DNA of 64,000 nt, from IMG/VR virus record IMGVR_UViG_3300023096_000002, positions 6,894 to 70,893 of that record; one strand, 5' to 3'. The notes beneath the pieces were generated by a model, which was not told the origin of the DNA, ran no database searches, and worked only from the letters and a program-made list of their open reading frames with translations. Within the stretch, counting starts at the first letter, position 1. Each line of letters begins with the position of its first letter. This document shows positions 1 to 64,000 of the stretch, piece after piece. The stretch is from a virus. Both the position numbers and the translations under genes were made by a program.

Positions 1-780
1 CGCGATCCGTTCGAAGGTCATCGCGCCGAACTGATGGATGGCGTAGCCGCCGCCCGGACCAGTGTCGTCAAGATAAACAGAGGAGACGGCGGCGTCGCCT
101 TGATTGAAGGCGAAAGGTGCAAATTCAATACCGGGCGTCACGCCGTCACCGTTGTAAAAGCGGGCTTTCCAAGGGTTCTTGATATACAGCCCGTCGCAGT
201 CCGCAAGGCTGAACATCAAGCTGTCCCGCGTGTCATTGTTCGGAAACAGAATTTCCTGCCCTGTGACGTAGCGCGGCGCACCCTGCGAGACGGCCGGGAG
301 GTTAGCGATGATGAGCTGCAACAAGGAATTGATAACGATCTTGCCTTGAGCTCCATCGAAGCAACCTGCGAGACTATCGTCAAGGTCCGGAGTGAGAACA
401 TCCGGCAGAGAGCAAAGCGTAGCCATTCGATTAAGAATGTCCTGGATCGGCATCTTGCCCTGAACGCCCGCCAAGCAAGCCATGACGAAGTCATCAGAGA
501 GGTCGCCTGTCGGATGGATGACGCCGCGAGCGCACCAGTTGTTGATCTTCTGAAGAGTCTTCTTCAGATTATCTGTTGCGGAGCAATTGTAGTCATCGCC
601 GAGCGCATTCACGGCATTGCCGATTTCGCTGATGATGAAGTTCATTGCCACTGGATCAAAGCGCGGTGCGCAATTGTTCCGATAGAACAGCGCATCGCAA
701 CCGGGAATAGTTTCAAGACCGGTGTCACCTCCGGTAGTGTTTGGAGCGCTGATGCCAGCGGATGGGAAAATACCGGCCAT
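1..780 (-). CDS. Tail fibre/spike protein, partial (runs off window start)
   Basis: Not in the ORF track. ATG at 780 with GAGGA upstream reads MAGIFPSAGISAPNTTGGDTGLETIPGCDALFYRNNCAPRFDPVAMNFIISEIGNAVN. It follows the baseplate wedge genes, and the NxxxxExxN motif is typical of Mu-type fibre N-termini. Confidence 0.65.
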   Translation of the reverse strand, partial: MAGIFPSAGISAPNTTGGDTGLETIPGCDALFYRNNCAPRFDPVAMNFIISEIGNAVNALGDDYNCSATDNLKKTLQKINNWCARGVIHPTGDLSDDFVMACLAGVQGKMPIQDILNRMATLCSLPDVLTPDLDDSLAGCFDGAQGKIVINSLLQLIIANLPAVSQGAPRYVTGQEILFPNNDTRDSLMFSLADCDGLYIKNPWKARFYNGDGVTPGIEFAPFAFNQGDAAVSSVYLDDTGPGGGYAIHQFGAMTFERIA

Positions 781-792
781 AGAAAGTCCTCG

Positions 793-1680
793 TTATTGGA
801 GTTTGACGCAGATATTGCAGCAAGTCGGGAGCATGCTACGGACGATACAATGCGCCGCCAGTGTCATGGGATAAGCCCGGGAAGGTCCACCGGCACAAAG
901 TCCTTTGCCGGGGGAGAGATAAGTGAGCACCGTTTTACTCGCAGCGAGCATGCTCTCGGGAGTGCGCGGGCAAGGTTCGCGAGTGACAACATTCACGACG
1001 TCCGCAGTCGGCCGCAAGATCAAGCATTTTGGGACACTCGGATTGGTCCCATAGGCAGGATCAATAACCAGCTCAGAATAGAGCGGCTCCAGAATGAAGT
1101 TGATCGCAGCGAGATTGAAAGTCACTCCATGCCGCAGTCGCCATAGAGCAGTGATCACGCCACGCTTATAGACGCGTTCCAATTCTACACCAAAAACGGG
1201 AGGGCAGGGCTCAATGCCACACTCTCCAATGATTTCATACGGTGTCATGGTGCCGAGAGCCGGATCACGGCAGTAACGATTGTAGCAATCGATCCAACCG
1301 AGCCGATCTAGCCATTCATCCATGGTGTCGTATGCTGTGTGGGGCTGGCTTTCGCGTAGGGCGGGCCATAGTGCGCCCACGATAGCGTTATGAAGCTTCT
1401 TTGCGGAGTAAACCGCATGAGCTACCATGCTACCGCACGCATCACCTGGAAGGCTGCAATTTGGATCGGTAGCAGGCCGCGACGGTGCGCAAGCGGAATA
1501 GCATTGAATGCCTTCCTCTTTAGCGCGATCCCAGAGCGGTCCATTCGGTAGGATGTTGATCAGATTGCAGGCCAAGCTGTCAACGGTTATTTCACAAATG
1601 TCCGGCGGGCAGCAACCGCTATCCGGAAGCTGCCCAATCGGAACGAGACCATCAACTCCAGGTATGAAGTCTGTGAACAT
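793..1680 (-). CDS. Baseplate wedge protein (Mu gp48-like), Cys-rich
   Basis: ILPNGPLWD and LRESQP..AYDTMDEWLDRLG motifs; lies after the baseplate J gene. Confidence 0.7.
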   Translation of the reverse strand: MFTDFIPGVDGLVPIGQLPDSGCCPPDICEITVDSLACNLINILPNGPLWDRAKEEGIQCYSACAPSRPATDPNCSLPGDACGSMVAHAVYSAKKLHNAIVGALWPALRESQPHTAYDTMDEWLDRLGWIDCYNRYCRDPALGTMTPYEIIGECGIEPCPPVFGVELERVYKRGVITALWRLRHGVTFNLAAINFILEPLYSELVIDPAYGTNPSVPKCLILRPTADVVNVVTREPCPRTPESMLAASKTVLTYLSPGKGLCAGGPSRAYPMTLAAHCIVRSMLPTCCNICVKLQ

Positions 1681-1683
1681 TGA

Positions 1684-2871
1684 TTAAAGTCCAGTGCTGC
1701 CTGTCGGATTTGTGAACTCGATCGTGTTGAGGCAGATGCGATAATCGCAGCGCGGCTCAACATCACCGCATGCAGTCAACGCGCTGTATTGATCCAGCGG
1801 CTTCAGCAGGACAGCATAGTTCGTCGTGTTCGCCAGAACCTGAGCGATGATGACATTGATATCCGCAAGCAACAGAGGATCGCTAGGGCAATTCCTGTCG
1901 ACAAACTCCGTGATGCGATTGCGGATTTCATTTGCAGCGCCGGGAGTTGCGCAGGCGAGACCGTCAATGACGATATCGATTGGAGCTGGCTGAGCCCAGA
2001 ACACTTTCCCGACCATGCCCCAAGGAGCCTGACCAGCGCCAATCCCTTGAATTACACCAAAAAGCCATTCGCTGATATCATCAGTGACATTCTGCGGAGG
2101 CAGACCACAAGGGAAAGTACCTTCCATGAGCACATAGAGATTGACCGGCTTATTGCAATCAACTCCGCCCTGCCAAGGTTGCACGGCATTGTCATCGCAG
2201 CAGACGCCAGCCCGCTCACAAACGCGCGTCACGCACGGCCATTCACCAGCTTTTTGGAGCACCTGATCCAGTCCGATGCTTGGCTTGTAGCGCATGCGTT
2301 CCAGATACCGGCTACGGAACGGTTCGCATTCCTCAGCGATCGTGCCGCCGCAGAAATTCGTACCGAACATGTTCACTACGGTATCTACGTTCGGCAGGAT
2401 CGTGGTCAAGTTGCCTTTGGTAGTCCCAGGATTGTTACCAGCCGGACCGGGCTCTAGCGCTCGCACCTGGACAACGACCGCACCCGTAGCGCCAAGCGTC
2501 ACCGGAACAGTGTTGATGGAAAGGTATGTGCTAGCGCCGAATTTGAATTGCATGCTCTGCGTTAGCGCTGCATTCGGCTGACCAGTCACGCGGACGTAAC
2601 CGCTGGCGAAGCTCGCCGGACGCGGATAAATGCCGTCCAATGCTGCCATCGCCGTGAGGTTCTCGCAGCAAGCGTAACGCGGATCATGTTCCCGCCAAGC
2701 CTGATCGCTCAAGCTGTAGAACTGCTCCATTGCTGCATAGTCATTAGCGACTACGTAAAATTCATTGCTCTCCGGGATGATGGGAGCGCCGCCCAAAACG
2801 TTGGCAGAGAATAGATTGGACAAGTTCTGGAATAGAACTTTCGGGCTCGGGCGTTCAATTTTGCAATTCAT
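1684..2871 (-). CDS. Baseplate J-like wedge protein (Mu gp47-like)
   Basis: PRPASFASGYVRVTG, VRALEPGPAGN and GGTIAEECEPFRSRYL motifs; probable start MNCKIERP overlaps the upstream stop. Confidence 0.85.
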   Translation of the reverse strand: MNCKIERPSPKVLFQNLSNLFSANVLGGAPIIPESNEFYVVANDYAAMEQFYSLSDQAWREHDPRYACCENLTAMAALDGIYPRPASFASGYVRVTGQPNAALTQSMQFKFGASTYLSINTVPVTLGATGAVVVQVRALEPGPAGNNPGTTKGNLTTILPNVDTVVNMFGTNFCGGTIAEECEPFRSRYLERMRYKPSIGLDQVLQKAGEWPCVTRVCERAGVCCDDNAVQPWQGGVDCNKPVNLYVLMEGTFPCGLPPQNVTDDISEWLFGVIQGIGAGQAPWGMVGKVFWAQPAPIDIVIDGLACATPGAANEIRNRITEFVDRNCPSDPLLLADINVIIAQVLANTTNYAVLLKPLDQYSALTACGDVEPRCDYRICLNTIEFTNPTGSTGL

Positions 2872-3425
2872 TTGGTTGTTTCCCAGACCCAAGAGTTCTC
2901 TAGGCGACTGCCTGTCAGGCCGACCCGACTGGTAATCCCGTTTGTGCCGATGATCTCAATGTCTTGGGCTATGACGCCGCGACCGAGATATTTAACCGTC
3001 ACGTTGACTGCACTGGCAACTCCATATCTCACGAGCTTTGCCAGCGTTGCTTCCGTATAAATCTTGATGAGCTTTACCGTATCGCTTACGGATTTCTGAG
3101 GCGCAATGTATCTGATCTGCGTTCCAGCAGCAAGGCCATCCTCACGGTAGCCATCGGTCCAGTGTCCGCCGCGCGCACCCGGACGATGACCGCAGAGCGT
3201 ATCGTCCTTACGGCCATCAGTGAGCAACATATTGATAGCGAGACCAAGAACATAGTTGTCATTGCGAATTGTCCTGCCTTTGTTGGTCACGCCCTCAGGG
3301 ATATATAGCACCAGTCCAGGAGTACCGCATTCACCGACGCAGCTCTCATCAACGCCGCATGCATTCGGCTGTGTAGTCCAGAAGATTTTCCGCCGACCAT
3401 TGACCGGACCATTGCACTGAACCAC
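2868..3425 (-). CDS. Baseplate wedge protein (Mu gp46-like)
   Basis: AINMLLTDGR, RGGHWTD and EATLAKLVRYGVASAVNV pattern; synteny. Confidence 0.75.
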   Translation of the reverse strand: MVQCNGPVNGRRKIFWTTQPNACGVDESCVGECGTPGLVLYIPEGVTNKGRTIRNDNYVLGLAINMLLTDGRKDDTLCGHRPGARGGHWTDGYREDGLAAGTQIRYIAPQKSVSDTVKLIKIYTEATLAKLVRYGVASAVNVTVKYLGRGVIAQDIEIIGTNGITSRVGLTGSRLENSWVWETTK

Positions 3426-3434
3426 TTTAGCCCC

Positions 3435-3956
3435 TTACTTTTCAAATGGAGGAATGACCACCGGCCCCGGACTAGGCTCAGGTCCGATAATGCTACCGCC
3501 GACGAGCAGATTTTTCTCAACGTAAAGATCACCGCGAACGTAAATCTTGCCGCCTTTGACTTCCAGATAGCCGCCATCACCAACGGCATATTCACCGTCC
3601 GTGAGCCATGTGCGCTTTTTGTTGAACTCAAGCGCACGTTCCGGATCGGTAGGGTGCTGAACGCCGCCAGTGCCTTCATCCCATTTGCGCTGCTTGTCAC
3701 GTGGAATTGTGATAAGAGCGAACTTGAGATTGCTGTCACTGCCGGACATGAGCAGCAGGACTTCGGTGTTATGATTTTTCCCAAAGGACTGACCGAGGCC
3801 GAGATTGACGACAACGGCCTCCTCATCTTGAGTGCCATTGCCGCGAACCTTGACAATTGCGCCAGTATCGAGATACTCAATTTCACCGAACACGTGACGT
3901 TCAGTGCCGTCCTGCATGTCCCGATTGCGTTCCTGGAAGTTGTTAAACGAAGTCAT
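3435..3956 (-). CDS. Baseplate central spike (Mu gp45-like)
   Basis: Located between hub and wedge; beta-rich C-terminus KIYVRGDLYVEKNLLVGGSI. Confidence 0.7.
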   Translation of the reverse strand: MTSFNNFQERNRDMQDGTERHVFGEIEYLDTGAIVKVRGNGTQDEEAVVVNLGLGQSFGKNHNTEVLLLMSGSDSNLKFALITIPRDKQRKWDEGTGGVQHPTDPERALEFNKKRTWLTDGEYAVGDGGYLEVKGGKIYVRGDLYVEKNLLVGGSIIGPEPSPGPVVIPPFEK

Positions 3957-3965
3957 AGCGTGCCC

Positions 3966-5210
3966 TTATGACGGAAGTTTCAACGGTGGAGTATTGATGG
4001 CGATGCCACCAAGGAAGCCTTGCGGTTCTACCACGCTTGCAACTTCTGCGACAGGAGCAAACTGAAGATCAGATGCTTTCCACACATCCATTCCCGATAT
4101 CCCTAGCTGAGCTCGCTTCTGCTTTCCGACGCCGCTGGAGGGGTCAACCTTTTCGATCCCATTAGCACCGGACTTTTCGCTAGGCGGTGGAGCGAGCACC
4201 AGCGTAGTTTTCAACGTCTTATCGTTCTCAACATGATAGGTGAGTTCAACGCATTCTAGGACGTCGAAAATACCTTCCGGTGGGATTTCAACATAGTGGG
4301 TCTGACCGATATCCCAAGGCTCACCACTCTTGGATTGGACATGGAACACATCGATTGAAACGCGAAGAGACTGTGACGTCCGTTTATCGCTCTCAAATTT
4401 TGCACGACGTTCCAGCGCCTCAGGAGTAGCATCTCCATAATGTTGAATAACATACGGAATTTTGCTAGGGACATTCGAATTCTTTGCCCGTTTAGCAATC
4501 TCGAGAACCGCCTGCTCACCCCAGAGTTCGGTTGAAGTCCGTTGACCCTTAACGAGTATGTCAGACTTTTCATGCTCTTCGGACTGGTCAGCGGAGAAGT
4601 AAATGATGTTCTGACCAAGAACGAGGCTTTCGCCACTGTCGCCGACAGTGTCAGTGAAACGCAATTTTCCTTCTCTAGTCTCGTAGAAAAAATGGCCATT
4701 CTCGTTCCCTAGCCGTTGCATTTCCGTGACGACCATAGCGCCATCCCGGAATACGGTTCGGGCCAGTTTGACCTCTTCCGCTTGCCAGTCCAGCTCTACG
4801 TCAAAATCCTTAATCAGCGCCTCAGCAACTTCCCGCGTGGAAGGCTTGATGAGCGTTCCGGTAGGATGTTGCTGAGAGCTGTCAATAAGATATTTGGTGC
4901 GCCCGCGTGCAGTGAGGCTAACAGTGTAGCTGTCCGGGCTAATGCTGCCTGTTGCCTCACTCCCGCTGAACTTGCCCTGACCCTTGCCAGTGCGGCGATC
5001 GAGACTACCAAAAAAGGCGAGATGGCCGCCGACGTAGACAGTGACCTCCTTACCGCGCAACGCGTCAATCGCGACGGGCTCTTTCGGAGTGTAATTGAAG
5101 AAGATTTCACAGCTGAAGGAGCCAGTAAGATCGGACTTTTTGCGCGTTAATGTTGCGCTTGTCCATCCTAGCAATTCCTTGCCGCTAATGAAAATCCGGA
5201 ACGGCTTCAT
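3966..5210 (-). CDS. Baseplate hub (Mu gp44-like)
   Basis: GWTSATLTR, TARGRTKYLIDSS, LVLGQNI and GEPWDIGQ motifs; probable start MKPFRIF coupled to the upstream stop. Confidence 0.85.
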   Translation of the reverse strand: MKPFRIFISGKELLGWTSATLTRKKSDLTGSFSCEIFFNYTPKEPVAIDALRGKEVTVYVGGHLAFFGSLDRRTGKGQGKFSGSEATGSISPDSYTVSLTARGRTKYLIDSSQQHPTGTLIKPSTREVAEALIKDFDVELDWQAEEVKLARTVFRDGAMVVTEMQRLGNENGHFFYETREGKLRFTDTVGDSGESLVLGQNIIYFSADQSEEHEKSDILVKGQRTSTELWGEQAVLEIAKRAKNSNVPSKIPYVIQHYGDATPEALERRAKFESDKRTSQSLRVSIDVFHVQSKSGEPWDIGQTHYVEIPPEGIFDVLECVELTYHVENDKTLKTTLVLAPPPSEKSGANGIEKVDPSSGVGKQKRAQLGISGMDVWKASDLQFAPVAEVASVVEPQGFLGGIAINTPPLKLPS

Positions 5211-6394
5211 CAATTCCTCGCTGCGATAACTCTCGGACCGACCTGCCAAGGCCAGCCGCTCGGGTTGCGTTGTTCAATCTCCAGGAACCGGCTTCCATTA
5301 CCGAAGATTTCATGGGCTGCGACGAGGCTGCTCACGCTGCTCGGGAACTGATACTCGATGATCGCTGGGAGATTATAGGCACGGTCCAAAAGGGCTGTTT
5401 GAACCTCGCTGATGAACGTGGACAGTTTGAGATACAACTTATTGTCGCAAGCTGCCAGAGTGATGGCCTGTTCCTCGCGGAAGACCGTCATCACCATGTC
5501 ATACTGCGCAAAGGCTGTTCCCATGTCCTTTGGTGCCTGTTCCAGCGCCGCTCTGGCTAGGTAGGCCGCGCCTAGTACCCGCGTCGCGGTTAAGACGGCC
5601 TCTACAGAGCCGATCCCAGTGGAACCTACGCGGTAGCTTTGCGTCGCTTGGTTGATCACCATGCGAAACTGCTCTACCTTCTCTTCAGAGGTTCCATACT
5701 TGTCCACCACGGCCATCCCATCGCTCAGCGCACTGAACATCGTTTTGGGGTTGGCGAGCTGGACTGGATCATTCACCAAGTTTTCGAAACCGGCTTGGCT
5801 TCGATAGACCTTGATGTTATTGTCATCTCTGGTAACGTTCGCAAAGGCTTCGCTAACGGAAAGGACAGCATCCCGGCTTGTGTCAATGACGGCAGAACGG
5901 TCATAAAATGCTACCTGATCAGGTTTGTAGTTCTCATAGAAGCTGGCGCTCATAGCCTCAATGACGGGTGAAAGAACCAATCCGAGAATGCTGCCGACAA
6001 GGCTAAGTCCATTAGCCCAATCATTGGCCTCCACGAAGTCCATATCGAACTCAGTTACGCCAGCGCCTTCCGTTGGATTATCCGTGACGCGGAGTTGCTG
6101 GCAAGCAACCATCAATATCCCGCGAGTAGGATGCACCAAAATACCTGGACCGGGTATCTCGACGGCTGCAATCAGAGCCGCACTGAGCAGGATATGATCG
6201 TTCTGCATGAAGCGACCATGAACGCTGTATGTGCGGATTTTGCGACCAAGGTCAGCATAGGCCGTCGTTTCACCGAAAGGGAATTCCCCTTCAGCTCCAC
6301 GACGGCCGTGCTGGCTAGTCACTTCCAATGCTTCAAAGGCGATGCCCTTGTAGCTGCATGGAAGATAGTTGTCCTGATAGCAGCCGTCGGCCAT
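5210..6394 (-). CDS. Mu gp43-like tail/DNA circularisation protein
   Basis: SYKGIAF, GRR..EFP..DLG, GPGILVHP and FDMDFVEA N-terminal motifs; LysM-like C-terminus. Confidence 0.85.
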   Translation of the reverse strand: MADGCYQDNYLPCSYKGIAFEALEVTSQHGRRGAEGEFPFGETTAYADLGRKIRTYSVHGRFMQNDHILLSAALIAAVEIPGPGILVHPTRGILMVACQQLRVTDNPTEGAGVTEFDMDFVEANDWANGLSLVGSILGLVLSPVIEAMSASFYENYKPDQVAFYDRSAVIDTSRDAVLSVSEAFANVTRDDNNIKVYRSQAGFENLVNDPVQLANPKTMFSALSDGMAVVDKYGTSEEKVEQFRMVINQATQSYRVGSTGIGSVEAVLTATRVLGAAYLARAALEQAPKDMGTAFAQYDMVMTVFREEQAITLAACDNKLYLKLSTFISEVQTALLDRAYNLPAIIEYQFPSSVSSLVAAHEIFGNGSRFLEIEQRNPSGWPWQVGPRVIAARN

Positions 6395-8908
6395 TTATCC
6401 ACCCGTCGCAAGGTTCGTGTTAACTCCGGTATTTGGTATCGGAGCGGTAGACTGGTTGACGTTCACATTGAGCGCACCCATTGCAGCCCGCATCGCTTCT
6501 CCGGCAGCTGAGCCGAAGCTACTTGCGATCCCCATGAGTTGCTCGGCGGCGGTGGTTCCGAACGTTGCGCTGGCTTGGGATATGTTCGTTGTCCCTGTCT
6601 CAAACGCGGCACGGATCGTTTCCGCACCAGTGCTCAAGTCCATGGTCAACTGCGAGGCTGTTCCCTGGAGCGCTTGTAGGTCCAGTGTTCGGCTTGACAT
6701 ATAGTCGCTGGAATTTGAGTAACCAGCGGCTTTCCCTTGCGCGAGCTGAGCTTCCAAGGCGGCGATTTGGTTCGTCGTCTGAGCAAGCTTAACGCTCATT
6801 TCCTGCATGCCGGGGCTCAGTTGCTGAGCGGTAGCCATTCCCACGGTAGCGTTCCGTGCCTTAGCACGTTGCTCCGGGGTCATGTTCCCGTAGGCACTAT
6901 CCTGATTGGAACCCTTGAGCATTGCGAGAGAAGCGATGCCAGCAAGCCGGGAAAGCATAGCAAGTAGGCCAGCCTTTCCGGTATTGCCAGCATTCGCGCC
7001 GCCCGCCGCACCAGCCGCCACGCCTGGACCGCCGAGAGCTACTGCAGCGGCCGTCAGGGCGGCAGCAGAGCCGTTCAACGCCACGGCGGCAGCAGGCAGG
7101 CCAAAACCGAGCAAGCCCGCCCCTAGCTTCCCTAGGCCTATTGCGCCCGCTCCGGCAGCGCCGAGCAAGGCATAGTCCTGCACTTCCGCATTCGACTTCC
7201 CTTGCAGCAGATCAATGATCCGTTGCGCAGCTGAACCGACGCTATCCAGCACCGGAATAACCACGCCCGACATCTTGTCCGCGAGCAGTCCAAAAGCGGT
7301 GATGAGAATATTGGAGGTCTCAGTCAGCTGAACATAGCTGGACTGTTGACTGATCCCATAAAGCTCTTCAGAAGACCGAGGTTGCTGATAGAACTTCTCA
7401 AACTTCTGCATATTTTCCGTGAACTGCAGAACCGTCTTGGCGATGAAGTCATCGGCGTTACGATTGCCCGAGAGCGGATCGAGTGCGCTGATGATCTGGG
7501 ATGGCGAAGAGGTCGCAACATTGAGACCCTTCTTTTCAAGAAAGCCTCCGGGTCCAATGATATACTTTTGGAACCATTGTTGAGTGTTCTCGCGGAACAG
7601 CTCCTCATCGACGACCTTGCCTTCTGTGATCGTGTAGGTTTTCTTTTTCCCTACGCGACCGCTCTCAACCATGCTGCTAGGTCCGCGTAGACCAGCATCC
7701 TCTTGAGCCTGCAACGCCTTTTTGGTTGTCTCACCAGCGAGGGTTTTCTGCGTCATGTTCGCTTGAACACCAGCCGTAGAAGCGCCTACGTCAGCCGCTT
7801 GGAGCAGCATGAAGAAGAACTGTTCTGGGCTCATGGTCTGAGCGGAAGTCTTGGCATACTTCAGGACTTGGAAAGCATCCTTGAAGTTGATCTGCGCACC
7901 TTCTGATACCTTAGCGGCAGTATAGGCGTCAATGTATTTCAGGACGCGAGGGTCCATTGCGCCGTCAGCACCAGTGAGATAGCCAGCCTGACCGAGACCT
8001 CGGAACAGTGTGGCGATACCGTCGATAGCCTGTTCCGCTGTTTGACCCTGTTGAACTGCAACCGTGACAGCGCGATCCAGGGTTTTGTCAAACTTCAACG
8101 CATCCATTGGATTTTTGAAGTTCGTGGAAATTTCCGCGTACATGTCCTGACGTTGATCAGCGCGGATCAGCGGATTGGTCTTGGAGCTGGCAAACGCCTG
8201 ATCGCTGAATGCCTGCTTTTGTTCCGGTGTCAGACGCTGTTGCTCGAACTTGTTTGCAGCAACGTCAAATCCCTTTGCGCCTTCTGCTACGGCCTGCTTT
8301 ATAGAGTTCGCGAGCGTATGTCCTAGATCGACAATGAAGCTGCGGAACAAGCTGCGGAGCGGCTGGATATTGAGCCCCAAAAGGCCGTTCTGTGGGCCGG
8401 GACCTCGACCGCGTGGATTGGCATTAGGTATCCGGATATTGTTATTCGGGATGTTCGCCTTCATCTTACCGAGGGCGATTGCAGCCATGTTCGCAGACCG
8501 AGCGACGCGGATAAGCTTGGTAACAAGGCTATCCAGATTGGAAAAGTTCATCTTACCGCTACCAGCGCCAATGATGTCTTTTATTCCACGGGAAGCGCTC
8601 TTGTATTGCGCCAGCGCCGCCGCCATGCCGCGCAACTGCCTAGCGTCCATGCCCTTGGCGCGTATGTTTATGTTGACATTTTTAGGGATTTTGCCAGCTT
8701 CTTTATTGTACTGGCGAAGGCTCCTAGTCACGTCACGAATGCGCTTGTCAACGTTGCCCTTGAGGTCGGGCATCTTGAAATTGGCAAGGGACTTCTGTGT
8801 AGCCTGAGCTTCCTTGCGCAACTGACGGAGAGCTGCGTTGATCTTGCTGATCTTCGCGCTGCTCTGATCGTTGAGCATAAGGGTCGCTTTTTCGACGAAG
8901 TTTACCAA
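6395..8908 (-). CDS. Tape measure protein
   Basis: 837 aa, helical and Ala/Gly-rich, with hydrophobic segments; lies downstream of the tail chaperone. Confidence 0.85.
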   Translation of the reverse strand: MVNFVEKATLMLNDQSSAKISKINAALRQLRKEAQATQKSLANFKMPDLKGNVDKRIRDVTRSLRQYNKEAGKIPKNVNINIRAKGMDARQLRGMAAALAQYKSASRGIKDIIGAGSGKMNFSNLDSLVTKLIRVARSANMAAIALGKMKANIPNNNIRIPNANPRGRGPGPQNGLLGLNIQPLRSLFRSFIVDLGHTLANSIKQAVAEGAKGFDVAANKFEQQRLTPEQKQAFSDQAFASSKTNPLIRADQRQDMYAEISTNFKNPMDALKFDKTLDRAVTVAVQQGQTAEQAIDGIATLFRGLGQAGYLTGADGAMDPRVLKYIDAYTAAKVSEGAQINFKDAFQVLKYAKTSAQTMSPEQFFFMLLQAADVGASTAGVQANMTQKTLAGETTKKALQAQEDAGLRGPSSMVESGRVGKKKTYTITEGKVVDEELFRENTQQWFQKYIIGPGGFLEKKGLNVATSSPSQIISALDPLSGNRNADDFIAKTVLQFTENMQKFEKFYQQPRSSEELYGISQQSSYVQLTETSNILITAFGLLADKMSGVVIPVLDSVGSAAQRIIDLLQGKSNAEVQDYALLGAAGAGAIGLGKLGAGLLGFGLPAAAVALNGSAAALTAAAVALGGPGVAAGAAGGANAGNTGKAGLLAMLSRLAGIASLAMLKGSNQDSAYGNMTPEQRAKARNATVGMATAQQLSPGMQEMSVKLAQTTNQIAALEAQLAQGKAAGYSNSSDYMSSRTLDLQALQGTASQLTMDLSTGAETIRAAFETGTTNISQASATFGTTAAEQLMGIASSFGSAAGEAMRAAMGALNVNVNQSTAPIPNTGVNTNLATGG

Positions 8909-8915
8909 GCGACCC

Positions 8916-9098
8916 TCACTTTAATTTTGCTCCGGCGATGGCTGCGCGGAACCGTATGTCTTGATCGTTGATCTTGCGGAACTGTGCGATCCGCAAGGCC
9001 AGTTTTTTGATCGACAGGGTGGAGACGTCAGTGCTTCCATTTGAATAGAAGCGCATCTCCTCCACCGAACTGCAGACCTTTTTGGCTATTCTAAAAAA
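8916..9098 (-). CDS. C-terminal extension of tail assembly chaperone reached by -1 frameshift
   Basis: Slippery T TTT TTA at 9092-9098; the -1 frame stays open to 8916, just before the tape measure start. Confidence 0.7.
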   Translation of the reverse strand, partial: FFRIAKKVCSSVEEMRFYSNGSTDVSTLSIKKLALRIAQFRKINDQDIRFRAAIAGAKLK

Positions 9099-9721
9099 CG
9101 TGGGCGGACTTCTTCCATGATCGTATGGCCGTCTGCCATCGTGATCTGATCCATGGCCCATGAAGGCAGCGACTGGAGATTGATTTCCAGACCGACGGGC
9201 TTGGCGAGCAGGCGGATCATTGCCAGCGCCTGATCAGCGAACATCGGTTCTGCCATGATCTCTTCGACGTCACCAAAAGTGTTGGCTGAGAATTCCAGCT
9301 CTTTGATAACGATATCCTCAGCACCGCTCTTCATGGTGATCGGCGTGCCGAGTTCATAAAGCAGGCTGGAGCTGACGCCGTCACCAGTACCGACGATCTT
9401 GCCGGGAGTACCTTGATCTTCGCCGAGAGCATCAATGAGCTTCTTGGCATATGGGATCGGCATCTGCGTGATCGCCTGCTCAGTGAGCTTGACAACCTCG
9501 CCGCTCTTTGTGAAGCATTTAACCTGAGTGAGCATGCGTGCGCGGCGATTATGGAGCTGCCATTGCGCATTGCCCTCAACTCCGAGAGCGTTTGTCTTGG
9601 ATGCCGCCTCGACGAACTGCACGAAATTGATCGGCGTTACCGTCATGTAGTCAATTGACTTTTCGCCAATCAGAAACGGACGACCATCGATCTTGATGGT
9701 GTTTGATTTGATCTCTGTCAT
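9086..9721 (-). CDS. Tail assembly chaperone
   Basis: Between tube and tape measure genes; probable start MTEIKSN; ends CGT TTT TTA GAA TAG. Confidence 0.75.
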   Translation of the reverse strand: MTEIKSNTIKIDGRPFLIGEKSIDYMTVTPINFVQFVEAASKTNALGVEGNAQWQLHNRRARMLTQVKCFTKSGEVVKLTEQAITQMPIPYAKKLIDALGEDQGTPGKIVGTGDGVSSSLLYELGTPITMKSGAEDIVIKELEFSANTFGDVEEIMAEPMFADQALAMIRLLAKPVGLEINLQSLPSWAMDQITMADGHTIMEEVRPRFLE

Positions 9722-9760
9722 TCTGAAAATCCCTATGTGCCGGTGTGCCGGAGAAGCAAC

Positions 9761-9793
9761 CGCGCCCTCACTCCCGGCACGGAATGAGGGCGC
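9761..9793. terminator. Hairpin downstream of tail tube gene
   Basis: GCGCCCTCA...TGAGGGCGC inverted repeat; no clear U-tract. Confidence 0.4.
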
Positions 9794-9848
9794 AGGAGAA
9801 CGCAACCAAACCGAGGTTCAGCTGCTTCTATCCCTACACTAGAAAGGC

Positions 9849-10259
9849 TTAGGCCGCAACCGCTCCGGCGGGCAAAAGCTCATCCAGCTGACGGAAAGTC
9901 AGTTCCATTGCGACTTCGTGACCATCCGATTTATCATCGCCGAGCACGCCGCCGGACTTTCCGGTGTATACAAGACCGTTCTCCATTTCGACCTGAAGGT
10001 CTACTCCGGCGCAGCCTTGGTAGTAGCTCAACGGAATGCGCAGATCGCGGATAACGTTGATTTCGACGCCAGCGTTTGAAGCCGTGCGGCGGGTATATCC
10101 CTGCGTCATGGCTTCATTCGTCCAGACGCAAAGTTTGAAAGTCGGCAACTCATCGGTTGCCAGCTTGTGAGAGTACGGACCGTATTTCTGTCCGTTGGAG
10201 CAATCGAAGAATGTCATGAGGATATTCTTGACGCCAACGATACCTTCGCAGCCTGCCAT
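9849..10259 (-). CDS. Tail tube protein
   Basis: 136 aa, beta-rich, immediately after the sheath gene. Confidence 0.8.
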   Translation of the reverse strand: MAGCEGIVGVKNILMTFFDCSNGQKYGPYSHKLATDELPTFKLCVWTNEAMTQGYTRRTASNAGVEINVIRDLRIPLSYYQGCAGVDLQVEMENGLVYTGKSGGVLGDDKSDGHEVAMELTFRQLDELLPAGAVAA

Positions 10260-10303
10260 GTTTCTGTTCCTTCAGAGTTTGCGGTTGGAGTTTGCGACCG
10301 GGA

Positions 10304-11809
10304 TTACCGGTCGCAGTTATCCAGGACCTTCGGTTGCATGTTGACACGGATGCGACCGATCCGCAGTGGCGGCTGGTAGCGGAAATCGACCCAGAGGAGG
10401 TTCGGATCGCCTTGGCAGGCGGGAGCCACCTCAAAGTCAGTGCGGACCTTGATGTCCTGATCGATGTCATCGAACTCGCTGAAGATGACGCCGATGTTGT
10501 CCTTCGCCCATGCGCGGAGGTCGGCCAAAATCATGCGCGGGTTGGTCCCCTTGACACCTTGGCGGACGTCGGTGTTCTTGGTGAACAACGCCAGACCATT
10601 GTAGGTTTCCAACTGCTCAGCGATGGAGAGCGCAGTCGCGGCAGCAAGGCGGCGGCTGTTCGCATCACGGAACGTGGTATTGGCACGGCCGAGTTCATCG
10701 TAGAGGTAGTTCGTGACGTCGTTGTAAATCTGCGGATTTGTCAACGCGCCCGTACCACTTCCGGACGGACCGTAGGTGGCGAAGCCAGCAGCCTGGAGCT
10801 GGAGCCGCTCATCGTAAGTCCATGGCGAGGTGCAGGACTGCGGAATGAGGATGCAGCTCAGCACGCCGTTGTCAGAACCCTGCACGGAGGTTTCCGGATT
10901 GGTGCAGGCGATGCAGCCAGAACGGGCGGCATAGTCTGCAATGGTCAGGAACGGGAGGTCATAGCTGTCAACAGCATAGGCCAGCCGCACTAACTCCGGA
11001 GAATTGTCACCGGTAGCAAGGACCTGTCCGAGCGTCCCCGCGTCAAACACGTAGCCCTGTCCAAAGCACTGAGGCTTTTCGCAGCTCCATGCGTCACGGA
11101 AGTAATCCCGCAGGCCGTCCTGACCGGTGTCGTCATCACCGAGATAGACGCCGACATTGTAGCAGCATTCGCCGGCGAGCGGGATCAAGTCCAGAGCAGG
11201 CGGTGCAAGCGTTCCGGCCGTCGTGCGGACCGTGCTGACAGTGACGCCAGCCGGAGCATAGTTCTGACGACCAGCCCAGTTGTAGAGCGGGTTCAGATAG
11301 TTGCCGATGGTGCCTTTCTGCTTCGCCGTGAACGTGACGCCGGTAGCGATAGCGGCGGCAGTGTACGGGAAGTCAGGCGAGACGTCAGCAACGATCTTGG
11401 CGGCGATGTCAGCGACCGTGTCACCGGCATTGACTTCAACGTCTACGTTGTACTTGGCATTTCCAAGGAACAGCGTGAAGCGACCATCGCTGGTAGCAGG
11501 TCCGGTGATCGTTGTCGTGTAGACGGCGATGACGCCAGCGGCGGGGTCGGCACGCGGGAGGGCGAACAGTGCGATGTTCTGACCGCATTCGCAGAACATG
11601 ACGCGGAGCGCTTCTGTCAGAATGGAACCCTGACCAAAAAGCGTATTCAGGTCGCGCTCATTGGTCACGGCAATGATGACATCCTCGTCGGCAGTGCCCG
11701 CAGTAAGCATCTGACCTTCGACGAGAACGCGGCATTTGCCGTCGTAGAAATTGAGCGAAGTGTCAATGCAGAGCTGCACGAAACCGTTCGCAAGGATATC
11801 CTGAGCCAT
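10304..11809 (-). CDS. Contractile tail sheath protein (Mu gpL-like)
   Basis: LFGQGSIL, TAKQKGTIGN and YDERLQLQAAGFAT motifs; 501 aa. Confidence 0.9.
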   Translation of the reverse strand: MAQDILANGFVQLCIDTSLNFYDGKCRVLVEGQMLTAGTADEDVIIAVTNERDLNTLFGQGSILTEALRVMFCECGQNIALFALPRADPAAGVIAVYTTTITGPATSDGRFTLFLGNAKYNVDVEVNAGDTVADIAAKIVADVSPDFPYTAAAIATGVTFTAKQKGTIGNYLNPLYNWAGRQNYAPAGVTVSTVRTTAGTLAPPALDLIPLAGECCYNVGVYLGDDDTGQDGLRDYFRDAWSCEKPQCFGQGYVFDAGTLGQVLATGDNSPELVRLAYAVDSYDLPFLTIADYAARSGCIACTNPETSVQGSDNGVLSCILIPQSCTSPWTYDERLQLQAAGFATYGPSGSGTGALTNPQIYNDVTNYLYDELGRANTTFRDANSRRLAAATALSIAEQLETYNGLALFTKNTDVRQGVKGTNPRMILADLRAWAKDNIGVIFSEFDDIDQDIKVRTDFEVAPACQGDPNLLWVDFRYQPPLRIGRIRVNMQPKVLDNCDR

Positions 11810-11839
11810 AAAAGGGGCTTCCTTCGAGTTGGTGTGGAA

Positions 11840-12028
11840 TTATTCAGTCAGGGACTTGGCGGCAGGTTTCTTCGCCGCAGGTTCCTGCTCAATATCCTGA
11901 TGGAAGTTGAGCAGACGTTCGATGTAAGCAGTGTGCTCGACATCAACATAGCGGTCCGTCGGGATCGGTTTGCCGCCGCGCGGAGCGGTAAAAGCAAGCC
12001 GACCGGGAACGGTCTTAACACGGATCAT
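11840..12028 (-). CDS. Small tail protein (DUF2635 / Mu gp38-like)
   Basis: MIRVKTVPGR..P..G..IP....V...AY..RLL...D pattern upstream of the sheath gene. Confidence 0.6.
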   Translation of the reverse strand: MIRVKTVPGRLAFTAPRGGKPIPTDRYVDVEHTAYIERLLNFHQDIEQEPAAKKPAAKSLTE

Positions 12029-12621
12029 GGGCATTTTGGAGGTTCCTCGCAGGTTGGCTCACAGCACACCGGAATTTTGATTTCGATCTTTTTCCGGAAC
12101 TTTACGTCTTCGCTACCGATGAGATAGCCGTCAGCTGGCTCTCCGGTATATTGCTCAGTCAAGGCGGGGATTTCACACCAGCATACTTCATGCGTGATGC
12201 GGAATACGACCATAACAGCAAGCTCGCTGCTATCGATCTCCATGCTCTTAATTGCGCATTTGAACCCGCTAGGACTTTTCCAATACTTGATCAACGTGAT
12301 CATCTTATCGCGTAGTGGATTGAAATCATAGTAGGCCCAAAAAGGTGATTGGGTATTATCAGCCCGATTGTATTTCCGCGTCTTGAACCAGAACTCAACG
12401 ACAAAGTCTTCGGTGAAGTCAATGTCTTTGTTCGAGTTTGCGGACATGTTGAACGGGTTAACGTTCAAAGCCAGCATGCAGAGCGGCATTGTCGGGATGT
12501 TTTCTTTGGTGACTTCTGCCTCGCTCACTGGGAATACGCGACCCTCAATCTCCGGGAAGAACCTTGCGATTTCCTTAGCGAGAGCTGGCAGCGTAGCCAG
12601 AGGGGAGATTTCAGTTTCCAA
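12025..12621 (-). CDS. Tail terminator protein
   Basis: Position before the sheath; beta-rich core and Cys-rich tail VCCEPTCEEPPKCP. Confidence 0.6.
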   Translation of the reverse strand: METEISPLATLPALAKEIARFFPEIEGRVFPVSEAEVTKENIPTMPLCMLALNVNPFNMSANSNKDIDFTEDFVVEFWFKTRKYNRADNTQSPFWAYYDFNPLRDKMITLIKYWKSPSGFKCAIKSMEIDSSELAVMVVFRITHEVCWCEIPALTEQYTGEPADGYLIGSEDVKFRKKIEIKIPVCCEPTCEEPPKCP

Positions 12622-13030
12622 GTTTCCACACCACCCAATGTTTCATCATCCGCCTGGACTGATCGATGCCTTGGCGCATGGCGGTATCACTCATTTTGCG
12701 ACGGCGCATTTTCTTTGTGCCTTCACGCAGGAACTTTGAGTAGAACATGTTTGTTCCAATCTCGGCTCTTGCGGCAGATGAAGTCTTACCAGCGCTCCGG
12801 TAGAGTGCTCCGGTATCCATTGCGGGATACTCAGCGGCGTTACGATTGACGGAAGCGCGAACTCTACGACCGCTTTTGCCGTGATAATACTCGCCAGTCT
12901 TTGGCGGGTTTTTCAGGCCTTCCCGGAGGATACGGTAGGAGTTGTTGGCGACGTCACGCATGAAGCTAGTTGTGGCGGACTTCACGCGAAAGGCTTTGAA
13001 TGGACCCCAAGGCGTGAAGACCCAGCTCAT
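12611..13030 (-). CDS. HK97 gp10-like neck/tail-completion protein
   Basis: EYPAMDTGALYRS and EIGTNMFYSKFLREGTKKM motifs. Confidence 0.75.
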   Translation of the reverse strand: MSWVFTPWGPFKAFRVKSATTSFMRDVANNSYRILREGLKNPPKTGEYYHGKSGRRVRASVNRNAAEYPAMDTGALYRSAGKTSSAARAEIGTNMFYSKFLREGTKKMRRRKMSDTAMRQGIDQSRRMMKHWVVWKLGN

Positions 13031-13473
13031 AACGTAACTCCATGAGGCAGCGGTGCAGAGATATCCATCTTGCGACCCTCCGGAGTGATGATGTTATCAC
13101 CCTTTTCCAGCAGATGGCATTCGAACTTGAAGTACTCGCTGTTTTCATTTTCGTCAACAGCGGTAAGGATTTTGAACCAGCGCGGCGGGGACTTGAGCTG
13201 TTTTTCATAAAGCCAAGCAAAGCTAGTTATGTCCATGTCCGCACGGTAGCGCATCACGATGATATGACTGCGCAAATTGGCGGGGTCCATGACCGCGTTA
13301 CCCTCCGAGCTCCAGGTACTGGAACGCCGAGGTGTGATCATGGCCCATCCCTCATAAACGCCAGTCCGACTGAGGCTCATCTCGCCAGCGTTTACGATTA
13401 CGTCATCCTGTGAACACACAACCAAACGGTGTTTAAATTTCTTCAGGACGCGGGTGTCAAGTGTCAGTCCCAT
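13027..13473 (-). CDS. Head-closure (SPP1 gp16-like) neck protein
   Basis: WAMITP and SHIIVMRYRADMDIT motifs; synteny. Confidence 0.7.
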   Translation of the reverse strand: MGLTLDTRVLKKFKHRLVVCSQDDVIVNAGEMSLSRTGVYEGWAMITPRRSSTWSSEGNAVMDPANLRSHIIVMRYRADMDITSFAWLYEKQLKSPPRWFKILTAVDENENSEYFKFECHLLEKGDNIITPEGRKMDISAPLPHGVTL

Positions 13474-13643
13474 AGTGCCTCCGGAACTTCAAGAAAGTTC
13501 ATAATTCAGTTTTGCGGCTAAATCCCAACTCTTTGGCAAATTCTATGACCATACCCTATCAAATCTTACAGCAATATAGATTAGGGTTTGTTTTTGAATT
13601 TGGACGCCGGAAACATTAGACAATCTGGCAAATGAACTGTTAT

Positions 13644-14300
13644 TTATGCCGCCGGACGGTAGCGACGCCAGCTCTCAATTGCTCCGGAAGCCCATGCTCC
13701 ATCGTTAGTACCGATGAGGCCAGTTTCCGTGGTGCCAAGTCTGTTGCGTACCGTGAGCAGCTCATCGCCGGGGTTGGAGACCGACCATGCAATGAACTTC
13801 AGCACGCCAGTGATGACGCCAGCGGGAATGTCCTTAACGTCCGCAATGCCGGTCCGGTAGAGCAGCTTCATGCCGAAGTTGACAGCGCCGCGCCCGCTCC
13901 CGCAGCAAGGGCTGATGTCCAACGCTTCGTGCATGGTGGGCATGGAGATGCGTCGCGTACCCGGAGGGATAGTGATCGTGGTATTGGCGGAAAGTTTGCC
14001 GGTGCCATAAAGGCTGACAACTCCGTCGATACTCGGATAGGCCAAAACAGTGCGAGAGCGCTGGCGGAAATTGTTTGGATGAGCCTGACTTTCCGCATAC
14101 TCCTGTACGGTCGCTAATCCGAAGAAGAAGCGACCGCAGTAGAGTTCAGCAGTTTCAAATCCGGCCAGCCGATAAAGGCTGAGTTGCTCATCCGTGACAT
14201 GCGGAGTGTCATCCGTTTTGGTATGTTGACGGATCAATTGAAGCGGAAGAACTTCTTCCAGATCAAGGTCCTTATACTGGACGATGGAAACCGAAGTCAT
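13644..14300 (-). CDS. Head-tail adaptor (HK97 gp6-like)
   Basis: LIRQHTK.D, AELYCGR and IP...ITGVLKFIAW motifs. Confidence 0.75.
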   Translation of the reverse strand: MTSVSIVQYKDLDLEEVLPLQLIRQHTKTDDTPHVTDEQLSLYRLAGFETAELYCGRFFFGLATVQEYAESQAHPNNFRQRSRTVLAYPSIDGVVSLYGTGKLSANTTITIPPGTRRISMPTMHEALDISPCCGSGRGAVNFGMKLLYRTGIADVKDIPAGVITGVLKFIAWSVSNPGDELLTVRNRLGTTETGLIGTNDGAWASGAIESWRRYRPAA

Positions 14301-14314
14301 GGATGAGCCTCACT

Positions 14315-15037
14315 TTAGCACTTGCCGACGATGAAATCGTAGCAGGACTGATGGAAGTATTCATTGCAGTCGCAGTCCAATGTGGGCTGGCGCAACGTTA
14401 GGCGGTAGATGTCACCGACGCGCAAGGCCGGGGAGGCTTCGATCATCAGGCTGAGCTGATAATTGTGAGCATCGATCCGATTTTTGTTACGGTCGATTTT
14501 GATCGGTGGCGTGTACGCCTGCGCAGGGAAGTCAGGGCTGGAGCCGCCAAGATTGACCTGCAGGATGACTTCGCGGATGATCTGATTGGTTCCGTCGGAT
14601 GTGACGAAGAAGAAGTTGTCATATCCGGTGAAGCCATTTTGCGGAATGTATGTGAACAATCCGGTTGGACCAAAAGTGATGTCGCCGTGGTCAGGACCGC
14701 TCAGCGGGAGCAGCGAATAAGTGAGCGGAACGCTGTCTGGCTGACTGGCATTCGCTGCGACATTCGCGGCCGAGATGGTCGTGTTGATATCAGTGGGGAA
14801 GCTGTAGTTCGTGTTCACCGGACCTTCCGGCGGCTCGCTACCAGTCTTCTTGTCAATTGACCACTGAGTAGTATTGGTCAGACCGCGACCGCCAATCGGA
14901 GCAGCCCAAGCCGCATAATTGACGACCATTTTATTGGTCTCATTTGGAGTGACTGTGGCTTCCGCGCAGCAGCAAATCCCGCAGGAGCCTCCGGCGCGAT
15001 AAGTGTCACGAGGGTCGGCAGTGAAATATAACATCAT
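14315..15037 (-). CDS. Cys-rich neck/collar protein with an Ig (Big/cadherin)-like domain
   Basis: Probable start MMLYFTADP; CGICCC and CDC clusters; GPDHGDITFGPTGLFTYIPQNGFTGYDNFFF Ig-like repeat. Confidence 0.6.
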   Translation of the reverse strand: MMLYFTADPRDTYRAGGSCGICCCAEATVTPNETNKMVVNYAAWAAPIGGRGLTNTTQWSIDKKTGSEPPEGPVNTNYSFPTDINTTISAANVAANASQPDSVPLTYSLLPLSGPDHGDITFGPTGLFTYIPQNGFTGYDNFFFVTSDGTNQIIREVILQVNLGGSSPDFPAQAYTPPIKIDRNKNRIDAHNYQLSLMIEASPALRVGDIYRLTLRQPTLDCDCNEYFHQSCYDFIVGKC

Positions 15038-15062
15038 GACACCTATCAGGTCGGGAGGGGAT

Positions 15063-15097
15063 TTACTGGCGGATGGTAACGAGTCATCCGCCAGTAA
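15063..15097. terminator. 13-bp hairpin
   Basis: TTACTGGCGGATG...CATCCGCCAGTAA, followed by a T-tract on the + side. Confidence 0.5.
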
Positions 15098-15110
15098 TGT
15101 TTTTAAAGCC

Positions 15111-15209
15111 TTATTCGGCGGGAGCTGGAGCCGGGCAAACAAAGCACGGCATGGAAACCAGCGCCTTTGCGGCATTCGGACCGCAAGCTGGTCGGCAAGT
15201 CATAGCCAT
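15111..15209 (-). CDS. 32-aa Cys-rich peptide, not in ORF track; putative virion linker
   Basis: MAMTCRPACGPNAAKALVSMPCFVCPAPAPAE*. The ATG overlaps the upstream TAA (TAATG), with AGAGGA upstream. Confidence 0.65.
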   Translation of the reverse strand: MAMTCRPACGPNAAKALVSMPCFVCPAPAPAE

Positions 15210-15859
15210 TACGACAATGTCCTCTTCGTGGGTTTCTGCTTCCCTTTGGGCTCATCGCCCGCATCGGTCTGGTTTTCCGGGGAAGTTTCGGAGGGAACCA
15301 GTGAGGCGTCAGCAGCTTGAACAGCCGCTGGCGTTTCCGTGCCGATTTCGCTTTCAGTCTTGACAGGCTCCGCGCCAAGGCTATGGAGAACAGTTTCAGG
15401 CTGTTGCTGAGCTGCCTTAGCCGCCGCCTCTGCAATTTCTTCTGGCGTAGGCTCTAGCAATAGGCTCTGGGGATCGATTGCAGCCCCGCCAGCGGCATCC
15501 TCGGGCGTGGGCGGGGTAAGGCTAGCCGCGCCCCCTTGCGCCTGCCCTGCGGGGTCCAGCGCCGGTGCATCTGCGGTTGCCTCCAGGAAGTCGATGCGCT
15601 CATTCCATTCGTCAGCATGTTCCTGCCGGATCGTGGTGCCGTAGCCGAGATTGAACATGAGCACCGCATGTGGCTGATCGATCACTGCGATTGTGTCGCG
15701 CGTAGGCCAGCGGATGCGGATCGCTTCGCCCCATGAGGTTGGGCGGAAGTCGAACCATTTGAATTCACCGTCGGTGCCAGAAGAGCGCTTCGGCAAGACG
15801 GCGAATAATCCCGAACTTGTCTCGAAAATTCCGTCCGACCGTTTGTTCAATTTTTCCAT
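15209..15859 (-). CDS. Head-module protein with acidic disordered C-terminus
   Basis: ORF track; in operon; function unknown. Confidence 0.6.
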   Translation of the reverse strand: MEKLNKRSDGIFETSSGLFAVLPKRSSGTDGEFKWFDFRPTSWGEAIRIRWPTRDTIAVIDQPHAVLMFNLGYGTTIRQEHADEWNERIDFLEATADAPALDPAGQAQGGAASLTPPTPEDAAGGAAIDPQSLLLEPTPEEIAEAAAKAAQQQPETVLHSLGAEPVKTESEIGTETPAAVQAADASLVPSETSPENQTDAGDEPKGKQKPTKRTLS

Positions 15860-16190
15860 AACGTCTGATCCTTGCCTTTGCGAGCCGATCTTTGGCGGTA
15901 TCAGTCTCTTGGATAACGCGAAAGTCTTGCGACCTATCGGCCAAAATGTTGAATTGATAATGAGTGCGGGTCTCGTGAAGCCTGATAGACATCGGCGTCA
16001 GGAATAACGGTTTACCCTCATTCAAAACGGAGATCAGTTCAGTGGGGACAAACGGTGAAAAGTCGTCTTCTCCAGAGCGCTCCCAAATGCTGATCCGTGC
16101 GTCTTCCGTATTGCCGCTGGGAAGACGAACAGAAATGCGGACCTTATCACCAGCCCGCACTCCAGTTTTTTCAGCGATTACCCGCCTCAT
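15765..16190 (-). CDS. Hypothetical head-module protein
   Basis: Probable start MRRVIAEK just after the previous stop. Confidence 0.5.
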   Translation of the reverse strand: MRRVIAEKTGVRAGDKVRISVRLPSGNTEDARISIWERSGEDDFSPFVPTELISVLNEGKPLFLTPMSIRLHETRTHYQFNILADRSQDFRVIQETDTAKDRLAKARIRRYGKIEQTVGRNFRDKFGIIRRLAEALFWHRR

Positions 16191-16194
16191 GGAC

Positions 16195-16596
16195 TTAGTG
16201 GGCGTGAGGCCCGTTAAGCACCATGACTGCACGAACGTTCGCGCCGCCCGAGATATGGCTCAGGCTGACGAACTCGTCCGGCACGCACGGGATGGTTCCG
16301 CTGCAGACCGTGCCCGCCGGAGTGCCATTCGGGATGATGAACTGGAAGTCCGCACCGGGAGTGATGGGAGCTTGGCAGATCAGGATTTCATCCACGATGA
16401 CGCCAGTGCCAGGAACGCAAGGATCGCCGGAAGAAGGCGGATGGCCCAAAACCTTGAAGATCGCGTCTGCAGTGAGGGTCGTGATAACTTCGAAAACGAA
16501 ACCGAAGTTGTTGTGGTCCGTGACCTTACGCGTGAACGACGTGGTGCCGTTCCATGCGATCAGGGCAGTATTCTGAATTCCGGGATTGTTGTTCAT
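16195..16596 (-). CDS. Minor capsid/decoration protein
   Basis: Beta-rich, 133 aa, 4 Cys, directly after the major capsid gene. Confidence 0.6.
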   Translation of the reverse strand: MNNNPGIQNTALIAWNGTTSFTRKVTDHNNFGFVFEVITTLTADAIFKVLGHPPSSGDPCVPGTGVIVDEILICQAPITPGADFQFIIPNGTPAGTVCSGTIPCVPDEFVSLSHISGGANVRAVMVLNGPHAH

Positions 16597-16664
16597 TGAA
16601 CAATGTCCTTGTGAGAATGATGACGGCTAATGGGGCATTCGCGCCCCATCAATTCAACCGGAGA

Positions 16665-18038
16665 TTAACCGGCCTGGAGGATACGTGCCGCTTCGCAGCA
16701 AGCGACGAACCCGCCATCTTCAGCGCCGAACTGGTACTTGACGCACCATGCGGAGCTGCCGCCAATGTACTGTTCCATGAACATCGGCTTCTTGTTGACA
16801 GTCATGTAGGCCATCGGCCAATTGCCAGCGGCGGCGATGAAGCTGCCGGCGACGAATGGGTCTTCCACGGAGCCGAGCGTATTGTCTTCCGTCGGATCTG
16901 GAAGGCAATTGGAAATGCGCAGGCGGTTCGCGGCCGAAGTCGGGCTGAACGTGAGGTCGCCATCACCAAAGATGAAGCGGCCGTTCGCGTCGACGGCGGA
17001 GGCCAGATAACCGAACGTGTTCTGGTGCATGATCGGAACCACATCACCATATTCGATCGGGGCAGTGGAGAGGAAGCGACGGAAGTCAACGTGGTTGAAA
17101 GAACCGCCAGCTGTCTTCAGCTTGGGGAAGCAATCCGACTTCAGCCAGCCCTTCGGCTCTTCGATACCGTTGCCGGTGATGTTGACACGGTTGCGGTTGA
17201 TCCGGTGGGACCGCGCAGCCGCACGCATCATGAAGCCCAAAAGGTCGTAGTTGGCTTCATCGAGAACCTTCCGCTGGAAGCAGAAGACGCCGCGGAAGTC
17301 GAAGGTCTTTCCGTTGTTGTAAACGATGTTCCCTTCCGGACCGAGTTCAGCATCGCACTTGGCGTCGCAATCATAGCTGCCGATGGCGCCATAATCCTTG
17401 ACCTGCGGATACATGAACTTGCTCTTCGATACGGTGACCTGACCGTAGAGGTCGAGCAGGCTGGCGCATTCGATCGTGCAGTCCACTTCGATGCCGAGCA
17501 TTTCCGGGCTGAAGAAAGCAACGTCCAGGCTGGCAGCGTCGAAGGCCTTCTTCTCGCCGTCCGTGAAGGACTTGACGATACGAGCGCGGGTTTCCTTGCC
17601 GCCTTCAGCGACGAGCTTCCGGCAAGCCGAACGGTAATCGTCCATCTTGACCAGATTGTCGTTGTCGACGCGGAAGTCCGTTTCTTCGCCGCCCTTGAAG
17701 ACGTGAATGCGCTTCTGGAGTTCGATGGCCGCTTTACGGTCATGTTCCTTCAGGGAGGCTTCGTTCTGGAATGCCGGAGCGTCCAGTTCCTTCTTCAGCA
17801 TTTCCATCGAAGCAGTCAGTTCCTGGACAGCCGCAACAGTTTCGGCATATTCAGCAGCGTGCTTCTTGACAGCTTCGGAAAGTTCCTTGCTGGTGTTTTC
17901 AACGCCGTTGAACTGATTGGTCAGTGTCTTGTACTGATCATCAGCAGCGTCGCGAGCCTTCTTGGCGGCGGCAGCGATGTCATTCATTTCGCCGAGCATC
18001 TTTTCGATGCCAAGCTCTTCTGCGGTTTTCGTGTTCAT
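16665..18038 (-). CDS. Major capsid protein, HK97 fold with N-terminal delta domain
   Basis: Coiled-coil N-terminus; TGNGIEEPKGWL, MH..T..YL...VDANGRFIF and GNW..AY motifs; many Cys. Confidence 0.93.
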   Translation of the reverse strand: MNTKTAEELGIEKMLGEMNDIAAAAKKARDAADDQYKTLTNQFNGVENTSKELSEAVKKHAAEYAETVAAVQELTASMEMLKKELDAPAFQNEASLKEHDRKAAIELQKRIHVFKGGEETDFRVDNDNLVKMDDYRSACRKLVAEGGKETRARIVKSFTDGEKKAFDAASLDVAFFSPEMLGIEVDCTIECASLLDLYGQVTVSKSKFMYPQVKDYGAIGSYDCDAKCDAELGPEGNIVYNNGKTFDFRGVFCFQRKVLDEANYDLLGFMMRAAARSHRINRNRVNITGNGIEEPKGWLKSDCFPKLKTAGGSFNHVDFRRFLSTAPIEYGDVVPIMHQNTFGYLASAVDANGRFIFGDGDLTFSPTSAANRLRISNCLPDPTEDNTLGSVEDPFVAGSFIAAAGNWPMAYMTVNKKPMFMEQYIGGSSAWCVKYQFGAEDGGFVACCEAARILQAG

Positions 18039-18063
18039 GTCAAAACCCTTGGTTGACGAATTA

Positions 18064-18882
18064 TCAGGTGAAGGCTTTTTTCAAAGCCTCGATGTGGGAC
18101 TGCATTGCAGACATACTCTCCTTTGCCACCAAGGGCGTGGGCGTCGTCTTCTCCTCAACTTCCGGAGTTAAAGGAGACTTGCCGAACAGGTGAACGGCTG
18201 ATTTGACCTCCAGGGTGATCAGCCGTGCAGCGTTTCGGTTTTCAACCAGACCAGTAGCGATCAGGCGCTTTTCAAATTCAGCCAACGTAGCTGGCGGAAC
18301 TTCGAGATTGATATCGTCAATGGTCTCAGCATCCTTGCGGTTGAGCTCATTGACGGCGGACTTGACGAACTCCATGGTGCATTCCGTGTTCCCAGGGAAC
18401 GGCACGATGGAGACTTCAAATAGATCGCCACGCTGGATTTCAAGGTAAGTAAGATCCTTGTCATCCTTCTTGTAGCTGTAATCCTGGATCATGAACCCAA
18501 CAGAGAAGTTCATGCCGCCGCTGGACTTCGTCGCCTCGTAGCAATCCTTTGCATACGTGATGTTGAGGTTCAGCTGAGCTTCAATCCAAAGCCCGCCTTT
18601 GCGGTATTCCAGCTTCTCGATCGCGCCGCCAACCTTGTTCCAGTTGTGACCGATGAGCAGCTTGATACCCTTTGGACCTTGCAGACCGCGATCCTTGATA
18701 GCATCTGCGAATGCGCCGTTGAGGACGATATCGCGATATGTGTCAAGACCGGGAGTGCTGGCCCATCCGGCAACGAAGCCTTCCGGTTTGCCGTCGCCGA
18801 TAGCCTTCAACTCGAGCTCAGTAGCAGGAGTGAAGAACATATCCAGCGTGAACTTCTTAGCCTTTAGCTGGCTGACCGTCAT
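18064..18882 (-). CDS. HK97-type prohead protease
   Basis: GWAST, DIVLNGAF, LLIGH, FSVGF and LFEVSIVPFPGN motifs. Confidence 0.93.
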   Translation of the reverse strand: MTVSQLKAKKFTLDMFFTPATELELKAIGDGKPEGFVAGWASTPGLDTYRDIVLNGAFADAIKDRGLQGPKGIKLLIGHNWNKVGGAIEKLEYRKGGLWIEAQLNLNITYAKDCYEATKSSGGMNFSVGFMIQDYSYKKDDKDLTYLEIQRGDLFEVSIVPFPGNTECTMEFVKSAVNELNRKDAETIDDINLEVPPATLAEFEKRLIATGLVENRNAARLITLEVKSAVHLFGKSPLTPEVEEKTTPTPLVAKESMSAMQSHIEALKKAFT

Positions 18883-20165
18883 GTCGTTTCGTCCTTCTTC
18901 TCCGGCGCTGGTGTCGTGTTGCTCGTTTCCGGCTCCGGAGGACCGCCCTCTTTCGGGAAGCCGATCTGCTCACGCTTTTCAGGTCCGGTAAGGAACGTGA
19001 CAGGCGTGAGCTTCAAGGCACGATCCGCACGAGTTTGTGCGAGCGCTTCGATACTGTCATAGTCAAACCGAATGCGGCATCCGGGCGGGCATATGGCAGT
19101 GGTGAGGCCTGCCGCGATTGGATCGAGGTAGGCTGGGATGATGGTGTCCTCGTACAGGGATTGTCGCGAGGCGTTGTAGTTCCCGGCGAACTTGGCAGCG
19201 TCCGATGAACCGATACCGCCGAGAGCGATAGGAATACCAAAAGCTGAGTAGATCATGCGGGTCATATCGTCAAGCGGGACCTTTGAGTGGATGTCACTCA
19301 TGCCGTTATCCAGCGTGTCAACCTTGACCGAAGTATTGGTGAGCAGGAGGACGTTACCGGATTTCTCCGCGCCGACCTCACGATCATCAAACTCCCCCTT
19401 GAGTTCTTCCTCTTGGGGGCCAGTCAACGTCTTTTCCGCAGAGACGATGTATTTCAAGTTCGCGTGACCAGATGCAGTGTCATGCGCCCGTTGGAGCAGC
19501 ATGGTAATGATCTGTGATGGCAAGCCCAAAGCCTGGAGTGGGCTACTGTTCTTGCCTTCAATGTTCACGATCATGCTCAGGGGATTTAGCCCCGGCGTGA
19601 CGTATTCGTAGGCGAAGGCGGCGGAGAACTCGTTCTTACGTCCTGGGTCGACCTGACGCCGCGTTTGTAAGCGTTCGAAGTTTTCTCCGGTCCCGTACTC
19701 GTATCGATCGATTGCACCACTTTGTCCGACAACGGTTTTGAGATATCGCGCGGCAAGCGGGTAGAGTGCTCCGACGTCATTTCGTATGTCCCTTCCGACT
19801 TTGACAGCCCAACGTCCATAGCACGCTTTATTGATCGCGAGCCAGTACTTGAACTGGGCGGCATCCATGGTGTCGCATGGATTATCCAATACCTTCTGGA
19901 TGGCTTTGAGAGTGGAGGCGGATGGTGCCGGTACTCCCTTCTCACCCGTCGCCTCGACATACCAGCGCACGCCTTGACAGCTGAGACCGATCTTGTTGAT
20001 GCAACGGCTGACAATAGGATGCTTCATCGCTTCGTCAGCAATGATGAACTCCTGATAGCTGAGCACCGGACGAGTGCCAGTCATAATGAACCCGCCCATA
20101 AGGCGCTTGGTTGGATCACTGACCAGACGATTGACGGCGGCTGCTGCTTTACGGAACCAAGCCAT
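18879..20165 (-). CDS. Portal protein (HK97-like)
   Basis: HPIVSRCINKI, SPLQAL, IYSAFGIP and YEDTIIP motifs; between TerL and the protease. Confidence 0.9.
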   Translation of the reverse strand: MAWFRKAAAAVNRLVSDPTKRLMGGFIMTGTRPVLSYQEFIIADEAMKHPIVSRCINKIGLSCQGVRWYVEATGEKGVPAPSASTLKAIQKVLDNPCDTMDAAQFKYWLAINKACYGRWAVKVGRDIRNDVGALYPLAARYLKTVVGQSGAIDRYEYGTGENFERLQTRRQVDPGRKNEFSAAFAYEYVTPGLNPLSMIVNIEGKNSSPLQALGLPSQIITMLLQRAHDTASGHANLKYIVSAEKTLTGPQEEELKGEFDDREVGAEKSGNVLLLTNTSVKVDTLDNGMSDIHSKVPLDDMTRMIYSAFGIPIALGGIGSSDAAKFAGNYNASRQSLYEDTIIPAYLDPIAAGLTTAICPPGCRIRFDYDSIEALAQTRADRALKLTPVTFLTGPEKREQIGFPKEGGPPEPETSNTTPAPEKKDETT

Positions 20166-21370
20166 CAGAGCTGTATCCTTTTCATTCCGACCGCGTTGTT
20201 TTGACGAAGGTCTTCAGTTGCGTATCGGACAGCATCCCAGCCGTGGTTGTCCATGTCTTCAAGGACCGGCAAGGGTTTCTGACTTAGTGGGTCAACCTTC
20301 CAGCTATAGAGCCGCGCTTCCTCCTGCATGTGGACGCATTCAGGGTCGATGACGATCTCATAGCCTTGCAGCCAGTTCACGCCTGATTTCACGCTGCCCG
20401 GACCTTTAACTGAGCCTCTGACGTTGAACCGCCTCTTATTGAGGAAGTCGATTGTCATTGGCTGCGAGCTGTCAGCGGTGATTGGGTAGCGCCGCACTTC
20501 ACTGACTTCATCCATTGCGGATGGCATGTCGTCAAGCGGGATGTGACCGAACATTTCCTGCGCGATGTAAATCTGGCGTGTTCTCTCGAGCACGTAGAGT
20601 TTCACCAAAGCGCTAGGGTCTCGGCTGAAACCAAAGTCCATGCCGAACCGTGGCATGTCATATTCGCTGGTGTTGAGACGGCCGACGCGCCAATTGGTGA
20701 AGACGCGGCTTTCGTTCATCTCATCGTAGTCACCCAACCAGACATGCTTAAAGCGCTTCAGATTGGAACGCTTCATACGCTCCATGTCGGAGGCCATTTC
20801 GCCGTGATAGAACCAAGGATTATCCTCGATACCGACACGCTGGATGTAAGCATCCTCCGGCGGGAAAGCCCCACGGAAGAAGTCGTCGATTGGGTCTTCA
20901 GGACTTACCGGGTTCCACGTACACCATATCTCGGAGCCGGGTTTACGGATGGTCGGGACGAGAAGCTCCCATGAACGTGCCTTCACGTTACGAGCTTCTT
21001 CGATCCAAAATATGTCAATATCGTCCAGCGATTTGATGCTGTCGATGTTGCGTTCAAGACCGACGAACGTGAAGCGACTGTCCAAGCGCCGATGGACGAT
21101 CTCGTTGTGCGTGACGTTGTAGTCACGCTGCAACCCTAGCTCTTTGATACGGCCTTCAATGGTAGACTTAGCGGAGTCACGAATTGAGTTCTGGAACTGA
21201 CGTCCGCAGACAATACGTGTCGGCTTTTGGCTGGAGATGACACTCAGGGCAAGACTTACTGACCGCGACTTAGCGGAACCGCGCCCGCCGAACAGCGCCT
21301 TGTAACGATAGGGCTGGAAGAGCGGACCGAATTTCTCGCCCAACGAAAGTTGGACAACCCGGTCCGCCAT
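20165..21370 (-). CDS. terL: Terminase large subunit (PBSX family)
   Basis: GGRGSAKS Walker A, WIEEA Walker B, TWNP, GMDFGF and NHGWDAVRYA motifs. Confidence 0.95.
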   Translation of the reverse strand: MADRVVQLSLGEKFGPLFQPYRYKALFGGRGSAKSRSVSLALSVISSQKPTRIVCGRQFQNSIRDSAKSTIEGRIKELGLQRDYNVTHNEIVHRRLDSRFTFVGLERNIDSIKSLDDIDIFWIEEARNVKARSWELLVPTIRKPGSEIWCTWNPVSPEDPIDDFFRGAFPPEDAYIQRVGIEDNPWFYHGEMASDMERMKRSNLKRFKHVWLGDYDEMNESRVFTNWRVGRLNTSEYDMPRFGMDFGFSRDPSALVKLYVLERTRQIYIAQEMFGHIPLDDMPSAMDEVSEVRRYPITADSSQPMTIDFLNKRRFNVRGSVKGPGSVKSGVNWLQGYEIVIDPECVHMQEEARLYSWKVDPLSQKPLPVLEDMDNHGWDAVRYATEDLRQNNAVGMKRIQL

Positions 21371-21373
21371 TTA

Positions 21374-21562
21374 TCAGACCTTGGTACGGGTGGAGGCAGT
21401 GCGGTTCGGACTGGAAGCAACTGGACCAGTTGGCGAACCTTTGATTGACTGACTGTCAACAGTCTTTATGCCGGTGGGCTGAGTGCCTTGGTTCAGATTG
21501 CGGCGACCTTGTGAATTGCCGCTTGCCTGAACTCGAGCTTTGCCGCAGGATGAGCAAGCCAT
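21374..21562 (-). CDS. Small basic protein with N-terminal CxxC
   Basis: Likely start MACSSCGKAR, with AAGGAG upstream. Confidence 0.55.
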   Translation of the reverse strand: MACSSCGKARVQASGNSQGRRNLNQGTQPTGIKTVDSQSIKGSPTGPVASSPNRTASTRTKV

Positions 21563-21582
21563 GTCGTTCTCCTTGACGTGGA

Positions 21583-21849
21583 TCAGTTGAACAGGTAACA
21601 GGAGGTCCACGCCAAAAAGCCTCCCAAAAGAAACCCAAAAGTTACTCCGCGATACCAAAAGCAGATGGGGCAGTCGTTCCAGAACATGCCTGCGAACAAA
21701 ATCCATCTGGAATTGTGCGGAAGTTCGTAACCGAACAGAAAGAATATAAATGTCCGGTCTACAATGCGCTCTACAGCCGCCCGCCGCCTATACCATATAC
21801 GGGCTTTGCGCACGCGCTCGGTCTGGCGTGCTCGATCATTTGGGAGCAT
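21583..21849 (-). CDS. Hypothetical membrane-associated protein
   Basis: Basic N-terminus, hydrophobic segments, DCPIC motif. Confidence 0.45.
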   Translation of the reverse strand: MLPNDRARQTERVRKARIWYRRRAAVERIVDRTFIFFLFGYELPHNSRWILFAGMFWNDCPICFWYRGVTFGFLLGGFLAWTSCYLFN

Positions 21850-22090
21850 TGGCTTTAGCCGCATGATTGATCATTGCAGTCAGTCGTGCGCCTTTGAGCT
21901 TGAGCATTGCCAGCTTTTTCTTGAGCAGGTTCATCTCACTCTCTTTGGCACGACGCTGAGCCCGCGTGATGTCAGTGCGCAGGGGAGTTGAAACTTCCCG
22001 CTCGGCATTCTCGAGAGCTTCATTCAGACGCATGGCCGCATCGGCCGCATCCTTTTCCATCTCAAGCGTCTTCAATTGCGTGTTAAGCAT
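21836..22090 (-). CDS. Coiled-coil hypothetical protein
   Basis: ORF track; GGAAGG upstream. Confidence 0.5.
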   Translation of the reverse strand: MLNTQLKTLEMEKDAADAAMRLNEALENAEREVSTPLRTDITRAQRRAKESEMNLLKKKLAMLKLKGARLTAMINHAAKANAPK

Positions 22091-22295
22091 CAGAGTTTTC
22101 CCTTCCGAATGCGGTTTGATCAGTGGTCAGATTGCTTTGGGCGCAACCTGTTTTGTTCGCGAATGGCGCGGCGAATGATCAGCTCCAGACTGTGACTGGC
22201 GTTCTCTATCTCGATGCGACCCTTTGTCACGACAGCCAGCGCTAACTTGCGGTCCGTGTCATCCGGGTTAAATATCCGTGATAGGAAGTTTGGCA

Positions 22296-22532
22296 CTAAT
22301 CCGCTCCCTTGCCCCGTAAGTAATCGGTGAGTGACTTTAAAGAAGTCAGCAACCGTTCTTGTACGAGGGCGCTTTCCTGACCCAACTTGATCAGGGTGTC
22401 CGTGAGAGTTTGTATCCGCCCATCCTGCTTGTAGATCACGTAACCCATCGCAAGTAATGCAATTCCGACGAGACCTTGATCCAGCAGCAATGACGAGATG
22501 CGCTCTGCTATTCCCAGAGTTTGAGGTTCCAT
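22296..22532 (-). CDS. Small single-TM protein, holin-like
   Basis: QGLVGIALLAMGYVIY transmembrane segment followed by a coiled coil. Confidence 0.45.
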   Translation of the reverse strand: MEPQTLGIAERISSLLLDQGLVGIALLAMGYVIYKQDGRIQTLTDTLIKLGQESALVQERLLTSLKSLTDYLRGKGAD

Positions 22533-22653
22533 TGAAGTCCGCCATGATCTCAACCTCTGGGAGTGTTACGCCCTTACTCAAGCATAACACACCAACGGGG
22601 TAATAGTTGCATTCTGACCGTCAAGACATCGCCTAATCGGTAAGTCCGTTGGT

Positions 22654-23586
22654 TTACGGATTGCTTACGCTGTCCGTTGTCGCGATGCCGTAGAACGATC
22701 CGCCGGTAGCGATGCCGCTGACAGTGCAGCCAGTCCAGCCGCCAGCCGGGAGAGTGCTAAAGAAAAGTCCAGTGCTGAAGCCGCCAGAGAGGAACGAACT
22801 ACGATCACGCGCCCATTTAAGGACAGGTTGTGATCCGGAGAACATCGCAGCGGCAGTCCAGGTGATACCGTCTACCGATTTCAGACCAGTCGTGAGCGTT
22901 TGCGGTGACACGAGATAGTCATTGTCGATAGTATTCTGAGCAGGAGAATTGGACGGCACGCCAGTCGCGCGCTCAGTCCAAGTTATCCCGTCAGGGGAAG
23001 TCATGACTGACGATCCGGTGCGAGAAGCCAAAACAAATTGACTGTCGCTTTCAGACCACATCACGCCATTGCCTCCGGTGGAGGTCGTAGCAGCCGTAGT
23101 CCATGTGACACCGCCATCATCAGAACGGGCGGCAGTGCTCGGGCCGACGACTACGATGCGATCCAAGGACGGCGAGTAAGCAGCGGAGTTCCACGAGACG
23201 GCAGCAATGGTACGCGTTGTCCACGTGATACCGTCTGGTGAAGTGTAGCAGGTGGATGGCCCAAAAGCTACGAACTGATTTTGGGTGGGTATCCATATGA
23301 GAGCATGGAAAATACCCGGGATGGCAACGTTCGTCCAAGTGACGCCGTAGTCATCGGAATAAGCTGCTTGCAGCGTATTGTACGATCCAATGACAAAGCG
23401 CGTCAAAGCACCGGAATACGCAACTGCGAGGGATTGCGGAACCGGCTTAGGCAGGATTTGAACCCAGCCGTTCGCAATGTCACCAGTGCAACGGTAGAAG
23501 TTTTCAGTTCCTACTGCGACCGCTTTGAAAGCTGGAGCGGGTGGGCCGTGGCGGCGATGAATTCTACGACGCGCCACGTTCACCAT
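22654..23586 (-). CDS. BNR/Asp-box beta-propeller protein, putative receptor-binding tip (copy 2)
   Basis: Repeated SDDYGVTWT / TSPDGITWT motifs. Confidence 0.75.
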   Translation of the reverse strand: MVNVARRRIHRRHGPPAPAFKAVAVGTENFYRCTGDIANGWVQILPKPVPQSLAVAYSGALTRFVIGSYNTLQAAYSDDYGVTWTNVAIPGIFHALIWIPTQNQFVAFGPSTCYTSPDGITWTTRTIAAVSWNSAAYSPSLDRIVVVGPSTAARSDDGGVTWTTAATTSTGGNGVMWSESDSQFVLASRTGSSVMTSPDGITWTERATGVPSNSPAQNTIDNDYLVSPQTLTTGLKSVDGITWTAAAMFSGSQPVLKWARDRSSFLSGGFSTGLFFSTLPAGGWTGCTVSGIATGGSFYGIATTDSVSNP

Positions 23587-23596
23587 TGCAAGCTCC

Positions 23597-24571
23597 TTAG
23601 TCCGGGTTCAAAGTCTGGTCCGTGTGACCAAGCGCATACCAGTTGGCGACGTTTGGAATTGAAGACGTCCAACCACTGGAGTTATCATCAGGAGCCCAGA
23701 AGGTTCCTGCGCCGAAGTATCCGGCATAGAACACGCCGCGATCACCAAGCCATTGGGTTGTCACTGCGAGACCGGCAGGCATGTTGCCAGCGCTCCACAC
23801 TTTGCCATCCGTCGAGCGAGCACCAAAAGTCCCAGCTTGGTGTGGTCCAGCATGAGCAAAACCAGTCCGCTCATTTGTCGCAATGTAGTTATAGCTCGCC
23901 GGACCAACGCCAATCACCCACGTGATCCCATCCAAGCTGTAGAGGAGACCGTTCGTGCCGCGACTGCCGATGTTGAACAGACCGTTCTTTGCAGACCAAT
24001 CACAGCCGACGGCATTGGAAGCCGTTGTCGTAACGGCTGTCCACGTTACGCCCTTGTCATCGGAATACTTGGCGCTGGCTCCGCCGACTGCAACGATGCG
24101 ACCGTCCCCGGAGCCGAGGGTAGGGGAGAACCCCATGGAGTTAGCCACAAAGCCAAGAGCAGTTTTGGCGGTCCACGTAATGCCGTCCGGTGAAGTGTAA
24201 ACAGCGCCGGTGCTTGTCAATGCATAGAACAGATTATGCATCGCCACGAACTTCAGATAATAAGCAGCGAACGGGACCGCGATAGTAGTGAAGGTCACGT
24301 TGTCGTCATCAGAATAAGCTATCTGATTAGCCGCATAATTCGCAACGATGAACCGACGCAGTGGACCGGAATAGGCAATACCGATCACACTGGAGAATGG
24401 CGTACCTGCGATGTTGACCCAACCACCCGGACCACCGAGCTTAGGATCATCCTCGCAGCGCCACCAGCCAGCGGTGTCGGAAATTGCCAGTGCCTTAAAC
24501 CGCGCCGGAAAGGCGTTTCCACTCCGCTTGCGCGTGTAGATGCCTTTCCGCATGTTCATCATTGACGGCAT
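23597..24571 (-). CDS. BNR/Asp-box beta-propeller protein, putative receptor-binding tip (copy 1)
   Basis: TSPDGITWT, SDDKGVTWT and SLDGITW repeats; paralogue of the neighbouring gene. Confidence 0.75.
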   Translation of the reverse strand: MPSMMNMRKGIYTRKRSGNAFPARFKALAISDTAGWWRCEDDPKLGGPGGWVNIAGTPFSSVIGIAYSGPLRRFIVANYAANQIAYSDDDNVTFTTIAVPFAAYYLKFVAMHNLFYALTSTGAVYTSPDGITWTAKTALGFVANSMGFSPTLGSGDGRIVAVGGASAKYSDDKGVTWTAVTTTASNAVGCDWSAKNGLFNIGSRGTNGLLYSLDGITWVIGVGPASYNYIATNERTGFAHAGPHQAGTFGARSTDGKVWSAGNMPAGLAVTTQWLGDRGVFYAGYFGAGTFWAPDDNSSGWTSSIPNVANWYALGHTDQTLNPD

Positions 24572-25776
24572 TAGACCGGCTCCATGTTTCCTGCCAAGTC
24601 CCAGATATCCGTTCCGACCTTAGTCAGGATGGCAGACGAGAATGCAGCGAGCACAAACGTCTGAGTGGAGGGCTTGTTGATTGTCACGCCAGCGCCTGGA
24701 GTGATTGTCAGATTGCCAGTGTTCGCGTTGATGAACGCAATCGTGGTTCCTTGCGGGAAGGCCAGTGTCGCGTTCGGTGGGACCGTCAGCGTCTTCGCGC
24801 TAGCGTTCGTCATGCGGATGTACTTATTGGTATCCGCAAGCGCGATGGTCTTGGCCGTGGTGGCGTCGACAACGATCGTAACTTCCGGGACAACCAAAAG
24901 GCCAGCCGCATCAGCCGTGAGCTGATTACCGGTGACAGCACTGAGTTTTACATCAGCAGTCAGAGGAGTACCAGCTTCACCAGTGCCGCCTAGATTGATC
25001 GTAGCGGTGTCAGTAATTTCCAGTGGCGGAGCGGGATCGCCCTGCGGACCCTCCGGTCCAGTTGGTCCAGTCGCACCAGTGTTACCGATGAGACCTTGTG
25101 GACCCTGTGGACCTTGCGGGCCGTCTGGACCCTGCGGACCAGCGGGACCATCTGGACCTTGCGGACCGGCAATACCTTGCGGACCTTGAGCACCATCCGC
25201 ACCAGCCGGACCAGCCGGACCCTGCGGTCCAGTCGCGCCGGTAGCACCAGCAGGACCAGTCGGACCGACCGGACCTTCAACGCCAGTGAAGAACCCAAAA
25301 TCCTGCCAAGTCGGGGTCGGCATGACAGGCTGAAACTGGATGATGTGACGTTCCATGTCACCAGCAAGGGACGGCGGAACGTTCTGGTCAGCACGCAAGT
25401 CACCTTCAGGATTTACGACGTAAACCCATTCAATGCCAGCGGCTTCAATCGCTGCGATCTTGGCATCAGTCAGGTCGCCGTATTCATCCGGAACCAGACC
25501 GCCGCCCGTCGCGCCCTGCGGACCCTGAGCGCCATCAGCGCCGTTGAGCCCGTCAGCTCCAGCAGGACCGACCGGACCGGCAGGACCTTGTGGACCGGCA
25601 GGACCTACAGCACCCTGCGGACCAGTTGCGCCCTGCGGACCTTGAGCACCGGCAGGACCCTGCGGACCTTGAGGGCCAACTCCACCGCCGCCGCCAGCCA
25701 TTACAGGAGCAGCGTTGGTTGGGAGGTCTTGCGCAACGTTAGGAGCGCACGCGTCAATGCATTGTTCATCAGCCAT
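24571..25776 (-). CDS. Collagen-like fibre protein (putative head fibre)
   Basis: Two Gly-X-Y blocks (GPQ/GPA); N-terminal CxxxC; C-terminal fibre domain ending WDLAGN. Confidence 0.8.
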
Positions 25777-25830
25777 CTCCGGGCTCCTTTGCGAATTTTA
25801 AAACTCTCCGGAAAGAGCTTGAAAATTAGC

Positions 25831-25864
25831 AAAATCCCCAGGAAATCGTGAGAAATCCTGGGGA
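25831..25864 (-). terminator. Intrinsic terminator-like hairpin inside the late operon
   Basis: TCCCCAGGA/TCCTGGGGA stem followed by TTTT on the minus strand. Confidence 0.5.
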
Positions 25865-26034
25865 ATAATGAGAAATAATTGGTGCCGCCGGAAGCTATAG
25901 AACGACATGAACCTTCGCTTCCGGCAGCTGATCACTCAGGGAGGGAACCCCGGAGCGAACCTATTCACCGAAGATGTAAACAAATCCGGTTAAACCGAGC
26001 GCCGCGAGGACTAGATACTGACATACGAACCATG

Positions 26035-26349
26035 TCATGCGCCCAAACTCCTCGGGACAGTATAATTGTTGGCGGACCGTTGCTCTTCGTCACGTTCATC
26101 ACCGAACCAAAAGGGGTTGAGGATAGTTCGCAACTTAGCATCCTGCTCAAAGTCAACGTACTTGCGCTCAGGGATATCCTCGTAGATACCCTTGATTATG
26201 TTCAAGCGACTTTGAGCGCAGACCGTCCGGACCGTAAACGTTCCAAGACCGTAGACGCGACTTGTTCCAGTTGTAGCCAATTCAAGCTGCACCTGATCCC
26301 ATGTCTTCTTGCTGTTCCCAGCGAAATTTGCACGCCGTGGAGCAGCCAT
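26035..26349 (-). CDS. HU/IHF-like DNA-binding protein (short N-terminus)
   Basis: VYGLGTFTVR...RLN...G....IPERKYVDF....KLR..LN matches the HU/IHF beta-arm signature. Confidence 0.65.
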   Translation of the reverse strand: MAAPRRANFAGNSKKTWDQVQLELATTGTSRVYGLGTFTVRTVCAQSRLNIIKGIYEDIPERKYVDFEQDAKLRTILNPFWFGDERDEEQRSANNYTVPRSLGA

Positions 26350-26906
26350 TATGCGTCCTCAGTCTTGACCTGTTCAACGAACTCAGCAACGGGGTCCGCT
26401 TCCGGCTTCGGCAGGACGGTCCCAGTCGGCAGCAAGGTGAACTGAACGATCGTGTTCCCAAGGGCAGCGCCTCCAGGACCAGTGTGCTCATTGACCAGCT
26501 TTTCGTTGTAGTCCGGATTGATGCGGGCCGCGATCCATTTCCGGGTGTCAATGCGGAGGGCCGCACGACGAATGCTGGAGGTCTTGATCATTGGACCGTT
26601 GACACCCATAGTGATGTCATCAGTGCAATCATCCGCAATCTCAATCATCTCGTCAACATAGCTCTCAACGCGAGCCATCTTGGCGATCTTGTATTTCTCC
26701 TTGAAATCCGGATACTTGTGCAGCCAAGCGTAGATCGTGTTCTTGGTCGCAGGCATTCCCGGATAACGCATAGCCTGATCCATTGTCAGACCAGCCGCAA
26801 TCAGCTCACAGAACTTGTCGCCGAGCTCAACGCTCCAGGAGGCATACTGTTCTGGATTATCAATAAAGGACTGCACGTGATCCGGCAGTTCATTTTCGTC
26901 AGACAC
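26349..26906 (-). CDS. terS: Terminase small subunit (Sf6-like)
   Basis: CELIAAG, GMP...TIYAWL and LRIDTRKWIAARINP.Y motifs; likely GTG start after AAGGAG. Confidence 0.85.
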   Translation of the reverse strand: MSDENELPDHVQSFIDNPEQYASWSVELGDKFCELIAAGLTMDQAMRYPGMPATKNTIYAWLHKYPDFKEKYKIAKMARVESYVDEMIEIADDCTDDITMGVNGPMIKTSSIRRAALRIDTRKWIAARINPDYNEKLVNEHTGPGGAALGNTIVQFTLLPTGTVLPKPEADPVAEFVEQVKTEDA

Positions 26907-26990
26907 GGCGTACTCCTTTCTGAAATTGTCGCGCTTGCAGCCATCTGTTGATGAGCCATGCGCGTGCCTTTTCTCTTTAAGCATTCTCAC

Positions 26991-27378
26991 GGATGCGACA
27001 GAACCGAAGGTGCCGAGCTGAGGAGTGTATCAGCGCTCTGGTGGATTTCGTCTCGGGGAAGCCAAGGTTAAGCTGTGCACGCTTTGACCGAGACTTGGGA
27101 TCAACAGGTCAGGAGATCAACCCCGCACTGAACGATCTTACCCCGAGGAGTGTTGGGCGGCGAGGCTTGGAGGATCTCGAGCCGCCCGAAATGAGATCGC
27201 CCCGGAAGGCGAGACCATAAGGAACTCTTCCGGGGCGATCGTTGAGAGCTCAATCAGGTCTCGAGATGCGCGGCACTTCATCTCAGGGAGTTCCCGAGAA
27301 GAGTGCTGCACTGCGTGGACTTAAACCTTAACCCGGAGGGGGTTTTATCCAGCGAAACCAATGACGTATGCCCTACCC
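26991..27378. ncRNA. Multi-hairpin structured non-coding region (late leader or sRNA)
   Basis: At least four stems, including a perfect 14-bp stem at 27195-27208/27227-27240. Confidence 0.5.
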
Positions 27379-28023
27379 TCATGCATACGCGACTTGCGAG
27401 GCGATTGCAAGAGGTTTCTTCGGCGCCATCGTCAGAAAACTTAACGGGACTTTGAGCGGCAAATCCTTCCCAAAAAGGCTGACCTGGACGGTAGCGAGGA
27501 CTCCATCAATAGCCAAGACCGGAACCTCATTCCCCTTCCATTCACCGCGAACAATCATCACGCGACTGCCCTTCTTGATCGACTTGTCGATGATTGGCGC
27601 GTGAGGCATGAGGTCGTTTTCAAGGATACGGAGCTCCGTGATAAGCGCTTCCGGAATGCGCACCGGGACGTCATGATTGCAGAGCACATTATAATATCCG
27701 CGCTGCCCGCGTATGTGATACCATTGCTGATCCGTACCGAGCATCTTGACGAAGATGTATCCTCCCAGCATCGGCCTGCGCACGACGACTTCTTGCTCTT
27801 TCGGCGGGAGTTTGCGCCTCCCTCGCGGGCGCGTAATATATTGGTCCATCGGGCAGTAGGCGACGATCTCCAGGGATGGGTCCTGTTGCGTCATCATCTC
27901 ACCCAAAAGGTTGATTGCTTGGGTGACCTCCACCTGGAGCTTACCAAAAGTGGAGACGCAGAACCATTGCGGAGTTGCGTGTATGGGGTATAATCCGGTA
28001 TTAATCCAGCTGAGTGTGCTCAC
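27379..28023 (-). CDS. NusG/RfaH-family transcription antitermination factor (NGN + KOW)
   Basis: WFCVST, AYCP and RPMLGGYIFV (NGN domain); KKGSRVMIVRGEWKG and VSLFGK (KOW domain). Confidence 0.85.
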   Translation of the reverse strand: MSTLSWINTGLYPIHATPQWFCVSTFGKLQVEVTQAINLLGEMMTQQDPSLEIVAYCPMDQYITRPRGRRKLPPKEQEVVVRRPMLGGYIFVKMLGTDQQWYHIRGQRGYYNVLCNHDVPVRIPEALITELRILENDLMPHAPIIDKSIKKGSRVMIVRGEWKGNEVPVLAIDGVLATVQVSLFGKDLPLKVPLSFLTMAPKKPLAIASQVAYA

Positions 28024-28466
28024 TTTAGTGTCCCTCCAAAAGCGTTGATGATCAGTCTCTGCAAGTCTTCATTGATATGCTCGGGTCCGAACTTGAAGCA
28101 GGAGTTCAGTTCGAAGCCCAATTCCCAGTCCTCGTCGCTGAGGCGCTTACCATCGAAGGCGTAGCTATCCCAGATATTTTCTGGACCCGGACGCTTTACA
28201 CCTGTGATCACCCATGATACTCCACCGGCGCGGGCGAACTTATAATGCCATACGATCTGAGATGGGCGCACTTCTTCCGGGAATATACGACCTTTGCGAA
28301 CCTTTCCGACCTTGTACTCCAACGGGAGCAGGCGATGGCTGGATGGGCACATGAGCTGAACGTCGGGATAACCGATACCGCTGCCTATTCCGGGTTCGTA
28401 GAGTTCGCTCCAGCCTTGCCATGCTTTGAGAGTGAACCGTTTGTAGACGGTTTCTGGGCGTGCCAT
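28020..28466 (-). CDS. PD-(D/E)xK nuclease, VRR-NUC/Holliday junction resolvase-like
   Basis: GYPD...LEYK...RPSQIVW...AGG motif; likely start MARPET. Confidence 0.7.
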   Translation of the reverse strand: MARPETVYKRFTLKAWQGWSELYEPGIGSGIGYPDVQLMCPSSHRLLPLEYKVGKVRKGRIFPEEVRPSQIVWHYKFARAGGVSWVITGVKRPGPENIWDSYAFDGKRLSDEDWELGFELNSCFKFGPEHINEDLQRLIINAFGGTLK

Positions 28467-28547
28467 GATATTCCTGTGCCGTGGGATCGCATTCGAGTTC
28501 GCTCTTGCGAATAGCATATTTGCGATGTGAATGCAAGGTTATTCGTT

Positions 28548-28863
28548 GTCCTGGGTTCTTGGTTGTGGTATGGTGGGAGCAATACGTTGATCAGAGCCTC
28601 GCCCGATTGGGACGCAAGGCCAGTGTCCTAGAACCGGTAATAGCCGTGCAGCGTATTCGAGGGGACGAGCGGTCTCAATCGTGAGAGCCAGCCGCGCAAG
28701 GAAGTCCGGCATACCCCGAGAGTAGCCATTCTCTCGGGGCTTTATCCGTTTTTCTTGGTACAATTGCCGTGGGTTTAGAAGCATCAACGACGGTCGGTGG
28801 GATTTGGATCGCGTCGCTGTGGTGATTGCTCATGGTAGAGGTGTCGTGGTCCTGGGTTCTTGG
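28548..28863 (+). repeat. 15-bp direct repeat GTCCTGGGTTCTTGG (2 copies)
   Basis: Copies at 28548 and 28849. Confidence 0.7.
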
Positions 28864-29810
28864 GGCAAAGTCGGTTTGTAATTGGTGATGGTCCGTGGAT
28901 CGTTTTAATCGGTAAAATTCGGTCGCGCTTAGGGAGGGGGAGGGGCGATCGCCCTACGAGGTCGCCGCCGTCAGTCAGGGGGGGTGCATGGTTAACAAAT
29001 CGTTCAGTCAAATGGTTAATGAGAGGTGTGCGTTAACCATATCTCTTAATGAACTGTTAACTATCAGGGGGCTTGAGTATCATTTAGCTAAAACTTTACA
29101 CAACTGTTAGCTGTTCATTAACCTTGAACTATACTGCAGGATGCTATTGAAGTAGTTTGAACTACTTGAACAATACTTATCAACACTGCTATCCCATTGT
29201 AAACGTTAGGTTATTTGTCCGTTGACGTTGGCATATGCTGCATAACATGCATTATGGAACTATTTGATAAAGTTTTAATCTAATTTTAATGGTTGAACAG
29301 TGTTACTCCAGCCATGCAAGCTCACTGTCAGGCGGTAGTTTCCGGGTGCTATGAGGGTACGGTCCATGGACTGGTGCGCTCTGGCGGGCTTCTGTGTGCC
29401 TTGTAGGGGTGATCGGAAGGCTTGCTGGACAGGGGATTGGCGACGGTCCTCGCGCAAAGAATAATTACCGTTTCTCGTTGAGAGCAGTGGTTGTTTACAC
29501 GCTACAGGTTGCATGCCTTCGTTAGCATTGACTAATAGATAACCAAAAAAGGCGATATCTTCTGCGGACATGGTTGTATTTGCCGCATGGCTGCAACCGT
29601 TCAGGTTTTATTTATATTACTACCTTACTTACCTCCCCCGTGAAGGAATTTATTATAATTAGATATTTCTATACTTTGGGTAAGGTTAAACCCAATAAAA
29701 ACTTTGAACGCGTGTACTTGGCACTGAGTACTTGCAACTAACAGTATACTTGAGAGCATGATTTTAGCCCCAACTCTCGCCTTTTTTGGACCCAAGGACC
29801 ACGGACAATG

Positions 29811-29849
29811 AACCCATAACCCAAAACCCCAAACCATACCCCTAACCAC
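29811..29849 (-). repeat. Telomere-like G-tract repeat
   Basis: Minus strand reads TGTGGTTAGGGGTATGGTTTGGGGTTTTGGGTTATGGGTT. Confidence 0.55.
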
Positions 29850-29966
29850 AAAGCAAAACGCGCTAGGGAGCCCATTAAAGCCCCGCCAGCGCGTTCCACA
29901 TACCCTACCCTAGTAGCCCCTTACCCAACGCCAAAGAACGCGCCAGCGGCCTCCTATGGCAGCGTC

Positions 29967-30182
29967 CTAATATTCACCAACAATCATGTATACCGCACTA
30001 CAAAACCTCCCGTCATGCCAGTCCAGCGCTACACCATTCCAGCAATACTGTTCGCTTAGGCCATAGGCAAAGGACCGCGCTCCCTCGCTCCGGTATAGTT
30101 CAACCGTGCTCCAAGCCCCGCCAGCATATGAGCAAGCGACTGCTAATGTAATTGCACACCATTTTACTAGTCTATTAGTCAT
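29967..30182 (-). CDS. Small exported/membrane early protein
   Basis: Signal-like N-terminus; Cys pair. Confidence 0.5.
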   Translation of the reverse strand: MTNRLVKWCAITLAVACSYAGGAWSTVELYRSEGARSFAYGLSEQYCWNGVALDWHDGRFCSAVYMIVGEY

Positions 30183-30252
30183 AATTTACCCCAAAGTTAA
30201 AACGAGTTTAAAATTTTACACACAACCGTGAGCAAGTGAACCCTAATACAAC

Positions 30253-30627
30253 CTATACGTCATCACCCCATTGCCGCCGGACCGCCCTCAGCCTCTCCGT
30301 TTGCAGCGCCTTCCGCTCCTTCGGTAACCACACTTTGCTAATGAATATAGTTAACTTCTCGTTAACATCAATTTCCGCATCACAATCGCAGGCCTGCAAC
30401 TGTTCAAGCAAAGGTTGCAGCATATCCTCCCGTGCAACCGTTATCACTGGGTTAACCCATTTAACGTCCACTCCCAAGGTATAGCCCGCCAGCGTTACCG
30501 CTTTCTTAATACGTTGCGTTCCGCTCCGCCGCGTTGCGCCGGGTTCATGCCGCCTACCGCTCATGGGCATGCGGGCAATCTTGTCGCTCCTAACCCGACG
30601 GGTGGAGTTTTCACTACGCTTTGTCAT
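30253..30627 (-). CDS. Basic hypothetical early protein
   Basis: ORF track; overlaps the upstream gene. Confidence 0.5.
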   Translation of the reverse strand: MTKRSENSTRRVRSDKIARMPMSGRRHEPGATRRSGTQRIKKAVTLAGYTLGVDVKWVNPVITVAREDMLQPLLEQLQACDCDAEIDVNEKLTIFISKVWLPKERKALQTERLRAVRRQWGDDV

Positions 30628-30814
30628 TTCTATACTTCCCGTTCATTATTTTATGCACCGCTTTATTGTACTGACTGCGACTTATATTGCCGTTGCGGTA
30701 TTCCGTAGTTAGCTCCGCATGAGTTTTACATCGCTCAAGTATCGCTGCATACTCTTCAACTGTCGCATCATTTACTTGCTGTTTCTTTTTCACAGTAACC
30801 CTCTTCAACGCCAA
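30614..30814 (-). CDS. Hypothetical early protein
   Basis: ORF track. Confidence 0.45.
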   Translation of the reverse strand: MALKRVTVKKKQQVNDATVEEYAAILERCKTHAELTTEYRNGNISRSQYNKAVHKIMNGKYRNDKA

Positions 30815-30863
30815 TAGCGGGCCAGTATAAACCAGCCCGCTCCCAACAACAACACGCTACACT

Positions 30864-31070
30864 TCAACGGTATGCTTCACTCCGCAAGCAAGTCAACAAC
30901 CGCCAATCCGCCGGTATGACCGCGCCCTTGAACGCTGCAGTACAATCATCACCGCTCCCGGCAATATATACTTCACCTGTCCAAGTAACGGCAAACAAGT
31001 CAACATTGGTATGCAACGGGGTCGCCCCGACCAGCCCTGCCATGAGCGCGATAGTTAAAGTTTTAATCAT
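30864..31070 (-). CDS. Small secreted early protein
   Basis: Likely start MIKTLTIALMAGLVGA (signal peptide); 2 Cys. Confidence 0.55.
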   Translation of the reverse strand: MIKTLTIALMAGLVGATPLHTNVDLFAVTWTGEVYIAGSGDDCTAAFKGAVIPADWRLLTCLRSEAYR

Positions 31071-31338
31071 TGGTAATGCTCCAGCTAAAATGCCGCTCGC
31101 CTTTTGGTCCAAGCGTGTAACCCCTGTTATACCCCTGCTCCCGCACGAACGCCTTAGCTTCCGCCACGGTTGCACACTCCGGACTTGCATACAAATCCGC
31201 GTATGGTGCCGACGGGTGGCTTTCCAGACCGTAATACCCCGCAACCTCCGCAAGCCATGCCCTATAGCTGGCGTCCGTTACCGGCTCCGGCGGGCGCTTT
31301 GGGTAGGCGTCCACATACCGCACAAAAGCCTTAACCAT
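31063..31338 (-). CDS. Hypothetical early protein
   Basis: Likely start MVKAFVRY; overlaps neighbours. Confidence 0.55.
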   Translation of the reverse strand: MVKAFVRYVDAYPKRPPEPVTDASYRAWLAEVAGYYGLESHPSAPYADLYASPECATVAEAKAFVREQGYNRGYTLGPKGERHFSWSITND

Positions 31339-31552
31339 TGATTTGTGCCTTTTCAACTTCGCTCAGCGCCAGCATGTCCGGCGCTTGCAATTCAACAATA
31401 TACTTAACTCCGGGGTTTTCACCTTGCGGGACAAATCCCAGCGCAGGCAATTCGCACAAATATTCAAAAGCGGCGTCCGCGTCGGCAAACGGACCAATAT
31501 AGGCGGTTTCAAGGTTAAGCTTGCCGTGCTCGCGGAAAATGACCATATGCAT
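31331..31552 (-). CDS. Hypothetical early protein (IGPF motif)
   Basis: AAGGA upstream; coupled to neighbours. Confidence 0.55.
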   Translation of the reverse strand: MHMVIFREHGKLNLETAYIGPFADADAAFEYLCELPALGFVPQGENPGVKYIVELQAPDMLALSEVEKAQING

Positions 31553-31570
31553 TTTAACTAATCCTTTTGG

Positions 31571-31798
31571 TTAATTGTCAATCGCCGCCAGCTGTTTTAG
31601 CAAGTCGGCACGTTCAGCCATGACGGCCTCATGGCGCGTGGTATTGTTCGCCAAATGGCGGGTCAGCATTTCGCGGGCAATGTCAATGGGGTTCGCCATG
31701 CCGCTACGAAACAGGAAAATGACCACGGCCTTTTCATGGCCTATAAGCTCGCGCTTAATTACGGTTTCAACCTCAGCCTTAATATTAATCGCGCTCAT
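31571..31798 (-). CDS. Hypothetical early protein
   Basis: AGGAGG RBS. Confidence 0.6.
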   Translation of the reverse strand: MSAINIKAEVETVIKRELIGHEKAVVIFLFRSGMANPIDIAREMLTRHLANNTTRHEAVMAERADLLKQLAAIDN

Positions 31799-31887
31799 TA
31801 TTTTGCCTCCTTGCGGCGTTTCAGCTCAGCAACCGCTTCCGGGGTCGCCATTTTAAGCAATACGTGGAGCGGCATGTTGGTCAGCAT
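31798..31887 (-). CDS. 29-aa peptide, not in ORF track
   Basis: MLTNMPLHVLLKMATPEAVAELKRRKEAK*; TAATG-coupled at both ends. Confidence 0.55.
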   Translation of the reverse strand: MLTNMPLHVLLKMATPEAVAELKRRKEAK

Positions 31888-32117
31888 TAGTTCAGCTCCC
31901 AACGTGCCCAAAGTGCATCCTGTATGTCAAGCGGCAAACTTTCAAACAATGCCGTCTGCTCCGGCTCATTGCCTGCCAGTGAGGCAAAGCGGTTTGCCAG
32001 CCATTCAATACTAGGAGTGTTGTCGCTTGTGGGCTTGCGCACAAAAGGACCGTGAGCGGCAGGGCGGGCCAGACCCGCGACATTTGCATCATGAACGTAG
32101 TTAGGGACTTTAGCCAT
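31887..32117 (-). CDS. Hypothetical early protein
   Basis: First gene of the small-gene cluster. Confidence 0.5.
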   Translation of the reverse strand: MAKVPNYVHDANVAGLARPAAHGPFVRKPTSDNTPSIEWLANRFASLAGNEPEQTALFESLPLDIQDALWARWELN

Positions 32118-32551
32118 ATCAGTGAACCCAGCGGCCTAATGCCGTGAGAGCAATATGCGCCTGATCCGTTAAGAAAACAATAACAAACTCATCGCAATTG
32201 TATATATCGTTGACTTATTCAGCATAGCCCCTATTCCCGCCATACAAGCCCGCCAGCGGACGTTTGGGTTTTCCGGTACTACCACCCGAAACTTCCCGCC
32301 GTCGCGATCTCGGTATTTTTTGGTTGTAAATGCCTTCCAAGTCCTGCAACCTATGGGACGTTATGCCCGTATCCCGCCATACAAGCCCAAGGGCGCGTTC
32401 CTCCTGTTTTCCATACCGTAGGCCATCCACACCCGACGAAGTCCGCTGGCGGGCTCCTGTATAGCCTGTTTTCCGGCGGGAGTGCGCCTGTATACCGCTG
32501 GCGGCACGGCTTGCCCTACCAAAGCCCGGTATGCGCCGCGCCACAAACGGC

Positions 32552-32577
32552 AAAAGGCGGGCTACAGGAGCCCGCCT
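32552..32577 (-). terminator. Intrinsic terminator
   Basis: AGGCGGGCT...AGCCCGCCT followed by TTT on the minus strand, after the DUF2786 gene. Confidence 0.7.
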
Positions 32578-32604
32578 AAGCGTTTTAAAGGTATGGTTGG
32601 CGGT

Positions 32605-33345
32605 TTATGCCGCGCTATCTGCAATGCGCGCCTGCCCTGCCGTCTGGCCCGCTACTTGCTTTTCCAGCTTTACGTTTGCGGCCGCATCCTTGTGGCGGTT
32701 TCCGCCAGCGCCAATCTTGCCGCTCTTTGCCGTGCCAAGGTTCAGGGTCGCAAGGTAGGCCTGCAACTCATCCACTTTGGTCAGGGCCATTTCACCCTTT
32801 TTGCCTTTTTGTTCCAAGTCGTGCGCCATGCGCTCCGCTACCAGCTTCGTCAGGCGGAAGCTCAGGGCATGGCTTACTTTCCGCGTATGCCGCTTGGCAT
32901 TCATGTCGCCGTCGGTTGCAAAAAGCTTGGCTCCTGCAGCCTTGCATTGTGCGACGATGAACGGATACATTTCACCGGCGGTAATGCGGGCACTTTCGCG
33001 GCCTACAAAGTCAAAGCGTACACCCGTCGGGGTTGTGGTCATCATGCAGGACGCGCCGTAGTAATTCGCAATCGCGTTAATCAGGTACTTCTTCCACGTT
33101 ACCGGGTTCTTGTTCGTGGCCCATGCTGGCGTCTGGCCCATTGGGTCTTCCTTGTCGCGTAGTTCCCAATGCTGCAGTTGGTATTTCGCCATCAGCTCCA
33201 TCGCCTTTGTCATAAAGGCTTCGGCTTCGTGTTCGTTGTCAGTGCCCGTTGCCTTGGCGAGCAGGGCGGCGATCTTTGCCTTCATGCCTTCGTCGGCGAC
33301 AGGAGCGGCATTTTCGGTCGTGGCAGTTGCGTTCTTTACGGTCAT
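32605..33345 (-). CDS. DUF2786-domain protein
   Basis: KIAALLAKATGTDNEHEAEAFMTKAMELMAKYQL. Confidence 0.8.
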   Translation of the reverse strand: MTVKNATATTENAAPVADEGMKAKIAALLAKATGTDNEHEAEAFMTKAMELMAKYQLQHWELRDKEDPMGQTPAWATNKNPVTWKKYLINAIANYYGASCMMTTTPTGVRFDFVGRESARITAGEMYPFIVAQCKAAGAKLFATDGDMNAKRHTRKVSHALSFRLTKLVAERMAHDLEQKGKKGEMALTKVDELQAYLATLNLGTAKSGKIGAGGNRHKDAAANVKLEKQVAGQTAGQARIADSAA

Positions 33346-33719
33346 TACAAAACCCCTTTTGGTGTGACCCCAGACCGTGATTGGCTGGTGTGACTATTAC
33401 TGTAGGAATATATTCGGGCCGTGCAACCGAATTCTCCGGTGCTGACGAGAATAATGATTTAATAAAATGCCGCATGATCCCGCCCTATATATAATGTGTA
33501 GGGATTTCCCGGCGCATGCTGCCCAAAAGGCCGACAGGGCCATATCCCGCCATACAAGCCCGTACACGGAGATCTCCGGTTTCCGGTACTCCTACCCGAA
33601 AAATCCGCTATCGCCGATCTACTTGTTTTCATTGGGATATTAGCCTCAGCTGATATTGCTCGGCGGCAGTATGGTTCACGGACCGTTAAACCTGCCGATT
33701 TGTCCGTTAACCAAGGACC

Positions 33720-33915
33720 GCGAGCCTTTGATTAAAATGCAACATTCCTGATCCAAGCCATTTGATTAAAATGCCACTGAGTTCAGTTTTACTCTCAATT
33801 ACCTAAAACTTTAATGAACCGCACTTAGTTCAAATTTGAAGTGCATTTTACTAAAGTTTTATGGACCGCACTTTAATAAAATGCGATCCACATTTAATTA
33901 AAATTTGAACTAATC
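33720..33915. repeat. AT-rich tract with short direct repeats
   Basis: TTTGATTAAAATGC x2, ACCGCACTT x2, AAATTTGAA x2. Confidence 0.6.
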
Positions 33916-33920
33916 TACGA

Positions 33921-36900
33921 TCATGTCGGAGGCGGAATGATCGTGATGGCGTCGTCGCCAGTCATGACGGTTTCCTCCGACGGCATCATCGCGCAATCCT
34001 CGTAAGCCTTCGCGAGTGCGCCGACAACATAGGCTGAGCCCTGCATTACCATCGCCGCTGATCGATCAGAATGATAGAACGATTTAAATCCATCCTCAAG
34101 AGCGACTTGAGATTGCTTTAGGCTCATCGCCATCGAGAAGAGGAATGTTCTGCTAGGCATCAGAAACCATCCCCGAGTTTCGCCATCAGATCGGCAAGCT
34201 TCAGCTCATCATCGTAGCTTTCCATGTCGCAGAGGCAATCGACATACGCCACCCAGATGTCACTGTTGAGCCTGTTAGCCAGCTCCTCAGGCCACGCCTC
34301 CCGGAGCATCGCCACGGTATTCCCTGCAATTTTCACATCTGCCATTTGTTCTCTCCTGTGTGATATTGGACCGGTCATTGGACCGGTCGTTCAACCAAGC
34401 CGGTCATTGGACCGGTCATCATATCGGACCGGTCACTCCGAGGAAGCTGGACCGGTCGTCGCTGGGACCTTTCTACCCCACCGGTCATAATCCCGACCGG
34501 TCACCGCCCAAAAATCCTCGTAATTTTTTGGGCTCTTTTTCATTAGCTCATTTTCATAATTGACGATGTCATTGAGGCATGCCGTGGCGTTATCAAGGAT
34601 GCGCTCATGTCCATCTATGTCACGCCAAACGTGAGCCGTGAAGAACCCGCCATTGTCTCGGCTGTCACCCTGACGAGTACTCATATGAATAGCATACTCT
34701 TCACGAGTGCGCGGCTTCCGTGGGAAAATCTGTTCTTCGACGACCGGACCATTCTTAGCGAAGAACTCCGCACGGACATTCCCCTGCTTGTCGTCATCCT
34801 TGAACACCAGCTCTACGACGTACTTTGTGTTCTTGTCAAGCACCAGTTCATTGTAGTGCGCATCGGCCAGCTTTTCCGCATAGCTGCCGGTGATCACGGT
34901 GTTCGTGGTATTGCCATAGTTGTTCACGCTGACAACGCTGTATCGGATTTTAAGTGTCATTCTTCTTCAACTCCTCTGCGCACTGTTCTCTGGTCGGGAA
35001 GACAACGCCCTCGCCGAACCGCCATTCAAAAATGCAGCAATCACCGCTGTCGGTGATCATAACCTTGCTGACCATGCCGCACTGCCCGCCGACGCTCTCG
35101 GTGATCCGCTTGGCTTCCTTCACGCACTTTTCCGCTTCGTCGTTGCGCAGCTCATATTCATAGTGCTCGCCGTACCAAACGACGAGATTGCATGGTCCGA
35201 GTGTGCTCATTTCAATATTCCCACTTTCCACCATCATCGCCGTCGATATCTTCATCAGCGTGATAGTTCGAGTCCGTTAAAACTTCCGGCCGGTACTTCG
35301 CCATTTCGGTGTCATGGCAAACGTCACAGGACCGGCACAATTCAATGCCGCGTGCATCATAGTTCCAGGAGGACTCCTGACCGCTACCGCATGGGCATGG
35401 ATGACTACGATAACCCATATCAATTCTCCTTGGGCAAGTCGTTGCGATCAAAGGCAATCTTCTCGCCTTTAACCATGATCACCAGAGGCACCGGAGACCA
35501 CTTCTTCGGGTTCGTGCTGCCGTTCTGTTCGAGCTGCGTCCAGTCCTCGTAAATGCGCCGGTAGCAGGTCTCGCCCTCACGCTTTACAAGGTATGCACTT
35601 TCAACCCTGCCGTACACCATACGACGACCGCGCTGTGGGCTTTTCTTGAGGAACTTCATTGCCTTAACCCCTTGTGGAACTGCTCCCACAATATAGGAAA
35701 CCCCGGACAATGCAATGCACGATCCGGGGAGTGTTGAGGGTTAGCGCGGGTTCTTTGGATGCCCTATCGGATACAGCTCAGTGTCATCCGGATTGGGGTC
35801 GACGAACCGTCTCCCAGCCAGCCCTTGAGCTATGAGATGCTTTTCCAGTGGCAATGGCGGCGTCATACCGCCCTCCATCATCTTCTGCCAGCCGCCGATC
35901 GCTTCGTTGCTGTTTTCACCGTAGATGTATTCAATAACCTTACGATAAAGTTCCGGCTCAGGTTCTAGCTGCGGACTGGGATAGACGCCATAGAACGCCA
36001 TGCCGATCCGCTCGATCATGCCAGCCTCACCAGTGAGCAGGGCAGCGACGACGCGTGCTCCAAGCTCAGCGGTTTCACCTTTCATATCATGCAACGCATC
36101 GAACAATTTTGTTGCGTCAACTTCAAAGGTGACCTTATGCATCGCCGCGCTCCAATGCTGCATAGTAGACCTTGCCCTGAACTTCCGCAGCCGCTGGAGT
36201 TTCGAACGGTCCATTGCGCTTGCCGCTATCGTCGATCCAATACCAGCCGTCAGAGCCTAGCTCGATCAGATCAGCAAAGCCCTGCTCCGGCTCCAGCTTG
36301 ACAGGTATCGGATTTATCCGCAAGTGATCCAGGTTCGGCAATGTCTTATCCGGATCAGTAGTGATTGACTTGGTGAGCTGATCATAAACCAACTCACGCT
36401 TTTTGGCGATGATCTCATGCACCAAATCCACGATGCTGGCGATCTCCTCTTCGCCGTCCGCGATGCTGACACCGCCGCCATCCCGGCTCAGGCGATCGAC
36501 GAGCGGATAATAACCCTGCTGATCCGGGTCCATCATATTGGATAATTCATGTGTCCGCAGAGCGTCAAAAATTTCCCGCCACAAAGGTGTCGCATTTGAC
36601 CGGAAGTTTTCCTGCAGGGCGTTGTCACTGATCGGGCGTGGCTTCTTCGGCTCCAGCCTCCGCTCCACCTGATCAAGGATCGCCTGCATATCGCTCAGAT
36701 CGCTCATGCCCAAAGGATGGAAGATTTGCAGCATCATGTTCGGGCCGACCGTATACGGATGAGTACCCTCCTTCTTCCGCTGGTATTCCACTCCAAGGTC
36801 AAACGCCTTGCATTCATCGTTCGTCATCTTTTTCCCGTCACGTTGTAACACGGTAAGTCCTTTCGTACATATCCTTGAAGTCAGGGTATTCTGCTTCAAT

Positions 36901-39900
36901 CTTCGCAAGCACTTCAAGCCGAGCCCTCCGCATATAATCACGGACAGGGCTCGGTTTACTTTCCGCAGTCGCCGCCTGCATCCGCTTGGTGATATAATAC
37001 TTCCGCCAAGCGTTATCGCGCTGCTCATTGTTTTTGGTGTCGCGCTCCTTGAGGTACGCGTCCACCATTTCTTTATCGTCCATTCCGGATACGCTCCATT
37101 TCATCGTAAATGCGCTTGAACTCCGGAAACTCCGCTTCCATAGCCTCAGCGCGCCGCAGATAGGACGCTTGGCTCATGGCAGTGAACTCAGGCGTCCAGG
37201 ATGAATTACCGACTTTCATACGGAACCTGAACCGTCGATAATTCCGAAAGGCCGCTTGTTTCAGCTTCAAGCTGTCATCTTCATCGGACACCGTCATACC
37301 CCTCCGGATAGGGAATGCAACGAATGGTCACATCGGCAATGCCGCGCTCCACATCGCGCTCCGTCAACAGTCTGGCGTCAGCGTGCGCCTTCGCCTTGGA
37401 CCACGATTTAAGGTCGCTGGTAACGTTCCATTCACCCTTGCGAGTGAACACGCAAACCCAAACGCCTTGATCCCAATGCGCTGGTCTTGCACCTTCCTCC
37501 ATAGGAACCTCAATCACGGTCGGCCACTTCACATGCCGCTGATCGTGCTCCTTGAACCGCTCCACAAAGCGCATGATCTCGTGCTCGTGGTTGAAGCAGC
37601 TCACAAAGCTCCAGTCGCCATACTGTTCATACATGACCGCCTTAAAGGTCGTGCCGTTTCCCCCAAGGACCATGATCAAAACTCCGTTATAAGGAAGGGC
37701 CAATCAACTTCCATGAACACGTTGCTCATGACAGTGCCGCCCGGAACATAGGCATAAATCTTATCATCGCGGCAAACCAAGTGATGATTGATTATATCAA
37801 TAGAAATCCCACCTTCTGCGTGGAGCTCGCCGCCCTTGCCTAGCAGGCGAACGTGAATAGTCTTCTTCGTTACTTCGACCACGATAATCCCCTTTTCTGT
37901 CAGTTGTAGAACCGACGCCGTGCCGCGCTGCCGTGCTTGGCTCAGGCGGCGTGTACTCTTACAAGTGCATACTACGGAACAATTTGGCATTATACAACCT
38001 CAACTCCTCCATATGCGTCATCCAATAATGTACGGACCATGAAGCCTCAGAAGCCAAGTCCCAACCGAGGTATGAGATATCCGCAGCCTCGTCGAACCAG
38101 ACACAATCACCGCCCATGATCTCCTGCTTGGTGACGAAGCTCAGTCCCTGCCGGTATTCAAAAACCGGTTCCGTCCGCGCCATCAAATTGACCAGTCCAG
38201 TCATTACTTTTTGGGCCGTCCAATTCCATCTTTCGGCTTCATATGGACGCCAACTCTGAACCTCAGCCGACCGCGAGGAGTACCCTTCCGGAAGCTTCTG
38301 ATGTATCCGTCTTTGACGACCCACACTGTCAAGTTCGAAGGAAAGCCAACGCCTTTCGTTTTCCATATTATCTCCATCTGCTCCTTCAAACTAAGTGGCG
38401 GCAAACGTCTACGCCAACGGACGTAAATGCGGCCCGCCACGCGCTACAGCTCGTAGTAGGCGGGCAAGTACCGGCTACGGCCATGATAGCTGTGTATGGC
38501 CGTGTGCAACGGTCCTAGCACTGGTGCAGGGGCTGCTGGTGCCGTTGGCTTGCCCGCATAGGCTGGACCCTTTTTCTTGGTAGGCCATGCACGTTTATTG
38601 ACTTTGACTGGCACATCATAATGATGTATCATCATGCGGAGCTGACCTTCCGTATGCGCCGGGAATTCAACCCGCACAACCTCAAGAAGCTCAATCGCCG
38701 TAAGGTGAGTGTTCGCTCTAGCGATCGCGAGGATGCGCTGGTTCTTGATGCTCTTCGGCTGCAGATGCCGGAACCTACCTCGACCGCTCATCGGGTCACC
38801 ATCGCGCCGATAGTGCAAGCGACGCTCAGAGCGCTGAAGAACACCGAAGTCAGAATGAGCAGGATGGTGCGATCGTTGGCGGCGCGGAACCATTCCTTGA
38901 AACGCTCGGTGACCCCCTTTTCATTTGGCAGGATGACGATCTTACGCCCCTCCTCCATCGCCACTATCTGTTCCCGCTGGATCGACCGCTTGCTTTCCAG
39001 CACCTTGAGAACTTGCTCGTCGCCTGTCCCTATCACTTCGATGATCTGTATTGGCACTCCGCCTTCAGCGCGGTAAAACCGGTTCAGCGTATCCTTCTGC
39101 ATCGGAGTGACTGGCCTACGCCAACGGTTATCGTTCAGCCAGTTTTCAATATGCACCAGCTTCAGATAATTGGCAGCGACGTTGCCTTCATCACGCGGCA
39201 GGTTCGCACCGAACTGGATTGCCGGAACAATGCGATCGAGGAGCTCCTGCCAGCCGTATCCGTCGCCAGCGTATTCTTCCAGCCCGAGCTCACGGTCCAA
39301 CATGCCGGAGTGCAGGCACTCTACCTCAACTTCCCAATCGACGATCGGGTCCGGATGATGCCCAAAACGGTAGAGCGTTTTTGGGTCAATCACCGACTCA
39401 CTGCTCTGGCGAGCACCTGCCATGAAGTCTTTCATCTCATCATCAAATGTCATAAGAATACTTCCCCTTGAAATAATAGGGACCGCTAATGATCCCTGTG
39501 ATGTTGATAATATCATGCACATCAAGGACGCCCTTATCATAGAGCGTCCTCAACAGTTTCTTGTTCATGAGCGAGGCGGTGATATGCGTGAACATATCCT
39601 CCTCAGTCCAACGATAGGGCCAGCCGTTCGCCGCCTCAAAGCGTAGGAAATCTTCTTCAATTTCCATGACAGGCTCTTCAGATTTGACAATCACCGTCCG
39701 CATAATTGGATTATACTTATTCAGGAAGCTCTGAGCCTCCTTCAACAATGTGTTAGCTTCCGCAGGGGTCGCCAGCTTCAAAATCTGGAAGCATAGCTCT
39801 CTGATGATAGGAACGGCTTCCTCAAGCTCTCTGGCCATCTTCAGCCTCCACTTGATCAAGCTCAAGGTCCGAGATGCAGCCAGTGCGATCCCAGACCACC

Positions 39901-42900
39901 GAAACCCCCGGCACGCCCTTTTCAGTGGCGTACAGTTCATCAATGCTGCCAACCCATGTCTTGTCAGACTTGAGCTGAACGCGATCTCCGTCTTCAAGCT
40001 CTTTGCTCATCGGCCCACCTCCTGCGGATCGTGGTCGTAATACGATCGATCCAGTTTGCAAATTCCCATTCCGTCATCTTTTCGACGCCTTTAATATGCG
40101 CGTCAAGGAAAATGCCACCGCCACCGAGCTCTTCCTGCGTCTCCAGGATCGCGTTCAAATACTGGCGCTTATTCAACGGACTTCCTCCGCAGCTCGTCGC
40201 GCTCCTCGGTAGTATCCGGATCGCGTGTGCAGAGATTGTTCGGGACCAAGAACGGGCGATCTGGATGCGCGTCATACTCGCTGACTATGAACCACTTGTC
40301 ATGAATGCCCATAACGCGACCCCACCCTGCCGAGCGACCGTAGTGACCATCCCAATGGATGATATCGTTCGTGACGATAAGGTGACTGCTCACTTCAACC
40401 GACAGCTCGGGAGCGTTTACGGCGACTGTGACCAATGGCTTTTCACCATACCGCCCCTTGAGCACGACGACGCCAGCTTCATCCATTGCCTGATGAACCG
40501 TGAAGCTCAAGCGAACGACTTCGCCTTTGCGCACTTGGTTCATTTTCATTTTAGTATTCACAGTCAATTCCCCTTTACCATTGCAGCGATTTCATCGTAC
40601 AGCGCGATCCGCTCAAAGTGCAAAGTGCGGATCGTATCGTCGTCCATGTCTTTCAACTTGTCAGCCCACATTTCCGCTTCTTCGCCGAACATTGCGAGGT
40701 CATTTTCGCTCTCGCAATACTGTTCACAGAAATAATATGTCGCTTCCGACACAATCTTCGGCGGCGTCTGGAGCAATCTCAACAGAACGCCAGTGTCAAG
40801 GCCGAGGCCGGAATTGGTGCATGCGAACATGCCAGCGAGAATTGTTTTGTTGAGCGGTGCCATCACACAGCCCTCCGTGCGATCTCAGCTTCGATCATGA
40901 TGAGCAGCTGACGGGTTGCGATGACTGCACGCGCCTCAGTCATCTTGAGATTGCGAGTGCGCTTGCCGAGGAACTTTGCCGCTTGGCTGGTCTCATCGCT
41001 ATCTGCGAGCAGGCGCCTGGAACGATCCAGGACGGTGGTCAGCTCAGTGATGCTCATAGCGCGGATGCGCATTTCAGGTGTAGAGGCGTTCATTGTTCAA
41101 GCTCCCGTGCAGCGCTGTTCGCCATCATGGCAATCAGCTCATCAACTTTTGCAAGACTAAAGCCGGGCTTGAAAGTCATGGTGCGACTGACGCGACCATT
41201 ATCGAAGCTGAACTCAAAGCGGCCACCATTCTTGGACAAATCCTGAATGATAGCCTCCATTGTTTTCACGTAATCTCGCTTCATTGCAAACCCCTTTGCG
41301 TTGTAGTCCAGGAGCCAACCTTAACAGCTCCTGGACCTATTACAAGGACTTATACTTCAACTCCTGGAATACCTTCCAGGTCCCTGTGACCTTCAACAAC
41401 TTCGTCTTCGTCCACCTGCACGCTGACCCGCACAAGGTCAGTCCCCAACACTTCATCTTCCCGGAGCTGCGGCGCAAGGTCAATCTGCGGCGTATTGTCC
41501 GTCTGGATTTGCACCAACTGTTTCGGTTCAAACTGCTCCGGACCTTCGTTCGCCTGAAACTGGACGGTGAAGTGCAGCCAATGCCAGCCCGCGCTCGCAT
41601 AGCTCGGGGTATGTCGAATGAACCGTCCGCGTACAAGCCCGCGCGGCGCTGGCGTCCGTAGCTTACCAAAGCCATCGGTGTACTGCGGCGGCTGATAGCA
41701 GACTATGATTTCCATTTCTGGCTCATAGTTGGCAGGGTCCCACATTTTGCTGGAATGCACGCGACCTTGAAGCTGCGGCACGCCATTGCTCTCAAGATAG
41801 TTCCAGTCAATATGCAGACGGTCAGCGGCTTCCACTGCGCTGACGAAGATGAATTTCATTCGTTCAATAGTTTTCATTGGACCTCATCCTTGTTCTTTTC
41901 AAAGTATTCCTTGAGCTTCAAGAACACCGAGCGCTCAAGATAAATCTGACTACGGCCAGTCGTCAGCTTGACTTGGAAACTTTCAATTTCCGCATAAACG
42001 CCATCGCCGAGATATTCCTTGTTCATAAATCCAACCCCTCTATCTTCCCTTTGTTGACCATCTCCATTGTCAGTTCATGACCGTGCGTTAGTCCACTGAT
42101 GTAGACTGCCAGCACCGCTCCGTTCAAGCCAGCTCCCGGTCTACGCAGCAATGCATCACGGATGATGTCCTGCGCGATACCGCCCAAAACGGTCTTTTGT
42201 TTTTGGGTCAATTTGATATCGCGCAGGGCGTTTTTGAGCATTAGAGTTCCACCGCATGTTTGATGTGCCTTGCATGAACCTGACTGTCAGCAGGAATATG
42301 AACAATGATTTCTTTGTCCTCCGGCCGAACCGTATTGATCACAAGTACCACGGACCAAACGACCGTCCCATCCGACAGCTCGCTCTTCACAGTGTGAACC
42401 TGCATTAGCCTTCCTCGAAGCGGATAGTCATCGTGAGGTCACAAAGCACGGAAGACGGATCAGTCTCCAACGCCTCACGAATGATATTTGCCAGCGCCAT
42501 CCCAAGAACGTCAGGAGTGAACCCTTCTGGCAACTCAGCCTCAGCGCCGCCGAACCCGCCTGCGCTCATCACAGAAACAAGCATCTTCTTCATCGCTCAC
42601 ACCATGCGTTAATGTGATCCGCCAGCATCATGCCAGCGGTATCAATTTTCCATTCATAGCCGAACAGGCCACGACCATTGTGCAATTGTCCATCATCGCC
42701 AATCGGGCCGAGCGTTCTCGGATGAACCTTGACGCAAATCACTTTGCCGAAGTGATCCGGAACATTCCGCTGACGACCATCCCAGAACCGACCGGCAGCG
42801 CGGACAGCTTCCTTAGCATCATCCGCAGTATAGATGATGTCAGTGGAGTGTACTCCGCCATCGTGATTGCGATATTCGTAGATCGCTTCGTAAATGCTGA

Positions 42901-42913
42901 CCAAGCCGTTCAT
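33921..42913 (-). other. Block of about 25 short, mostly coupled minus-strand hypothetical genes
   Basis: Consecutive ORFs with ATGA/TAATG overlaps, e.g. 34433-34960, 34950-35255, 35212-35421 (SEC-C-like CPCGSG), 37281-37703, 37959-38366, 40169-40567, 40564-40866, 40863-41093, 41350-41877, 42590-42913; functions not recognised. Confidence 0.6.
34369..34502. repeat. Array of palindromic GACCGGTC octamers
   Basis: Perfect copies at 34369, 34381, 34410, 34427, 34450 and 34495; variants at 34398 and 34479. Confidence 0.85.
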
Positions 42914-43450
42914 TTGATAATACCAAAATGCTTGGAAAGAGTGCGGACGCGGCGGACCATGATCTGGCGGAGCGTCTCAGTGCTTTCGCTGCTCGTGTGT
43001 CCGGGCGCTCCATGCAGCTCTATGATCGTGGCATTCAGGTTTTCCTGATAAGCCCCCGTCGCTTCCAGCACATCCACGACTTTATCGACGAAGCTCGGCG
43101 GATACATATCATTCATGGCAAAGTCGCGCTCAGCACCTTTGAAGATATCCAGCGCACGCATCATCCACTGAGCTTCAGGATGAAACTCGCTCTTGCCGTA
43201 ATGGATGAACCTAGGGATAACTTCCCGCGTGCTAATCTCGCCACGGTAGTTCACGTAGTCAAAGCGGTAGGCCGGTAGCAAAGCCAAGCCTAGCCCGTTT
43301 GCAGGCGCAATAGGAGCGTCTGTAGGCGCCGTGGTAGCCTCTTCCGCCTTAGCTGGTGTGCTGGTAGCGCCGCTAGCCTGCGCTACTGCCAGCCCCTTTA
43401 AAAGCGCGGGGTGTGCGCTCAGTTCTTCAAGTGACTTTAGTTTGTCAGAC
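42910..43450 (-). CDS. Stand-alone WYL-domain protein
   Basis: FDYVNYRGEISTREVIP..I.YG...FHPEAQWMMRALD..KGAERDFAM; likely start MSDKLK. Confidence 0.7.
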
Positions 43451-43476
43451 ATCGGAAAGTTCCCTTTTCCTATGTG

Positions 43477-43503
43477 AAAGAGCCCGGCTGTTAACCGGGC
43501 TCC
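43477..43503 (-). terminator. Intrinsic terminator
   Basis: GAGCCCGG...CCGGGCTC followed by TTT on the minus strand. Confidence 0.65.
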
Positions 43504-43510
43504 GTTTGAA

Positions 43511-44482
43511 TTATGCGGCCAAAGCGTAGTCCGCCATTTCAAGAAGCTGGCGCTTGACGTCCAGTTTGATCTGACCCGTCTTGCCCATCCAGCTATTGTA
43601 GAGGCGAACGTCCTGGGACTTGCCAGCAACGTGGTCAGCCCAATGCGTTACGCCATTGAGCACGCCCCATCCGTTCCCCGGCGTCGCGCCCGGAGCATTG
43701 ACCACACTCGCAAGAACGTTGCCGAGTGTCTTGTTCTGAAGGCTCGGGTTCGTGAGCAGTGTCAGCACCTGAGCCTTCTCATGGCTTTCCGCGACCTGGA
43801 AGTTCTTCGCGAGGAACGTCATGGTGTCGATCGCATTCAGCTTCAGCTTTTGGAGTGCGATAGCTTCCTCCTCGTGGAGGGCGATCTGTTCCTGTGCGAG
43901 CTGGATGGTCTCCTTCGCCTTGCTCACGTCAAACGGCTTGGCGTGCGACTGGCGATATTCCGGGTTGTTGGCCTGACTAAGCGCCATCGCCAAAGTGTTC
44001 GCGCAGACCACGCGGACGGCCGTCGTGCGGGCAGAGTTGCTGACGCCGCTTTCATGCGGAACGATGAGCAGGATGTAGCCGTTGACCTGATCACGGCCGT
44101 TGAGAGTGAAGCCCTTCTTGATGTTGGCCAATCCCCAGACGACGCGCCCGCCATGCAGCGCACCGGCAGTTTCAAGTGTCGCGCCGCCTGTCTCGGTATA
44201 CTCCCGGAAAAACTCCATCGCATCCTTGTTCTGGAAGGGCTGCCAATCCTTGCCGACGACCGAGAAGATGGAATTGTCCGTGTCACGCATCAGCGCCATT
44301 TTGTTCGGGATCATGATCTTTTCATCACCGGCTTCCACGAACAACGGACGCTTGACAACGCCCCAATCGAGACCGGCAGCTACCAGCATCTCATCAACTG
44401 TGACACTGCCGACGACTTTATTGCCGAGACCGTGCCAAGGAGTTTCACCGGCAAAAGCCATTGTTTCCACTGCGTGAGCCAT
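43511..44482 (-). CDS. DUF932/DUF945 (LGT_TIGR03299-type) protein
   Basis: MAH.VETMAFAGETPWHGLG, AGLDW, ETAGALHGGRVVW and VRVVCANTL motifs. Confidence 0.9.
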   Translation of the reverse strand: MAHAVETMAFAGETPWHGLGNKVVGSVTVDEMLVAAGLDWGVVKRPLFVEAGDEKIMIPNKMALMRDTDNSIFSVVGKDWQPFQNKDAMEFFREYTETGGATLETAGALHGGRVVWGLANIKKGFTLNGRDQVNGYILLIVPHESGVSNSARTTAVRVVCANTLAMALSQANNPEYRQSHAKPFDVSKAKETIQLAQEQIALHEEEAIALQKLKLNAIDTMTFLAKNFQVAESHEKAQVLTLLTNPSLQNKTLGNVLASVVNAPGATPGNGWGVLNGVTHWADHVAGKSQDVRLYNSWMGKTGQIKLDVKRQLLEMADYALAA

Positions 44483-44578
44483 TTCCAAATCCCTCTATTT
44501 AAACCGAAGCAGAATTGCTTTAAACTCACTCTAATGGAGCACAGTTATAAAGCAAGAGCAAAACGCTCAGCAATTGGA

Positions 44579-44809
44579 TTATTCCGTCATATCGTTAGGA
44601 ACTTCCTCATGATCCTTTGGCGGTTCACCAAAATGCAGGGCAGTCATTTCCTTTTCAAGGAAGCAACCGTGAGCTCCATGTTCCTTGCGGCAGACTATAC
44701 CGATCGTGCGTTTTTGGCGATCGTCGTAAACAGCTCCGATCAGATGGCCGTATTTGAATTTCTTCTTACCTTCACCGTCGGTGAATTTCCACCAAACAAT
44801 CGCATCCAT
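44579..44809 (-). CDS. Hypothetical protein
   Basis: AAGGA upstream. Confidence 0.45.
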   Translation of the reverse strand: MDAIVWWKFTDGEGKKKFKYGHLIGAVYDDRQKRTIGIVCRKEHGAHGCFLEKEMTALHFGEPPKDHEEVPNDMTE

Positions 44810-44832
44810 AGCATATTCCTTATGCTGGTATC

Positions 44833-44870
44833 AAAAAGCCCTGAGTGCGAGGGGGCTTGCACTCAGGGCT
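44833..44870 (-). terminator. Intrinsic terminator
   Basis: AGCCCTGAGTGC...GCACTCAGGGCT followed by a T-tract on the minus strand. Confidence 0.75.
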
Positions 44871-44898
44871 CTCACATAACCGAAAGGGGTTTGAACGG

Positions 44899-45741
44899 TT
44901 ATGCGGTAGCGGTAGTCGTTTCAGCAGCAGCCTTGGCAGCGGCGGCTTCATCAGCTGCCTTCTTGTCGGCAGCGGCCTTTTCGTCAGCAGCCTTCTTTTC
45001 AGCCTTGGCCTTGTCAGCAGCAGCCTTGGCTTCGGCCGCAGCCTTCACTTCGGCAGCGAGCTTGACGTCTTCGACGGCGCGGGCAGCAAGCGTTTCCTTG
45101 ACAAAGGCAGCGCGGGTGGCTTCGTCGCCGATGACTTCCAGGATGTTCTTGTTGACGCGGTAGTCCTTGTCCAGGTCGCGCAGACGACCGCCCTTGGCGA
45201 GGTAGTCTTCCGTCGAGATGCCCGGATTTTCCTTGATGACGCGCATCGAGTTGAAGCCGCGAGCCGGATTGCCTCGTTCAGCCGGGGGACGACGCGGAGC
45301 GCCTTCACGTGGAGCAACGACCCAGAAGCGCTTGCCGTAAATGCCCATCGGACCGGACGGCGCCTTGTCTTCCTTGTCCTTCTTGACGCGGGCCTTCTTC
45401 TCCGGCTTCACAGCGCCGGCGAGGTCGGATGCGGTCTGCGCTTCCGGCGTGCCGAATGCGGCGTCCAGGGCAGCAAAGAGTTTCGTGGCGGCGATGGCCT
45501 TGTCCTTGCCGAGGTCCTTGGCCTTCAGCGCCTTGGCGTCGTTGTCAACAGCCTTGGAGGCGAGATTGTAGAGCGTGATGTAATGCGGATCGATGTTGAT
45601 GGCGGTCGATGCGACCAGCTCTTCGACGGTGTTGATGATTACATCGCCGCCCTTTTCCGTGTTGTGCGCCGTGGCGTCTTCTTCCGTCTGGTGAGCTGCG
45701 AGCTGTCCTGCGACAAAAGTGAGGTAATGCTTGGAGGTCAT
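44899..45741 (-). CDS. Ala/Lys-rich, histone H1-like putative DNA-binding protein
   Basis: Likely start MTSKHY; AKAAADKAKAEKKAADEKAAADKK tail; strongly biased codons; its own terminator. Confidence 0.6.
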   Translation of the reverse strand: MTSKHYLTFVAGQLAAHQTEEDATAHNTEKGGDVIINTVEELVASTAINIDPHYITLYNLASKAVDNDAKALKAKDLGKDKAIAATKLFAALDAAFGTPEAQTASDLAGAVKPEKKARVKKDKEDKAPSGPMGIYGKRFWVVAPREGAPRRPPAERGNPARGFNSMRVIKENPGISTEDYLAKGGRLRDLDKDYRVNKNILEVIGDEATRAAFVKETLAARAVEDVKLAAEVKAAAEAKAAADKAKAEKKAADEKAAADKKAADEAAAAKAAAETTTATA

Positions 45742-45878
45742 GCCGGTATTCCCTTTGTTTGGATTGGCTTGGATGCGCTGCCGTTGCTTGGTTTGCACCA
45801 ATGACTAGAGCTTAAACTGCTCCCATATATAATGCAAGGACCGCGTACCGGAATTCTTGCATTATGGCAATTAATTCT

Positions 45879-46364
45879 TCAACGATTGTCTTTGGGCTTC
45901 GTCCGACCAAAAATGTAGTCGGGGCGGCGGGCGGCGTTCGGTGGACATACAGCCAAGATGCGCCATCCTTCGTCAAGGCGTTTCTGAACGTCCTGTGTGC
46001 AGCAATCGTCTTCCCATTCCACCTCGTTGACGAACATGAGCATGTTGTCCGCAACGGTTATCTGGATGAGCCTTCCGGCTTGGTAATCCAGCGGTCCGCC
46101 ACGATCCATCAGGTCGCCACGATCACGCATTTTGGTGAGCATCGTTCCGTCGACACCTTCAATGTCGAACTGTGTGACGCCAGCCCTTGTGAGGTTCGCA
46201 ACCTCCTCCATGCTCATGCGCATTCTGGGAACGCTATAGCGATCAAGCGATCCGTCTTTGTTGAGATTACCCTTAGCGAGCGGCCAGTTATCCAGGAACA
46301 CTACCTTCTGCTCATCTGTGAGCACGTTGTAGTCAAAGTTATAGTTTATGGAACAGATCAGCAT
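45879..46364 (-). CDS. Hypothetical phage protein
   Basis: C-terminal DCCT..VQ..LDEGWRILAVCP....RRPDYI.GR motif. Confidence 0.55.
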   Translation of the reverse strand: MLICSINYNFDYNVLTDEQKVVFLDNWPLAKGNLNKDGSLDRYSVPRMRMSMEEVANLTRAGVTQFDIEGVDGTMLTKMRDRGDLMDRGGPLDYQAGRLIQITVADNMLMFVNEVEWEDDCCTQDVQKRLDEGWRILAVCPPNAARRPDYIFGRTKPKDNR

Positions 46365-46570
46365 CAAAGCGGCTCCTTCAGCCAGTAGCATTTGTCAACT
46401 TCATTGTAGCGCATGAGCTGCGGATGCAGTTTCATGACATTCGAAAAGTCTTTGCTGACTATCTGTTCGCTTACGCCGAACTTCTTGACAACGTGCTTAC
46501 GATTAATGAAGCCGTATATTTGAATAAGTTCAATGATCCAACCCATGCGCAGGTTTTCGAAATATCGCAT
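46364..46570 (-). CDS. Stand-alone winged HTH resembling the N-domain of CapW-type WYL regulators
   Basis: RMGWI......YGFINRKHV..KFGVS....SKDF.......P....Y....K.Y pattern. Confidence 0.6.
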   Translation of the reverse strand: MRYFENLRMGWIIELIQIYGFINRKHVVKKFGVSEQIVSKDFSNVMKLHPQLMRYNEVDKCYWLKEPL

Positions 46571-49412
46571 CAGGTATTTTCCTTGAAAGGTGGAGCATGG
46601 TCATACTCACGCCAGCATTGATCCACGAGTGCCGCATCCTCATGCGACAAGTCTACATATCCGTTACCGACGACGAAGCCGGTCCGGAAGGAATGTTCGA
46701 TCAATCCTTTGATCATTTTCTTTTGACCACTCGGGCTGGCATACTTCAACGCCGTAATGTGATCGTCCAGGATTTCGTCTAAGCTATCCGCCAAGTGACC
46801 TTCTCCCATGTATGCGGACGATCTGTTCCTCGAACAGTGCCAGCGCTTCTGTCTTGCTTTCCGCCCAATTGGTGATGCGCGTGAAGAAGGCTTCCTCCTC
46901 CATTGTAGTGATCCCCAAAAGGCTCATTATTTTGGGCCATGTCTCGCAGGTGACCCATTCATCTGGATCAACGTCAAAGAGCTGGCGTGCATGCCCGACG
47001 ATATCCGTGCGCAGGTTTTGATTGCAAAACAGCGGACTGTTTTTGCAAGCGTCCAGGAGCGCGTAGCAGTTGGCTTTTGTTGATGTCATGGTAAACCCCT
47101 TTCCCGGTCCACACTGGCATGGACCTGGATCAAAAGCAAGCCTAGCGACGCTCCTTAATGCCAAGGAACTTCACCAAGTCCTCGCGATACGCTTCCCGGC
47201 CGAACTCATGGCAGCGAAGAACGAGAGCTATGGCACTGTCCAGGTTAGACCAGCCATGTACCGATTGTCTGTCAAAATGAACGGTCGTGTAGCAGCCCGC
47301 GCCAGCCCGCGCCCGTAGCTCAGCACGGTTAGCATCGGCCCTAGCGGCGCTATTATGGTTGACATAATACTCAACTTTGACGCCAATAACGATCGTTTCC
47401 TGCTGGCACTGCTCGCGGTCTATTCCGTTGATGTTGATGTCCATGCTACACCTTCACATCAAATCCGTACTTGACGGATGTTTTGTTGAACTTGTCCCGG
47501 ATGCAGTCACCCAAATCCAGACCGATTTTGTTGGCGATGTTGAACAGGACAACGCCGCAATCCCCGAGCTCATCCTTCAAGCCCTGCTTGATTTCAGCCT
47601 CGGTCTTGCCGTCCGTTTTCAGCCCGAGCTCGATCCGGCGCAGGCGTTTGACGTTGCCGCAGAACTCACCGAACTCTTCGTTGAACTCCACGATGTTATC
47701 GCGCAAGGTCCATTGTCCTTTGGCCCAGAGATTGTCGCGGTCCGCGCAGGCCGACTGCACCGTCTTGAACGTGAGGTCGTAGGAAGGCGGCAAATCTGGA
47801 GTCCCTACTTCAACCGCCTGATTTTGAAGAGAGTATGGATTGCACCAAGCAGCGAGGTTTTGGTACGACAATCCACGCTCTTTCGGGAGCAAGTAATTGT
47901 CAAGGAATGGTGCGGCGTCACGGATCGCATCAAGGACATCATCCATTTCACGAAGCAGCCACGCGGCGTTGCTTTCGCGATCCTTGACCGGTACAGTCGG
48001 ATCATGACTGTCGAAACCAAAACGGTATGATTTACCAAGGGCGGTGAGCACCTCAGCAAACTCCTCCGTTAGGCGACCCATGACCTGCTTTTCGTCATGT
48101 CGATTGATGAATTTTTCGTGCATCAGCAGCGGCTTTCCTTTTTGCGTTCATCTCAATGATGAACTGTTCCTGAAATTCGTTCAGCTTTTCCCGAGACCAT
48201 TCCTTCTGGAGAAACCAGAGCGCGACGGTCTCTTGAATGATCTTACTGTGGACAATTCCGTCTTCGCCGACCTCAACACCCCGAACGGTGATGTTGCGAC
48301 CTGTCCTGAAGTTGCGGCGCATGGTGACGCCCTCCGTACGGAGGAAGCCAAGGTTCGTAGCGACAACGAACAGACTTACGCCATCGGTCATCAATTCAGG
48401 GCAGCGACTATCGCACCGGTCAGCGATGACGGAAGCTGTGACCGGTCGTCCTAGACCGGTCATCACCTGGACGATATGAATGCGCAGTTGTCCGTTGCGA
48501 TCCCGCTTGACCTTTTGGGCGTTCATCGTAATCGGCTCCGCTGCTCTTTCTGGATGGCCTTTAGCTTTTGTTTCATCTCGGCACGTTCACGAACTGTCAT
48601 GTCCCTCCAGTTGCGCTCAAGCTCTACTTCGTATTCACGCTCATCGTTCTCGAGCTGCCGGTCAGTGAACAAATGGTAGTGCGGCAAATCCTTATGCGGT
48701 ATGACGTCGGTCATAACTTACCTTTCTCCAGTGACGCCTTAATGGCCTTGAAACTTTCCATCAGGTCAACCAGTTTGCGAGCGCCGCTCTCGCTGACGGT
48801 CATCAAAGCGCTGAGACCAAAAGCGATATTGTTGTCGCAGTTTTCCATGATGAAGTCATATGAAGCCTTGTCCAATTCGACAACGGCATAGGGCGGATTG
48901 TTTGAGTTCTTTTCGGTCATGCTGGATACTTCTTCTCCAACTTTACGGTCAATTTTTCGATGCTATCGGCATAGGACAAAATCACTTCATCGGCATTCTT
49001 ATAGCCAGTGTGCTTGCGATCATCATCGCGCATCCTAGCGACGTCCAGAGCGAGCTGGTATGCCTGGAGCTTCATGGCTTTAACCGTGCCATTATGCTCC
49101 GCTAGAACGTCTTCAGGTATCCCTGCAATCAATTTCACGTTAGCCTCCTAGTGAACCACGGACCGCCCGCGCACCCGTTAGGTACGCTTTCCAGCTTGCG
49201 TCGGTGTTGGGAATGTTGAGCAGCTTGGCTGCAATGCGAATGCCGATCCAACCGTCATGGACGGTGACGCCTTCCCGCTCTACGCGATGCCAAAGGCGAT
49301 CGGCAGTTTCAAGTTCGAACTTTGCGGTGAGATTATTGTCTGGGTAGGTTTCGATGAAGTGATTTAGACCTTTAATATACGCTTGCTTTGCAGCGGTGAA
49401 ACGGCTGTTCAT
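46570..49412 (-). other. Further small minus-strand hypothetical genes
   Basis: 46570-46809, 46784-47089, 47142-47444, 48095-48526, 48523-48714, 48711-48920, 48917-49138 and 49140-49412, with ATGA coupling. Confidence 0.55.
47446..48123 (-). CDS. Tandem MazG-like nucleotide pyrophosphohydrolase
   Basis: Two EExxE...ExxD units: TEEFAEV..REMDDV and NEEFGEF..DELGDC. Confidence 0.75.
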   Translation of the reverse strand: MHEKFINRHDEKQVMGRLTEEFAEVLTALGKSYRFGFDSHDPTVPVKDRESNAAWLLREMDDVLDAIRDAAPFLDNYLLPKERGLSYQNLAAWCNPYSLQNQAVEVGTPDLPPSYDLTFKTVQSACADRDNLWAKGQWTLRDNIVEFNEEFGEFCGNVKRLRRIELGLKTDGKTEAEIKQGLKDELGDCGVVLFNIANKIGLDLGDCIRDKFNKTSVKYGFDVKV

Positions 49413-49578
49413 GAAACCCCCAGATGATAAAGTACAGGCTGCAAAGTACCTGTTATTTAAAGCCGACGCAAGAGCTAATTTAGAACTCACGTCAGCTGAT
49501 ATCCTCAACGGATCGAACCGACTAAGTATTTGTTTTTGTTAGAGGAATTAAATAACTGTTCATAACTTATTTTTGTCT

Positions 49579-49606
49579 TTGCCTTTACCCCAAAGCAGCG
49601 TATAAG
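49579..49606 (+). promoter_or_regulatory. Putative sigma70-like promoter of the replication operon
   Basis: TTGCCT-N16-TATAAG in the AT-rich divergent intergenic region. Confidence 0.45.
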
Positions 49607-49670
49607 GTGCAACTTGAGCCAAAATGTGGACGGAAGGCCCGCCACAAGCTCATCAAAGGAAAACCCCAAC

Positions 49671-50534
49671 ATGGTTAAATCTCTTACCGCTGCTTCCAAG
49701 GCTGAACCCAAGGAAGTTGTCGTAACCGAACAAGATGCGAACGCTCTCGCATTGGCAGCTGAAGCGGAACTTTTCGACACTGGTGCTTCCACCGGCTTTG
49801 AAAACGTTACCGCCAAAGACCTGCTCATTCCGCGCATCACCATTCTGCAGGGCTTGAGCCCTCAGGTCACACGCGGCAAGCCGGAATTCAATCCGGACCT
49901 GCGTCCAGGCATGATCTATGACGTCGGCCTGACGGAAGTCTTCGAAGAAGCCATCCACGTTATTCCGGTTCACTTCTTCAAGCAGTGGCTTGAATGGGCT
50001 CCCCGGAACACTGGCAAGGGTCTCGTCGCTGTTCATGACAACGGCAGCATCCTGGATCAGACGGAAAAGGACGCCAAGAACAAGGACGTCCTGCCGAACG
50101 GGAACTACGTTTCCGAAACTGCGCAATTCTATGTCCTCAACCTGTCGGCACGGAACCGCAAGTCGTTCATCGCCATGACCAGCACGCAGCTCAAGAAGAG
50201 CCGGAGCTGGCTCACTCGCGCCCAGAACGTCATGATCCCTCGCGCTGATGGCACAGAGTTCCAGGCTCCGCTGTTCTACCATTCTTACATCCTCTCCACC
50301 GTGCCGGAAAGCAATGCCGAAGGCGCATGGGATGGCTGGAAGATCGAGACCGGTCCGAAGCTCACCGAGCTTGACAACTGGAAGCACATTCACAAGCTCA
50401 TCCTCGAGTTCCGCGAAAGCATCGACAAGGGCGAGGTCCAGTCGGACAAGTCGTCGCTTGAAGATGAAGTTTCCGGCGGTCGTGGCGGCGGCGGTCGCAG
50501 CGAAGGTCAGGCTGATACCGGGCAGGCAATGTAA
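49671..50534 (+). CDS. Phage ssDNA-binding/annealing-type protein
   Basis: DLLIPRITILQGLSPQV, WLEW and M.STQLKKSRSW motifs; acidic Gly-rich tail; start MVKSLT after AAGGA. Confidence 0.6.
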   Translation: MVKSLTAASKAEPKEVVVTEQDANALALAAEAELFDTGASTGFENVTAKDLLIPRITILQGLSPQVTRGKPEFNPDLRPGMIYDVGLTEVFEEAIHVIPVHFFKQWLEWAPRNTGKGLVAVHDNGSILDQTEKDAKNKDVLPNGNYVSETAQFYVLNLSARNRKSFIAMTSTQLKKSRSWLTRAQNVMIPRADGTEFQAPLFYHSYILSTVPESNAEGAWDGWKIETGPKLTELDNWKHIHKLILEFRESIDKGEVQSDKSSLEDEVSGGRGGGGRSEGQADTGQAM

Positions 50535-51184
50535 TGAGCCTGATCCCCGGACAAGCCTCAGACGAAGAGCTGTTCGATGGTGCGGGAGCTTCGGCTTCCG
50601 CACCAGTCATCGAGCGGCTGGTCGCCATGTGCAAGGAATGCGCCGAGCTTGAGGAAACTATTGAGAGCCTCAACGAAGCGCTGAAAGCCAATAGCGGCCG
50701 TTATCATCACCTGAAAACCAAGGCGCTCGTTGAGCTCATGGCGGAAGCTCAGGTGCCTGAATTTACCCATCTCGATCCCATGAGCAATCTTCCTGGGGTT
50801 AAGGTCAAGATCGCAGACTTCGTTTCCGGTAGCTTGCCGAAGGAAGAATACGATCGCGAGATTGCCATCCAGAAGCTGGTGGAAGCTGGCGGCGAAAAGC
50901 TGCTCACTGCGACCATCACAATGGACTTCCCCAAGTCTCTCCGCGATAAAGCTCTCGCCCTTTTTGGTGAACTCTTCAAGCAGTGGGACACGGAAGCCGA
51001 CGTCGAATTCAAGGAAGGCGTCCACGCGGCGACCCTCCAGGCGTTCGTCAGGGAAAAGCTCCGCAAGGGTGAAGAAGTTCCCTTCGAGGAGCTCGGCATT
51101 CATGTCGGGAAGGTCGCAAAAATCACACCAATCGGCAAGGATGGCAAGCGCCTGCGCAAGTCAACCTCTGCTACCGAGGAGTAA
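50534..51184 (+). CDS. Conserved phage replication-module protein
   Basis: Coiled coil plus VHAATLQAFVRE motif; coupled to the SSB-like gene. Confidence 0.55.
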   Translation: MSLIPGQASDEELFDGAGASASAPVIERLVAMCKECAELEETIESLNEALKANSGRYHHLKTKALVELMAEAQVPEFTHLDPMSNLPGVKVKIADFVSGSLPKEEYDREIAIQKLVEAGGEKLLTATITMDFPKSLRDKALALFGELFKQWDTEADVEFKEGVHAATLQAFVREKLRKGEEVPFEELGIHVGKVAKITPIGKDGKRLRKSTSATEE

Positions 51185-51189
51185 TCAGC

Positions 51190-51873
51190 TTGGAAGAACG
51201 ACATAAAGAGCTGATGGAACGCCAACGGATTGACCGCTTCCTGCAGAACATGTTCGAAGTGGTCAATCAGTTTGGCAACATCAAGCGGTATAGCCGCGAT
51301 CATTTGATCAAGCCTGAAAACGATCTGGAGCACACCGGCTTCATGGTCATCTGGGCTTTGTTCGTCGGTCGCAAACTGCGCAACGAAGGCATCGGCATTG
51401 ACATGGAAGTGTTGCTCACACGCGCCACGGTCCATGACCTTGAGGAAAGCCTCACTGGTGACATCGCTCGTCCGACAAAGCACGCAAATGCTCGGGTCAG
51501 CGCCGCCTTCAAGGAAGTGGAACTCGCAGCCGTTACGCACTTGGAAAACTTTCTCGGCGTTAACTTCATGTACGACTGGGAGAGTGCCAAAAGCAATGAC
51601 CGAGAAGGCTGGATTATCAAGCTCGGGGACATGGCGGCAGTCGTCTACAAGACCATGATCGAAGTTTCGATGTATGGCAATAAGGGCTTTCTCCGCGTTG
51701 CGGAGGAGGTCAAAGTTGAGCTGCTCAAGTTGACCGGCTTCCTGAAGCAGAACGGCTTCCCGGAACTGCACTGGATACCGGAAGAACTGAGCGAGGTTCT
51801 TCACCGCGTTCACTACGGGGAAATTCAACACGGCGGTTTCTTCCGTGCTTTCGGGGAGCATCGTTATGGTTGA
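51190..51873 (+). CDS. HD-domain 5'-deoxynucleotidase (YfbR-like)
   Basis: IKRY..ENDLEH, VHDLEESLTGDI..PTK and IIKLGD motifs. Confidence 0.85.
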   Translation: MEERHKELMERQRIDRFLQNMFEVVNQFGNIKRYSRDHLIKPENDLEHTGFMVIWALFVGRKLRNEGIGIDMEVLLTRATVHDLEESLTGDIARPTKHANARVSAAFKEVELAAVTHLENFLGVNFMYDWESAKSNDREGWIIKLGDMAAVVYKTMIEVSMYGNKGFLRVAEEVKVELLKLTGFLKQNGFPELHWIPEELSEVLHRVHYGEIQHGGFFRAFGEHRYG

Positions 51874-53014
51874 TATCTTTTGCCACGGCGCGGAGATGCA
51901 TGTCGTCGTCCGTGACCGGCCGCACACGACCAAAATACTGAGAGCTTGGAAGCATTCCAGGCCGAACGATGAGACCAAGTCCATTGAAACCATCGCTGCG
52001 ATTGACGTACCGGTGAACGAAATGGACGACTTCATCCTGGAAATCTATGCGCCCATCATCGTCAGGGAAGTACTTTTTGGGCTCCGTGATCATGTTGCGT
52101 GGGCGCGTACCAGCCGCGTGGATGACCTTACTCAGTGGCCGATTTATCAGCCAAGTCTGTTCGGCTATGAAGCGGACATTCAGCAACTGATGGTCCAGAT
52201 GAAGCGGGATATGGTCGACGGCAATCCGCAGGACGACTTCCGCATGAACCTGCCATTGTGCTACATGACGCACTTCACCATGAAGATTACCCCGCGCACT
52301 CTCCTCAAGGTCATGGGCACACTGACCAAGGAAATTGCGCTGGCACCAGACACTCTCATCCGCAACATGTGGCGCGACTTGAAGAACCTTTTCAAGAGTG
52401 CCATTGCCGGTGGACCTTGGCAGGCTATCGGCGAAGTTGATGGCTTTGGCAGTGTTCCACTGGTGAACCGTGCCGGTATTGATCCAGTAGACCAGCCATC
52501 GGGTTTTCTCATTGGCGGTATGGTTGCAGCGCGGCTTGGGGCCGTACCATTGGCCTTACGCGCGCAACTTGTGCGCCACAGGCCCGTCAGTATACGGGAT
52601 GACTTGGTGCAATACCTGACCGCCAAGGGTATTACCCGATCCATCCGGAATACCCTTAATGTCGAGGTCGCGATGACGCAGGAAATGGCTACCAGCCTTG
52701 TTATCAAGCGCAATTGCTGGATCAGTCAAGATGACCTTTGGGCTCCAGTGCTCAAAGCTCTCAATTCAGCTATCGGCGGCGGGCATAAAGTAGCCGGTCC
52801 GATACTGCCCTGCAACGGCCGGAACGATTGCCCTATTGAACGCGACAACGTGTTGCGCTTTGAAGGCAAAGACCCCGCTCCGCCCTGCCCGATCTGGATG
52901 AAGATGAAGGGTCAACACTACACTTCACCGCAGATTGATCCGGCATATGCCTTCTCCAAGCGACGCCAAAATCCTGGATGGTGGCAAAACCGGATCGTCG
53001 ACAGCGAAGTCTAA
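51866..53014 (+). CDS. Divergent ThyX-like flavoprotein with duplicated domain
   Basis: APIIVREVL..LRDHVAWARTSR and QDDFRMNLP (N-half); VPLALRAQLVRHR and KRNCW..Q (C-half). Confidence 0.7.
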   Translation: MVDIFCHGAEMHVVVRDRPHTTKILRAWKHSRPNDETKSIETIAAIDVPVNEMDDFILEIYAPIIVREVLFGLRDHVAWARTSRVDDLTQWPIYQPSLFGYEADIQQLMVQMKRDMVDGNPQDDFRMNLPLCYMTHFTMKITPRTLLKVMGTLTKEIALAPDTLIRNMWRDLKNLFKSAIAGGPWQAIGEVDGFGSVPLVNRAGIDPVDQPSGFLIGGMVAARLGAVPLALRAQLVRHRPVSIRDDLVQYLTAKGITRSIRNTLNVEVAMTQEMATSLVIKRNCWISQDDLWAPVLKALNSAIGGGHKVAGPILPCNGRNDCPIERDNVLRFEGKDPAPPCPIWMKMKGQHYTSPQIDPAYAFSKRRQNPGWWQNRIVDSEV

Positions 53015-53039
53015 TCCCCTTTTGGTAAGGAACTATCAG

Positions 53040-53564
53040 ATGAGTACTGCTGACTACAAATACGACGTCTATATGGCTGGCCCGTTCTTCACGCCGGAAC
53101 AAAAAGCCACTATGGATCGCCTCAAAGCCATCCTCCTGCAGGAAGAACTACGGGTTTGTGATCCACGGGAACTGAACCCCGTACTTACGGACATGACTGA
53201 TGAGCAACGAAAGGCGTTCAGCAAGAAGGATATCTTCGACGCCAACGTTGTCGGTCTGCTCCGTAGCTGGTGCGTGATCGCCTGCATCGATGACCGGGAC
53301 ACCGGCACGAGCTGGGAGCTTGGATACGCCTACTGCCTCATGACACATCGTGACGGCGGGCGCGGTCCAATCATCACCGTCAGCGCGAACGGCTACGGCT
53401 GCAACGTGATGTTGAGCGAAGCCGCCGACGGACACTTCCCCACCCTTGAAGCTCTCGATCGTCGCATCATCCGTTTGGCGCGGCAGATCAAGGATCAGAC
53501 GGACGGCGGTGTTCTCAAGGACAGCGGCTTCTATGATGGAGCGTTGGCCGATGCAGTCGAGTGA
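53040..53564 (+). CDS. Nucleoside 2-deoxyribosyltransferase / DNPH1-MilB-like nucleotide N-glycosidase
   Basis: VYMAGPFF, DTGTSWELGYA and NVML motifs. Confidence 0.85.
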   Translation: MSTADYKYDVYMAGPFFTPEQKATMDRLKAILLQEELRVCDPRELNPVLTDMTDEQRKAFSKKDIFDANVVGLLRSWCVIACIDDRDTGTSWELGYAYCLMTHRDGGRGPIITVSANGYGCNVMLSEAADGHFPTLEALDRRIIRLARQIKDQTDGGVLKDSGFYDGALADAVE

Positions 53565-53769
53565 AGAATGGAAAGTTATCACCGTAGATAACTTCGCCCG
53601 CGAGAGCCATGCTGACCGTCTAATCTTTCAGAACGTTCATAGCGAGGAGTTTGCTAAGTTCATTGCTGATCAGCTTCAGGCTAAGTTCGGTGGTGAGCAG
53701 GCTTGGGATTTCTACACTCAACGCACGATGAGCGCTCGTCTGTGGCGCGGCATGGAGGACTTGATTTGA
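53551..53769 (+). CDS. Small hypothetical protein
   Basis: KVITVDNFARE; overlaps neighbours. Confidence 0.5.
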   Translation: MQSSEEWKVITVDNFARESHADRLIFQNVHSEEFAKFIADQLQAKFGGEQAWDFYTQRTMSARLWRGMEDLI

Positions 53770-54239
53770 CACACGCCCGCGTCGTAATCCTTCTCGACCT
53801 TGAAGGAACGGTCTGCAACAATGGCCATCGCGTGGAGCTGTATCAGGCTCAGGAGTGGGATGAGTATGCAGCGTTCTGCAAGAATGATATCCCGTACACG
53901 GACGTCATGGACCTGCTGAACAATCTCTGCGAAGATACTGACAATGTTGACGTCATTGTTATCAGCGATCGCAGCGATGAATATCTCATGGCGACCATTG
54001 ATTGGTTTGTCAAGTGGGGCGAGTTCGATGTGAAGAACTTTTACATGCGCTCCCGCTATGACATGCCCAAGACCAAGGAGCCTATCCTCAAGCTGGAACT
54101 ATTTGAGAAAATGAAGGTGGCGGAAGGTTATCCGGCTGGCACCGTCTTCATCGCCCTGGACGACAAGGATGACGTCTGTGAGGCATATCGTAACGCTGGC
54201 ATTTCATGCTGGCAAGTTCGGAATGGAGTAATATCATGA
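53766..54239 (+). CDS. HAD phosphatase (PNKP 3'-phosphatase-like)
   Basis: DLEGT, SDR, YMR, K and DDKDDVC..YR..GI.CWQV motifs; TTG start after GGAGGA. Confidence 0.8.
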   Translation: MTHARVVILLDLEGTVCNNGHRVELYQAQEWDEYAAFCKNDIPYTDVMDLLNNLCEDTDNVDVIVISDRSDEYLMATIDWFVKWGEFDVKNFYMRSRYDMPKTKEPILKLELFEKMKVAEGYPAGTVFIALDDKDDVCEAYRNAGISCWQVRNGVIS

Positions 54240-54955
54240 ATAAGAACGGTCAACAGGTTTGGATCGTTACCGGCTCATCGAGTGGTCTCGGAGCGGCAAT
54301 CTCCGATGTACTGACTAAAGCGTGCGGTTTCCACGTTGAAAAATGGGACCTGGACAACGGCATGGACGTCACCAAAGCGGAAGATGTCTATATGTTCATG
54401 GATGCTTACGTGGAGCACGGCGTCAAGATCGATGGCATTGTGAATTGCGCTGGCATCGCGAAGTTGGCATGGTTCAAGGACATCACTCAGGAAGACTACG
54501 ACGCGGTCTTTGATGTCAATTGCCGGTCTATCTTCAACATGGTTCAATCGGCCATCTTCAACGGAGTGTTCGACTACCGCCCGACGGTCGTCAACGTCAT
54601 CAGTACGGCCAGTCGGTTGCCGATGACAAACAGCTTCACCTATTGCGCGTCCAAGGCGGCGGCGGAAATGATGACCCGCCAGATGGCACGGGAGCTCATC
54701 AAGACCCACGGCATCACCGTTTTTGGTATCGCTCCGAACAAGCTCAAGAAGACCGGCATGACCGATCAAATCGATGAGCGAGTGCAGGAATTGCGCGGCT
54801 GGTCGGCTGAGGAAGCCAAGGGCTATCAGGAAGCGGGCAACGGGAACCTGGAATATACCGACCCGAACTCCGTCGCTGCCGTGCTCGGCTTCATGCTCAG
54901 CAAGCCAGAGTTCCACAAGTTCCAGAACGGCGCTATCATCCCGATGGGCGTCTGA
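54236..54955 (+). CDS. Short-chain dehydrogenase/reductase (SDR)
   Basis: TGSSSGLG, NCAG, catalytic S and YCASK motifs. Confidence 0.92.
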   Translation: MNKNGQQVWIVTGSSSGLGAAISDVLTKACGFHVEKWDLDNGMDVTKAEDVYMFMDAYVEHGVKIDGIVNCAGIAKLAWFKDITQEDYDAVFDVNCRSIFNMVQSAIFNGVFDYRPTVVNVISTASRLPMTNSFTYCASKAAAEMMTRQMARELIKTHGITVFGIAPNKLKKTGMTDQIDERVQELRGWSAEEAKGYQEAGNGNLEYTDPNSVAAVLGFMLSKPEFHKFQNGAIIPMGV

Positions 54956-54984
54956 ACTACACCAAAAGCTGAAAGGGACTACTT

Positions 54985-55485
54985 ATGAAATTGGATCAAT
55001 TGTGCGTGTACTGCGGAACTGAAGATGACGCAGACGACGCAAAGGTCACTCTCGGATTGCAGGATGCGGTCTGGGTTCGTGACGAAGTCCTTGGCTATGT
55101 GTCCGTCAAGGATCGTGCCGGTAACTGGACCACCGGCATCAGCGAAGGTATCCTCCAGTTCAATTATGATACTGGCATGGAATACGAGCTGCTGACCTAC
55201 ACCAGCGGACCTAACTGGCATGACCTGCATAACCTCAATCAGGAACGTGCTCGCGTCGGCCACGTAGGCTATCACCTGGAAGACGGCGAAGAGTTCCCGG
55301 AGCGTTGGCAGGAGCTGATGGTGCAGGAAATGTTCACCAGCCGTCACTCCAATCCGAAGGTGCTGGAAGCCAAGCGCAACTATCACTACCGGATTTACGA
55401 TACGGTCGATACCCTTGGTTACTATTCCAAGGTCATTCGCCGTCTCGGCCCGGACACTTCCTACCCATCGCCACTGAGGGGCTGA
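54985..55485 (+). CDS. VOC/glyoxalase-fold enzyme (epimerase/isomerase-like)
   Basis: LDQL, MEYELL.Y..G and HVGYH beta-alpha-beta-beta-beta pattern. Confidence 0.6.
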   Translation: MKLDQLCVYCGTEDDADDAKVTLGLQDAVWVRDEVLGYVSVKDRAGNWTTGISEGILQFNYDTGMEYELLTYTSGPNWHDLHNLNQERARVGHVGYHLEDGEEFPERWQELMVQEMFTSRHSNPKVLEAKRNYHYRIYDTVDTLGYYSKVIRRLGPDTSYPSPLRG

Positions 55486-55486
55486 C

Positions 55487-55882
55487 ATGACCAGCAAGAT
55501 AAACGAGAAGTTCAAGGAAGTTCCAGGTCCTGGAAACCGTGCAGAAAATGCCGGGGACATCCTGATCAATGGTGGCGTAACGTTCCAGGAGCGTCACAAG
55601 GTTTACGGGAACAACTTCCTCAAGGTCGGCGATATGTGCGTCGCCATGTTCCCGGAAGGCTTGACACTCAAGACCGCTGAAGACTTCATCAGGTTCGAGC
55701 TGTTCATGATGAAGACCGTGAAATTCAGCCGGTATGCGGAAAACTTCAGCAAGGGCGGTCATCAGGACAGCATTCACGATGACATGGTTTACAGCGCCAT
55801 GCTCGAGTTCGTTGATGGCGTTCTCAAGAATGGCATGAGCTATGTCATCACTCCGGTAGCTGATCCTGGAGCCATGAAATAA
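55487..55882 (+). CDS. DUF6378-like all-alpha protein (possible dNTP pyrophosphatase fold)
   Basis: ERHKVYG, M..VK.SR and HQDS..D..VY motifs. Confidence 0.55.
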   Translation: MTSKINEKFKEVPGPGNRAENAGDILINGGVTFQERHKVYGNNFLKVGDMCVAMFPEGLTLKTAEDFIRFELFMMKTVKFSRYAENFSKGGHQDSIHDDMVYSAMLEFVDGVLKNGMSYVITPVADPGAMK

Positions 55883-56421
55883 TGCTCACTCTCATCTATG
55901 ACACGGAAACCACTGACTTGATGAAGAACATGGGAATGCCGATCTCGGCGCAGCCCCATATCATCGAGTATTTTGGCCTGTCGGTTGATGAGAGTAGTGC
56001 AGAGCTGGCTGAGGTGGGAAGCCTCGGCCAGCTGATCAAGCCACCAAAAGCGGTGACTGACTTCACTACCAATCTGACCGGCATCAGCAATCCGATGCTC
56101 TGGGACAAGAAGAACTTTGAGTTCTATGCGCCCATGATCAAGGACCATATCGAAAAGCATGATCGCGTTGTAGCTCACAATGCGGCCTATGATAAAGACA
56201 TTATCAACACTGAGATGACACGTATCGGCATGACGGTCAATTGGCCGGAAGTCATCTGCACCGTTGAAATGACCCTGTGGATTAAGGGCTTCCGCTTGAA
56301 GCTCGGCGGTCTACACATCGAGCTTTTTGGTGAAGACTTTGCCAATAAGCACCGCGCTGAGCCGGACGTCCGCGCTCTATACCGCTGCTATGTGGAACTA
56401 CGCAAGAGGGATTGGATATGA
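55882..56421 (+). CDS. DEDDh 3'-5' exonuclease (DnaQ/epsilon-like)
   Basis: YDTETTD, AHNAAYD and HRAEPD motifs. Confidence 0.9.
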   Translation: MLTLIYDTETTDLMKNMGMPISAQPHIIEYFGLSVDESSAELAEVGSLGQLIKPPKAVTDFTTNLTGISNPMLWDKKNFEFYAPMIKDHIEKHDRVVAHNAAYDKDIINTEMTRIGMTVNWPEVICTVEMTLWIKGFRLKLGGLHIELFGEDFANKHRAEPDVRALYRCYVELRKRDWI

Positions 56422-56777
56422 AGAAGGCAGGCACTCCACTCGCCAAACTCCTTGAAGAGTGCAAAGAAACCTGCCTCAAGGATGACGTGAAACGGTTCTA
56501 TTTCATCATGCCGGTCGGTATGATTTCTGAGCGAATGGATCGTGCCTTCGGTTTCAGCCAGTCCGGTGGCGTCGGTGTGATTTGTGCTCGCGGCTTGCGG
56601 CAGATGACATATGCCAAGCCATTGGACATGTCCATCGTGTTCGTCAATCAAGAAGATGATCCGGCGCAAACCTTTGCCGGTCTAAGGAATATTCGCGTTC
56701 ACATTTTCAATGAGTGCTCCACTACATGCGCTCAGAAATGGGAACTGGCTTATCGGCGCATAGGTGACCTCACATGA
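56418..56777 (+). CDS. Hypothetical protein
   Basis: ATGA-coupled on both sides. Confidence 0.5.
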   Translation: MKKAGTPLAKLLEECKETCLKDDVKRFYFIMPVGMISERMDRAFGFSQSGGVGVICARGLRQMTYAKPLDMSIVFVNQEDDPAQTFAGLRNIRVHIFNECSTTCAQKWELAYRRIGDLT

Positions 56778-57850
56778 AAATTATGACCGGATACAGCTTC
56801 CGCCACTCTAGCGGACATCTCGTAGACGTTATCAAGCGACTGATGGAAGTTAAGTATCCGGTCGCGCCCATCAGTGACTTCTGCAGCACCTTCGGTTATG
56901 TCCGCTGGAAGAAGCTTTGCGACAAGGCCAAACTGCGGCCGATGTACGGAGTAACCATTCCGGTGACTGCGAGCATGGAAGCCAAGAAGCCGGTGACTGC
57001 AGAGTGGACGTTCTTCGCCAAGGACAATCTGATCGGCATGAACAACATCCTGGAAATGGCAACAAATCAGTTCCGCTACACTCCGTTGATCAGCTACAAG
57101 CAAGCCATGGAAGCGCAGGACTGCATCATCATCGCAGGTAGCAACAGCCTGCTCACGGAGTTCGAACCACGTGAAAACATCTTTTGCTCGCTCAATCCGT
57201 CAACTAGCCGGGGCTTCTACATGTCAGCCAAGTCGGCTGGGCATAGGTTCATTGCGGCGTCTGAAAACCGATACACTAATCCGCAGGACCGCGTCCTTTA
57301 CGAAACTATCATGGGGCGCAAGTCGAACACTCAGAGCTATCCGCAATGGATACTCTCCGATGAGGAATGGTTTGAGTCCGTTAAGAAAAGCGGTGCTACG
57401 GAAGAGGCAAGAAATACTGCTCGCGCTGTTTGGAGTGACGTCATCTCCATTTGCACGGCGAAACTGGCGGAGGGTTCGCTACTCTCCCCGGATAAACCAG
57501 AGACGCTCGAACAGATTTGCATCAAGAATGCGCCCCGATTGGGGGTCGACCTTAGCGATCCTATCTACGCAGCGCGGCTGGAGCGTGAAATCGAACTCAT
57601 ATACGAGAAAGAGTTCGAGGACTATTTCTACATCGTGGGCGATATGGTCCGTTATGCTAAATCTCAAATGATGGTCGGCGGCGGACGCGGCAGCTCCTCC
57701 GGAAGCCTCGTCTGCTACTTACTTGAGATCACCACCATCGACCCCATTCCTTACGACTTGCTGTTCGAGCGGTTCATTGACATTAACCGTGGCGGCTTCA
57801 TCTGGAACAAAGACTTTACCATGCTGATGGACAGCATCTGCGAGGAATGA
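56774..57850 (+). CDS. dnaE: DNA polymerase III alpha, N-terminal part (PHP domain to GRGS region)
   Basis: TGYSF, ISD, RLEREI..I....F.DYF and GRGSSSGSLVCYLLEITTIDP..YDLLFERF motifs. Confidence 0.88.
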   Translation: MKIMTGYSFRHSSGHLVDVIKRLMEVKYPVAPISDFCSTFGYVRWKKLCDKAKLRPMYGVTIPVTASMEAKKPVTAEWTFFAKDNLIGMNNILEMATNQFRYTPLISYKQAMEAQDCIIIAGSNSLLTEFEPRENIFCSLNPSTSRGFYMSAKSAGHRFIAASENRYTNPQDRVLYETIMGRKSNTQSYPQWILSDEEWFESVKKSGATEEARNTARAVWSDVISICTAKLAEGSLLSPDKPETLEQICIKNAPRLGVDLSDPIYAARLEREIELIYEKEFEDYFYIVGDMVRYAKSQMMVGGGRGSSSGSLVCYLLEITTIDPIPYDLLFERFIDINRGGFIWNKDFTMLMDSICEE

Positions 57851-60090
57851 ATATGAAGTTTCGCGGCTTTGAGATTACCCCCGAACACATCGCCCTTTTT
57901 GGTGAAAAGGAAATCAGGCGTGAAATCCATGCCATGAAGGCTACGCCGGAGATAGCCCAAAAAGCTGAGTGGATGCTAAAGAATGGCGTCAAGCTGAACA
58001 TTGATACCGGGAGCATCCTGCTCTACATCCTCGGCATTCAGACGGTATTCCCGGCGATCGCCCAGCCTATGGACTACCTCAACGACTTGCCCGACGTCGA
58101 CATTGACTTCAGTGACACCAAGCGCCATATGGTGTTCCAGTACATGGCAGATCAATATGGGAGCGACCGTGTAGCCAAGCTAGGTTCGGTTGCCGTGTAT
58201 AAGCCGCGCAGCGCCATCAAGGAAGCCGCAGGGGCATTGGACATACCGCCATGGAAAACGAGCCCCGTACTGGACAGCTTGATCCAAACCTCATCAGGCG
58301 ATGCGCGTGCTCTTCAAGCCATTGAGGACACCTTCAGCAAGACGGAAGCCGGTAAAAAGCTGATTGCCGAGTATCCTGAGATGGGTATTGCCAAGCGCAT
58401 GGAAGGTCATCCGCGTAACAGTTCGACCCATGCCGCTGGCTTGCTGCTCACCGACCGCCCCATCCGTGAATACGTCGCTACCGACATGCGGACCGGCACG
58501 GTCTACGCCGACAAGAAGGACGCCGAAGTCCTCAACCTGCTCAAGATTGACGCGCTCGGCCTTACTCAGCTCAGCGTGTTCGAGGATACCCTTGAGCTTG
58601 CTGGTAAGTCATTGGACTTCCTCAACACCATTCCGCATGATGATCCGCTGGCGTTCAAGATACTCAACGACAAGAACTTCTCCGGCGTGTTCCAGTTTGA
58701 AGGGAACGCTCTGCAGCGCGTCACCAGTGACATCGTCGTCAAGGATATTAACGACATTTTCACCATCACCGCTCTCGGTCGTCCGGGTCCGCTATCCTCG
58801 GGCTCCGCTGCCATCTGGGTTCGCCGCCATAACGGTGAAGAAAAGGTAGCGTATCCGCATCCTATCTTTGAGGAGTATCTGGAGAGCACTTTGGGGATGG
58901 TCGTGTTCCAGGAACAGATCATGCGCATCGTCCGTGAGCTTGGCGGCTTGAGCTGGAAGGATGTGACCACGCTCCGCAAGGCAATGTCCAAGTCGTTGGG
59001 CCGTGAGTTCTTTGACCAGTTCGGTGACCCATTCAAGAAAGCCATCATCGCAAAGGGCGTTGATCCAAACGTAGCCTTCAAAGTCTGGGATGACCTCTGC
59101 AACTTCGGCGCTTACGGCTTCAACCGCTCGCACTCCGTCGCCTACGGGATCATCAGCTATCAGTGCTGCTATCTCAAGGCTCACTATCCGCTAGAGTTTG
59201 CGGCTGCTACATTGTCGCACAAGAAGGATATCAACGCTCAGCTTATCTCCCTGCGCGAGATGGCGAAGGAGGGTGTTCCTTATGTTGCAGCTCACATCGA
59301 CCACTCCACGGACCGCTGGTATGTGAAGCATATCGACGGCGTCAAGACCCTGATCGGTCCGGTGCAGAACGTCATCGGGATTGGCCCAAAAATGGTTCAG
59401 GAGGTTATCTCCTGCCGCGCTCGTGGAGAGAAACTTCCGGCCCGCGTCGCCAAGCTTTTGGCTGATCCAAAGACCAAGATTGACAGTCTGCAGCCAATTG
59501 AGAACGCCTTCCATCGCGTTATGCCTTATCCGCATGAACGCAACATCATGTCCACGCCGACCAAGGTTAATGACATACAGGTCGACGGAACAGAAGGTCG
59601 TAGCTTTTTGGTGTTTGTCACTCCAATGAAGATCAACCCGAAAGATGAAAACGAAGATATCAACGTCGCCAAGCGCGGCTATGCTTTCAAAGGACCACAC
59701 CTCTCCCTCGGCATGCACATCGCAGATGACAGTGGAAGCATCTATGCCAAGGTCAGTCGTTTTGACTATGATAAGATTGCAAAATCTATTATCGATCGTG
59801 GTCGTCCGGGCAAATCACTTTATGCGATAAAGGGCACTGTCCCTAAAGACTTCCGCATGCTGAGCATCCAAATGGTCCGCTACATTGGCGACATGGATGA
59901 GAAACATCATGCGAAAATGGAGGCAGAACGCTTGGCTTTCGAGGCGGCTTGTGCCAAAGAGGTAGCTGACGCCCTCGCGGCGAAAAATGGGGTAATCAAT
60001 GACGGAACGACCATCGGGGAAGGCGGTACTGGAGGAAGTATCGCGGATAACAGCGCGGATAACAGGCCGAAGCTCAGGACTATTGGTTAA
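57847..60090 (+). CDS. dnaE: DNA polymerase III alpha, catalytic part
   Basis: PDVDIDF, STHAAG, LKIDALGL, GVFQFE, FQEQIM and YGFNRSHSVAY..YLKAHYP motifs. Confidence 0.93.
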   Translation: MNMKFRGFEITPEHIALFGEKEIRREIHAMKATPEIAQKAEWMLKNGVKLNIDTGSILLYILGIQTVFPAIAQPMDYLNDLPDVDIDFSDTKRHMVFQYMADQYGSDRVAKLGSVAVYKPRSAIKEAAGALDIPPWKTSPVLDSLIQTSSGDARALQAIEDTFSKTEAGKKLIAEYPEMGIAKRMEGHPRNSSTHAAGLLLTDRPIREYVATDMRTGTVYADKKDAEVLNLLKIDALGLTQLSVFEDTLELAGKSLDFLNTIPHDDPLAFKILNDKNFSGVFQFEGNALQRVTSDIVVKDINDIFTITALGRPGPLSSGSAAIWVRRHNGEEKVAYPHPIFEEYLESTLGMVVFQEQIMRIVRELGGLSWKDVTTLRKAMSKSLGREFFDQFGDPFKKAIIAKGVDPNVAFKVWDDLCNFGAYGFNRSHSVAYGIISYQCCYLKAHYPLEFAAATLSHKKDINAQLISLREMAKEGVPYVAAHIDHSTDRWYVKHIDGVKTLIGPVQNVIGIGPKMVQEVISCRARGEKLPARVAKLLADPKTKIDSLQPIENAFHRVMPYPHERNIMSTPTKVNDIQVDGTEGRSFLVFVTPMKINPKDENEDINVAKRGYAFKGPHLSLGMHIADDSGSIYAKVSRFDYDKIAKSIIDRGRPGKSLYAIKGTVPKDFRMLSIQMVRYIGDMDEKHHAKMEAERLAFEAACAKEVADALAAKNGVINDGTTIGEGGTGGSIADNSADNRPKLRTIG

Positions 60091-60184
60091 GCGAGAAGCG
60101 ATCCCTCGCCAGACCATCAATGAATGGATTGAACAATTAGACCACTTGACGGAGCAGCTCAGACTGCTCAGGGGATATAAATGA
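59999..60184 (+). CDS. Small hypothetical protein
   Basis: Bridges DnaE and the primase with an ATGA overlap. Confidence 0.4.
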   Translation: MTERPSGKAVLEEVSRITARITGRSSGLLVKREAIPRQTINEWIEQLDHLTEQLRLLRGYK

Positions 60185-62427
60185 AAGTCTCATCGCTTGC
60201 CGACATTCCATCCATTGCGAAATATCTAGCTCGTATCGCAGCCGAACCGCGTTCCATGAAAACAGCGGTTGTCAAAGAAATCCAGGGTCGCTACTGGCGC
60301 GACGTTGCAGTCATCCGCATCAAGGATGACGGGGAAATTGATGCTCCGGAAGCCTATGCGCCGACGGAGCTTGAAGCCAGCACCATCAAAGGAGAGTTCG
60401 GTGTATACAGTTTTCCGGGAATGGTCCGCTTGGAAAAGCTCATCAATCTTCCCAAGCTACTTGCAGACGCTCCGAAGGATACCATCTACGAATTCCGTGA
60501 TGAGCGCAATCAAATCATCATGCTTCAACAGCGTATCGATCCTCGTGCTGACCAGGAAGAGCTCCAGAAGCGATACGTTCCTTGGACGTATTGGGACGAT
60601 GACGTTTGGCGGAAGGCTGAGCCTGAAGGAGGCCTCCCACTTTGGGGGCTTGATCAGCTTAAAGATTGCGCAACCGTCTTTATCCATGAGGGAGCTAAAG
60701 CTGCAAAGCGCGTTCGCGACATGGTGGAAAAGTGGTCTGGTAGCCGCATCGGAAAGGGCAAGACTGCAGACATTCACCCTTGGTTTGAAGAGCTTTGCGG
60801 AGCAGCTCATGTGGGCTGGATCGGTGGCGCGCTCAGCCCTTACCGTACCGATTGGGGCGCCATCATGCGGATGGGCGTCAAGAGAGCCTACATTGTCAGT
60901 GATAACGATACCCCCGGTGTCGCCGCCGTTGCTCCGATTTCTCAGCAGCTCAAAATTCCAACGTTTCACGTACAGTTCACCAGTGAATTTCCGGTAGGCT
61001 TTGACCTCGGCGATGACTTCCCACGCGACATGTTCAAGGACATTAACGGCGCGAAGCATTATGTAGGTCCGGGCTTCCAGAGTTGCGTCCACCCCGCCAC
61101 TTGGGCTACGGATCGCATCATACCCAAAAAGGGTAGACCGACTATCATGTTGAGGGAAAACTTCAAAGGCATGTGGTCCTACGTTGAAGAAGCCGACGTC
61201 TATGTCTGCAATGAAATGACCAGCATCGTAAGGCCTGAGAAAATACTTAACACCATGCTCAGCGGTTTCAGTCATTCTGCTAACACCTGCCAGCTGATGG
61301 CGGCGGCATACCGTGGGCGCAACGTAAAGCTGAGCTACAGGCCAGACCTTCCCAGCGGACTTATAGCAAACGGAGAGACCAGTGCCATCAACCTACACCG
61401 TCCAACGCAGATTAAGAGCTATCCGGGCGATCCGAAACCCTTCCTTGATTTTATGGAATACATGTTTCCCATCAAGGCTGACCGGCACGAGATGCTACGC
61501 TGGTGCGCAACTCTCATCGCTAAGCCGGAAATGCGCATGGAGTACGGAGTTCTCCTCATCAGCGAAATGCAGGGTATCGGAAAGACAACGCTCGGTGAGA
61601 AAATCCTTGGTCCTCTTGTCGGGGAAAGTAATACTGGCTTCCCCTCAGAGAAGGACGTTACAGAAAGCAGCTTCAACGAGTGGCTGGCGAACAAGCGCCT
61701 TATTGTCATCGGTGAAATCTACTCTGGCCATTCATGGAAAGCATATCAGACACTTAAAGGGTATATCACGGATAACAAGATCGAAGTTAACCAGAAATTC
61801 ATGCGCCAATATAAGATCGAGAACTGGATCCACGTTTTCGCTTGTTCTAACTCTCTTAAAGCCCTCAAGATTGAAGAACAGGACCGACGTTGGTTTTGCC
61901 CAAAGGTCACCGAACACAAATGGGAACCGAAAAGGTTCAAGGAGTTCAATGACTGGATCAACAGCGGCGGTCTCTCGATCGTGAAGCATTGGGCCGAGCA
62001 GTTTGGTGACTACATCGGCCGTGGACAAAAGGCACCGGACAGCACGATTAAGACGCAGCTCATCAGCGAGAGCTACAGCGACGAAGAGCGTGAAGCCGAA
62101 GCCTTGGCTGAAGGCATTGCCAGTGAAAAGGAGCACGTTTGCGTTGCCCTGAAGGCGACCGCCGCTTGGGCGAAGCAGAAGGTCGGAGGGCGTGCATTCA
62201 GCAGCGATCATCAGATCAAGAAAGCTATGATGCGGCAGGGGATGGTCGCCGCCGGGAAGCGGATAAGGGTCGCAGGCACGCTACAAGTCGTGATGATTAG
62301 TCCCGAACTTTATAAAGCCCACCAAGAATTCCTTATGGATGAGGTGCAACAGGACACGCCGGAAATGATTGACTTCCTGCGCCGCTACCTGAAAGCACCG
62401 GAGGCTCTGCTCGCTACTGAGATGTAA
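60181..62427 (+). CDS. Primase-helicase (TOPRIM-like + SF3/DUF5906 NTPase)
   Basis: IHEG, SDND.PG and FDLGD (TOPRIM); QGIGKT, FNEW and CSN..ALKI...DRRW (helicase). Confidence 0.85.
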   Translation: MKVSSLADIPSIAKYLARIAAEPRSMKTAVVKEIQGRYWRDVAVIRIKDDGEIDAPEAYAPTELEASTIKGEFGVYSFPGMVRLEKLINLPKLLADAPKDTIYEFRDERNQIIMLQQRIDPRADQEELQKRYVPWTYWDDDVWRKAEPEGGLPLWGLDQLKDCATVFIHEGAKAAKRVRDMVEKWSGSRIGKGKTADIHPWFEELCGAAHVGWIGGALSPYRTDWGAIMRMGVKRAYIVSDNDTPGVAAVAPISQQLKIPTFHVQFTSEFPVGFDLGDDFPRDMFKDINGAKHYVGPGFQSCVHPATWATDRIIPKKGRPTIMLRENFKGMWSYVEEADVYVCNEMTSIVRPEKILNTMLSGFSHSANTCQLMAAAYRGRNVKLSYRPDLPSGLIANGETSAINLHRPTQIKSYPGDPKPFLDFMEYMFPIKADRHEMLRWCATLIAKPEMRMEYGVLLISEMQGIGKTTLGEKILGPLVGESNTGFPSEKDVTESSFNEWLANKRLIVIGEIYSGHSWKAYQTLKGYITDNKIEVNQKFMRQYKIENWIHVFACSNSLKALKIEEQDRRWFCPKVTEHKWEPKRFKEFNDWINSGGLSIVKHWAEQFGDYIGRGQKAPDSTIKTQLISESYSDEEREAEALAEGIASEKEHVCVALKATAAWAKQKVGGRAFSSDHQIKKAMMRQGMVAAGKRIRVAGTLQVVMISPELYKAHQEFLMDEVQQDTPEMIDFLRRYLKAPEALLATEM

Positions 62428-62437
62428 TTAGCTGTGG

Positions 62438-62471
62438 CCCGCAAGGCAATTGACGTTGCTTTGCGGGCTTT
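62438..62471 (+). terminator. Hairpin after the primase-helicase gene
   Basis: CCCGCAAGGCAA...TTGCTTTGCGGG followed by CTTT. Confidence 0.5.
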
Positions 62472-62508
62472 GCCATGCCATAAATAACAGGTATTTAAAG
62501 GGACAAAG

Positions 62509-64000
62509 ATGAAAATCACTATCGGGGAAAAAGATACGATCGTTGAGGGCTCTCTCGGCAATCGCATGGTCAAGCTGGTGCTCAAGTTGCGCGGCCGGAA
62601 GGGCTACAACAAAGCTCATCAGTATAAGTTTGAGAGCGTCCAGGCCAACATCAACTTGTTTTTGGAGCTGTATCCGGAATGCGAAGTGTTCGACGAGCGT
62701 GAGGCGCAGAAGGCTTCCCGCATGAACCAACTGCAGGGAATGATCAACTTCACGAGACCCAAAAGGCCTGAGTTTGTTGGCACCGGGGACTTATATGCTC
62801 ATCAGGTGCGGGCGCTCGAGAAGGGCGGTCCGATGAAATTGTTCGCGTTGTTCATGGGAACCGGGACTGGCAAAACCAAGGTCGCCTTGAACAAAAGCGT
62901 CAAGCATTTCTGCGATGGTGATATTGACGCCGTGGTAGTCATCACGCTCAAGGGTGTTCACACTCAGTGGGTTGATGAACAGATACCGGCGCATGTCCAT
63001 GAAAGTATTCCATACGTGGCGCATGCATGGGCTGGCTTCAAAACCGTGATGGAGAAACGGAAGTTCGAGTTCTTCATAAAGCAGCCGAAGCTCCAGTTCC
63101 TCAGCATGAACTTTGATAGTTTCCGTGGTGACAAAGCCTACAACCTCCTGCGGCGGTTCCTAACGCGGCATAGCGGGCGCGTCATCATCATCTTGGACGA
63201 GAGTCAAGAAATTGCCACGTTTGACAGTGAGCGCTCACGCACGCTGCAGGAGTTCGGCAAGTTCGTTGATTACAAGATCATTATGAGCGGTACGCCGATC
63301 CCGAAGAACCTTGTCAACGAGTGGTCCCAGTTCCTGTTCCTCAGTGAAGACATTGTCGGCCAGCGCTACGTGACGGCATTCCGTGCGGAGTATTGCACGA
63401 TGGGCGGCTTCCAGGACAGTCAGGTCGTCGGCCACAAAAACCTGGAGCGATTTAACAGTCTGGTCGCGCCGTACATTTTCCGCGTCACCAAGGAGACTGA
63501 GCTTGATCTACCGCCGAAAAATTACACTCGCGAGACTTTTGAGATGCATGAAGAGCAGCTCAAACACTACACAAATCTTAGAAAGAACTTTCTCTCGAAG
63601 CTTGCAACGGGCGAGGTGGCGACAGTCGCAAACGCGGCGGTATTGGTCACCCGCCTACAGCAGATTTCAAACGGATACCTTGTCGATGAGGATGGCACGT
63701 ATCACGAGCTTCCTAACCCAAGACTTGAGCTACTCAAGAAGATTGATAGTCGCATCGAAGGCAAGAAGATTGTTTGGGCGCACTTCAATCGCGACGTTGG
63801 AATGATCGGTCAGCACTTTGGCAAGCGTCACGTTCAATATGTCGGCAGCACCAGCACAAAGGATCGCGACTATGCAAAGGCTGCGTTCATGGACCCAGAC
63901 AGTGGCATCGATATATTCCTTTCAAACCCTGCCGCCGGAGGAACCGGACTCAACCTTCAGGGAGAATGCGCCACTGCGATCTATTATAACAACTCATTCA
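62509..64000 (+). CDS. SNF2-family helicase, partial (runs off window end)
   Basis: Not in the ORF track. ATG at 62509; YAHQ, MGTGTGKT, ILDESQ, MSGTP, RLQQI and NPAAGGTGLNLQ motifs. Confidence 0.9.
   Translation, partial: MKITIGEKDTIVEGSLGNRMVKLVLKLRGRKGYNKAHQYKFESVQANINLFLELYPECEVFDEREAQKASRMNQLQGMINFTRPKRPEFVGTGDLYAHQVRALEKGGPMKLFALFMGTGTGKTKVALNKSVKHFCDGDIDAVVVITLKGVHTQWVDEQIPAHVHESIPYVAHAWAGFKTVMEKRKFEFFIKQPKLQFLSMNFDSFRGDKAYNLLRRFLTRHSGRVIIILDESQEIATFDSERSRTLQEFGKFVDYKIIMSGTPIPKNLVNEWSQFLFLSEDIVGQRYVTAFRAEYCTMGGFQDSQVVGHKNLERFNSLVAPYIFRVTKETELDLPPKNYTRETFEMHEEQLKHYTNLRKNFLSKLATGEVATVANAAVLVTRLQQISNGYLVDEDGTYHELPNPRLELLKKIDSRIEGKKIVWAHFNRDVGMIGQHFGKRHVQYVGSTSTKDRDYAKAAFMDPDSGIDIFLSNPAAGGTGLNLQGECATAIYYNNSF

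Follow-up and report, generated by a model that had tools for sequence, protein, structure and literature searches.

A small-gene block kept poor in sense-strand TC in a soil myovirus and three diverged relatives

In phage T5, the first-entering DNA (the pre-early, first-step-transfer region) is free of restriction sites, and in phage T7 all EcoP15I sites lie in one orientation. Eukaryotic viruses avoid certain dinucleotides in their RNA, namely, CpG in connection with ZAP and UpA in connection with RNase L. Escherichia phage CAjan reportedly carries dPreQ0, a 7-deazaguanine, at GA. Phages M6, ViI and phiW-14 hypermodify thymidine, by way of 5-hmdU, in the specific contexts TG and TC (PMC6449724; PMC5889632). 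CmdT, a bacterial defence enzyme which reads the dinucleotide GA in single-stranded RNA, provides a precedent for RNA-level recognition of such a short unit, and the available portion of the report mentions no matching purge of a phage genome for CmdTAC (PMC11618068).

The locus described here resembles the T5 and T7 cases in that a sequence recognised by a host activity is missing from a defined, presumably first-acting part of the genome, and in that a strand or orientation bias may itself be protective. Unlike in T5 and T7, what is avoided is no more than a dinucleotide, and only on each gene's sense strand, rather than a 5-6-bp site or a palindrome. ZAP, RNase L and CmdT are antiviral effectors reading a two-letter step in single-stranded sense RNA, and such an effector would therefore select for a frame-independent, sense-specific purge, as in the present zone, although here one regulon is purged and not the whole genome. 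As in M6, ViI and phiW-14, the step TC/GA is singled out, with a neighbouring phage group purging TG/CA, and purge islands could be kept modification-free; the defining hypermodification genes of those phages were not found here, and the purge is confined to one strand, with synonymous GA and Asp/Glu codons untouched. The CAjan context, GA, is likewise shared, but the present genome has no detectable DpdA, FolE or QueC/D/E, and a related Synechococcus phage with such genes lacks the purge.

The source genome is that of a soil myovirus of ~70.8 kb, assembled as circular with a 127-nt overlap, and the window is the 64,000-nt stretch of it that was analysed. The original prediction was that GA is locally depleted on the + strand of the window. 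Its hand counts proved exact on recounting (6 GA in 32641-33240 and 43 in 43561-44160), as did the lack of GATC, which does not occur between 29411 and 32163, the longest such gap (2,752 nt) in a window with 366 GATC in total. The maximum-likelihood low-GA segment, 29,811-33,360, contains 66 GA in 3,550 nt (log-likelihood gain 94) against about 200-240 expected, whereas TC on the same strand still numbers 210, confirming that the depletion is strand-specific and not that of a palindrome. Between 29,810 and 33,258, 63 GA compare with 240 expected from the rest-of-window rate (Poisson P 3e-42) and with 202 expected from neighbouring minus-strand genes (P 2e-30). Expressed for the sense strand, the observed/expected ratio (o/e) of TC is 0.37 in the zone vs 1.12-1.20 elsewhere. 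The depletion also stands out in sliding windows: GA o/e is 0.34, 0.43, 0.33, 0.58 and 0.35 in the 600-nt windows starting at 30001-32401 and 0.66-1.52 in the remaining ones, and among 70 1-kb windows covering the whole 70,893-nt contig only three, adjoining each other, fall below 0.5 (0.38, 0.40 and 0.42), the next lowest being at 0.69. Thus, the effect is local, as predicted, and the zone is the sole one of its kind in the phage genome. It occupies the far end of a module of small genes running leftward and is preceded by a regulatory region of its own; upstream the purge ends at ~33.4 kb, and at the other end TC is back from about 29810. The features of the zone and its surroundings are as follows.

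29811..33360, minus strand: TC-purged zone (maximum-likelihood segment); sense is the minus strand, so that it appears as + strand GA depletion
33458..33884, minus strand: regulatory region with six copies or half-sites of GCATTTTAWTMAA, including a near-palindrome at 33868-33884 (motif matches)
32605..33345, minus strand: first zone gene, DUF2786 + DUF7168 protein of 246 codons (Pfam E 1.4e-13 and 3.3e-8; PHROG 421)
32544..32576, minus strand: terminator-like hairpin after the DUF2786 stop, with an 8-bp GC-rich stem, 5-nt loop and T-rich tail (sequence reading)
32118..32604, minus strand: non-coding spacer with repeats (repeat families D1 and D2)
31887..32117, minus strand: zone gene, 76 aa (ORF with a homologue at 18230-18496 of G002)
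31571..31798, minus strand: zone gene, 75 aa, with an AAGGAGG ribosome-binding site (ORF)
31331..31552, minus strand: zone gene, 73 aa (62%-identical homologue in G003)
31063..31338, minus strand: zone gene, about 91 aa, its start overlapping the preceding gene's stop (sequence reading)
30864..31070, minus strand: zone gene, about 68 aa, with a hydrophobic N-terminus (sequence reading)
30614..30793, minus strand: zone gene, about 59 aa, with a GTG start, the start being uncertain (sequence reading)
30253..30627, minus strand: zone gene, 124 aa, with a basic N-terminus (ORF)
29967..30182, minus strand: zone gene, 71 aa (ORF)
29738..29966, minus strand: G/T-rich tract, possibly encoding a ~45-aa hydrophobic peptide; end of the zone (sequence)
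29012..29740, no strand assigned: interval between the zone and the late operon, with AT-rich gaps (29012-29274 and 29572-29740; GC 0.36-0.37) flanking a 98-codon ORF

The avoided unit is the TC dinucleotide of the sense strand. The eight trinucleotides containing TC are the eight most depleted among all 64 (0.25-0.52), and all 16 NTCN tetranucleotides are depleted in the zone. Codons redrawn 1000 times according to the codon usage of the genome, with the amino acids fixed, give 140.5 expected sense TC (sd 8.7, lowest draw 107) for the nine curated zone genes, which contain 46, fewer than in any draw. The shortage extends over the three codon phases in the zone genes of the window (observed/expected 6/16.9, 25/85.3 and 15/38.3), third-position TC being purged as strongly as the others, and this phase independence recurs in the relatives G001, G002 and G003 (z -12, -19 and -15). 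Other C-ending codons are spared while those containing TC drop, as predicted, and the replacements are not just T-ending codons, with Val shifting to GTA, Leu to CTG/TTG and Ser to AGY. By contrast, sense GA at synonymous opportunities is close to expectation in each of the four genomes (ratio 0.96-1.03), and the zone proteins contain 4.7% Asp and 7.0% Glu. The C and T content of the zone is the same as elsewhere; it is the base after T that has moved to T, A and G. The purge is neither a composition shift nor plain C-to-T decay, and the pattern speaks for selection rather than mutation.

The zone probably represents a discrete transcription block, led by the DUF2786 gene and situated behind operator-like inverted repeats. 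All six matches to GCATTTTAWTMAA fall within 33458..33884, vs 0.41 expected, and the corresponding 8+1+8 inverted repeat, GCATTTTA-n-TAAAATGC, forms a clade-specific cluster, the zone beginning just downstream. Sense TC is at a non-depleted level in this regulatory region, whereas the DUF2786 gene has 10 sense TC vs 31 expected. The hairpin behind that gene was not called by a consensus terminator scan. The spacer following it contains copies of a ~62-nt element (32235-32296 and 32356-32388, with a further copy at 33545-33606) and gave no match in an Rfam search; it is poor in sense TC (14 vs 26.1 expected), in line with the predicted depletion of non-coding DNA, with sense GA at 22 vs 34.2. 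The purge is not seamless. The presumed 5' leaders of the two leading zone genes contain 17 TC vs 15.8 expected, that is, they are not depleted, nor are the first 30-45 codons of these genes TC-poor; a TC-normal island at 31980-32215, evident from GA positions and counts, comprises the first ~45 codons and the leader of the 76-aa gene. In the interval at 29012..29740, GA and TC are both rather low (small counts), and an AT-rich gap occurs at the syntenic place in G001-G003. The late operon is led by a NusG/RfaH-like gene.

The check on related phages proposed with the original prediction was positive: three syntenic relatives, G001-G003, with TerL 63-67% identical, share the TC purge, over 8-16 kb. 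The zone occupies the syntenic place in 4/4 clade genomes, even though their core proteins are just 40-70% identical; its length ranges over 3.5-16 kb and the purge is graded (o/e 0.37-0.69). Its ~10 genes are small and mostly clade-unique, and for only three of the nine curated ones does the zone of another genome contain a homologue (E<1e-4), homologues of the DUF2786 gene lying inside the zones of G001-G003. The purge has thus persisted through gene turnover in four diverged phages, and selection probably holds the sense strand of the zone TC-poor. In all four clade genomes, copies of the inverted-repeat motif are grouped at the upstream zone edge; the motif is absent from both outgroups examined, in neither of which is there a TC-purged zone; one of them, Yong-L2-223, has an unpurged DUF2786 gene. 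In a survey of DUF932 loci, 13/16 were without purge. Gene orientation was particularly informative, as genes on the opposite strand avoid TC on their own sense strand, showing that the purge follows transcription and not a fixed DNA strand: in G003, 74276-74464(+), 62% identical to the window minus-strand gene at 31331-31552, has a TC o/e of 0.08 and GA of 0.81, and 72978-73493(+) has TC at 0.25, and in G002, 16890-17375(+) has TC at 0.44 and GA at 0.80. The more distant phages MyoSmar and Bas98 contain an analogous zone devoid of CA and TG on both strands, which in MyoSmar is inside the annotated 3,559-nt DTR.

A purge of sense TC of this kind implies an agent in the infected cell that recognises or attacks precisely this step in these transcripts or in their DNA. 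Of the three interpretations that accompanied the original prediction, which are partly supported overall, a UC-specific activity on the mRNAs fits the new evidence best, through the sense-strand rule in opposite-orientation genes and codon-phase independence. In the best reading, to which we assign a probability of roughly 0.4, the zone is a probably early regulon whose mRNAs have been selected to lack UC and are thereby spared by an activity that cleaves or modifies RNA at UC. Sense GA is unpurged in the three opposite-strand genes of G002 and G003, and all codon phases and the spacer are low in TC, but the leaders are not. The TC-normal leaders and first 30-45 codons count against RNA cleavage, which does not predict them; the spacer, TC-poor though possibly little transcribed behind the terminator-like hairpin, may also count against an RNA target, and the loss of CA/TG on both strands in MyoSmar and Bas98 points to a DNA-level cause of the wider phenomenon. 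Among the phage ORFs scanned, no nuclease or ART domain was found. We know of no UC-specific RNase, RNA modifier or UC-reading effector.

An unlikely but substantial alternative is that virion DNA is modified at 5'-GA-3' (or the partner step) and that genes transcribed from the incoming modified DNA keep their template GA-free, which would avoid stalling of the host RNA polymerase or transcription-coupled repair. The sense-strand TC rule is equally a rule of a template without GA, as the modification proposed at the outset would require. Furthermore, the zone is accompanied by a nucleotide-metabolism block specific to the clade (HD 5'-deoxynucleotidase, a divergent ThyX-like ORF, a nucleoside deoxyribosyltransferase-like protein, PNKP-type phosphatase, SDR and MazG), the dinucleotides purged in the wider phage group are TC in this clade and TG/CA in MyoSmar and Bas98, and the MyoSmar zone falls within an annotated terminal repeat. 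TG/TC is the hypermodification context indicated for M6, ViI and phiW-14 by restriction mapping (PMC6449724). Nevertheless, no DpdA/Que, DNA methyltransferase, 5-HMUDK, aG/PT-PPlase or ThyA-type hydroxymethylase was detected, Pfam searches of 97 ORFs of the genome together with PHROGs yielding no DpdA, FolE, QueC/D/E or methyltransferase. Seven M6 proteins had no match at E<=1 by phmmer, a single-sequence search which could miss remote homologues, in the six-frame translations, comprising 4,186 fragments, of eight genomes (G000-G003, G005, Yong-L2-223, MyoSmar and Bas98); these included gp54 as well as gp51, gp55 and gp58, which stand for the aG/PT-pyrophosphorylase and ThyA-type dUMP hydroxymethyltransferase. 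In their place there is only the divergent ThyX-like ORF (Pfam Thy1 E 4.6e-6; NCBIfam thyX 22.7 bits vs the 87.9 cut-off). A Pam3 gp34-like protein, considered as a modifying enzyme, resembles an OB-fold ssDNA binder instead. Moreover, a modification of the T in TC, which is the published situation, would make the non-template strand the purged one, the least likely to matter in transcription; Yong-L2-223 carries a DpdA-preQ0 cluster yet no zone, and the unpurged leaders also speak against template modification.

Distinctly less probable is that a host enzyme acting on ssDNA (a DarT-type ADP-ribosyltransferase, a TC-preferring cytosine deaminase or a nickase) attacks TC where the sense strand is displaced in those early genes that are transcribed most, and that these genes have been purged of its target. 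TC is the preferred context of several ssDNA-acting enzymes, and the sense-strand rule fits an attack on the non-template strand; the opposite-orientation genes contradict the fixed exposed strand proposed originally, so that only this transcription-bubble version survives. The TNTC target of DarT2, suggested at the same time, is not indicated, because NTCN is depleted irrespective of the flanking bases and T occupies position -2 in 10 of the 63 residual zone TCs, with no shortage there. A deaminase would have to be reconciled with codon replacements lacking a C-to-T footprint and with the equally strong purge at third positions, where deamination is synonymous, and replication exposes far more ssDNA, genome-wide, than transcription does.

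Poorer still are the prospects of Rho avoidance, whereby early transcripts, preceding the phage RfaH/NusG-like factor, would shun Rho loading sites (YC-rich, C>G). In the zone, the mRNA strand is rich in G (0.308) and poor in C (0.225), a skew stronger than anywhere else in the genome, a NusG/RfaH-like gene leads the late operon and Rho binds two YC dimers, one of which is UC (PMC12360218). The second, CC, is undepleted at 0.90-1.02 of expectation in the zone (o/e above that elsewhere); ATC and CTC are the contexts hit hardest, depletion being equal across TC contexts and not just in C-rich patches, and the leaders, the expected place of loading, are TC-normal. Finally, an absence of function, with the zone as either a foreign stretch bearing the signature of a different genome or the neutral trace of a mutational process, is hardly credible and already largely refuted: several further dinucleotides do deviate from their levels outside the zone (TA 0.99 vs 0.57, GC 1.44, TT 1.37), but such shifts are expected from redistributing the base after T, the purge tracks gene orientation with composition unchanged, and its conservation at the same map position in four diverged genomes, with so few zone genes shared, rules out recent acquisition from a donor.

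Returning to RNA-level avoidance of UC, the block would be the first-expressed regulon of these phages, with an immediate-early, host-takeover or anti-defence role, and the target of selection would be its RNA: UC-poor transcripts would escape a UC-directed endoribonuclease or RNA-modifying enzyme, more probably the host's than the phage's. Every UC would then carry a small cost, and for this reason the purge would be graded and vary in length among the four genomes. The UC-poor transcripts may thus last long enough for the production of proteins shielding the remainder of the genome.

The purge of TC is maintained by selection, specific to the sense (coding) strand, independent of reading frame, confined to one motif-bounded block of accessory genes and conserved throughout a clade of four genomes. 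On the + strand of the window, where it appears as a loss of GA, the observed/expected (o/e) ratio of this dinucleotide is 0.33-0.58 across 30001-33000 and 0.66-1.52 in all other 600-nt windows. The hand counts behind the original prediction, 6 GA in 32641-33240 and 43 in 43561-44160, were reproduced exactly on recounting, and the gap in GATC that it described is also real, the tetranucleotide being absent from 29411-32163, the longest GATC-free gap in the window. A likelihood scan placed the low-GA segment at 29,811-33,360 (66 GA in 3,550 nt). Within 29,810-33,258, 63 GA occur, compared with 240 predicted from their frequency elsewhere in the window (Poisson P 3e-42) and 202 predicted from neighbouring minus-strand genes (P 2e-30). 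The window comprises bases 6894-70893 of a 70,893-nt contig that overlaps itself by 127 nt at its ends, so that the genome, about 70.8 kb long, is assembled as a circle; only 3 of 70 genome-wide 1-kb windows have a GA o/e below 0.5, and these are contiguous. In an independent assembly of the source run, the circular contig is broken at 29234-29263, within the AT-rich gap adjoining the zone, a position that may be arbitrary.

By gene content (Pfam and PHROGs), the virus is a contractile-tailed phage, with the zone forming the end of a long leftward block of small genes.

Layout of the window
leftward from 28.5 kb: late/structural genes (RfaH/NusG-like factor, small and large terminase, portal, protease, capsid, sheath, baseplate)
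29.0-29.7 kb: AT-rich gaps between the zone and the late operon
29.3-49.5 kb, leftward: small genes, of which the zone is the final 3.5 kb
33.4-33.9 kb: AT-rich regulatory region parting the zone from upstream genes
from 49.6 kb, rightward: replication and nucleotide block, first part (Pam3 gp34-like, gp33-like, HD 5'-deoxynucleotidase, divergent ThyX-like ORF)
rightward: further genes of this block (nucleoside deoxyribosyltransferase-like, PNKP-type phosphatase, SDR, DnaQ-like exonuclease)
rightward: further genes of this block (split Pol III alpha, primase-helicase, SNF2 helicase)

The zone contains nine to ten tightly packed minus-strand genes, called by manual ORF reading, with uncertain starts. 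The first encodes a DUF2786/DUF7168 protein of 246 codons and is followed by a terminator-like hairpin and a 487-nt non-coding spacer, beyond which the block continues with eight or nine genes 45-124 codons long; in several cases, the stop codon of one overlaps the start codon of the next. Pfam, PHROGs and NCBIfam assigned no function to the zone proteins beyond DUF2786/DUF7168, and a literature search found no paper naming DUF2786 in its title or abstract. Over 28.5-34.5 kb, Rfam gave just one sub-threshold snoRNA-like match, and a scan for promoter and terminator consensus sequences was uninformative (11 promoter-like sites versus 5.9 expected; 3 terminator-like sites versus 7.5 expected). 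The end of the zone (29800-29940) is a G/T-rich, telomere-like tract on the minus strand, with runs of GGGG, GGGT and GGTT, which may code for a hydrophobic peptide of approximately 45 residues. The RfaH/LoaP/NusG-like factor heading the late operon (27379-28020) has an annotated counterpart in Synechococcus phage Yong-L2-223, and the DNA polymerase III alpha subunit (56774-60087) is divided between neighbouring ORFs of 358 and 747 codons.

The sense-strand TC o/e is 0.37 in the zone versus 1.12-1.20 in other gene blocks, with the same C and T content as elsewhere. The depletion, originally noticed by eye, persisted in a sliding-window dinucleotide check with codon-redrawn controls: when nine zone proteins were held fixed and their codons redrawn 1000 times from the genome's own usage, 140.5 TC were predicted (sd 8.7, minimum 107), compared with 46 present. 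All codon phases are affected (observed/expected 6/16.9, 25/85.3 and 15/38.3). Serine is encoded by 29 AGY but 6 TCN codons, and ATC accounts for 4 of 37 Ile, TTC for 7 of 23 Phe, CTC for 2 of 69 Leu and GTC for 12 of 58 Val codons; the substitutes do not merely end in T, with GTA replacing GTC and CTG or TTG replacing CTC. The non-coding spacer is low in sense TC as well (14 versus 26.1 expected). A tRNA- or codon-level cause is thus ruled out, since codon junctions and non-coding DNA are also depleted. When the zones of the four clade genomes were pooled (30 kb), the eight TC-bearing trinucleotides were the eight lowest of 64 (0.25-0.52; the next being 0.73), and all 16 NTCN tetranucleotides were depleted.

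Sense TC is not low in the regulatory region (16 versus 15.0 expected) or in the presumed leader of the first zone gene (17 versus 15.8), and two TC-normal islands, 31980-32215 and 33259-33632, cover, in each of the two leading genes, the leader and the first 30-45 codons. Avoidance of anti-Shine-Dalgarno pairing was rejected, because every TC context is hit, not CUCC-like ones alone, and because TC is normal around the first ribosome-binding sites. In the other zone genes, the few leftover TCs tend to fall in the first ~15 codons. Within 29810-33258, TA has an o/e of 0.99 versus 0.56-0.58 in the rest of the genome, and GC (1.44), TT (1.37) and AA (1.31) are raised; the same shifts are seen in two of the relatives (G002 and G003) and are probably by-products of replacing C after T.

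With the zone and with 40-48 kb as queries, megablast matched none of the 50,697 phage records of the GenBank collection, and searches with the DUF2786 and NusG-like proteins found no close relatives among viral contigs, nor, for DUF2786, in metagenome contigs. Relatives were reached solely through a TerL search and two-sequence alignments. Among named phages, the closest are Synechococcus phages Yong-L2-223 and Ssp-JY38 (TerL 50% identical), and three syntenic IMG/VR genomes, G001 (75,899 nt), G002 (75,275 nt) and G003 (74,699 nt), are closer still, with TerL identities to the window phage of 67%, 63% and 65%, respectively, and share its replication and nucleotide block, including the split polymerase. 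The test on related phages suggested with the original prediction, run here, revealed the purge in all three: each carries a sense-TC-poor zone at the equivalent place on the map, and each of these zones stops at the AT-rich gap that precedes the late operon.

TC-poor zones of the three relatives
G001: about 8 kb, o/e 0.58-0.83
G002: about 16 kb, o/e 0.33-0.37 near the gap, 0.55-0.7 farther off
G003: about 12.7 kb, o/e 0.3-0.6

Upon codon resampling, sense TC in G001, G002 and G003 is 0.58 (z -12), 0.44 (z -19) and 0.40 (z -15) of expectation, with all three phases affected, whereas sense GA stands at 1.03, 1.02 and 0.96 and CC at 0.90-1.02. Homologues in the zone of another genome (E<1e-4) exist for only 3 of the 9 curated window zone genes, so the purge outlasts gene turnover. 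The outgroups Yong-L2-223 and G005 (TerL 52%) share the structural module and are without the zone, the ThyX-like block and the motif described below. Yong-L2-223 encodes a full 7-deazaguanine cluster at 38628-42154 (DpdA-like, FolE, QueD, QueC, QueE), yet has no GA/TC-poor zone. Among 16 loci fetched through the DUF932 gene, depletion is confined to the three clade members and absent from the remaining 13. The label of the source run is leaf-litter metagenome; fragments 95-99% identical to the phage occur in another run, labelled as a soil metagenome, and differ too little to show a substitution pattern.

Near the AT-rich gap of G002 and G003, the + strand is low in both TC and GA in stretches containing genes of both orientations, each of which avoids TC on its own sense strand.

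Plus-strand genes in the zones of two relatives
G003 74276-74464, +: 1 TC (o/e 0.08), GA 0.81; 62% identical to window 31331-31552 (minus)
G003 72978-73493, +: TC 0.25
G002 16890-17375, +: TC 0.44, GA 0.80; homologue of G003 72978-73493

Own-strand avoidance, together with unpurged synonymous GA, links the purge to transcriptional direction. The same two observations exclude a fixed DNA strand, as would be exposed by replication, injection or resection, and the undepleted synonymous GA opportunities also dispose of a symmetric DNA-level purge hidden by coding constraints.

The zone is bounded by a repeated motif. Six copies or half-sites of GCATTTTAWTMAA lie upstream of it and none elsewhere in the window (0.41 expected), two of them forming a near-perfect 8+1+8 inverted repeat. 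This repeat, GCATTTTA-n-TAAAATGC, is specific to the clade and, together with its half-sites, clusters at the upstream margin of each TC-poor zone.

Inverted repeat and half-sites
window: 33458-33884
G002: 32734-32784, 20286-20298, 17770-17782
G003: 11059-11096, 72817

Counts of the motif, at or inside the zones, are 6, 3, 7 and 5 in the four genomes of the clade and 0 in the two outgroups, with means of 0-0.55 in shuffled sequences. The 8+1+8 inverted repeat resembles an operator and is probably a control element, operator or promoter, of the zone regulon. In addition, a ~62-nt element without an Rfam match precedes the first and second zone genes (33545-33606 and 32235-32296); the copies are 77% identical and differ in the centre, and a partial third copy lies at 32356-32388. 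TC depletion sets in again some 255-285 nt downstream of every full copy.

Windows with any dinucleotide far under the genome's median were sought without bias in 11 genomes; the four clade genomes were flagged, as were two other phages, each of the latter with a 1.7-2-kb zone. In Serratia phage MyoSmar (NC_048800.1), the zone (~250-2000) lies within the annotated 3,559-nt direct terminal repeat and holds three rightward genes; in Escherichia coli phage Bas98, it spans ~60,750-62,500. In both, CA and TG have o/e of 0.07-0.4 on both strands and CG is doubled (1.6-2.6), and the link to these phages is limited to a distant Pol III alpha (36-38% identical). These CA/TG-free zones look like a sister phenomenon with another dinucleotide. 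A full-text literature search found no published description of such purges, and the passages on Wifcevirus in PMC11990801 are silent on any CA/TG-free zone.

The signal in the clade is unusually clean, involving a single dinucleotide, a single strand and a single regulon in four genomes, and to our knowledge fits no described restriction, modification or RNase specificity. Three targets are possible: the mRNA (UC), the template strand (GA) and the displaced non-template strand (TC). We favour RNA, at a probability of roughly 40%, as it is the sole target of the three with precedents for a frame-independent, sense-only dinucleotide purge, among them the purges of CpG and UpA seen in eukaryotic viruses. 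The graded strength of the purge would also be accounted for if every site carried a small cost. The block may well be early, given the operator-like control region that it has to itself, the small size and accessory nature of its genes and the analogy with MyoSmar; the clade's first-expressed regulon would then be written UC-poor to answer a UC-reading antiviral activity. CmdT, described in PMC11618068 as recognising GA in single-stranded RNA, is a further precedent for the RNA target.

The next candidate, a modification context (GA) on the template strand, is rather unlikely. It would fit the clade-specific nucleotide block, the both-strand zones of MyoSmar and Bas98, and the TG/TC context of thymidine hypermodification described in parts of PMC6449724 and PMC5889632. 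However, were the T of TC modified, the purged strand would be the non-template one, and the defining genes were not found with Pfam and PHROGs on ORFs of at least 44 codons or with single-sequence phmmer, searches that remote homologues could escape. Moreover, the Pam3 gp34-like protein (49614-50531, PF23977) resembles an OB-fold binder of single-stranded DNA: its AlphaFold model (pLDDT 83) matched only OB-fold ssDNA-binding proteins, albeit weakly (E>=7e-3), so that it was set aside as a modifying enzyme and may instead be a phage SSB. This protein has 611 homologues in phage contigs. An attack on the non-template strand as single-stranded DNA is improbable, and avoidance of Rho, against which the undepleted CC argues, more so. 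A neutral or foreign origin is highly improbable. Across the zones, the base after T is shifted to T, A and G, which argues for selection against TC and against plain C-to-T decay. The remaining probability falls to causes that we have not thought of.

Under the favoured RNA reading, it is conceivable, though on balance doubtful, that bacteria have an undescribed antiviral activity reading bare UC in single-stranded phage transcripts, to which the UC-poor regulon is the answer. Such an activity would be the prokaryotic counterpart of ZAP, which reads CpG, and RNase L, which reads UpA. In that event, phages would repeatedly resort to pioneer regions purged of a dinucleotide, as with TC in this clade and with CA/TG in the terminal repeat in phages of the Myosmarvirus and Wifcevirus types, and such regions would reveal unknown defence specificities from sequence.

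Sequence avoidance is among the few genome-only routes to what an unseen enemy or chemical mark recognises. If the purge acts at the RNA level, it would suggest that soil bacteria possess antiviral effectors of a new, dinucleotide-reading class, for which UC-rich versus UC-free reporters would provide a simple assay; if at the DNA level, a context-specific modification or DNA-acting enzyme would discriminate between the two strands, template and non-template, of pioneer genes. In either case, the purge flags the pioneer genes of an uncultured phage clade, and the approximately ten small unknown genes per genome are prime candidates for host-takeover or anti-defence functions.

Follow-up and report, generated by a model that had tools for sequence, protein, structure and literature searches.

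A divergent ThyX-like protein encoded with HD nucleotidase and N-glycosidase genes: a candidate nucleotide-modification module of the SP-15 kind in a soil phage

The locus at positions 51190-55882 of the window, the 64,000-nucleotide stretch of viral DNA that was analysed, is best explained as a composite of two units rather than as a single pathway, the first of which would modify dUMP at C5 before replication, as a module of the SP-15 kind; this reading, taken as a whole, has in our judgment about an even chance of being correct. According to it, the genes for an HD-domain phosphohydrolase, a ThyX-like protein (ThyXL) and an NDT-family enzyme would form a conserved three-gene nucleotide-pool module that has taken the place of the canonical ThyX found in related DnaE phages, and the homologues of ThyXL and NDT in phages SP-15, YerA41 and Carin-5 would be a signature common to the known pentyl-type C5-uracil phages. 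The four genes that follow (HAD, SDR, VOC-like and DUF6378-like) would constitute a block of older origin, linked with the DnaQ-DnaE replication module and not specifically belonging to the pathway.

All seven enzyme genes named in the sequence-only reading are real and lie tightly packed on the + strand within 51190-55882, as judged from the ORF list of the window, and an eighth, small ORF (53551..53769, 72 residues) can be added to them. The triad comprises the HD protein, a YfbR-like 5'-deoxynucleotidase (51190..51873), ThyXL (51866..53014, with a start that agrees with the 382-residue database protein P0001) and an NDT-family N-glycosidase or transferase (53040..53564). Beyond the small ORF are encoded a HAD phosphatase of the PNKP-phosphatase type (53766..54239), a FabG-like short-chain dehydrogenase/reductase (SDR, 54236..54955), a VOC/glyoxalase-fold-like protein (54985..55485) and a DUF6378-like small helical protein (55487..55882). 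With gene starts refined, by inference, from the ORF list and start-site evidence, overlaps are found between HD and ThyXL (8 nt), NDT and the small ORF (14 nt), the small ORF and HAD (4 nt), HAD and SDR (4 nt), and the DUF6378-like gene and DnaQ (1 nt), and gaps separate ThyXL from NDT (25 nt), SDR from VOC (29 nt) and VOC from the DUF6378-like gene (1 nt). The small ORF, which has an ATG at 53551 with GGAG upstream, matches phrog_21874 (E 2.8e-09), but its only tblastn match is in the window's own genome and it is not conserved among related loci; the HAD gene probably begins with a TTG at 53766 that follows GGAGGA.

Downstream lie the phage's own DnaQ-like 3'-5' exonuclease (55882..56421, + strand; phrog_192, E 2e-26) and DnaE-type polymerase (56774..60090, + strand), as had been claimed. 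The latter is divided into two ORFs (56774-57850 and 57847-60090; phrog_405, E 2.2e-52 and 2.1e-136), compared with a single ORF of 935-1246 residues in related loci (ORFs not cut by the locus end). The two upstream genes encode Pam3 gp34-like (49614..50534, + strand; PF23977, E 2.4e-48; phrog_2402; tblastn matches in 35 of 82 loci) and DUF7307 or Pam3 gp33-like (50534..51184, + strand; PF23984, E 2e-17; phrog_2378) proteins, and the label 'SSB-like' given earlier to the second of these was not confirmed. Searches of the window genome found neither a dUTPase nor a dCMP deaminase, and an SP15-type PolA-UDG polymerase is absent from it, the polymerase being DnaE. These negative results, like those for a GT2 glycosyltransferase and a thymidylate kinase, count against the modification reading.

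The Pfam ThyX family PF02511 is matched by ThyXL over residues 110-163 only (54 residues; E 4.6e-06, 27.0 bits against a cut-off of 24.8). With 382 residues, compared with about 220-250 for canonical ThyX, the protein begins with a complete ThyX domain (approximately residues 7-196); a second ThyX-like domain, which is degenerate, comes next, and the C-terminus is formed by a helical extension that bears Cys residues. The ThyX fold is confirmed at the level of the predicted structure: the N-terminal half of the AF2 model (pLDDT 90.4) superimposes on M. tuberculosis ThyX with a VIA Z score of 14.1 (rmsd 2.4 Å, 181 residues aligned). Equivalents of Arg 147 and Arg 174 of T. maritima ThyX (TM0449) are retained as R126 and R144, whereas the RHR motif, unlike that of canonical ThyX, has been lost from domain 1 and occurs only in the degenerate domain 2 (R237-H238-R239). 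A homodimer modelled with FAD scored 0.84, whereas none of three controls exceeded 0.00, the mark used being one reached in calibration by 20 of 30 one-chain-pair structures and 1 of 23 single-chain structures, although this pass may be a memory effect, since solved ThyX tetramers exist. The three homodimer runs concur in at least 94% of contacts, with a partner pLDDT of at least 87, and the modelled interface contains the invariant residues W28, S31, R32, D47, P49, E52, R74, W79, R237 and R239; in this placing of conserved residues at the interface the predicted oligomer resembles canonical ThyX, and a dimer of two-domain chains would rebuild a ThyX-like tetramer. A further structural match, to PolB of polyoxin biosynthesis (a UMP/dUMP C5-methylase, PDB 4p5a; Z 13.2 and 5.4 for the N- and C-terminal halves, respectively), is to an enzyme of ThyX fold that serves to modify a nucleotide at C5 and not to supply dTMP, although PolB, in contrast to the two-domain ThyXL, is a single-domain protein that performs a one-carbon transfer (according to the PDB entry title) and had no NDT partner in the comparison.

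The HD protein belongs to the YfbR-like family PF12917 (E 4.4e-19, 69.3 bits against a cut-off of 25.9) and also matches phrog_7076, 'dATP triphosphohydrolase' (E 9.7e-14). The nearest solved structure is E. coli 5'-deoxynucleotidase YfbR (2paq, E 8.5e-07), in an alignment that takes in the HD residues and the E..GD stretch after them. The NDT protein matches PF05014 (E 2.5e-15) with the catalytic Glu motif present, and its closest solved match is the N-deoxyribosyltransferase 6evs (E 6.9e-05), with which its DTGT-WELG residues are aligned; over 23 homologues Y11, A13, P15, D87, G89, T90, E93, G95 and M124 are invariant, and N122 is nearly so.

The coupling of these three genes is best seen in related metagenome loci from IMG/VR, in which NDT occurs together with ThyXL in 79 of 79 cases, usually directly downstream, with a median distance of -4 nt from the ThyXL end to the NDT start (within 150 nt in 70 of 79). 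This constant coupling distinguishes ThyXL from canonical ThyX. HD is present in 74 of the 79, and the five loci that lack it all have ThyXL no further than 266 nt from the locus start. When the set was dereplicated at 50% ThyXL identity, 25 clusters remained, all with NDT and 20 with HD. Of the 73 loci with both genes, 34 place HD upstream of ThyXL and 39 place it downstream, which indicates that the triad stays together despite rearrangement. No canonical ThyX was found in the 79 loci or the window by tblastn with the ThyX proteins of Luteibacter phage Pluto and E. coli phage WFC (E <= 0.01).

These data bear on the explanation that ThyXL simply supplies dTMP, being a divergent but conventional flavin-dependent thymidylate synthase, while HD and NDT salvage or balance deoxynucleosides from host DNA breakdown and the DNA is canonical. 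ThyXL could indeed be the phage's dTMP synthase, since it is the sole thymidylate-synthase homologue of the window genome, in which no other Thy1 or ThyA was found, and it occupies the canonical ThyX slot of the relatives Pluto and WFC. The retained equivalents of the dUMP-binding arginines agree with such a role, as does the similarity of the NDT protein to true nucleoside deoxyribosyltransferases, for which salvage fits as well as sugar release. However, tblastn (E <= 1e-3) detected NDT in none of the phage records with the same replication block and canonical ThyX, in contrast to its presence in all 79 ThyXL loci, and the only member that a pattern scan recovered from 185,579 species genomes is on one 76-kb contig of a MAG, an odd distribution for a housekeeping enzyme. 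We consider ordinary dTMP supply an unlikely explanation.

Among 50,697 phage records, tblastn detected ThyXL in only seven, namely those of YerA41, GN1, phiXF1, Carin-5, GXN1 and SP-15 (two records), and window-type NDT in only 10, five of which are among these seven; the NDT homologue of YerA41, gp086, was identified by local comparison (E 2e-8). Two of the other phages with NDT, Vibrio Va2 and 150E35-1, encode a diverged ThyXL adjoining it (hhalign probability 98.6 and 98.7%). The genes are contiguous in GXN1 (NDT-HD-ThyXL), adjacent in phiXF1 (ThyXL-NDT), arranged as HD-ThyXL-NDT in 150E35-1 and both present, as ThyXL and NDT, in YerA41 and Carin-5. The search for the gene set in other phages, including SP-15, which the sequence-only reading had suggested as a check, thus has a positive outcome for the core, found in SP-15, GXN1, phiXF1, 150E35-1, YerA41 and Carin-5.

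SP-15 DNA contains 5-(4',5'-dihydroxypentyl)uracil (PMC5977210), while in YerA41 and Carin-5 a linker of 88 or 104 Da, phosphate and sugars are attached to thymidine (PMC12686479). A pentyl-type C5 substituent is described for three of these phages (PMC12686479, PMC5977210). All six cultured phages detected by tblastn carry, or are candidates for, thymidine hypermodification, proven for three in the accounts consulted, which also counts against ordinary dTMP supply. In SP-15, NDT (gene 127), a hypothetical gene, SDR (gene 129) and the Thy1-like 'thymidylate synthetase' gene 130 lie in that order within 3.2 kb, and both ThyXL (pairwise E 1.5e-14) and NDT (E 1e-9) are homologous to those of the window. 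A second Thy1 gene, the ordinary gp9, is present in SP-15 (PMC5977210), so that dTMP synthesis there does not require ThyXL (gp130), a further point against simple dTMP supply. According to titles cited in PMC5977210, synthesis of the SP-15 base precedes replication and yields a nucleoside triphosphate, and the base takes up label from ribose. There are also differences, in that SP-15 ThyXL belongs to another subclade and most Cys residues are missing from it, and the RHR motif reads RDH in the first domain and RQH in the second domain of that subclade, with the consequence that flavin binding is not assured across the ThyXL family; the SP-15 NDT, at 316 residues, is twice as long as that of the window; and SP-15 is described as having a PolA-type polymerase and a sugar-nucleotide gene cluster, where the window has DnaE. 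YerA41 and Carin-5 DNA resisted standard sequencing (PMC12686479), whereas the window phage and its 79 relatives were assembled from ordinary metagenomes; any modification here must accordingly be less obstructive, and the ready assembly also speaks for canonical DNA. The one public sequencing run that contains the window phage is its probable source and is stored as contigs. A literature search found no paper tying the ThyXL, NDT or HD genes to the SP-15-type base.

Within the two-unit reading, the first unit could operate as follows. The HD enzyme, from its family membership, would dephosphorylate dNMPs, and the NDT enzyme, from its family and its catalytic Glu, would cut the N-glycosidic bond of what is presumably a deoxynucleoside or deoxynucleotide to give 2-deoxyribose or its 5-phosphate in the aldehyde form, the two acting together in freeing deoxyribose. 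Canonical ThyX takes its carbon from methylene-tetrahydrofolate; ThyXL, with reduced flavin, would instead join the aldehyde carbon to C5 of dUMP, with reduction of the adduct. The product, a 5-(hydroxylated pentyl)-dUMP, would then be phosphorylated and incorporated into phage DNA, substituting for some or all of the thymine, and HD may also drain dTMP. By our own reasoning, the deoxyribose skeleton would lead to a 3',4',5'-triol and the SP-15 base lacks the 3'-OH, so that an extra deoxygenation step would be needed.

Pool-clearing hydrolases are usual in thymidine-hypermodified phages, which counts in favour of a one-carbon variant, in which ThyXL would make 5-hydroxymethyl-dUMP or another C5 product derived from methylene-tetrahydrofolate, HD and NDT would only destroy competing dTMP/dT or clean the pool, and any longer side chain would come from other genes. 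This would accord with the hypothesis of Kropinski et al. that SP-15 gp130, for which we propose pentose attachment, is a hydroxymethyluridylate synthase and that the side chain is made by genes 146-155 (PMC5977210), and with the start of all known thymidine hypermodification pathways at 5-hmdUMP (PMC8989533, PMC12686479). Against it, downstream tailoring genes were not detected in the window genome (no GT2 glycosyltransferase and no thymidylate kinase were found), the universal coupling of an N-glycosidase, and not merely a phosphatase, is left unexplained, and the ribose-label title cited in PMC5977210 points to a pentose origin. We consider this variant improbable.

The second unit differs in its distribution. 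The family names given to the seven proteins stand by Pfam match for HD, ThyX, NDT, HAD (PF25109, E 6e-18) and SDR (PF00106, E 1.2e-30), and by protein-atlas look-alikes only for VOC and DUF6378. The VOC-like protein matches no Pfam or PHROG family, and its VOC identity is a lead, suggested by its likeness to Glyoxalase_4 clusters of the ESM Atlas (features 0.92, structure TM 0.72); it has a homologue in Pluto, PLUTO_00820 (E 4e-13). The DUF6378-like protein, with no Pfam match at E <= 0.1, matches the C-terminal part of PHROG 4889 (E 6.5e-18), resembles DUF6378 clusters (Atlas features 0.93) and aligns with the C-terminus of PLUTO_00800 (E 5e-20), and in the 'polynucleotide kinase' genes of relatives a DUF6378-like part is fused to a HAD domain. 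Within the 79 IMG/VR loci the DUF6378-like gene is present in 71, SDR in 21, VOC-like in 16 and HAD in 14. The cultured phages Pluto (whose SDR is 41.6% identical to that of the window) and WFC carry the HAD/DUF6378-SDR-VOC block with its gene order unchanged, next to a canonical ThyX and before DnaQ-DnaE, and the second unit is therefore not specific to the first.

This distribution speaks against the original proposal that all seven genes form one pathway, in which the sugar phosphate set free by the glycosidase would be remodelled by VOC and SDR before its attachment by ThyXL, while HD, DUF6378-like and MazG proteins would clear away competitors. The genes are contiguous and co-oriented, an SDR is also encoded near ThyXL in SP-15 and Carin-5, and a reductase could, by our reasoning, serve the required 3'-deoxygenation. 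However, SDR homologues occur in 160 phage records, against seven for ThyXL, and pairwise comparison of the SDRs from the window, SP-15 and Carin-5 gave no significant similarity (E 0.24 and 5.5 for the window SDR against the other two), while SDR is absent from all three of phiXF1, GXN1 and 150E35-1. The MazG gene does exist (47446-48123, - strand; PF03819, E 5.9e-06), but lies outside the cluster and has a homologue in 0 of 82 compared loci. Such a seven-gene scheme is, in consequence, very improbable.

The combination proposed for the first unit has parallels elsewhere. In the MilA/MilB and BcmA/BcmB pairs of nucleoside-antibiotic pathways, a thymidylate-synthase homologue is paired with an NDT-like nucleotide N-glycosidase, the same logic of a C5-modifier with an NDT-superfamily glycosidase as in the window, although those synthases are ThyA-type enzymes, and the pairs have CMP as substrate and set free the modified base, whereas in the window the freed sugar would be the useful product. 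The 2-aminoadenine phages have DatZ, an HD dATPase, and MazZ with PurZ as a pool-editing set, in which, as here, an HD hydrolase adjoins the replacement-nucleotide enzyme inside the replication module, but for a purine and with another synthase family rather than for a pyrimidine. The three-enzyme set of this soil phage, common to the few known pentyl-uracil phages, is thus a testable candidate for making a long-unexplained base.

The gene cluster at 51190-55882 (+) lies in a complete virus record of 70,893 bp with direct terminal repeats, of which the window covers 64 kb, and the only public run that holds this phage genome is a leaf-litter metagenome, probably its source, stored as contigs. 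The cluster comprises eight ORFs in one orientation which, with refined starts, overlap by 1-14 nt or are separated by gaps of 1-29 nt. The seven family names proposed for these genes in the sequence-only reading all hold, five of them through Pfam: a YfbR-like phosphohydrolase (HD, 51190-51873; PF12917, E 4.4e-19, 69.3 bits versus a threshold of 25.9), the 382-residue ThyX-fold protein ThyXL (51866-53014), whose weak Thy1 match is confined to residues 110-163 (PF02511, E 4.6e-06, 27.0 bits versus a gathering threshold of 24.8), the NDT-family protein (53040-53564; PF05014, E 2.5e-15, 57.1 bits versus a threshold of 28.8), a HAD protein of the PNKP type (Pfam E 6e-18) and an SDR (Pfam E 1.2e-30). 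The VOC-like protein is named from Atlas look-alikes only, and the DUF6378-like protein from PHROG 4889 together with the Atlas. DnaQ and then the DnaE polymerase follow the cluster, and the neighbor formerly described as SSB-like is actually a DUF7307/Pam3 gp33-like protein.

Both small enzymes flanking ThyXL carry the catalytic motifs of their families. The metal-binding stretch of HD (vHDleEsltGDiarPtK) aligns with that of YfbR (yHDasEvltGDlptPvK), and NDT contains the catalytic Glu within D-x-G-T-x-x-E-x-G as well as an N-terminal Y-x-A-x-P-F-F, with residues E93, D87, G89, T90, G95, Y11, A13 and P15 invariant across 23 homologues. The catalytic stretch aligns with DTGTAWELG of the nucleoside transferase 6evs, the sole significant relative of NDT among solved structures (E 6.9e-05); no DNPH1- or MilB-type chain among those structures matched it at E <= 1, and NDT may nevertheless have an activity of that type.

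A model of ThyXL (AF2, pLDDT 90.4) was built from an alignment of 31 of 53 homologues, picked for diversity and extent of contig. In this model residues 7-196 form a full ThyX domain with an alpha/beta fold, superposing on M. tuberculosis ThyX (2af6) with Z 14.1 and an rmsd of 2.4 Å over 181 residues, and the Foldseek matches listed for the protein are all ThyX or PolB (best E 1.2e-06). The C-terminal half, modeled separately (residues 199-382, pLDDT 88.2), gave no Foldseek match at E <= 0.001 (best 0.04), the matches listed being all ThyX or Thy1; among 48,161 chains compared with it without preselection, five reached Z >= 5, all of them ThyX/PolB (best Z 6.8, rmsd 3.5, 115 residues aligned), and the first chain of another kind followed at Z 3.9. 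We therefore read this half, from the model, as a degenerate second ThyX-like domain with a helical extension. Because hhalign shows no internal repeat in the sequence (residues 1-190 versus 191-310, probability 0.7%, E 0.081), the second domain is an assignment from structure only.

The active-site residues of ThyXL are divided across the two domains. The catalytic domain of ThyX carries the motif RHR(x)7-8S, which has no match in domain 1 of ThyXL, where R74-D75-H76...S83-R84 is found instead; domain 1 retains an S-R pair, and domain 2 retains R-x-Q and RHR (237-239, RQH in the SP-15 subclade). The dUMP-binding R147 and R174 of the T. maritima enzyme correspond, in a HMMER alignment to 5iot, to the invariant R126 and R144 of ThyXL, the former being replaced by Lys in the SP-15 subclade. 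Such complementary decay would be expected if a fused pseudo-dimer retained one composite site. A homodimer modeled with FAD scored 0.84, whereas the highest-scoring of three controls reached 0.00, with contact agreement across runs of at least 94%, partner pLDDT of at least 87 and invariant residues at the predicted interface; in calibration the score was passed by 20/30 true pairs and 1/23 single chains, and the pass of ThyXL may reflect structures memorized by the predictor, since solved ThyX tetramers exist. Four cysteines (C284, C316, C322 and C341) are invariant in the 31-sequence alignment, which represents the subclade of the window. An essential catalytic role as Fe-S or Zn ligands was considered for them and rejected: YerA41 and GXN1 lack all four, SP-15 has one only and Carin-5 a partial set, and we accordingly assign them no catalytic role.

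The ThyXL family is extensive and nearly confined to viruses, with 600, 420 and 197 clusters at 50% identity for E <= 0.001, <= 1e-10 and <= 1e-30, respectively. A pattern scan of 185,579 species genomes returned one locus, on a 76-kb contig in a MAG, and beyond this single contig no bacterial or biosynthetic-cluster homologue that would name the chemistry was found in those genomes. Two longer family members, the database proteins P0137 and P0050, were checked as possible fusions of ThyXL to HD or NDT and proved to be neither: P0137 begins with a DUF559 endonuclease, and the N-terminus of P0050 has no Pfam match and is distinct from the HD protein. In the metagenomic P0137 the DUF559 endonuclease is fused to, or was called jointly with, ThyXL, and in YerA41 such an endonuclease lies immediately 5' of the ThyXL gene (YerA41_080, L001 7169-7933); the arrangement resembles that of a homing endonuclease directed at ThyXL.

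The genetic coupling of ThyXL to NDT is tight. A single-sequence search with ThyXL retrieved no related loci, and an alignment-based profile scan of IMG/VR retrieved 79, in which gene presence was scored by tblastn with the proteins of the window. NDT is present in all 79 and HD in 74, followed by DUF6378-like (71), DnaQ (68), the N-terminal part of DnaE (60), SDR (21), VOC-like (16) and HAD (14); in each of the five loci scored without HD, ThyXL lies no more than 266 nt from the beginning of the locus. Dereplication at 50% ThyXL identity, with the window, YerA41 and phiXF1 included, left 25 clusters, of which 25 contain NDT, 20 HD, 9 SDR and 7 VOC-like. The median distance from the ThyXL stop to the NDT start is -4 nt, and it is at most 150 nt in 70/79 loci (counted with the YerA41, phiXF1 and Pluto rows excluded). 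HD changes sides: of the 73 loci that contain both genes, 34 have it upstream of ThyXL and 39 downstream. Genes for replication, namely a UvrD helicase, an AEP primase and a ligase, also recur in the neighborhood. MazG, which had been counted as a pathway member, occurs in none of the 79 loci; the window protein concerned (47446-48123, (-)) resembles MazG twice, matching phrog_4856 over residues 10-68 and PF03819 over residues 148-215, and has no tblastn homologue in any of 82 compared loci.

The same partnership is found in cultured phages. By tblastn, ThyXL occurs in 7 of 50,697 phage records (YerA41, vB_Yru_GN1, phiXF1, Carin-5, GXN1 and, with two records, SP-15) and the NDT type of the window in 10. 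SP-15 has the order NDT (gene 127), gene 128, SDR (gene 129), ThyXL (gene 130), and GXN1 the order NDT, HD, ThyXL; in phiXF1 NDT comes after ThyXL, in YerA41 the two are gp081 (ThyXL) and gp086 (NDT), and in Carin-5 they are 11 kb apart. Diverged ThyXL proteins also occur in two Vibrio phages, 150E35-1 (384 aa, between HD and NDT; hhalign probability 98.7%) and Va2 (adjoining NDT; 98.6%). A YfbR-like HD is present in four of the five genomes tested, namely YerA41, phiXF1, SP-15 and Carin-5, and not in Va2. Two of these NDT genes go under another label or none: YerA41_086 (L001 11380-11916) is labeled 'mannosyltransferase' yet matches the NDT of the window (E 2e-8) as a homologue of that family, and the GXN1 gene (L086 4881-5369) is without any annotation. 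SP15_127 (L084 3998-4948) encodes 316 aa with a Pfam NDT domain at residues 6-108, and the NDT of the window aligns to approximately residues 159-295 (tblastn), so that the protein may be a tandem NDT. Directly 3' of the HD-ThyXL-NDT triad, 150E35-1 encodes an NTP pyrophosphohydrolase, a cytidylyltransferase-like protein and a DXD glycosyltransferase (L091 5829-9964), which may serve to decorate the linker and would then recommend this phage for testing.

The remaining genes of the cluster form a second unit. In Pluto (Luteibacter) and WFC (E. coli) the gene order is canonical ThyX, with 254 and 267 aa respectively, then a 'polynucleotide kinase', an SDR, a protein of 182 or 183 aa, DnaQ and DnaE. 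This conserved block of cultured myophages of ~60-72 kb extends over 6471-13348 in Pluto (L083) and 5301-11874 in WFC (L088), and its equivalent in the window over 53766-60090. The Pluto 'kinase' gene matches the DUF6378-like protein of the window, and the profile of its family, PHROG 4889, includes both a HAD and a DUF6378-like segment; in the window, where the 'polynucleotide kinase' is split, no P-loop kinase segment was seen. The 182-aa Pluto protein is a homologue of the VOC-like protein, and its 183-aa WFC counterpart is known by position only. SDR homologues occur in 160 phage records, including Wifcevirus, Serratia MyoSmar-like and Xanthomonas Carpasina-like phages. By tblastn, ThyXL and the NDT type of the window are absent from Pluto, WFC and the other listed SDR-bearing records, and ThyX of the Pluto and WFC type, searched with both proteins, is absent from all 79 loci and from the window.

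By gene content, the triad has thus replaced ThyX ahead of an older block, and the SDR and VOC-like proteins of the window are not assignable to the new pathway. The sequence-only reading had joined all seven genes in one pathway, with VOC and SDR remodeling a sugar phosphate that ThyXL attaches to pyrimidine C5. The gene cluster it described is confirmed, and its interpretation is supported in part, for the core idea of a ThyX homologue acting with an N-glycosidase; the single seven-gene pathway is not supported, given that the block stands beside a canonical ThyX in Pluto and WFC and that SDR and VOC-like genes are infrequent among the loci. In cultured phages of E. coli, Serratia and Xanthomonas, the HAD-SDR-VOC-DUF6378 block accompanies ThyX-DnaQ-DnaE as a unit of its own, no less enigmatic than the triad. 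An SDR common to the pentyl-base phages was also considered and rejected, the SDRs beside ThyXL in SP-15 and Carin-5 having no significant similarity to that of the window or to one another (window versus SP-15, E 0.24; window versus Carin-5, E 5.5; SP-15 versus Carin-5, E 23), and no SDR was found in phiXF1, GXN1 or 150E35-1. Within the block of the window, HAD motif I (53766-53800) reads D-L-E-G-T in translation, with Glu at the position where a second Asp is usual in HAD phosphatases, and DnaE is encoded by two ORFs (56774-57850 and 57847-60090; 358 and 747 aa) with a 4-nt overlap. DnaE ORFs of related loci that are uncut by the locus end are single (935-1246 aa); the two-ORF form could be genuine, or it could stem from a frameshifting insertion or from misassembly. 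Elsewhere the window encodes a collagen-repeat protein, probably a fiber (24571-25776, (-); PF01391, E 1.3e-16), and a NusG-like protein (27379-28023, (-); PF02357, E 4.1e-10).

Three of the cultured phages that carry ThyXL and NDT have a pentyl-type substituent at C5 of thymidine. Dihydroxypentyluracil has been known since 1972. In SP-15, more than half of the thymine is replaced by 5-(4',5'-dihydroxypentyl)uracil, to which glucose and phosphoglucuronolactone are attached (passages of PMC5977210), and in YerA41 and Carin-5 thymidine bears an 88- or 104-Da linker, phosphate and sugars, the linker pathway being described as undeciphered in a 2025 paper (PMC12686479). The SP-15 base is synthesized as a nucleoside triphosphate and incorporates ribose label, to judge from the titles of Walker and Mandel (1978; via PMC5977210). 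In 2018 gp130 of SP-15, its ThyXL, was proposed to be a hydroxymethyluridylate synthase and the side chain was ascribed to genes 146-155, with genes 127 and 129 not discussed in the passages concerned (PMC5977210). No publication that connects ThyX-like or NDT genes with the pentyl base emerged from our literature search, nor any on GXN1; annotations of these genes may exist in the supplements to the reports on SP-15 and Carin-5. The proposal that a ThyX homologue and an N-glycosidase make an SP-15-like, sugar-derived base has thereby gained real comparative support from SP-15 and the other triad phages, at the level of gene content.

A plausible course of reaction can be outlined. HD would convert dNMPs to deoxynucleosides, from which NDT would free deoxyribose by breaking the glycosidic bond; were NDT to act on nucleotides instead, the product would be deoxyribose-5-phosphate, and the phosphate of the linker would thereby be explained. 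The reduced flavin of ThyXL would then bind the sugar aldehyde at N5, giving a flavin-sugar adduct comparable to that in UDP-galactopyranose mutase, and C5 of dUMP would attack this adduct, with reduction to follow. In ThyX, flavin N5 forms an adduct with the methylene unit (excerpts of PMC8989533). The SP-15 base would further need 3'-deoxygenation, a step to which no gene is tied. We tentatively propose, as a possibility somewhat short of an even chance, that ThyXL is a new flavoenzyme, a ThyX-derived two-domain C5-alkyltransferase that reductively couples 2-deoxyribose or 2-deoxyribose 5-phosphate, as the open-chain aldehyde freed on site by its obligate NDT partner, to dUMP, so that one deoxynucleotide is broken up for the five-carbon side chain of another.

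Several observations speak against a pentyl-type base in the window phage. ThyXL may do no more than serve this phage as its thymidylate synthase: neither a second Thy1 nor a ThyA was found in the genome, where the Thy1 match of ThyXL itself scores 20.7 bits in a six-frame search, below the PF02511 cut-off. A dUTPase and a dCMP deaminase were likewise looked for and not found. The family also assembles easily from metagenomes. Neither a glycosyltransferase nor a thymidylate kinase was found in the genome, with no match to PF00535, the sole glycosyltransferase family searched genome-wide, and no glycosyltransferase or sugar-nucleotide Pfam match among 20 early-region and neighboring ORFs. Finally, the window phage shares the ThyXL and NDT genes of the SP-15-type hypermodification system; its replication genes are DnaQ and DnaE, the latter polymerase being used by many phages of the ThyXL family, and it lacks the SP15-like PolA polymerase with a UDG domain that characterizes SP-15-type systems (PMC13697223).

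If the C5-alkyltransferase reading of ThyXL is true, it would explain the origin of dihydroxypentyluracil. No biosynthetic enzymes have yet been assigned to the SP-15 side chain or to the YerA41 and Carin-5 linkers. The two- or three-gene signature common to these phages makes the question bench-testable with three small soluble proteins, and dividing the cluster into two units guards against over-reading it. Hypermodified DNA is relevant to evasion of restriction and CRISPR, to sequencing bias and to enzymes for C5-functionalized nucleotides, and the signature would flag likely hypermodified genomes in metagenomes, here 79 IMG/VR loci and 600 protein clusters. On the C5-alkyltransferase reading, pentyl-type hypermodified thymine would occur in hundreds of uncultured phage lineages.
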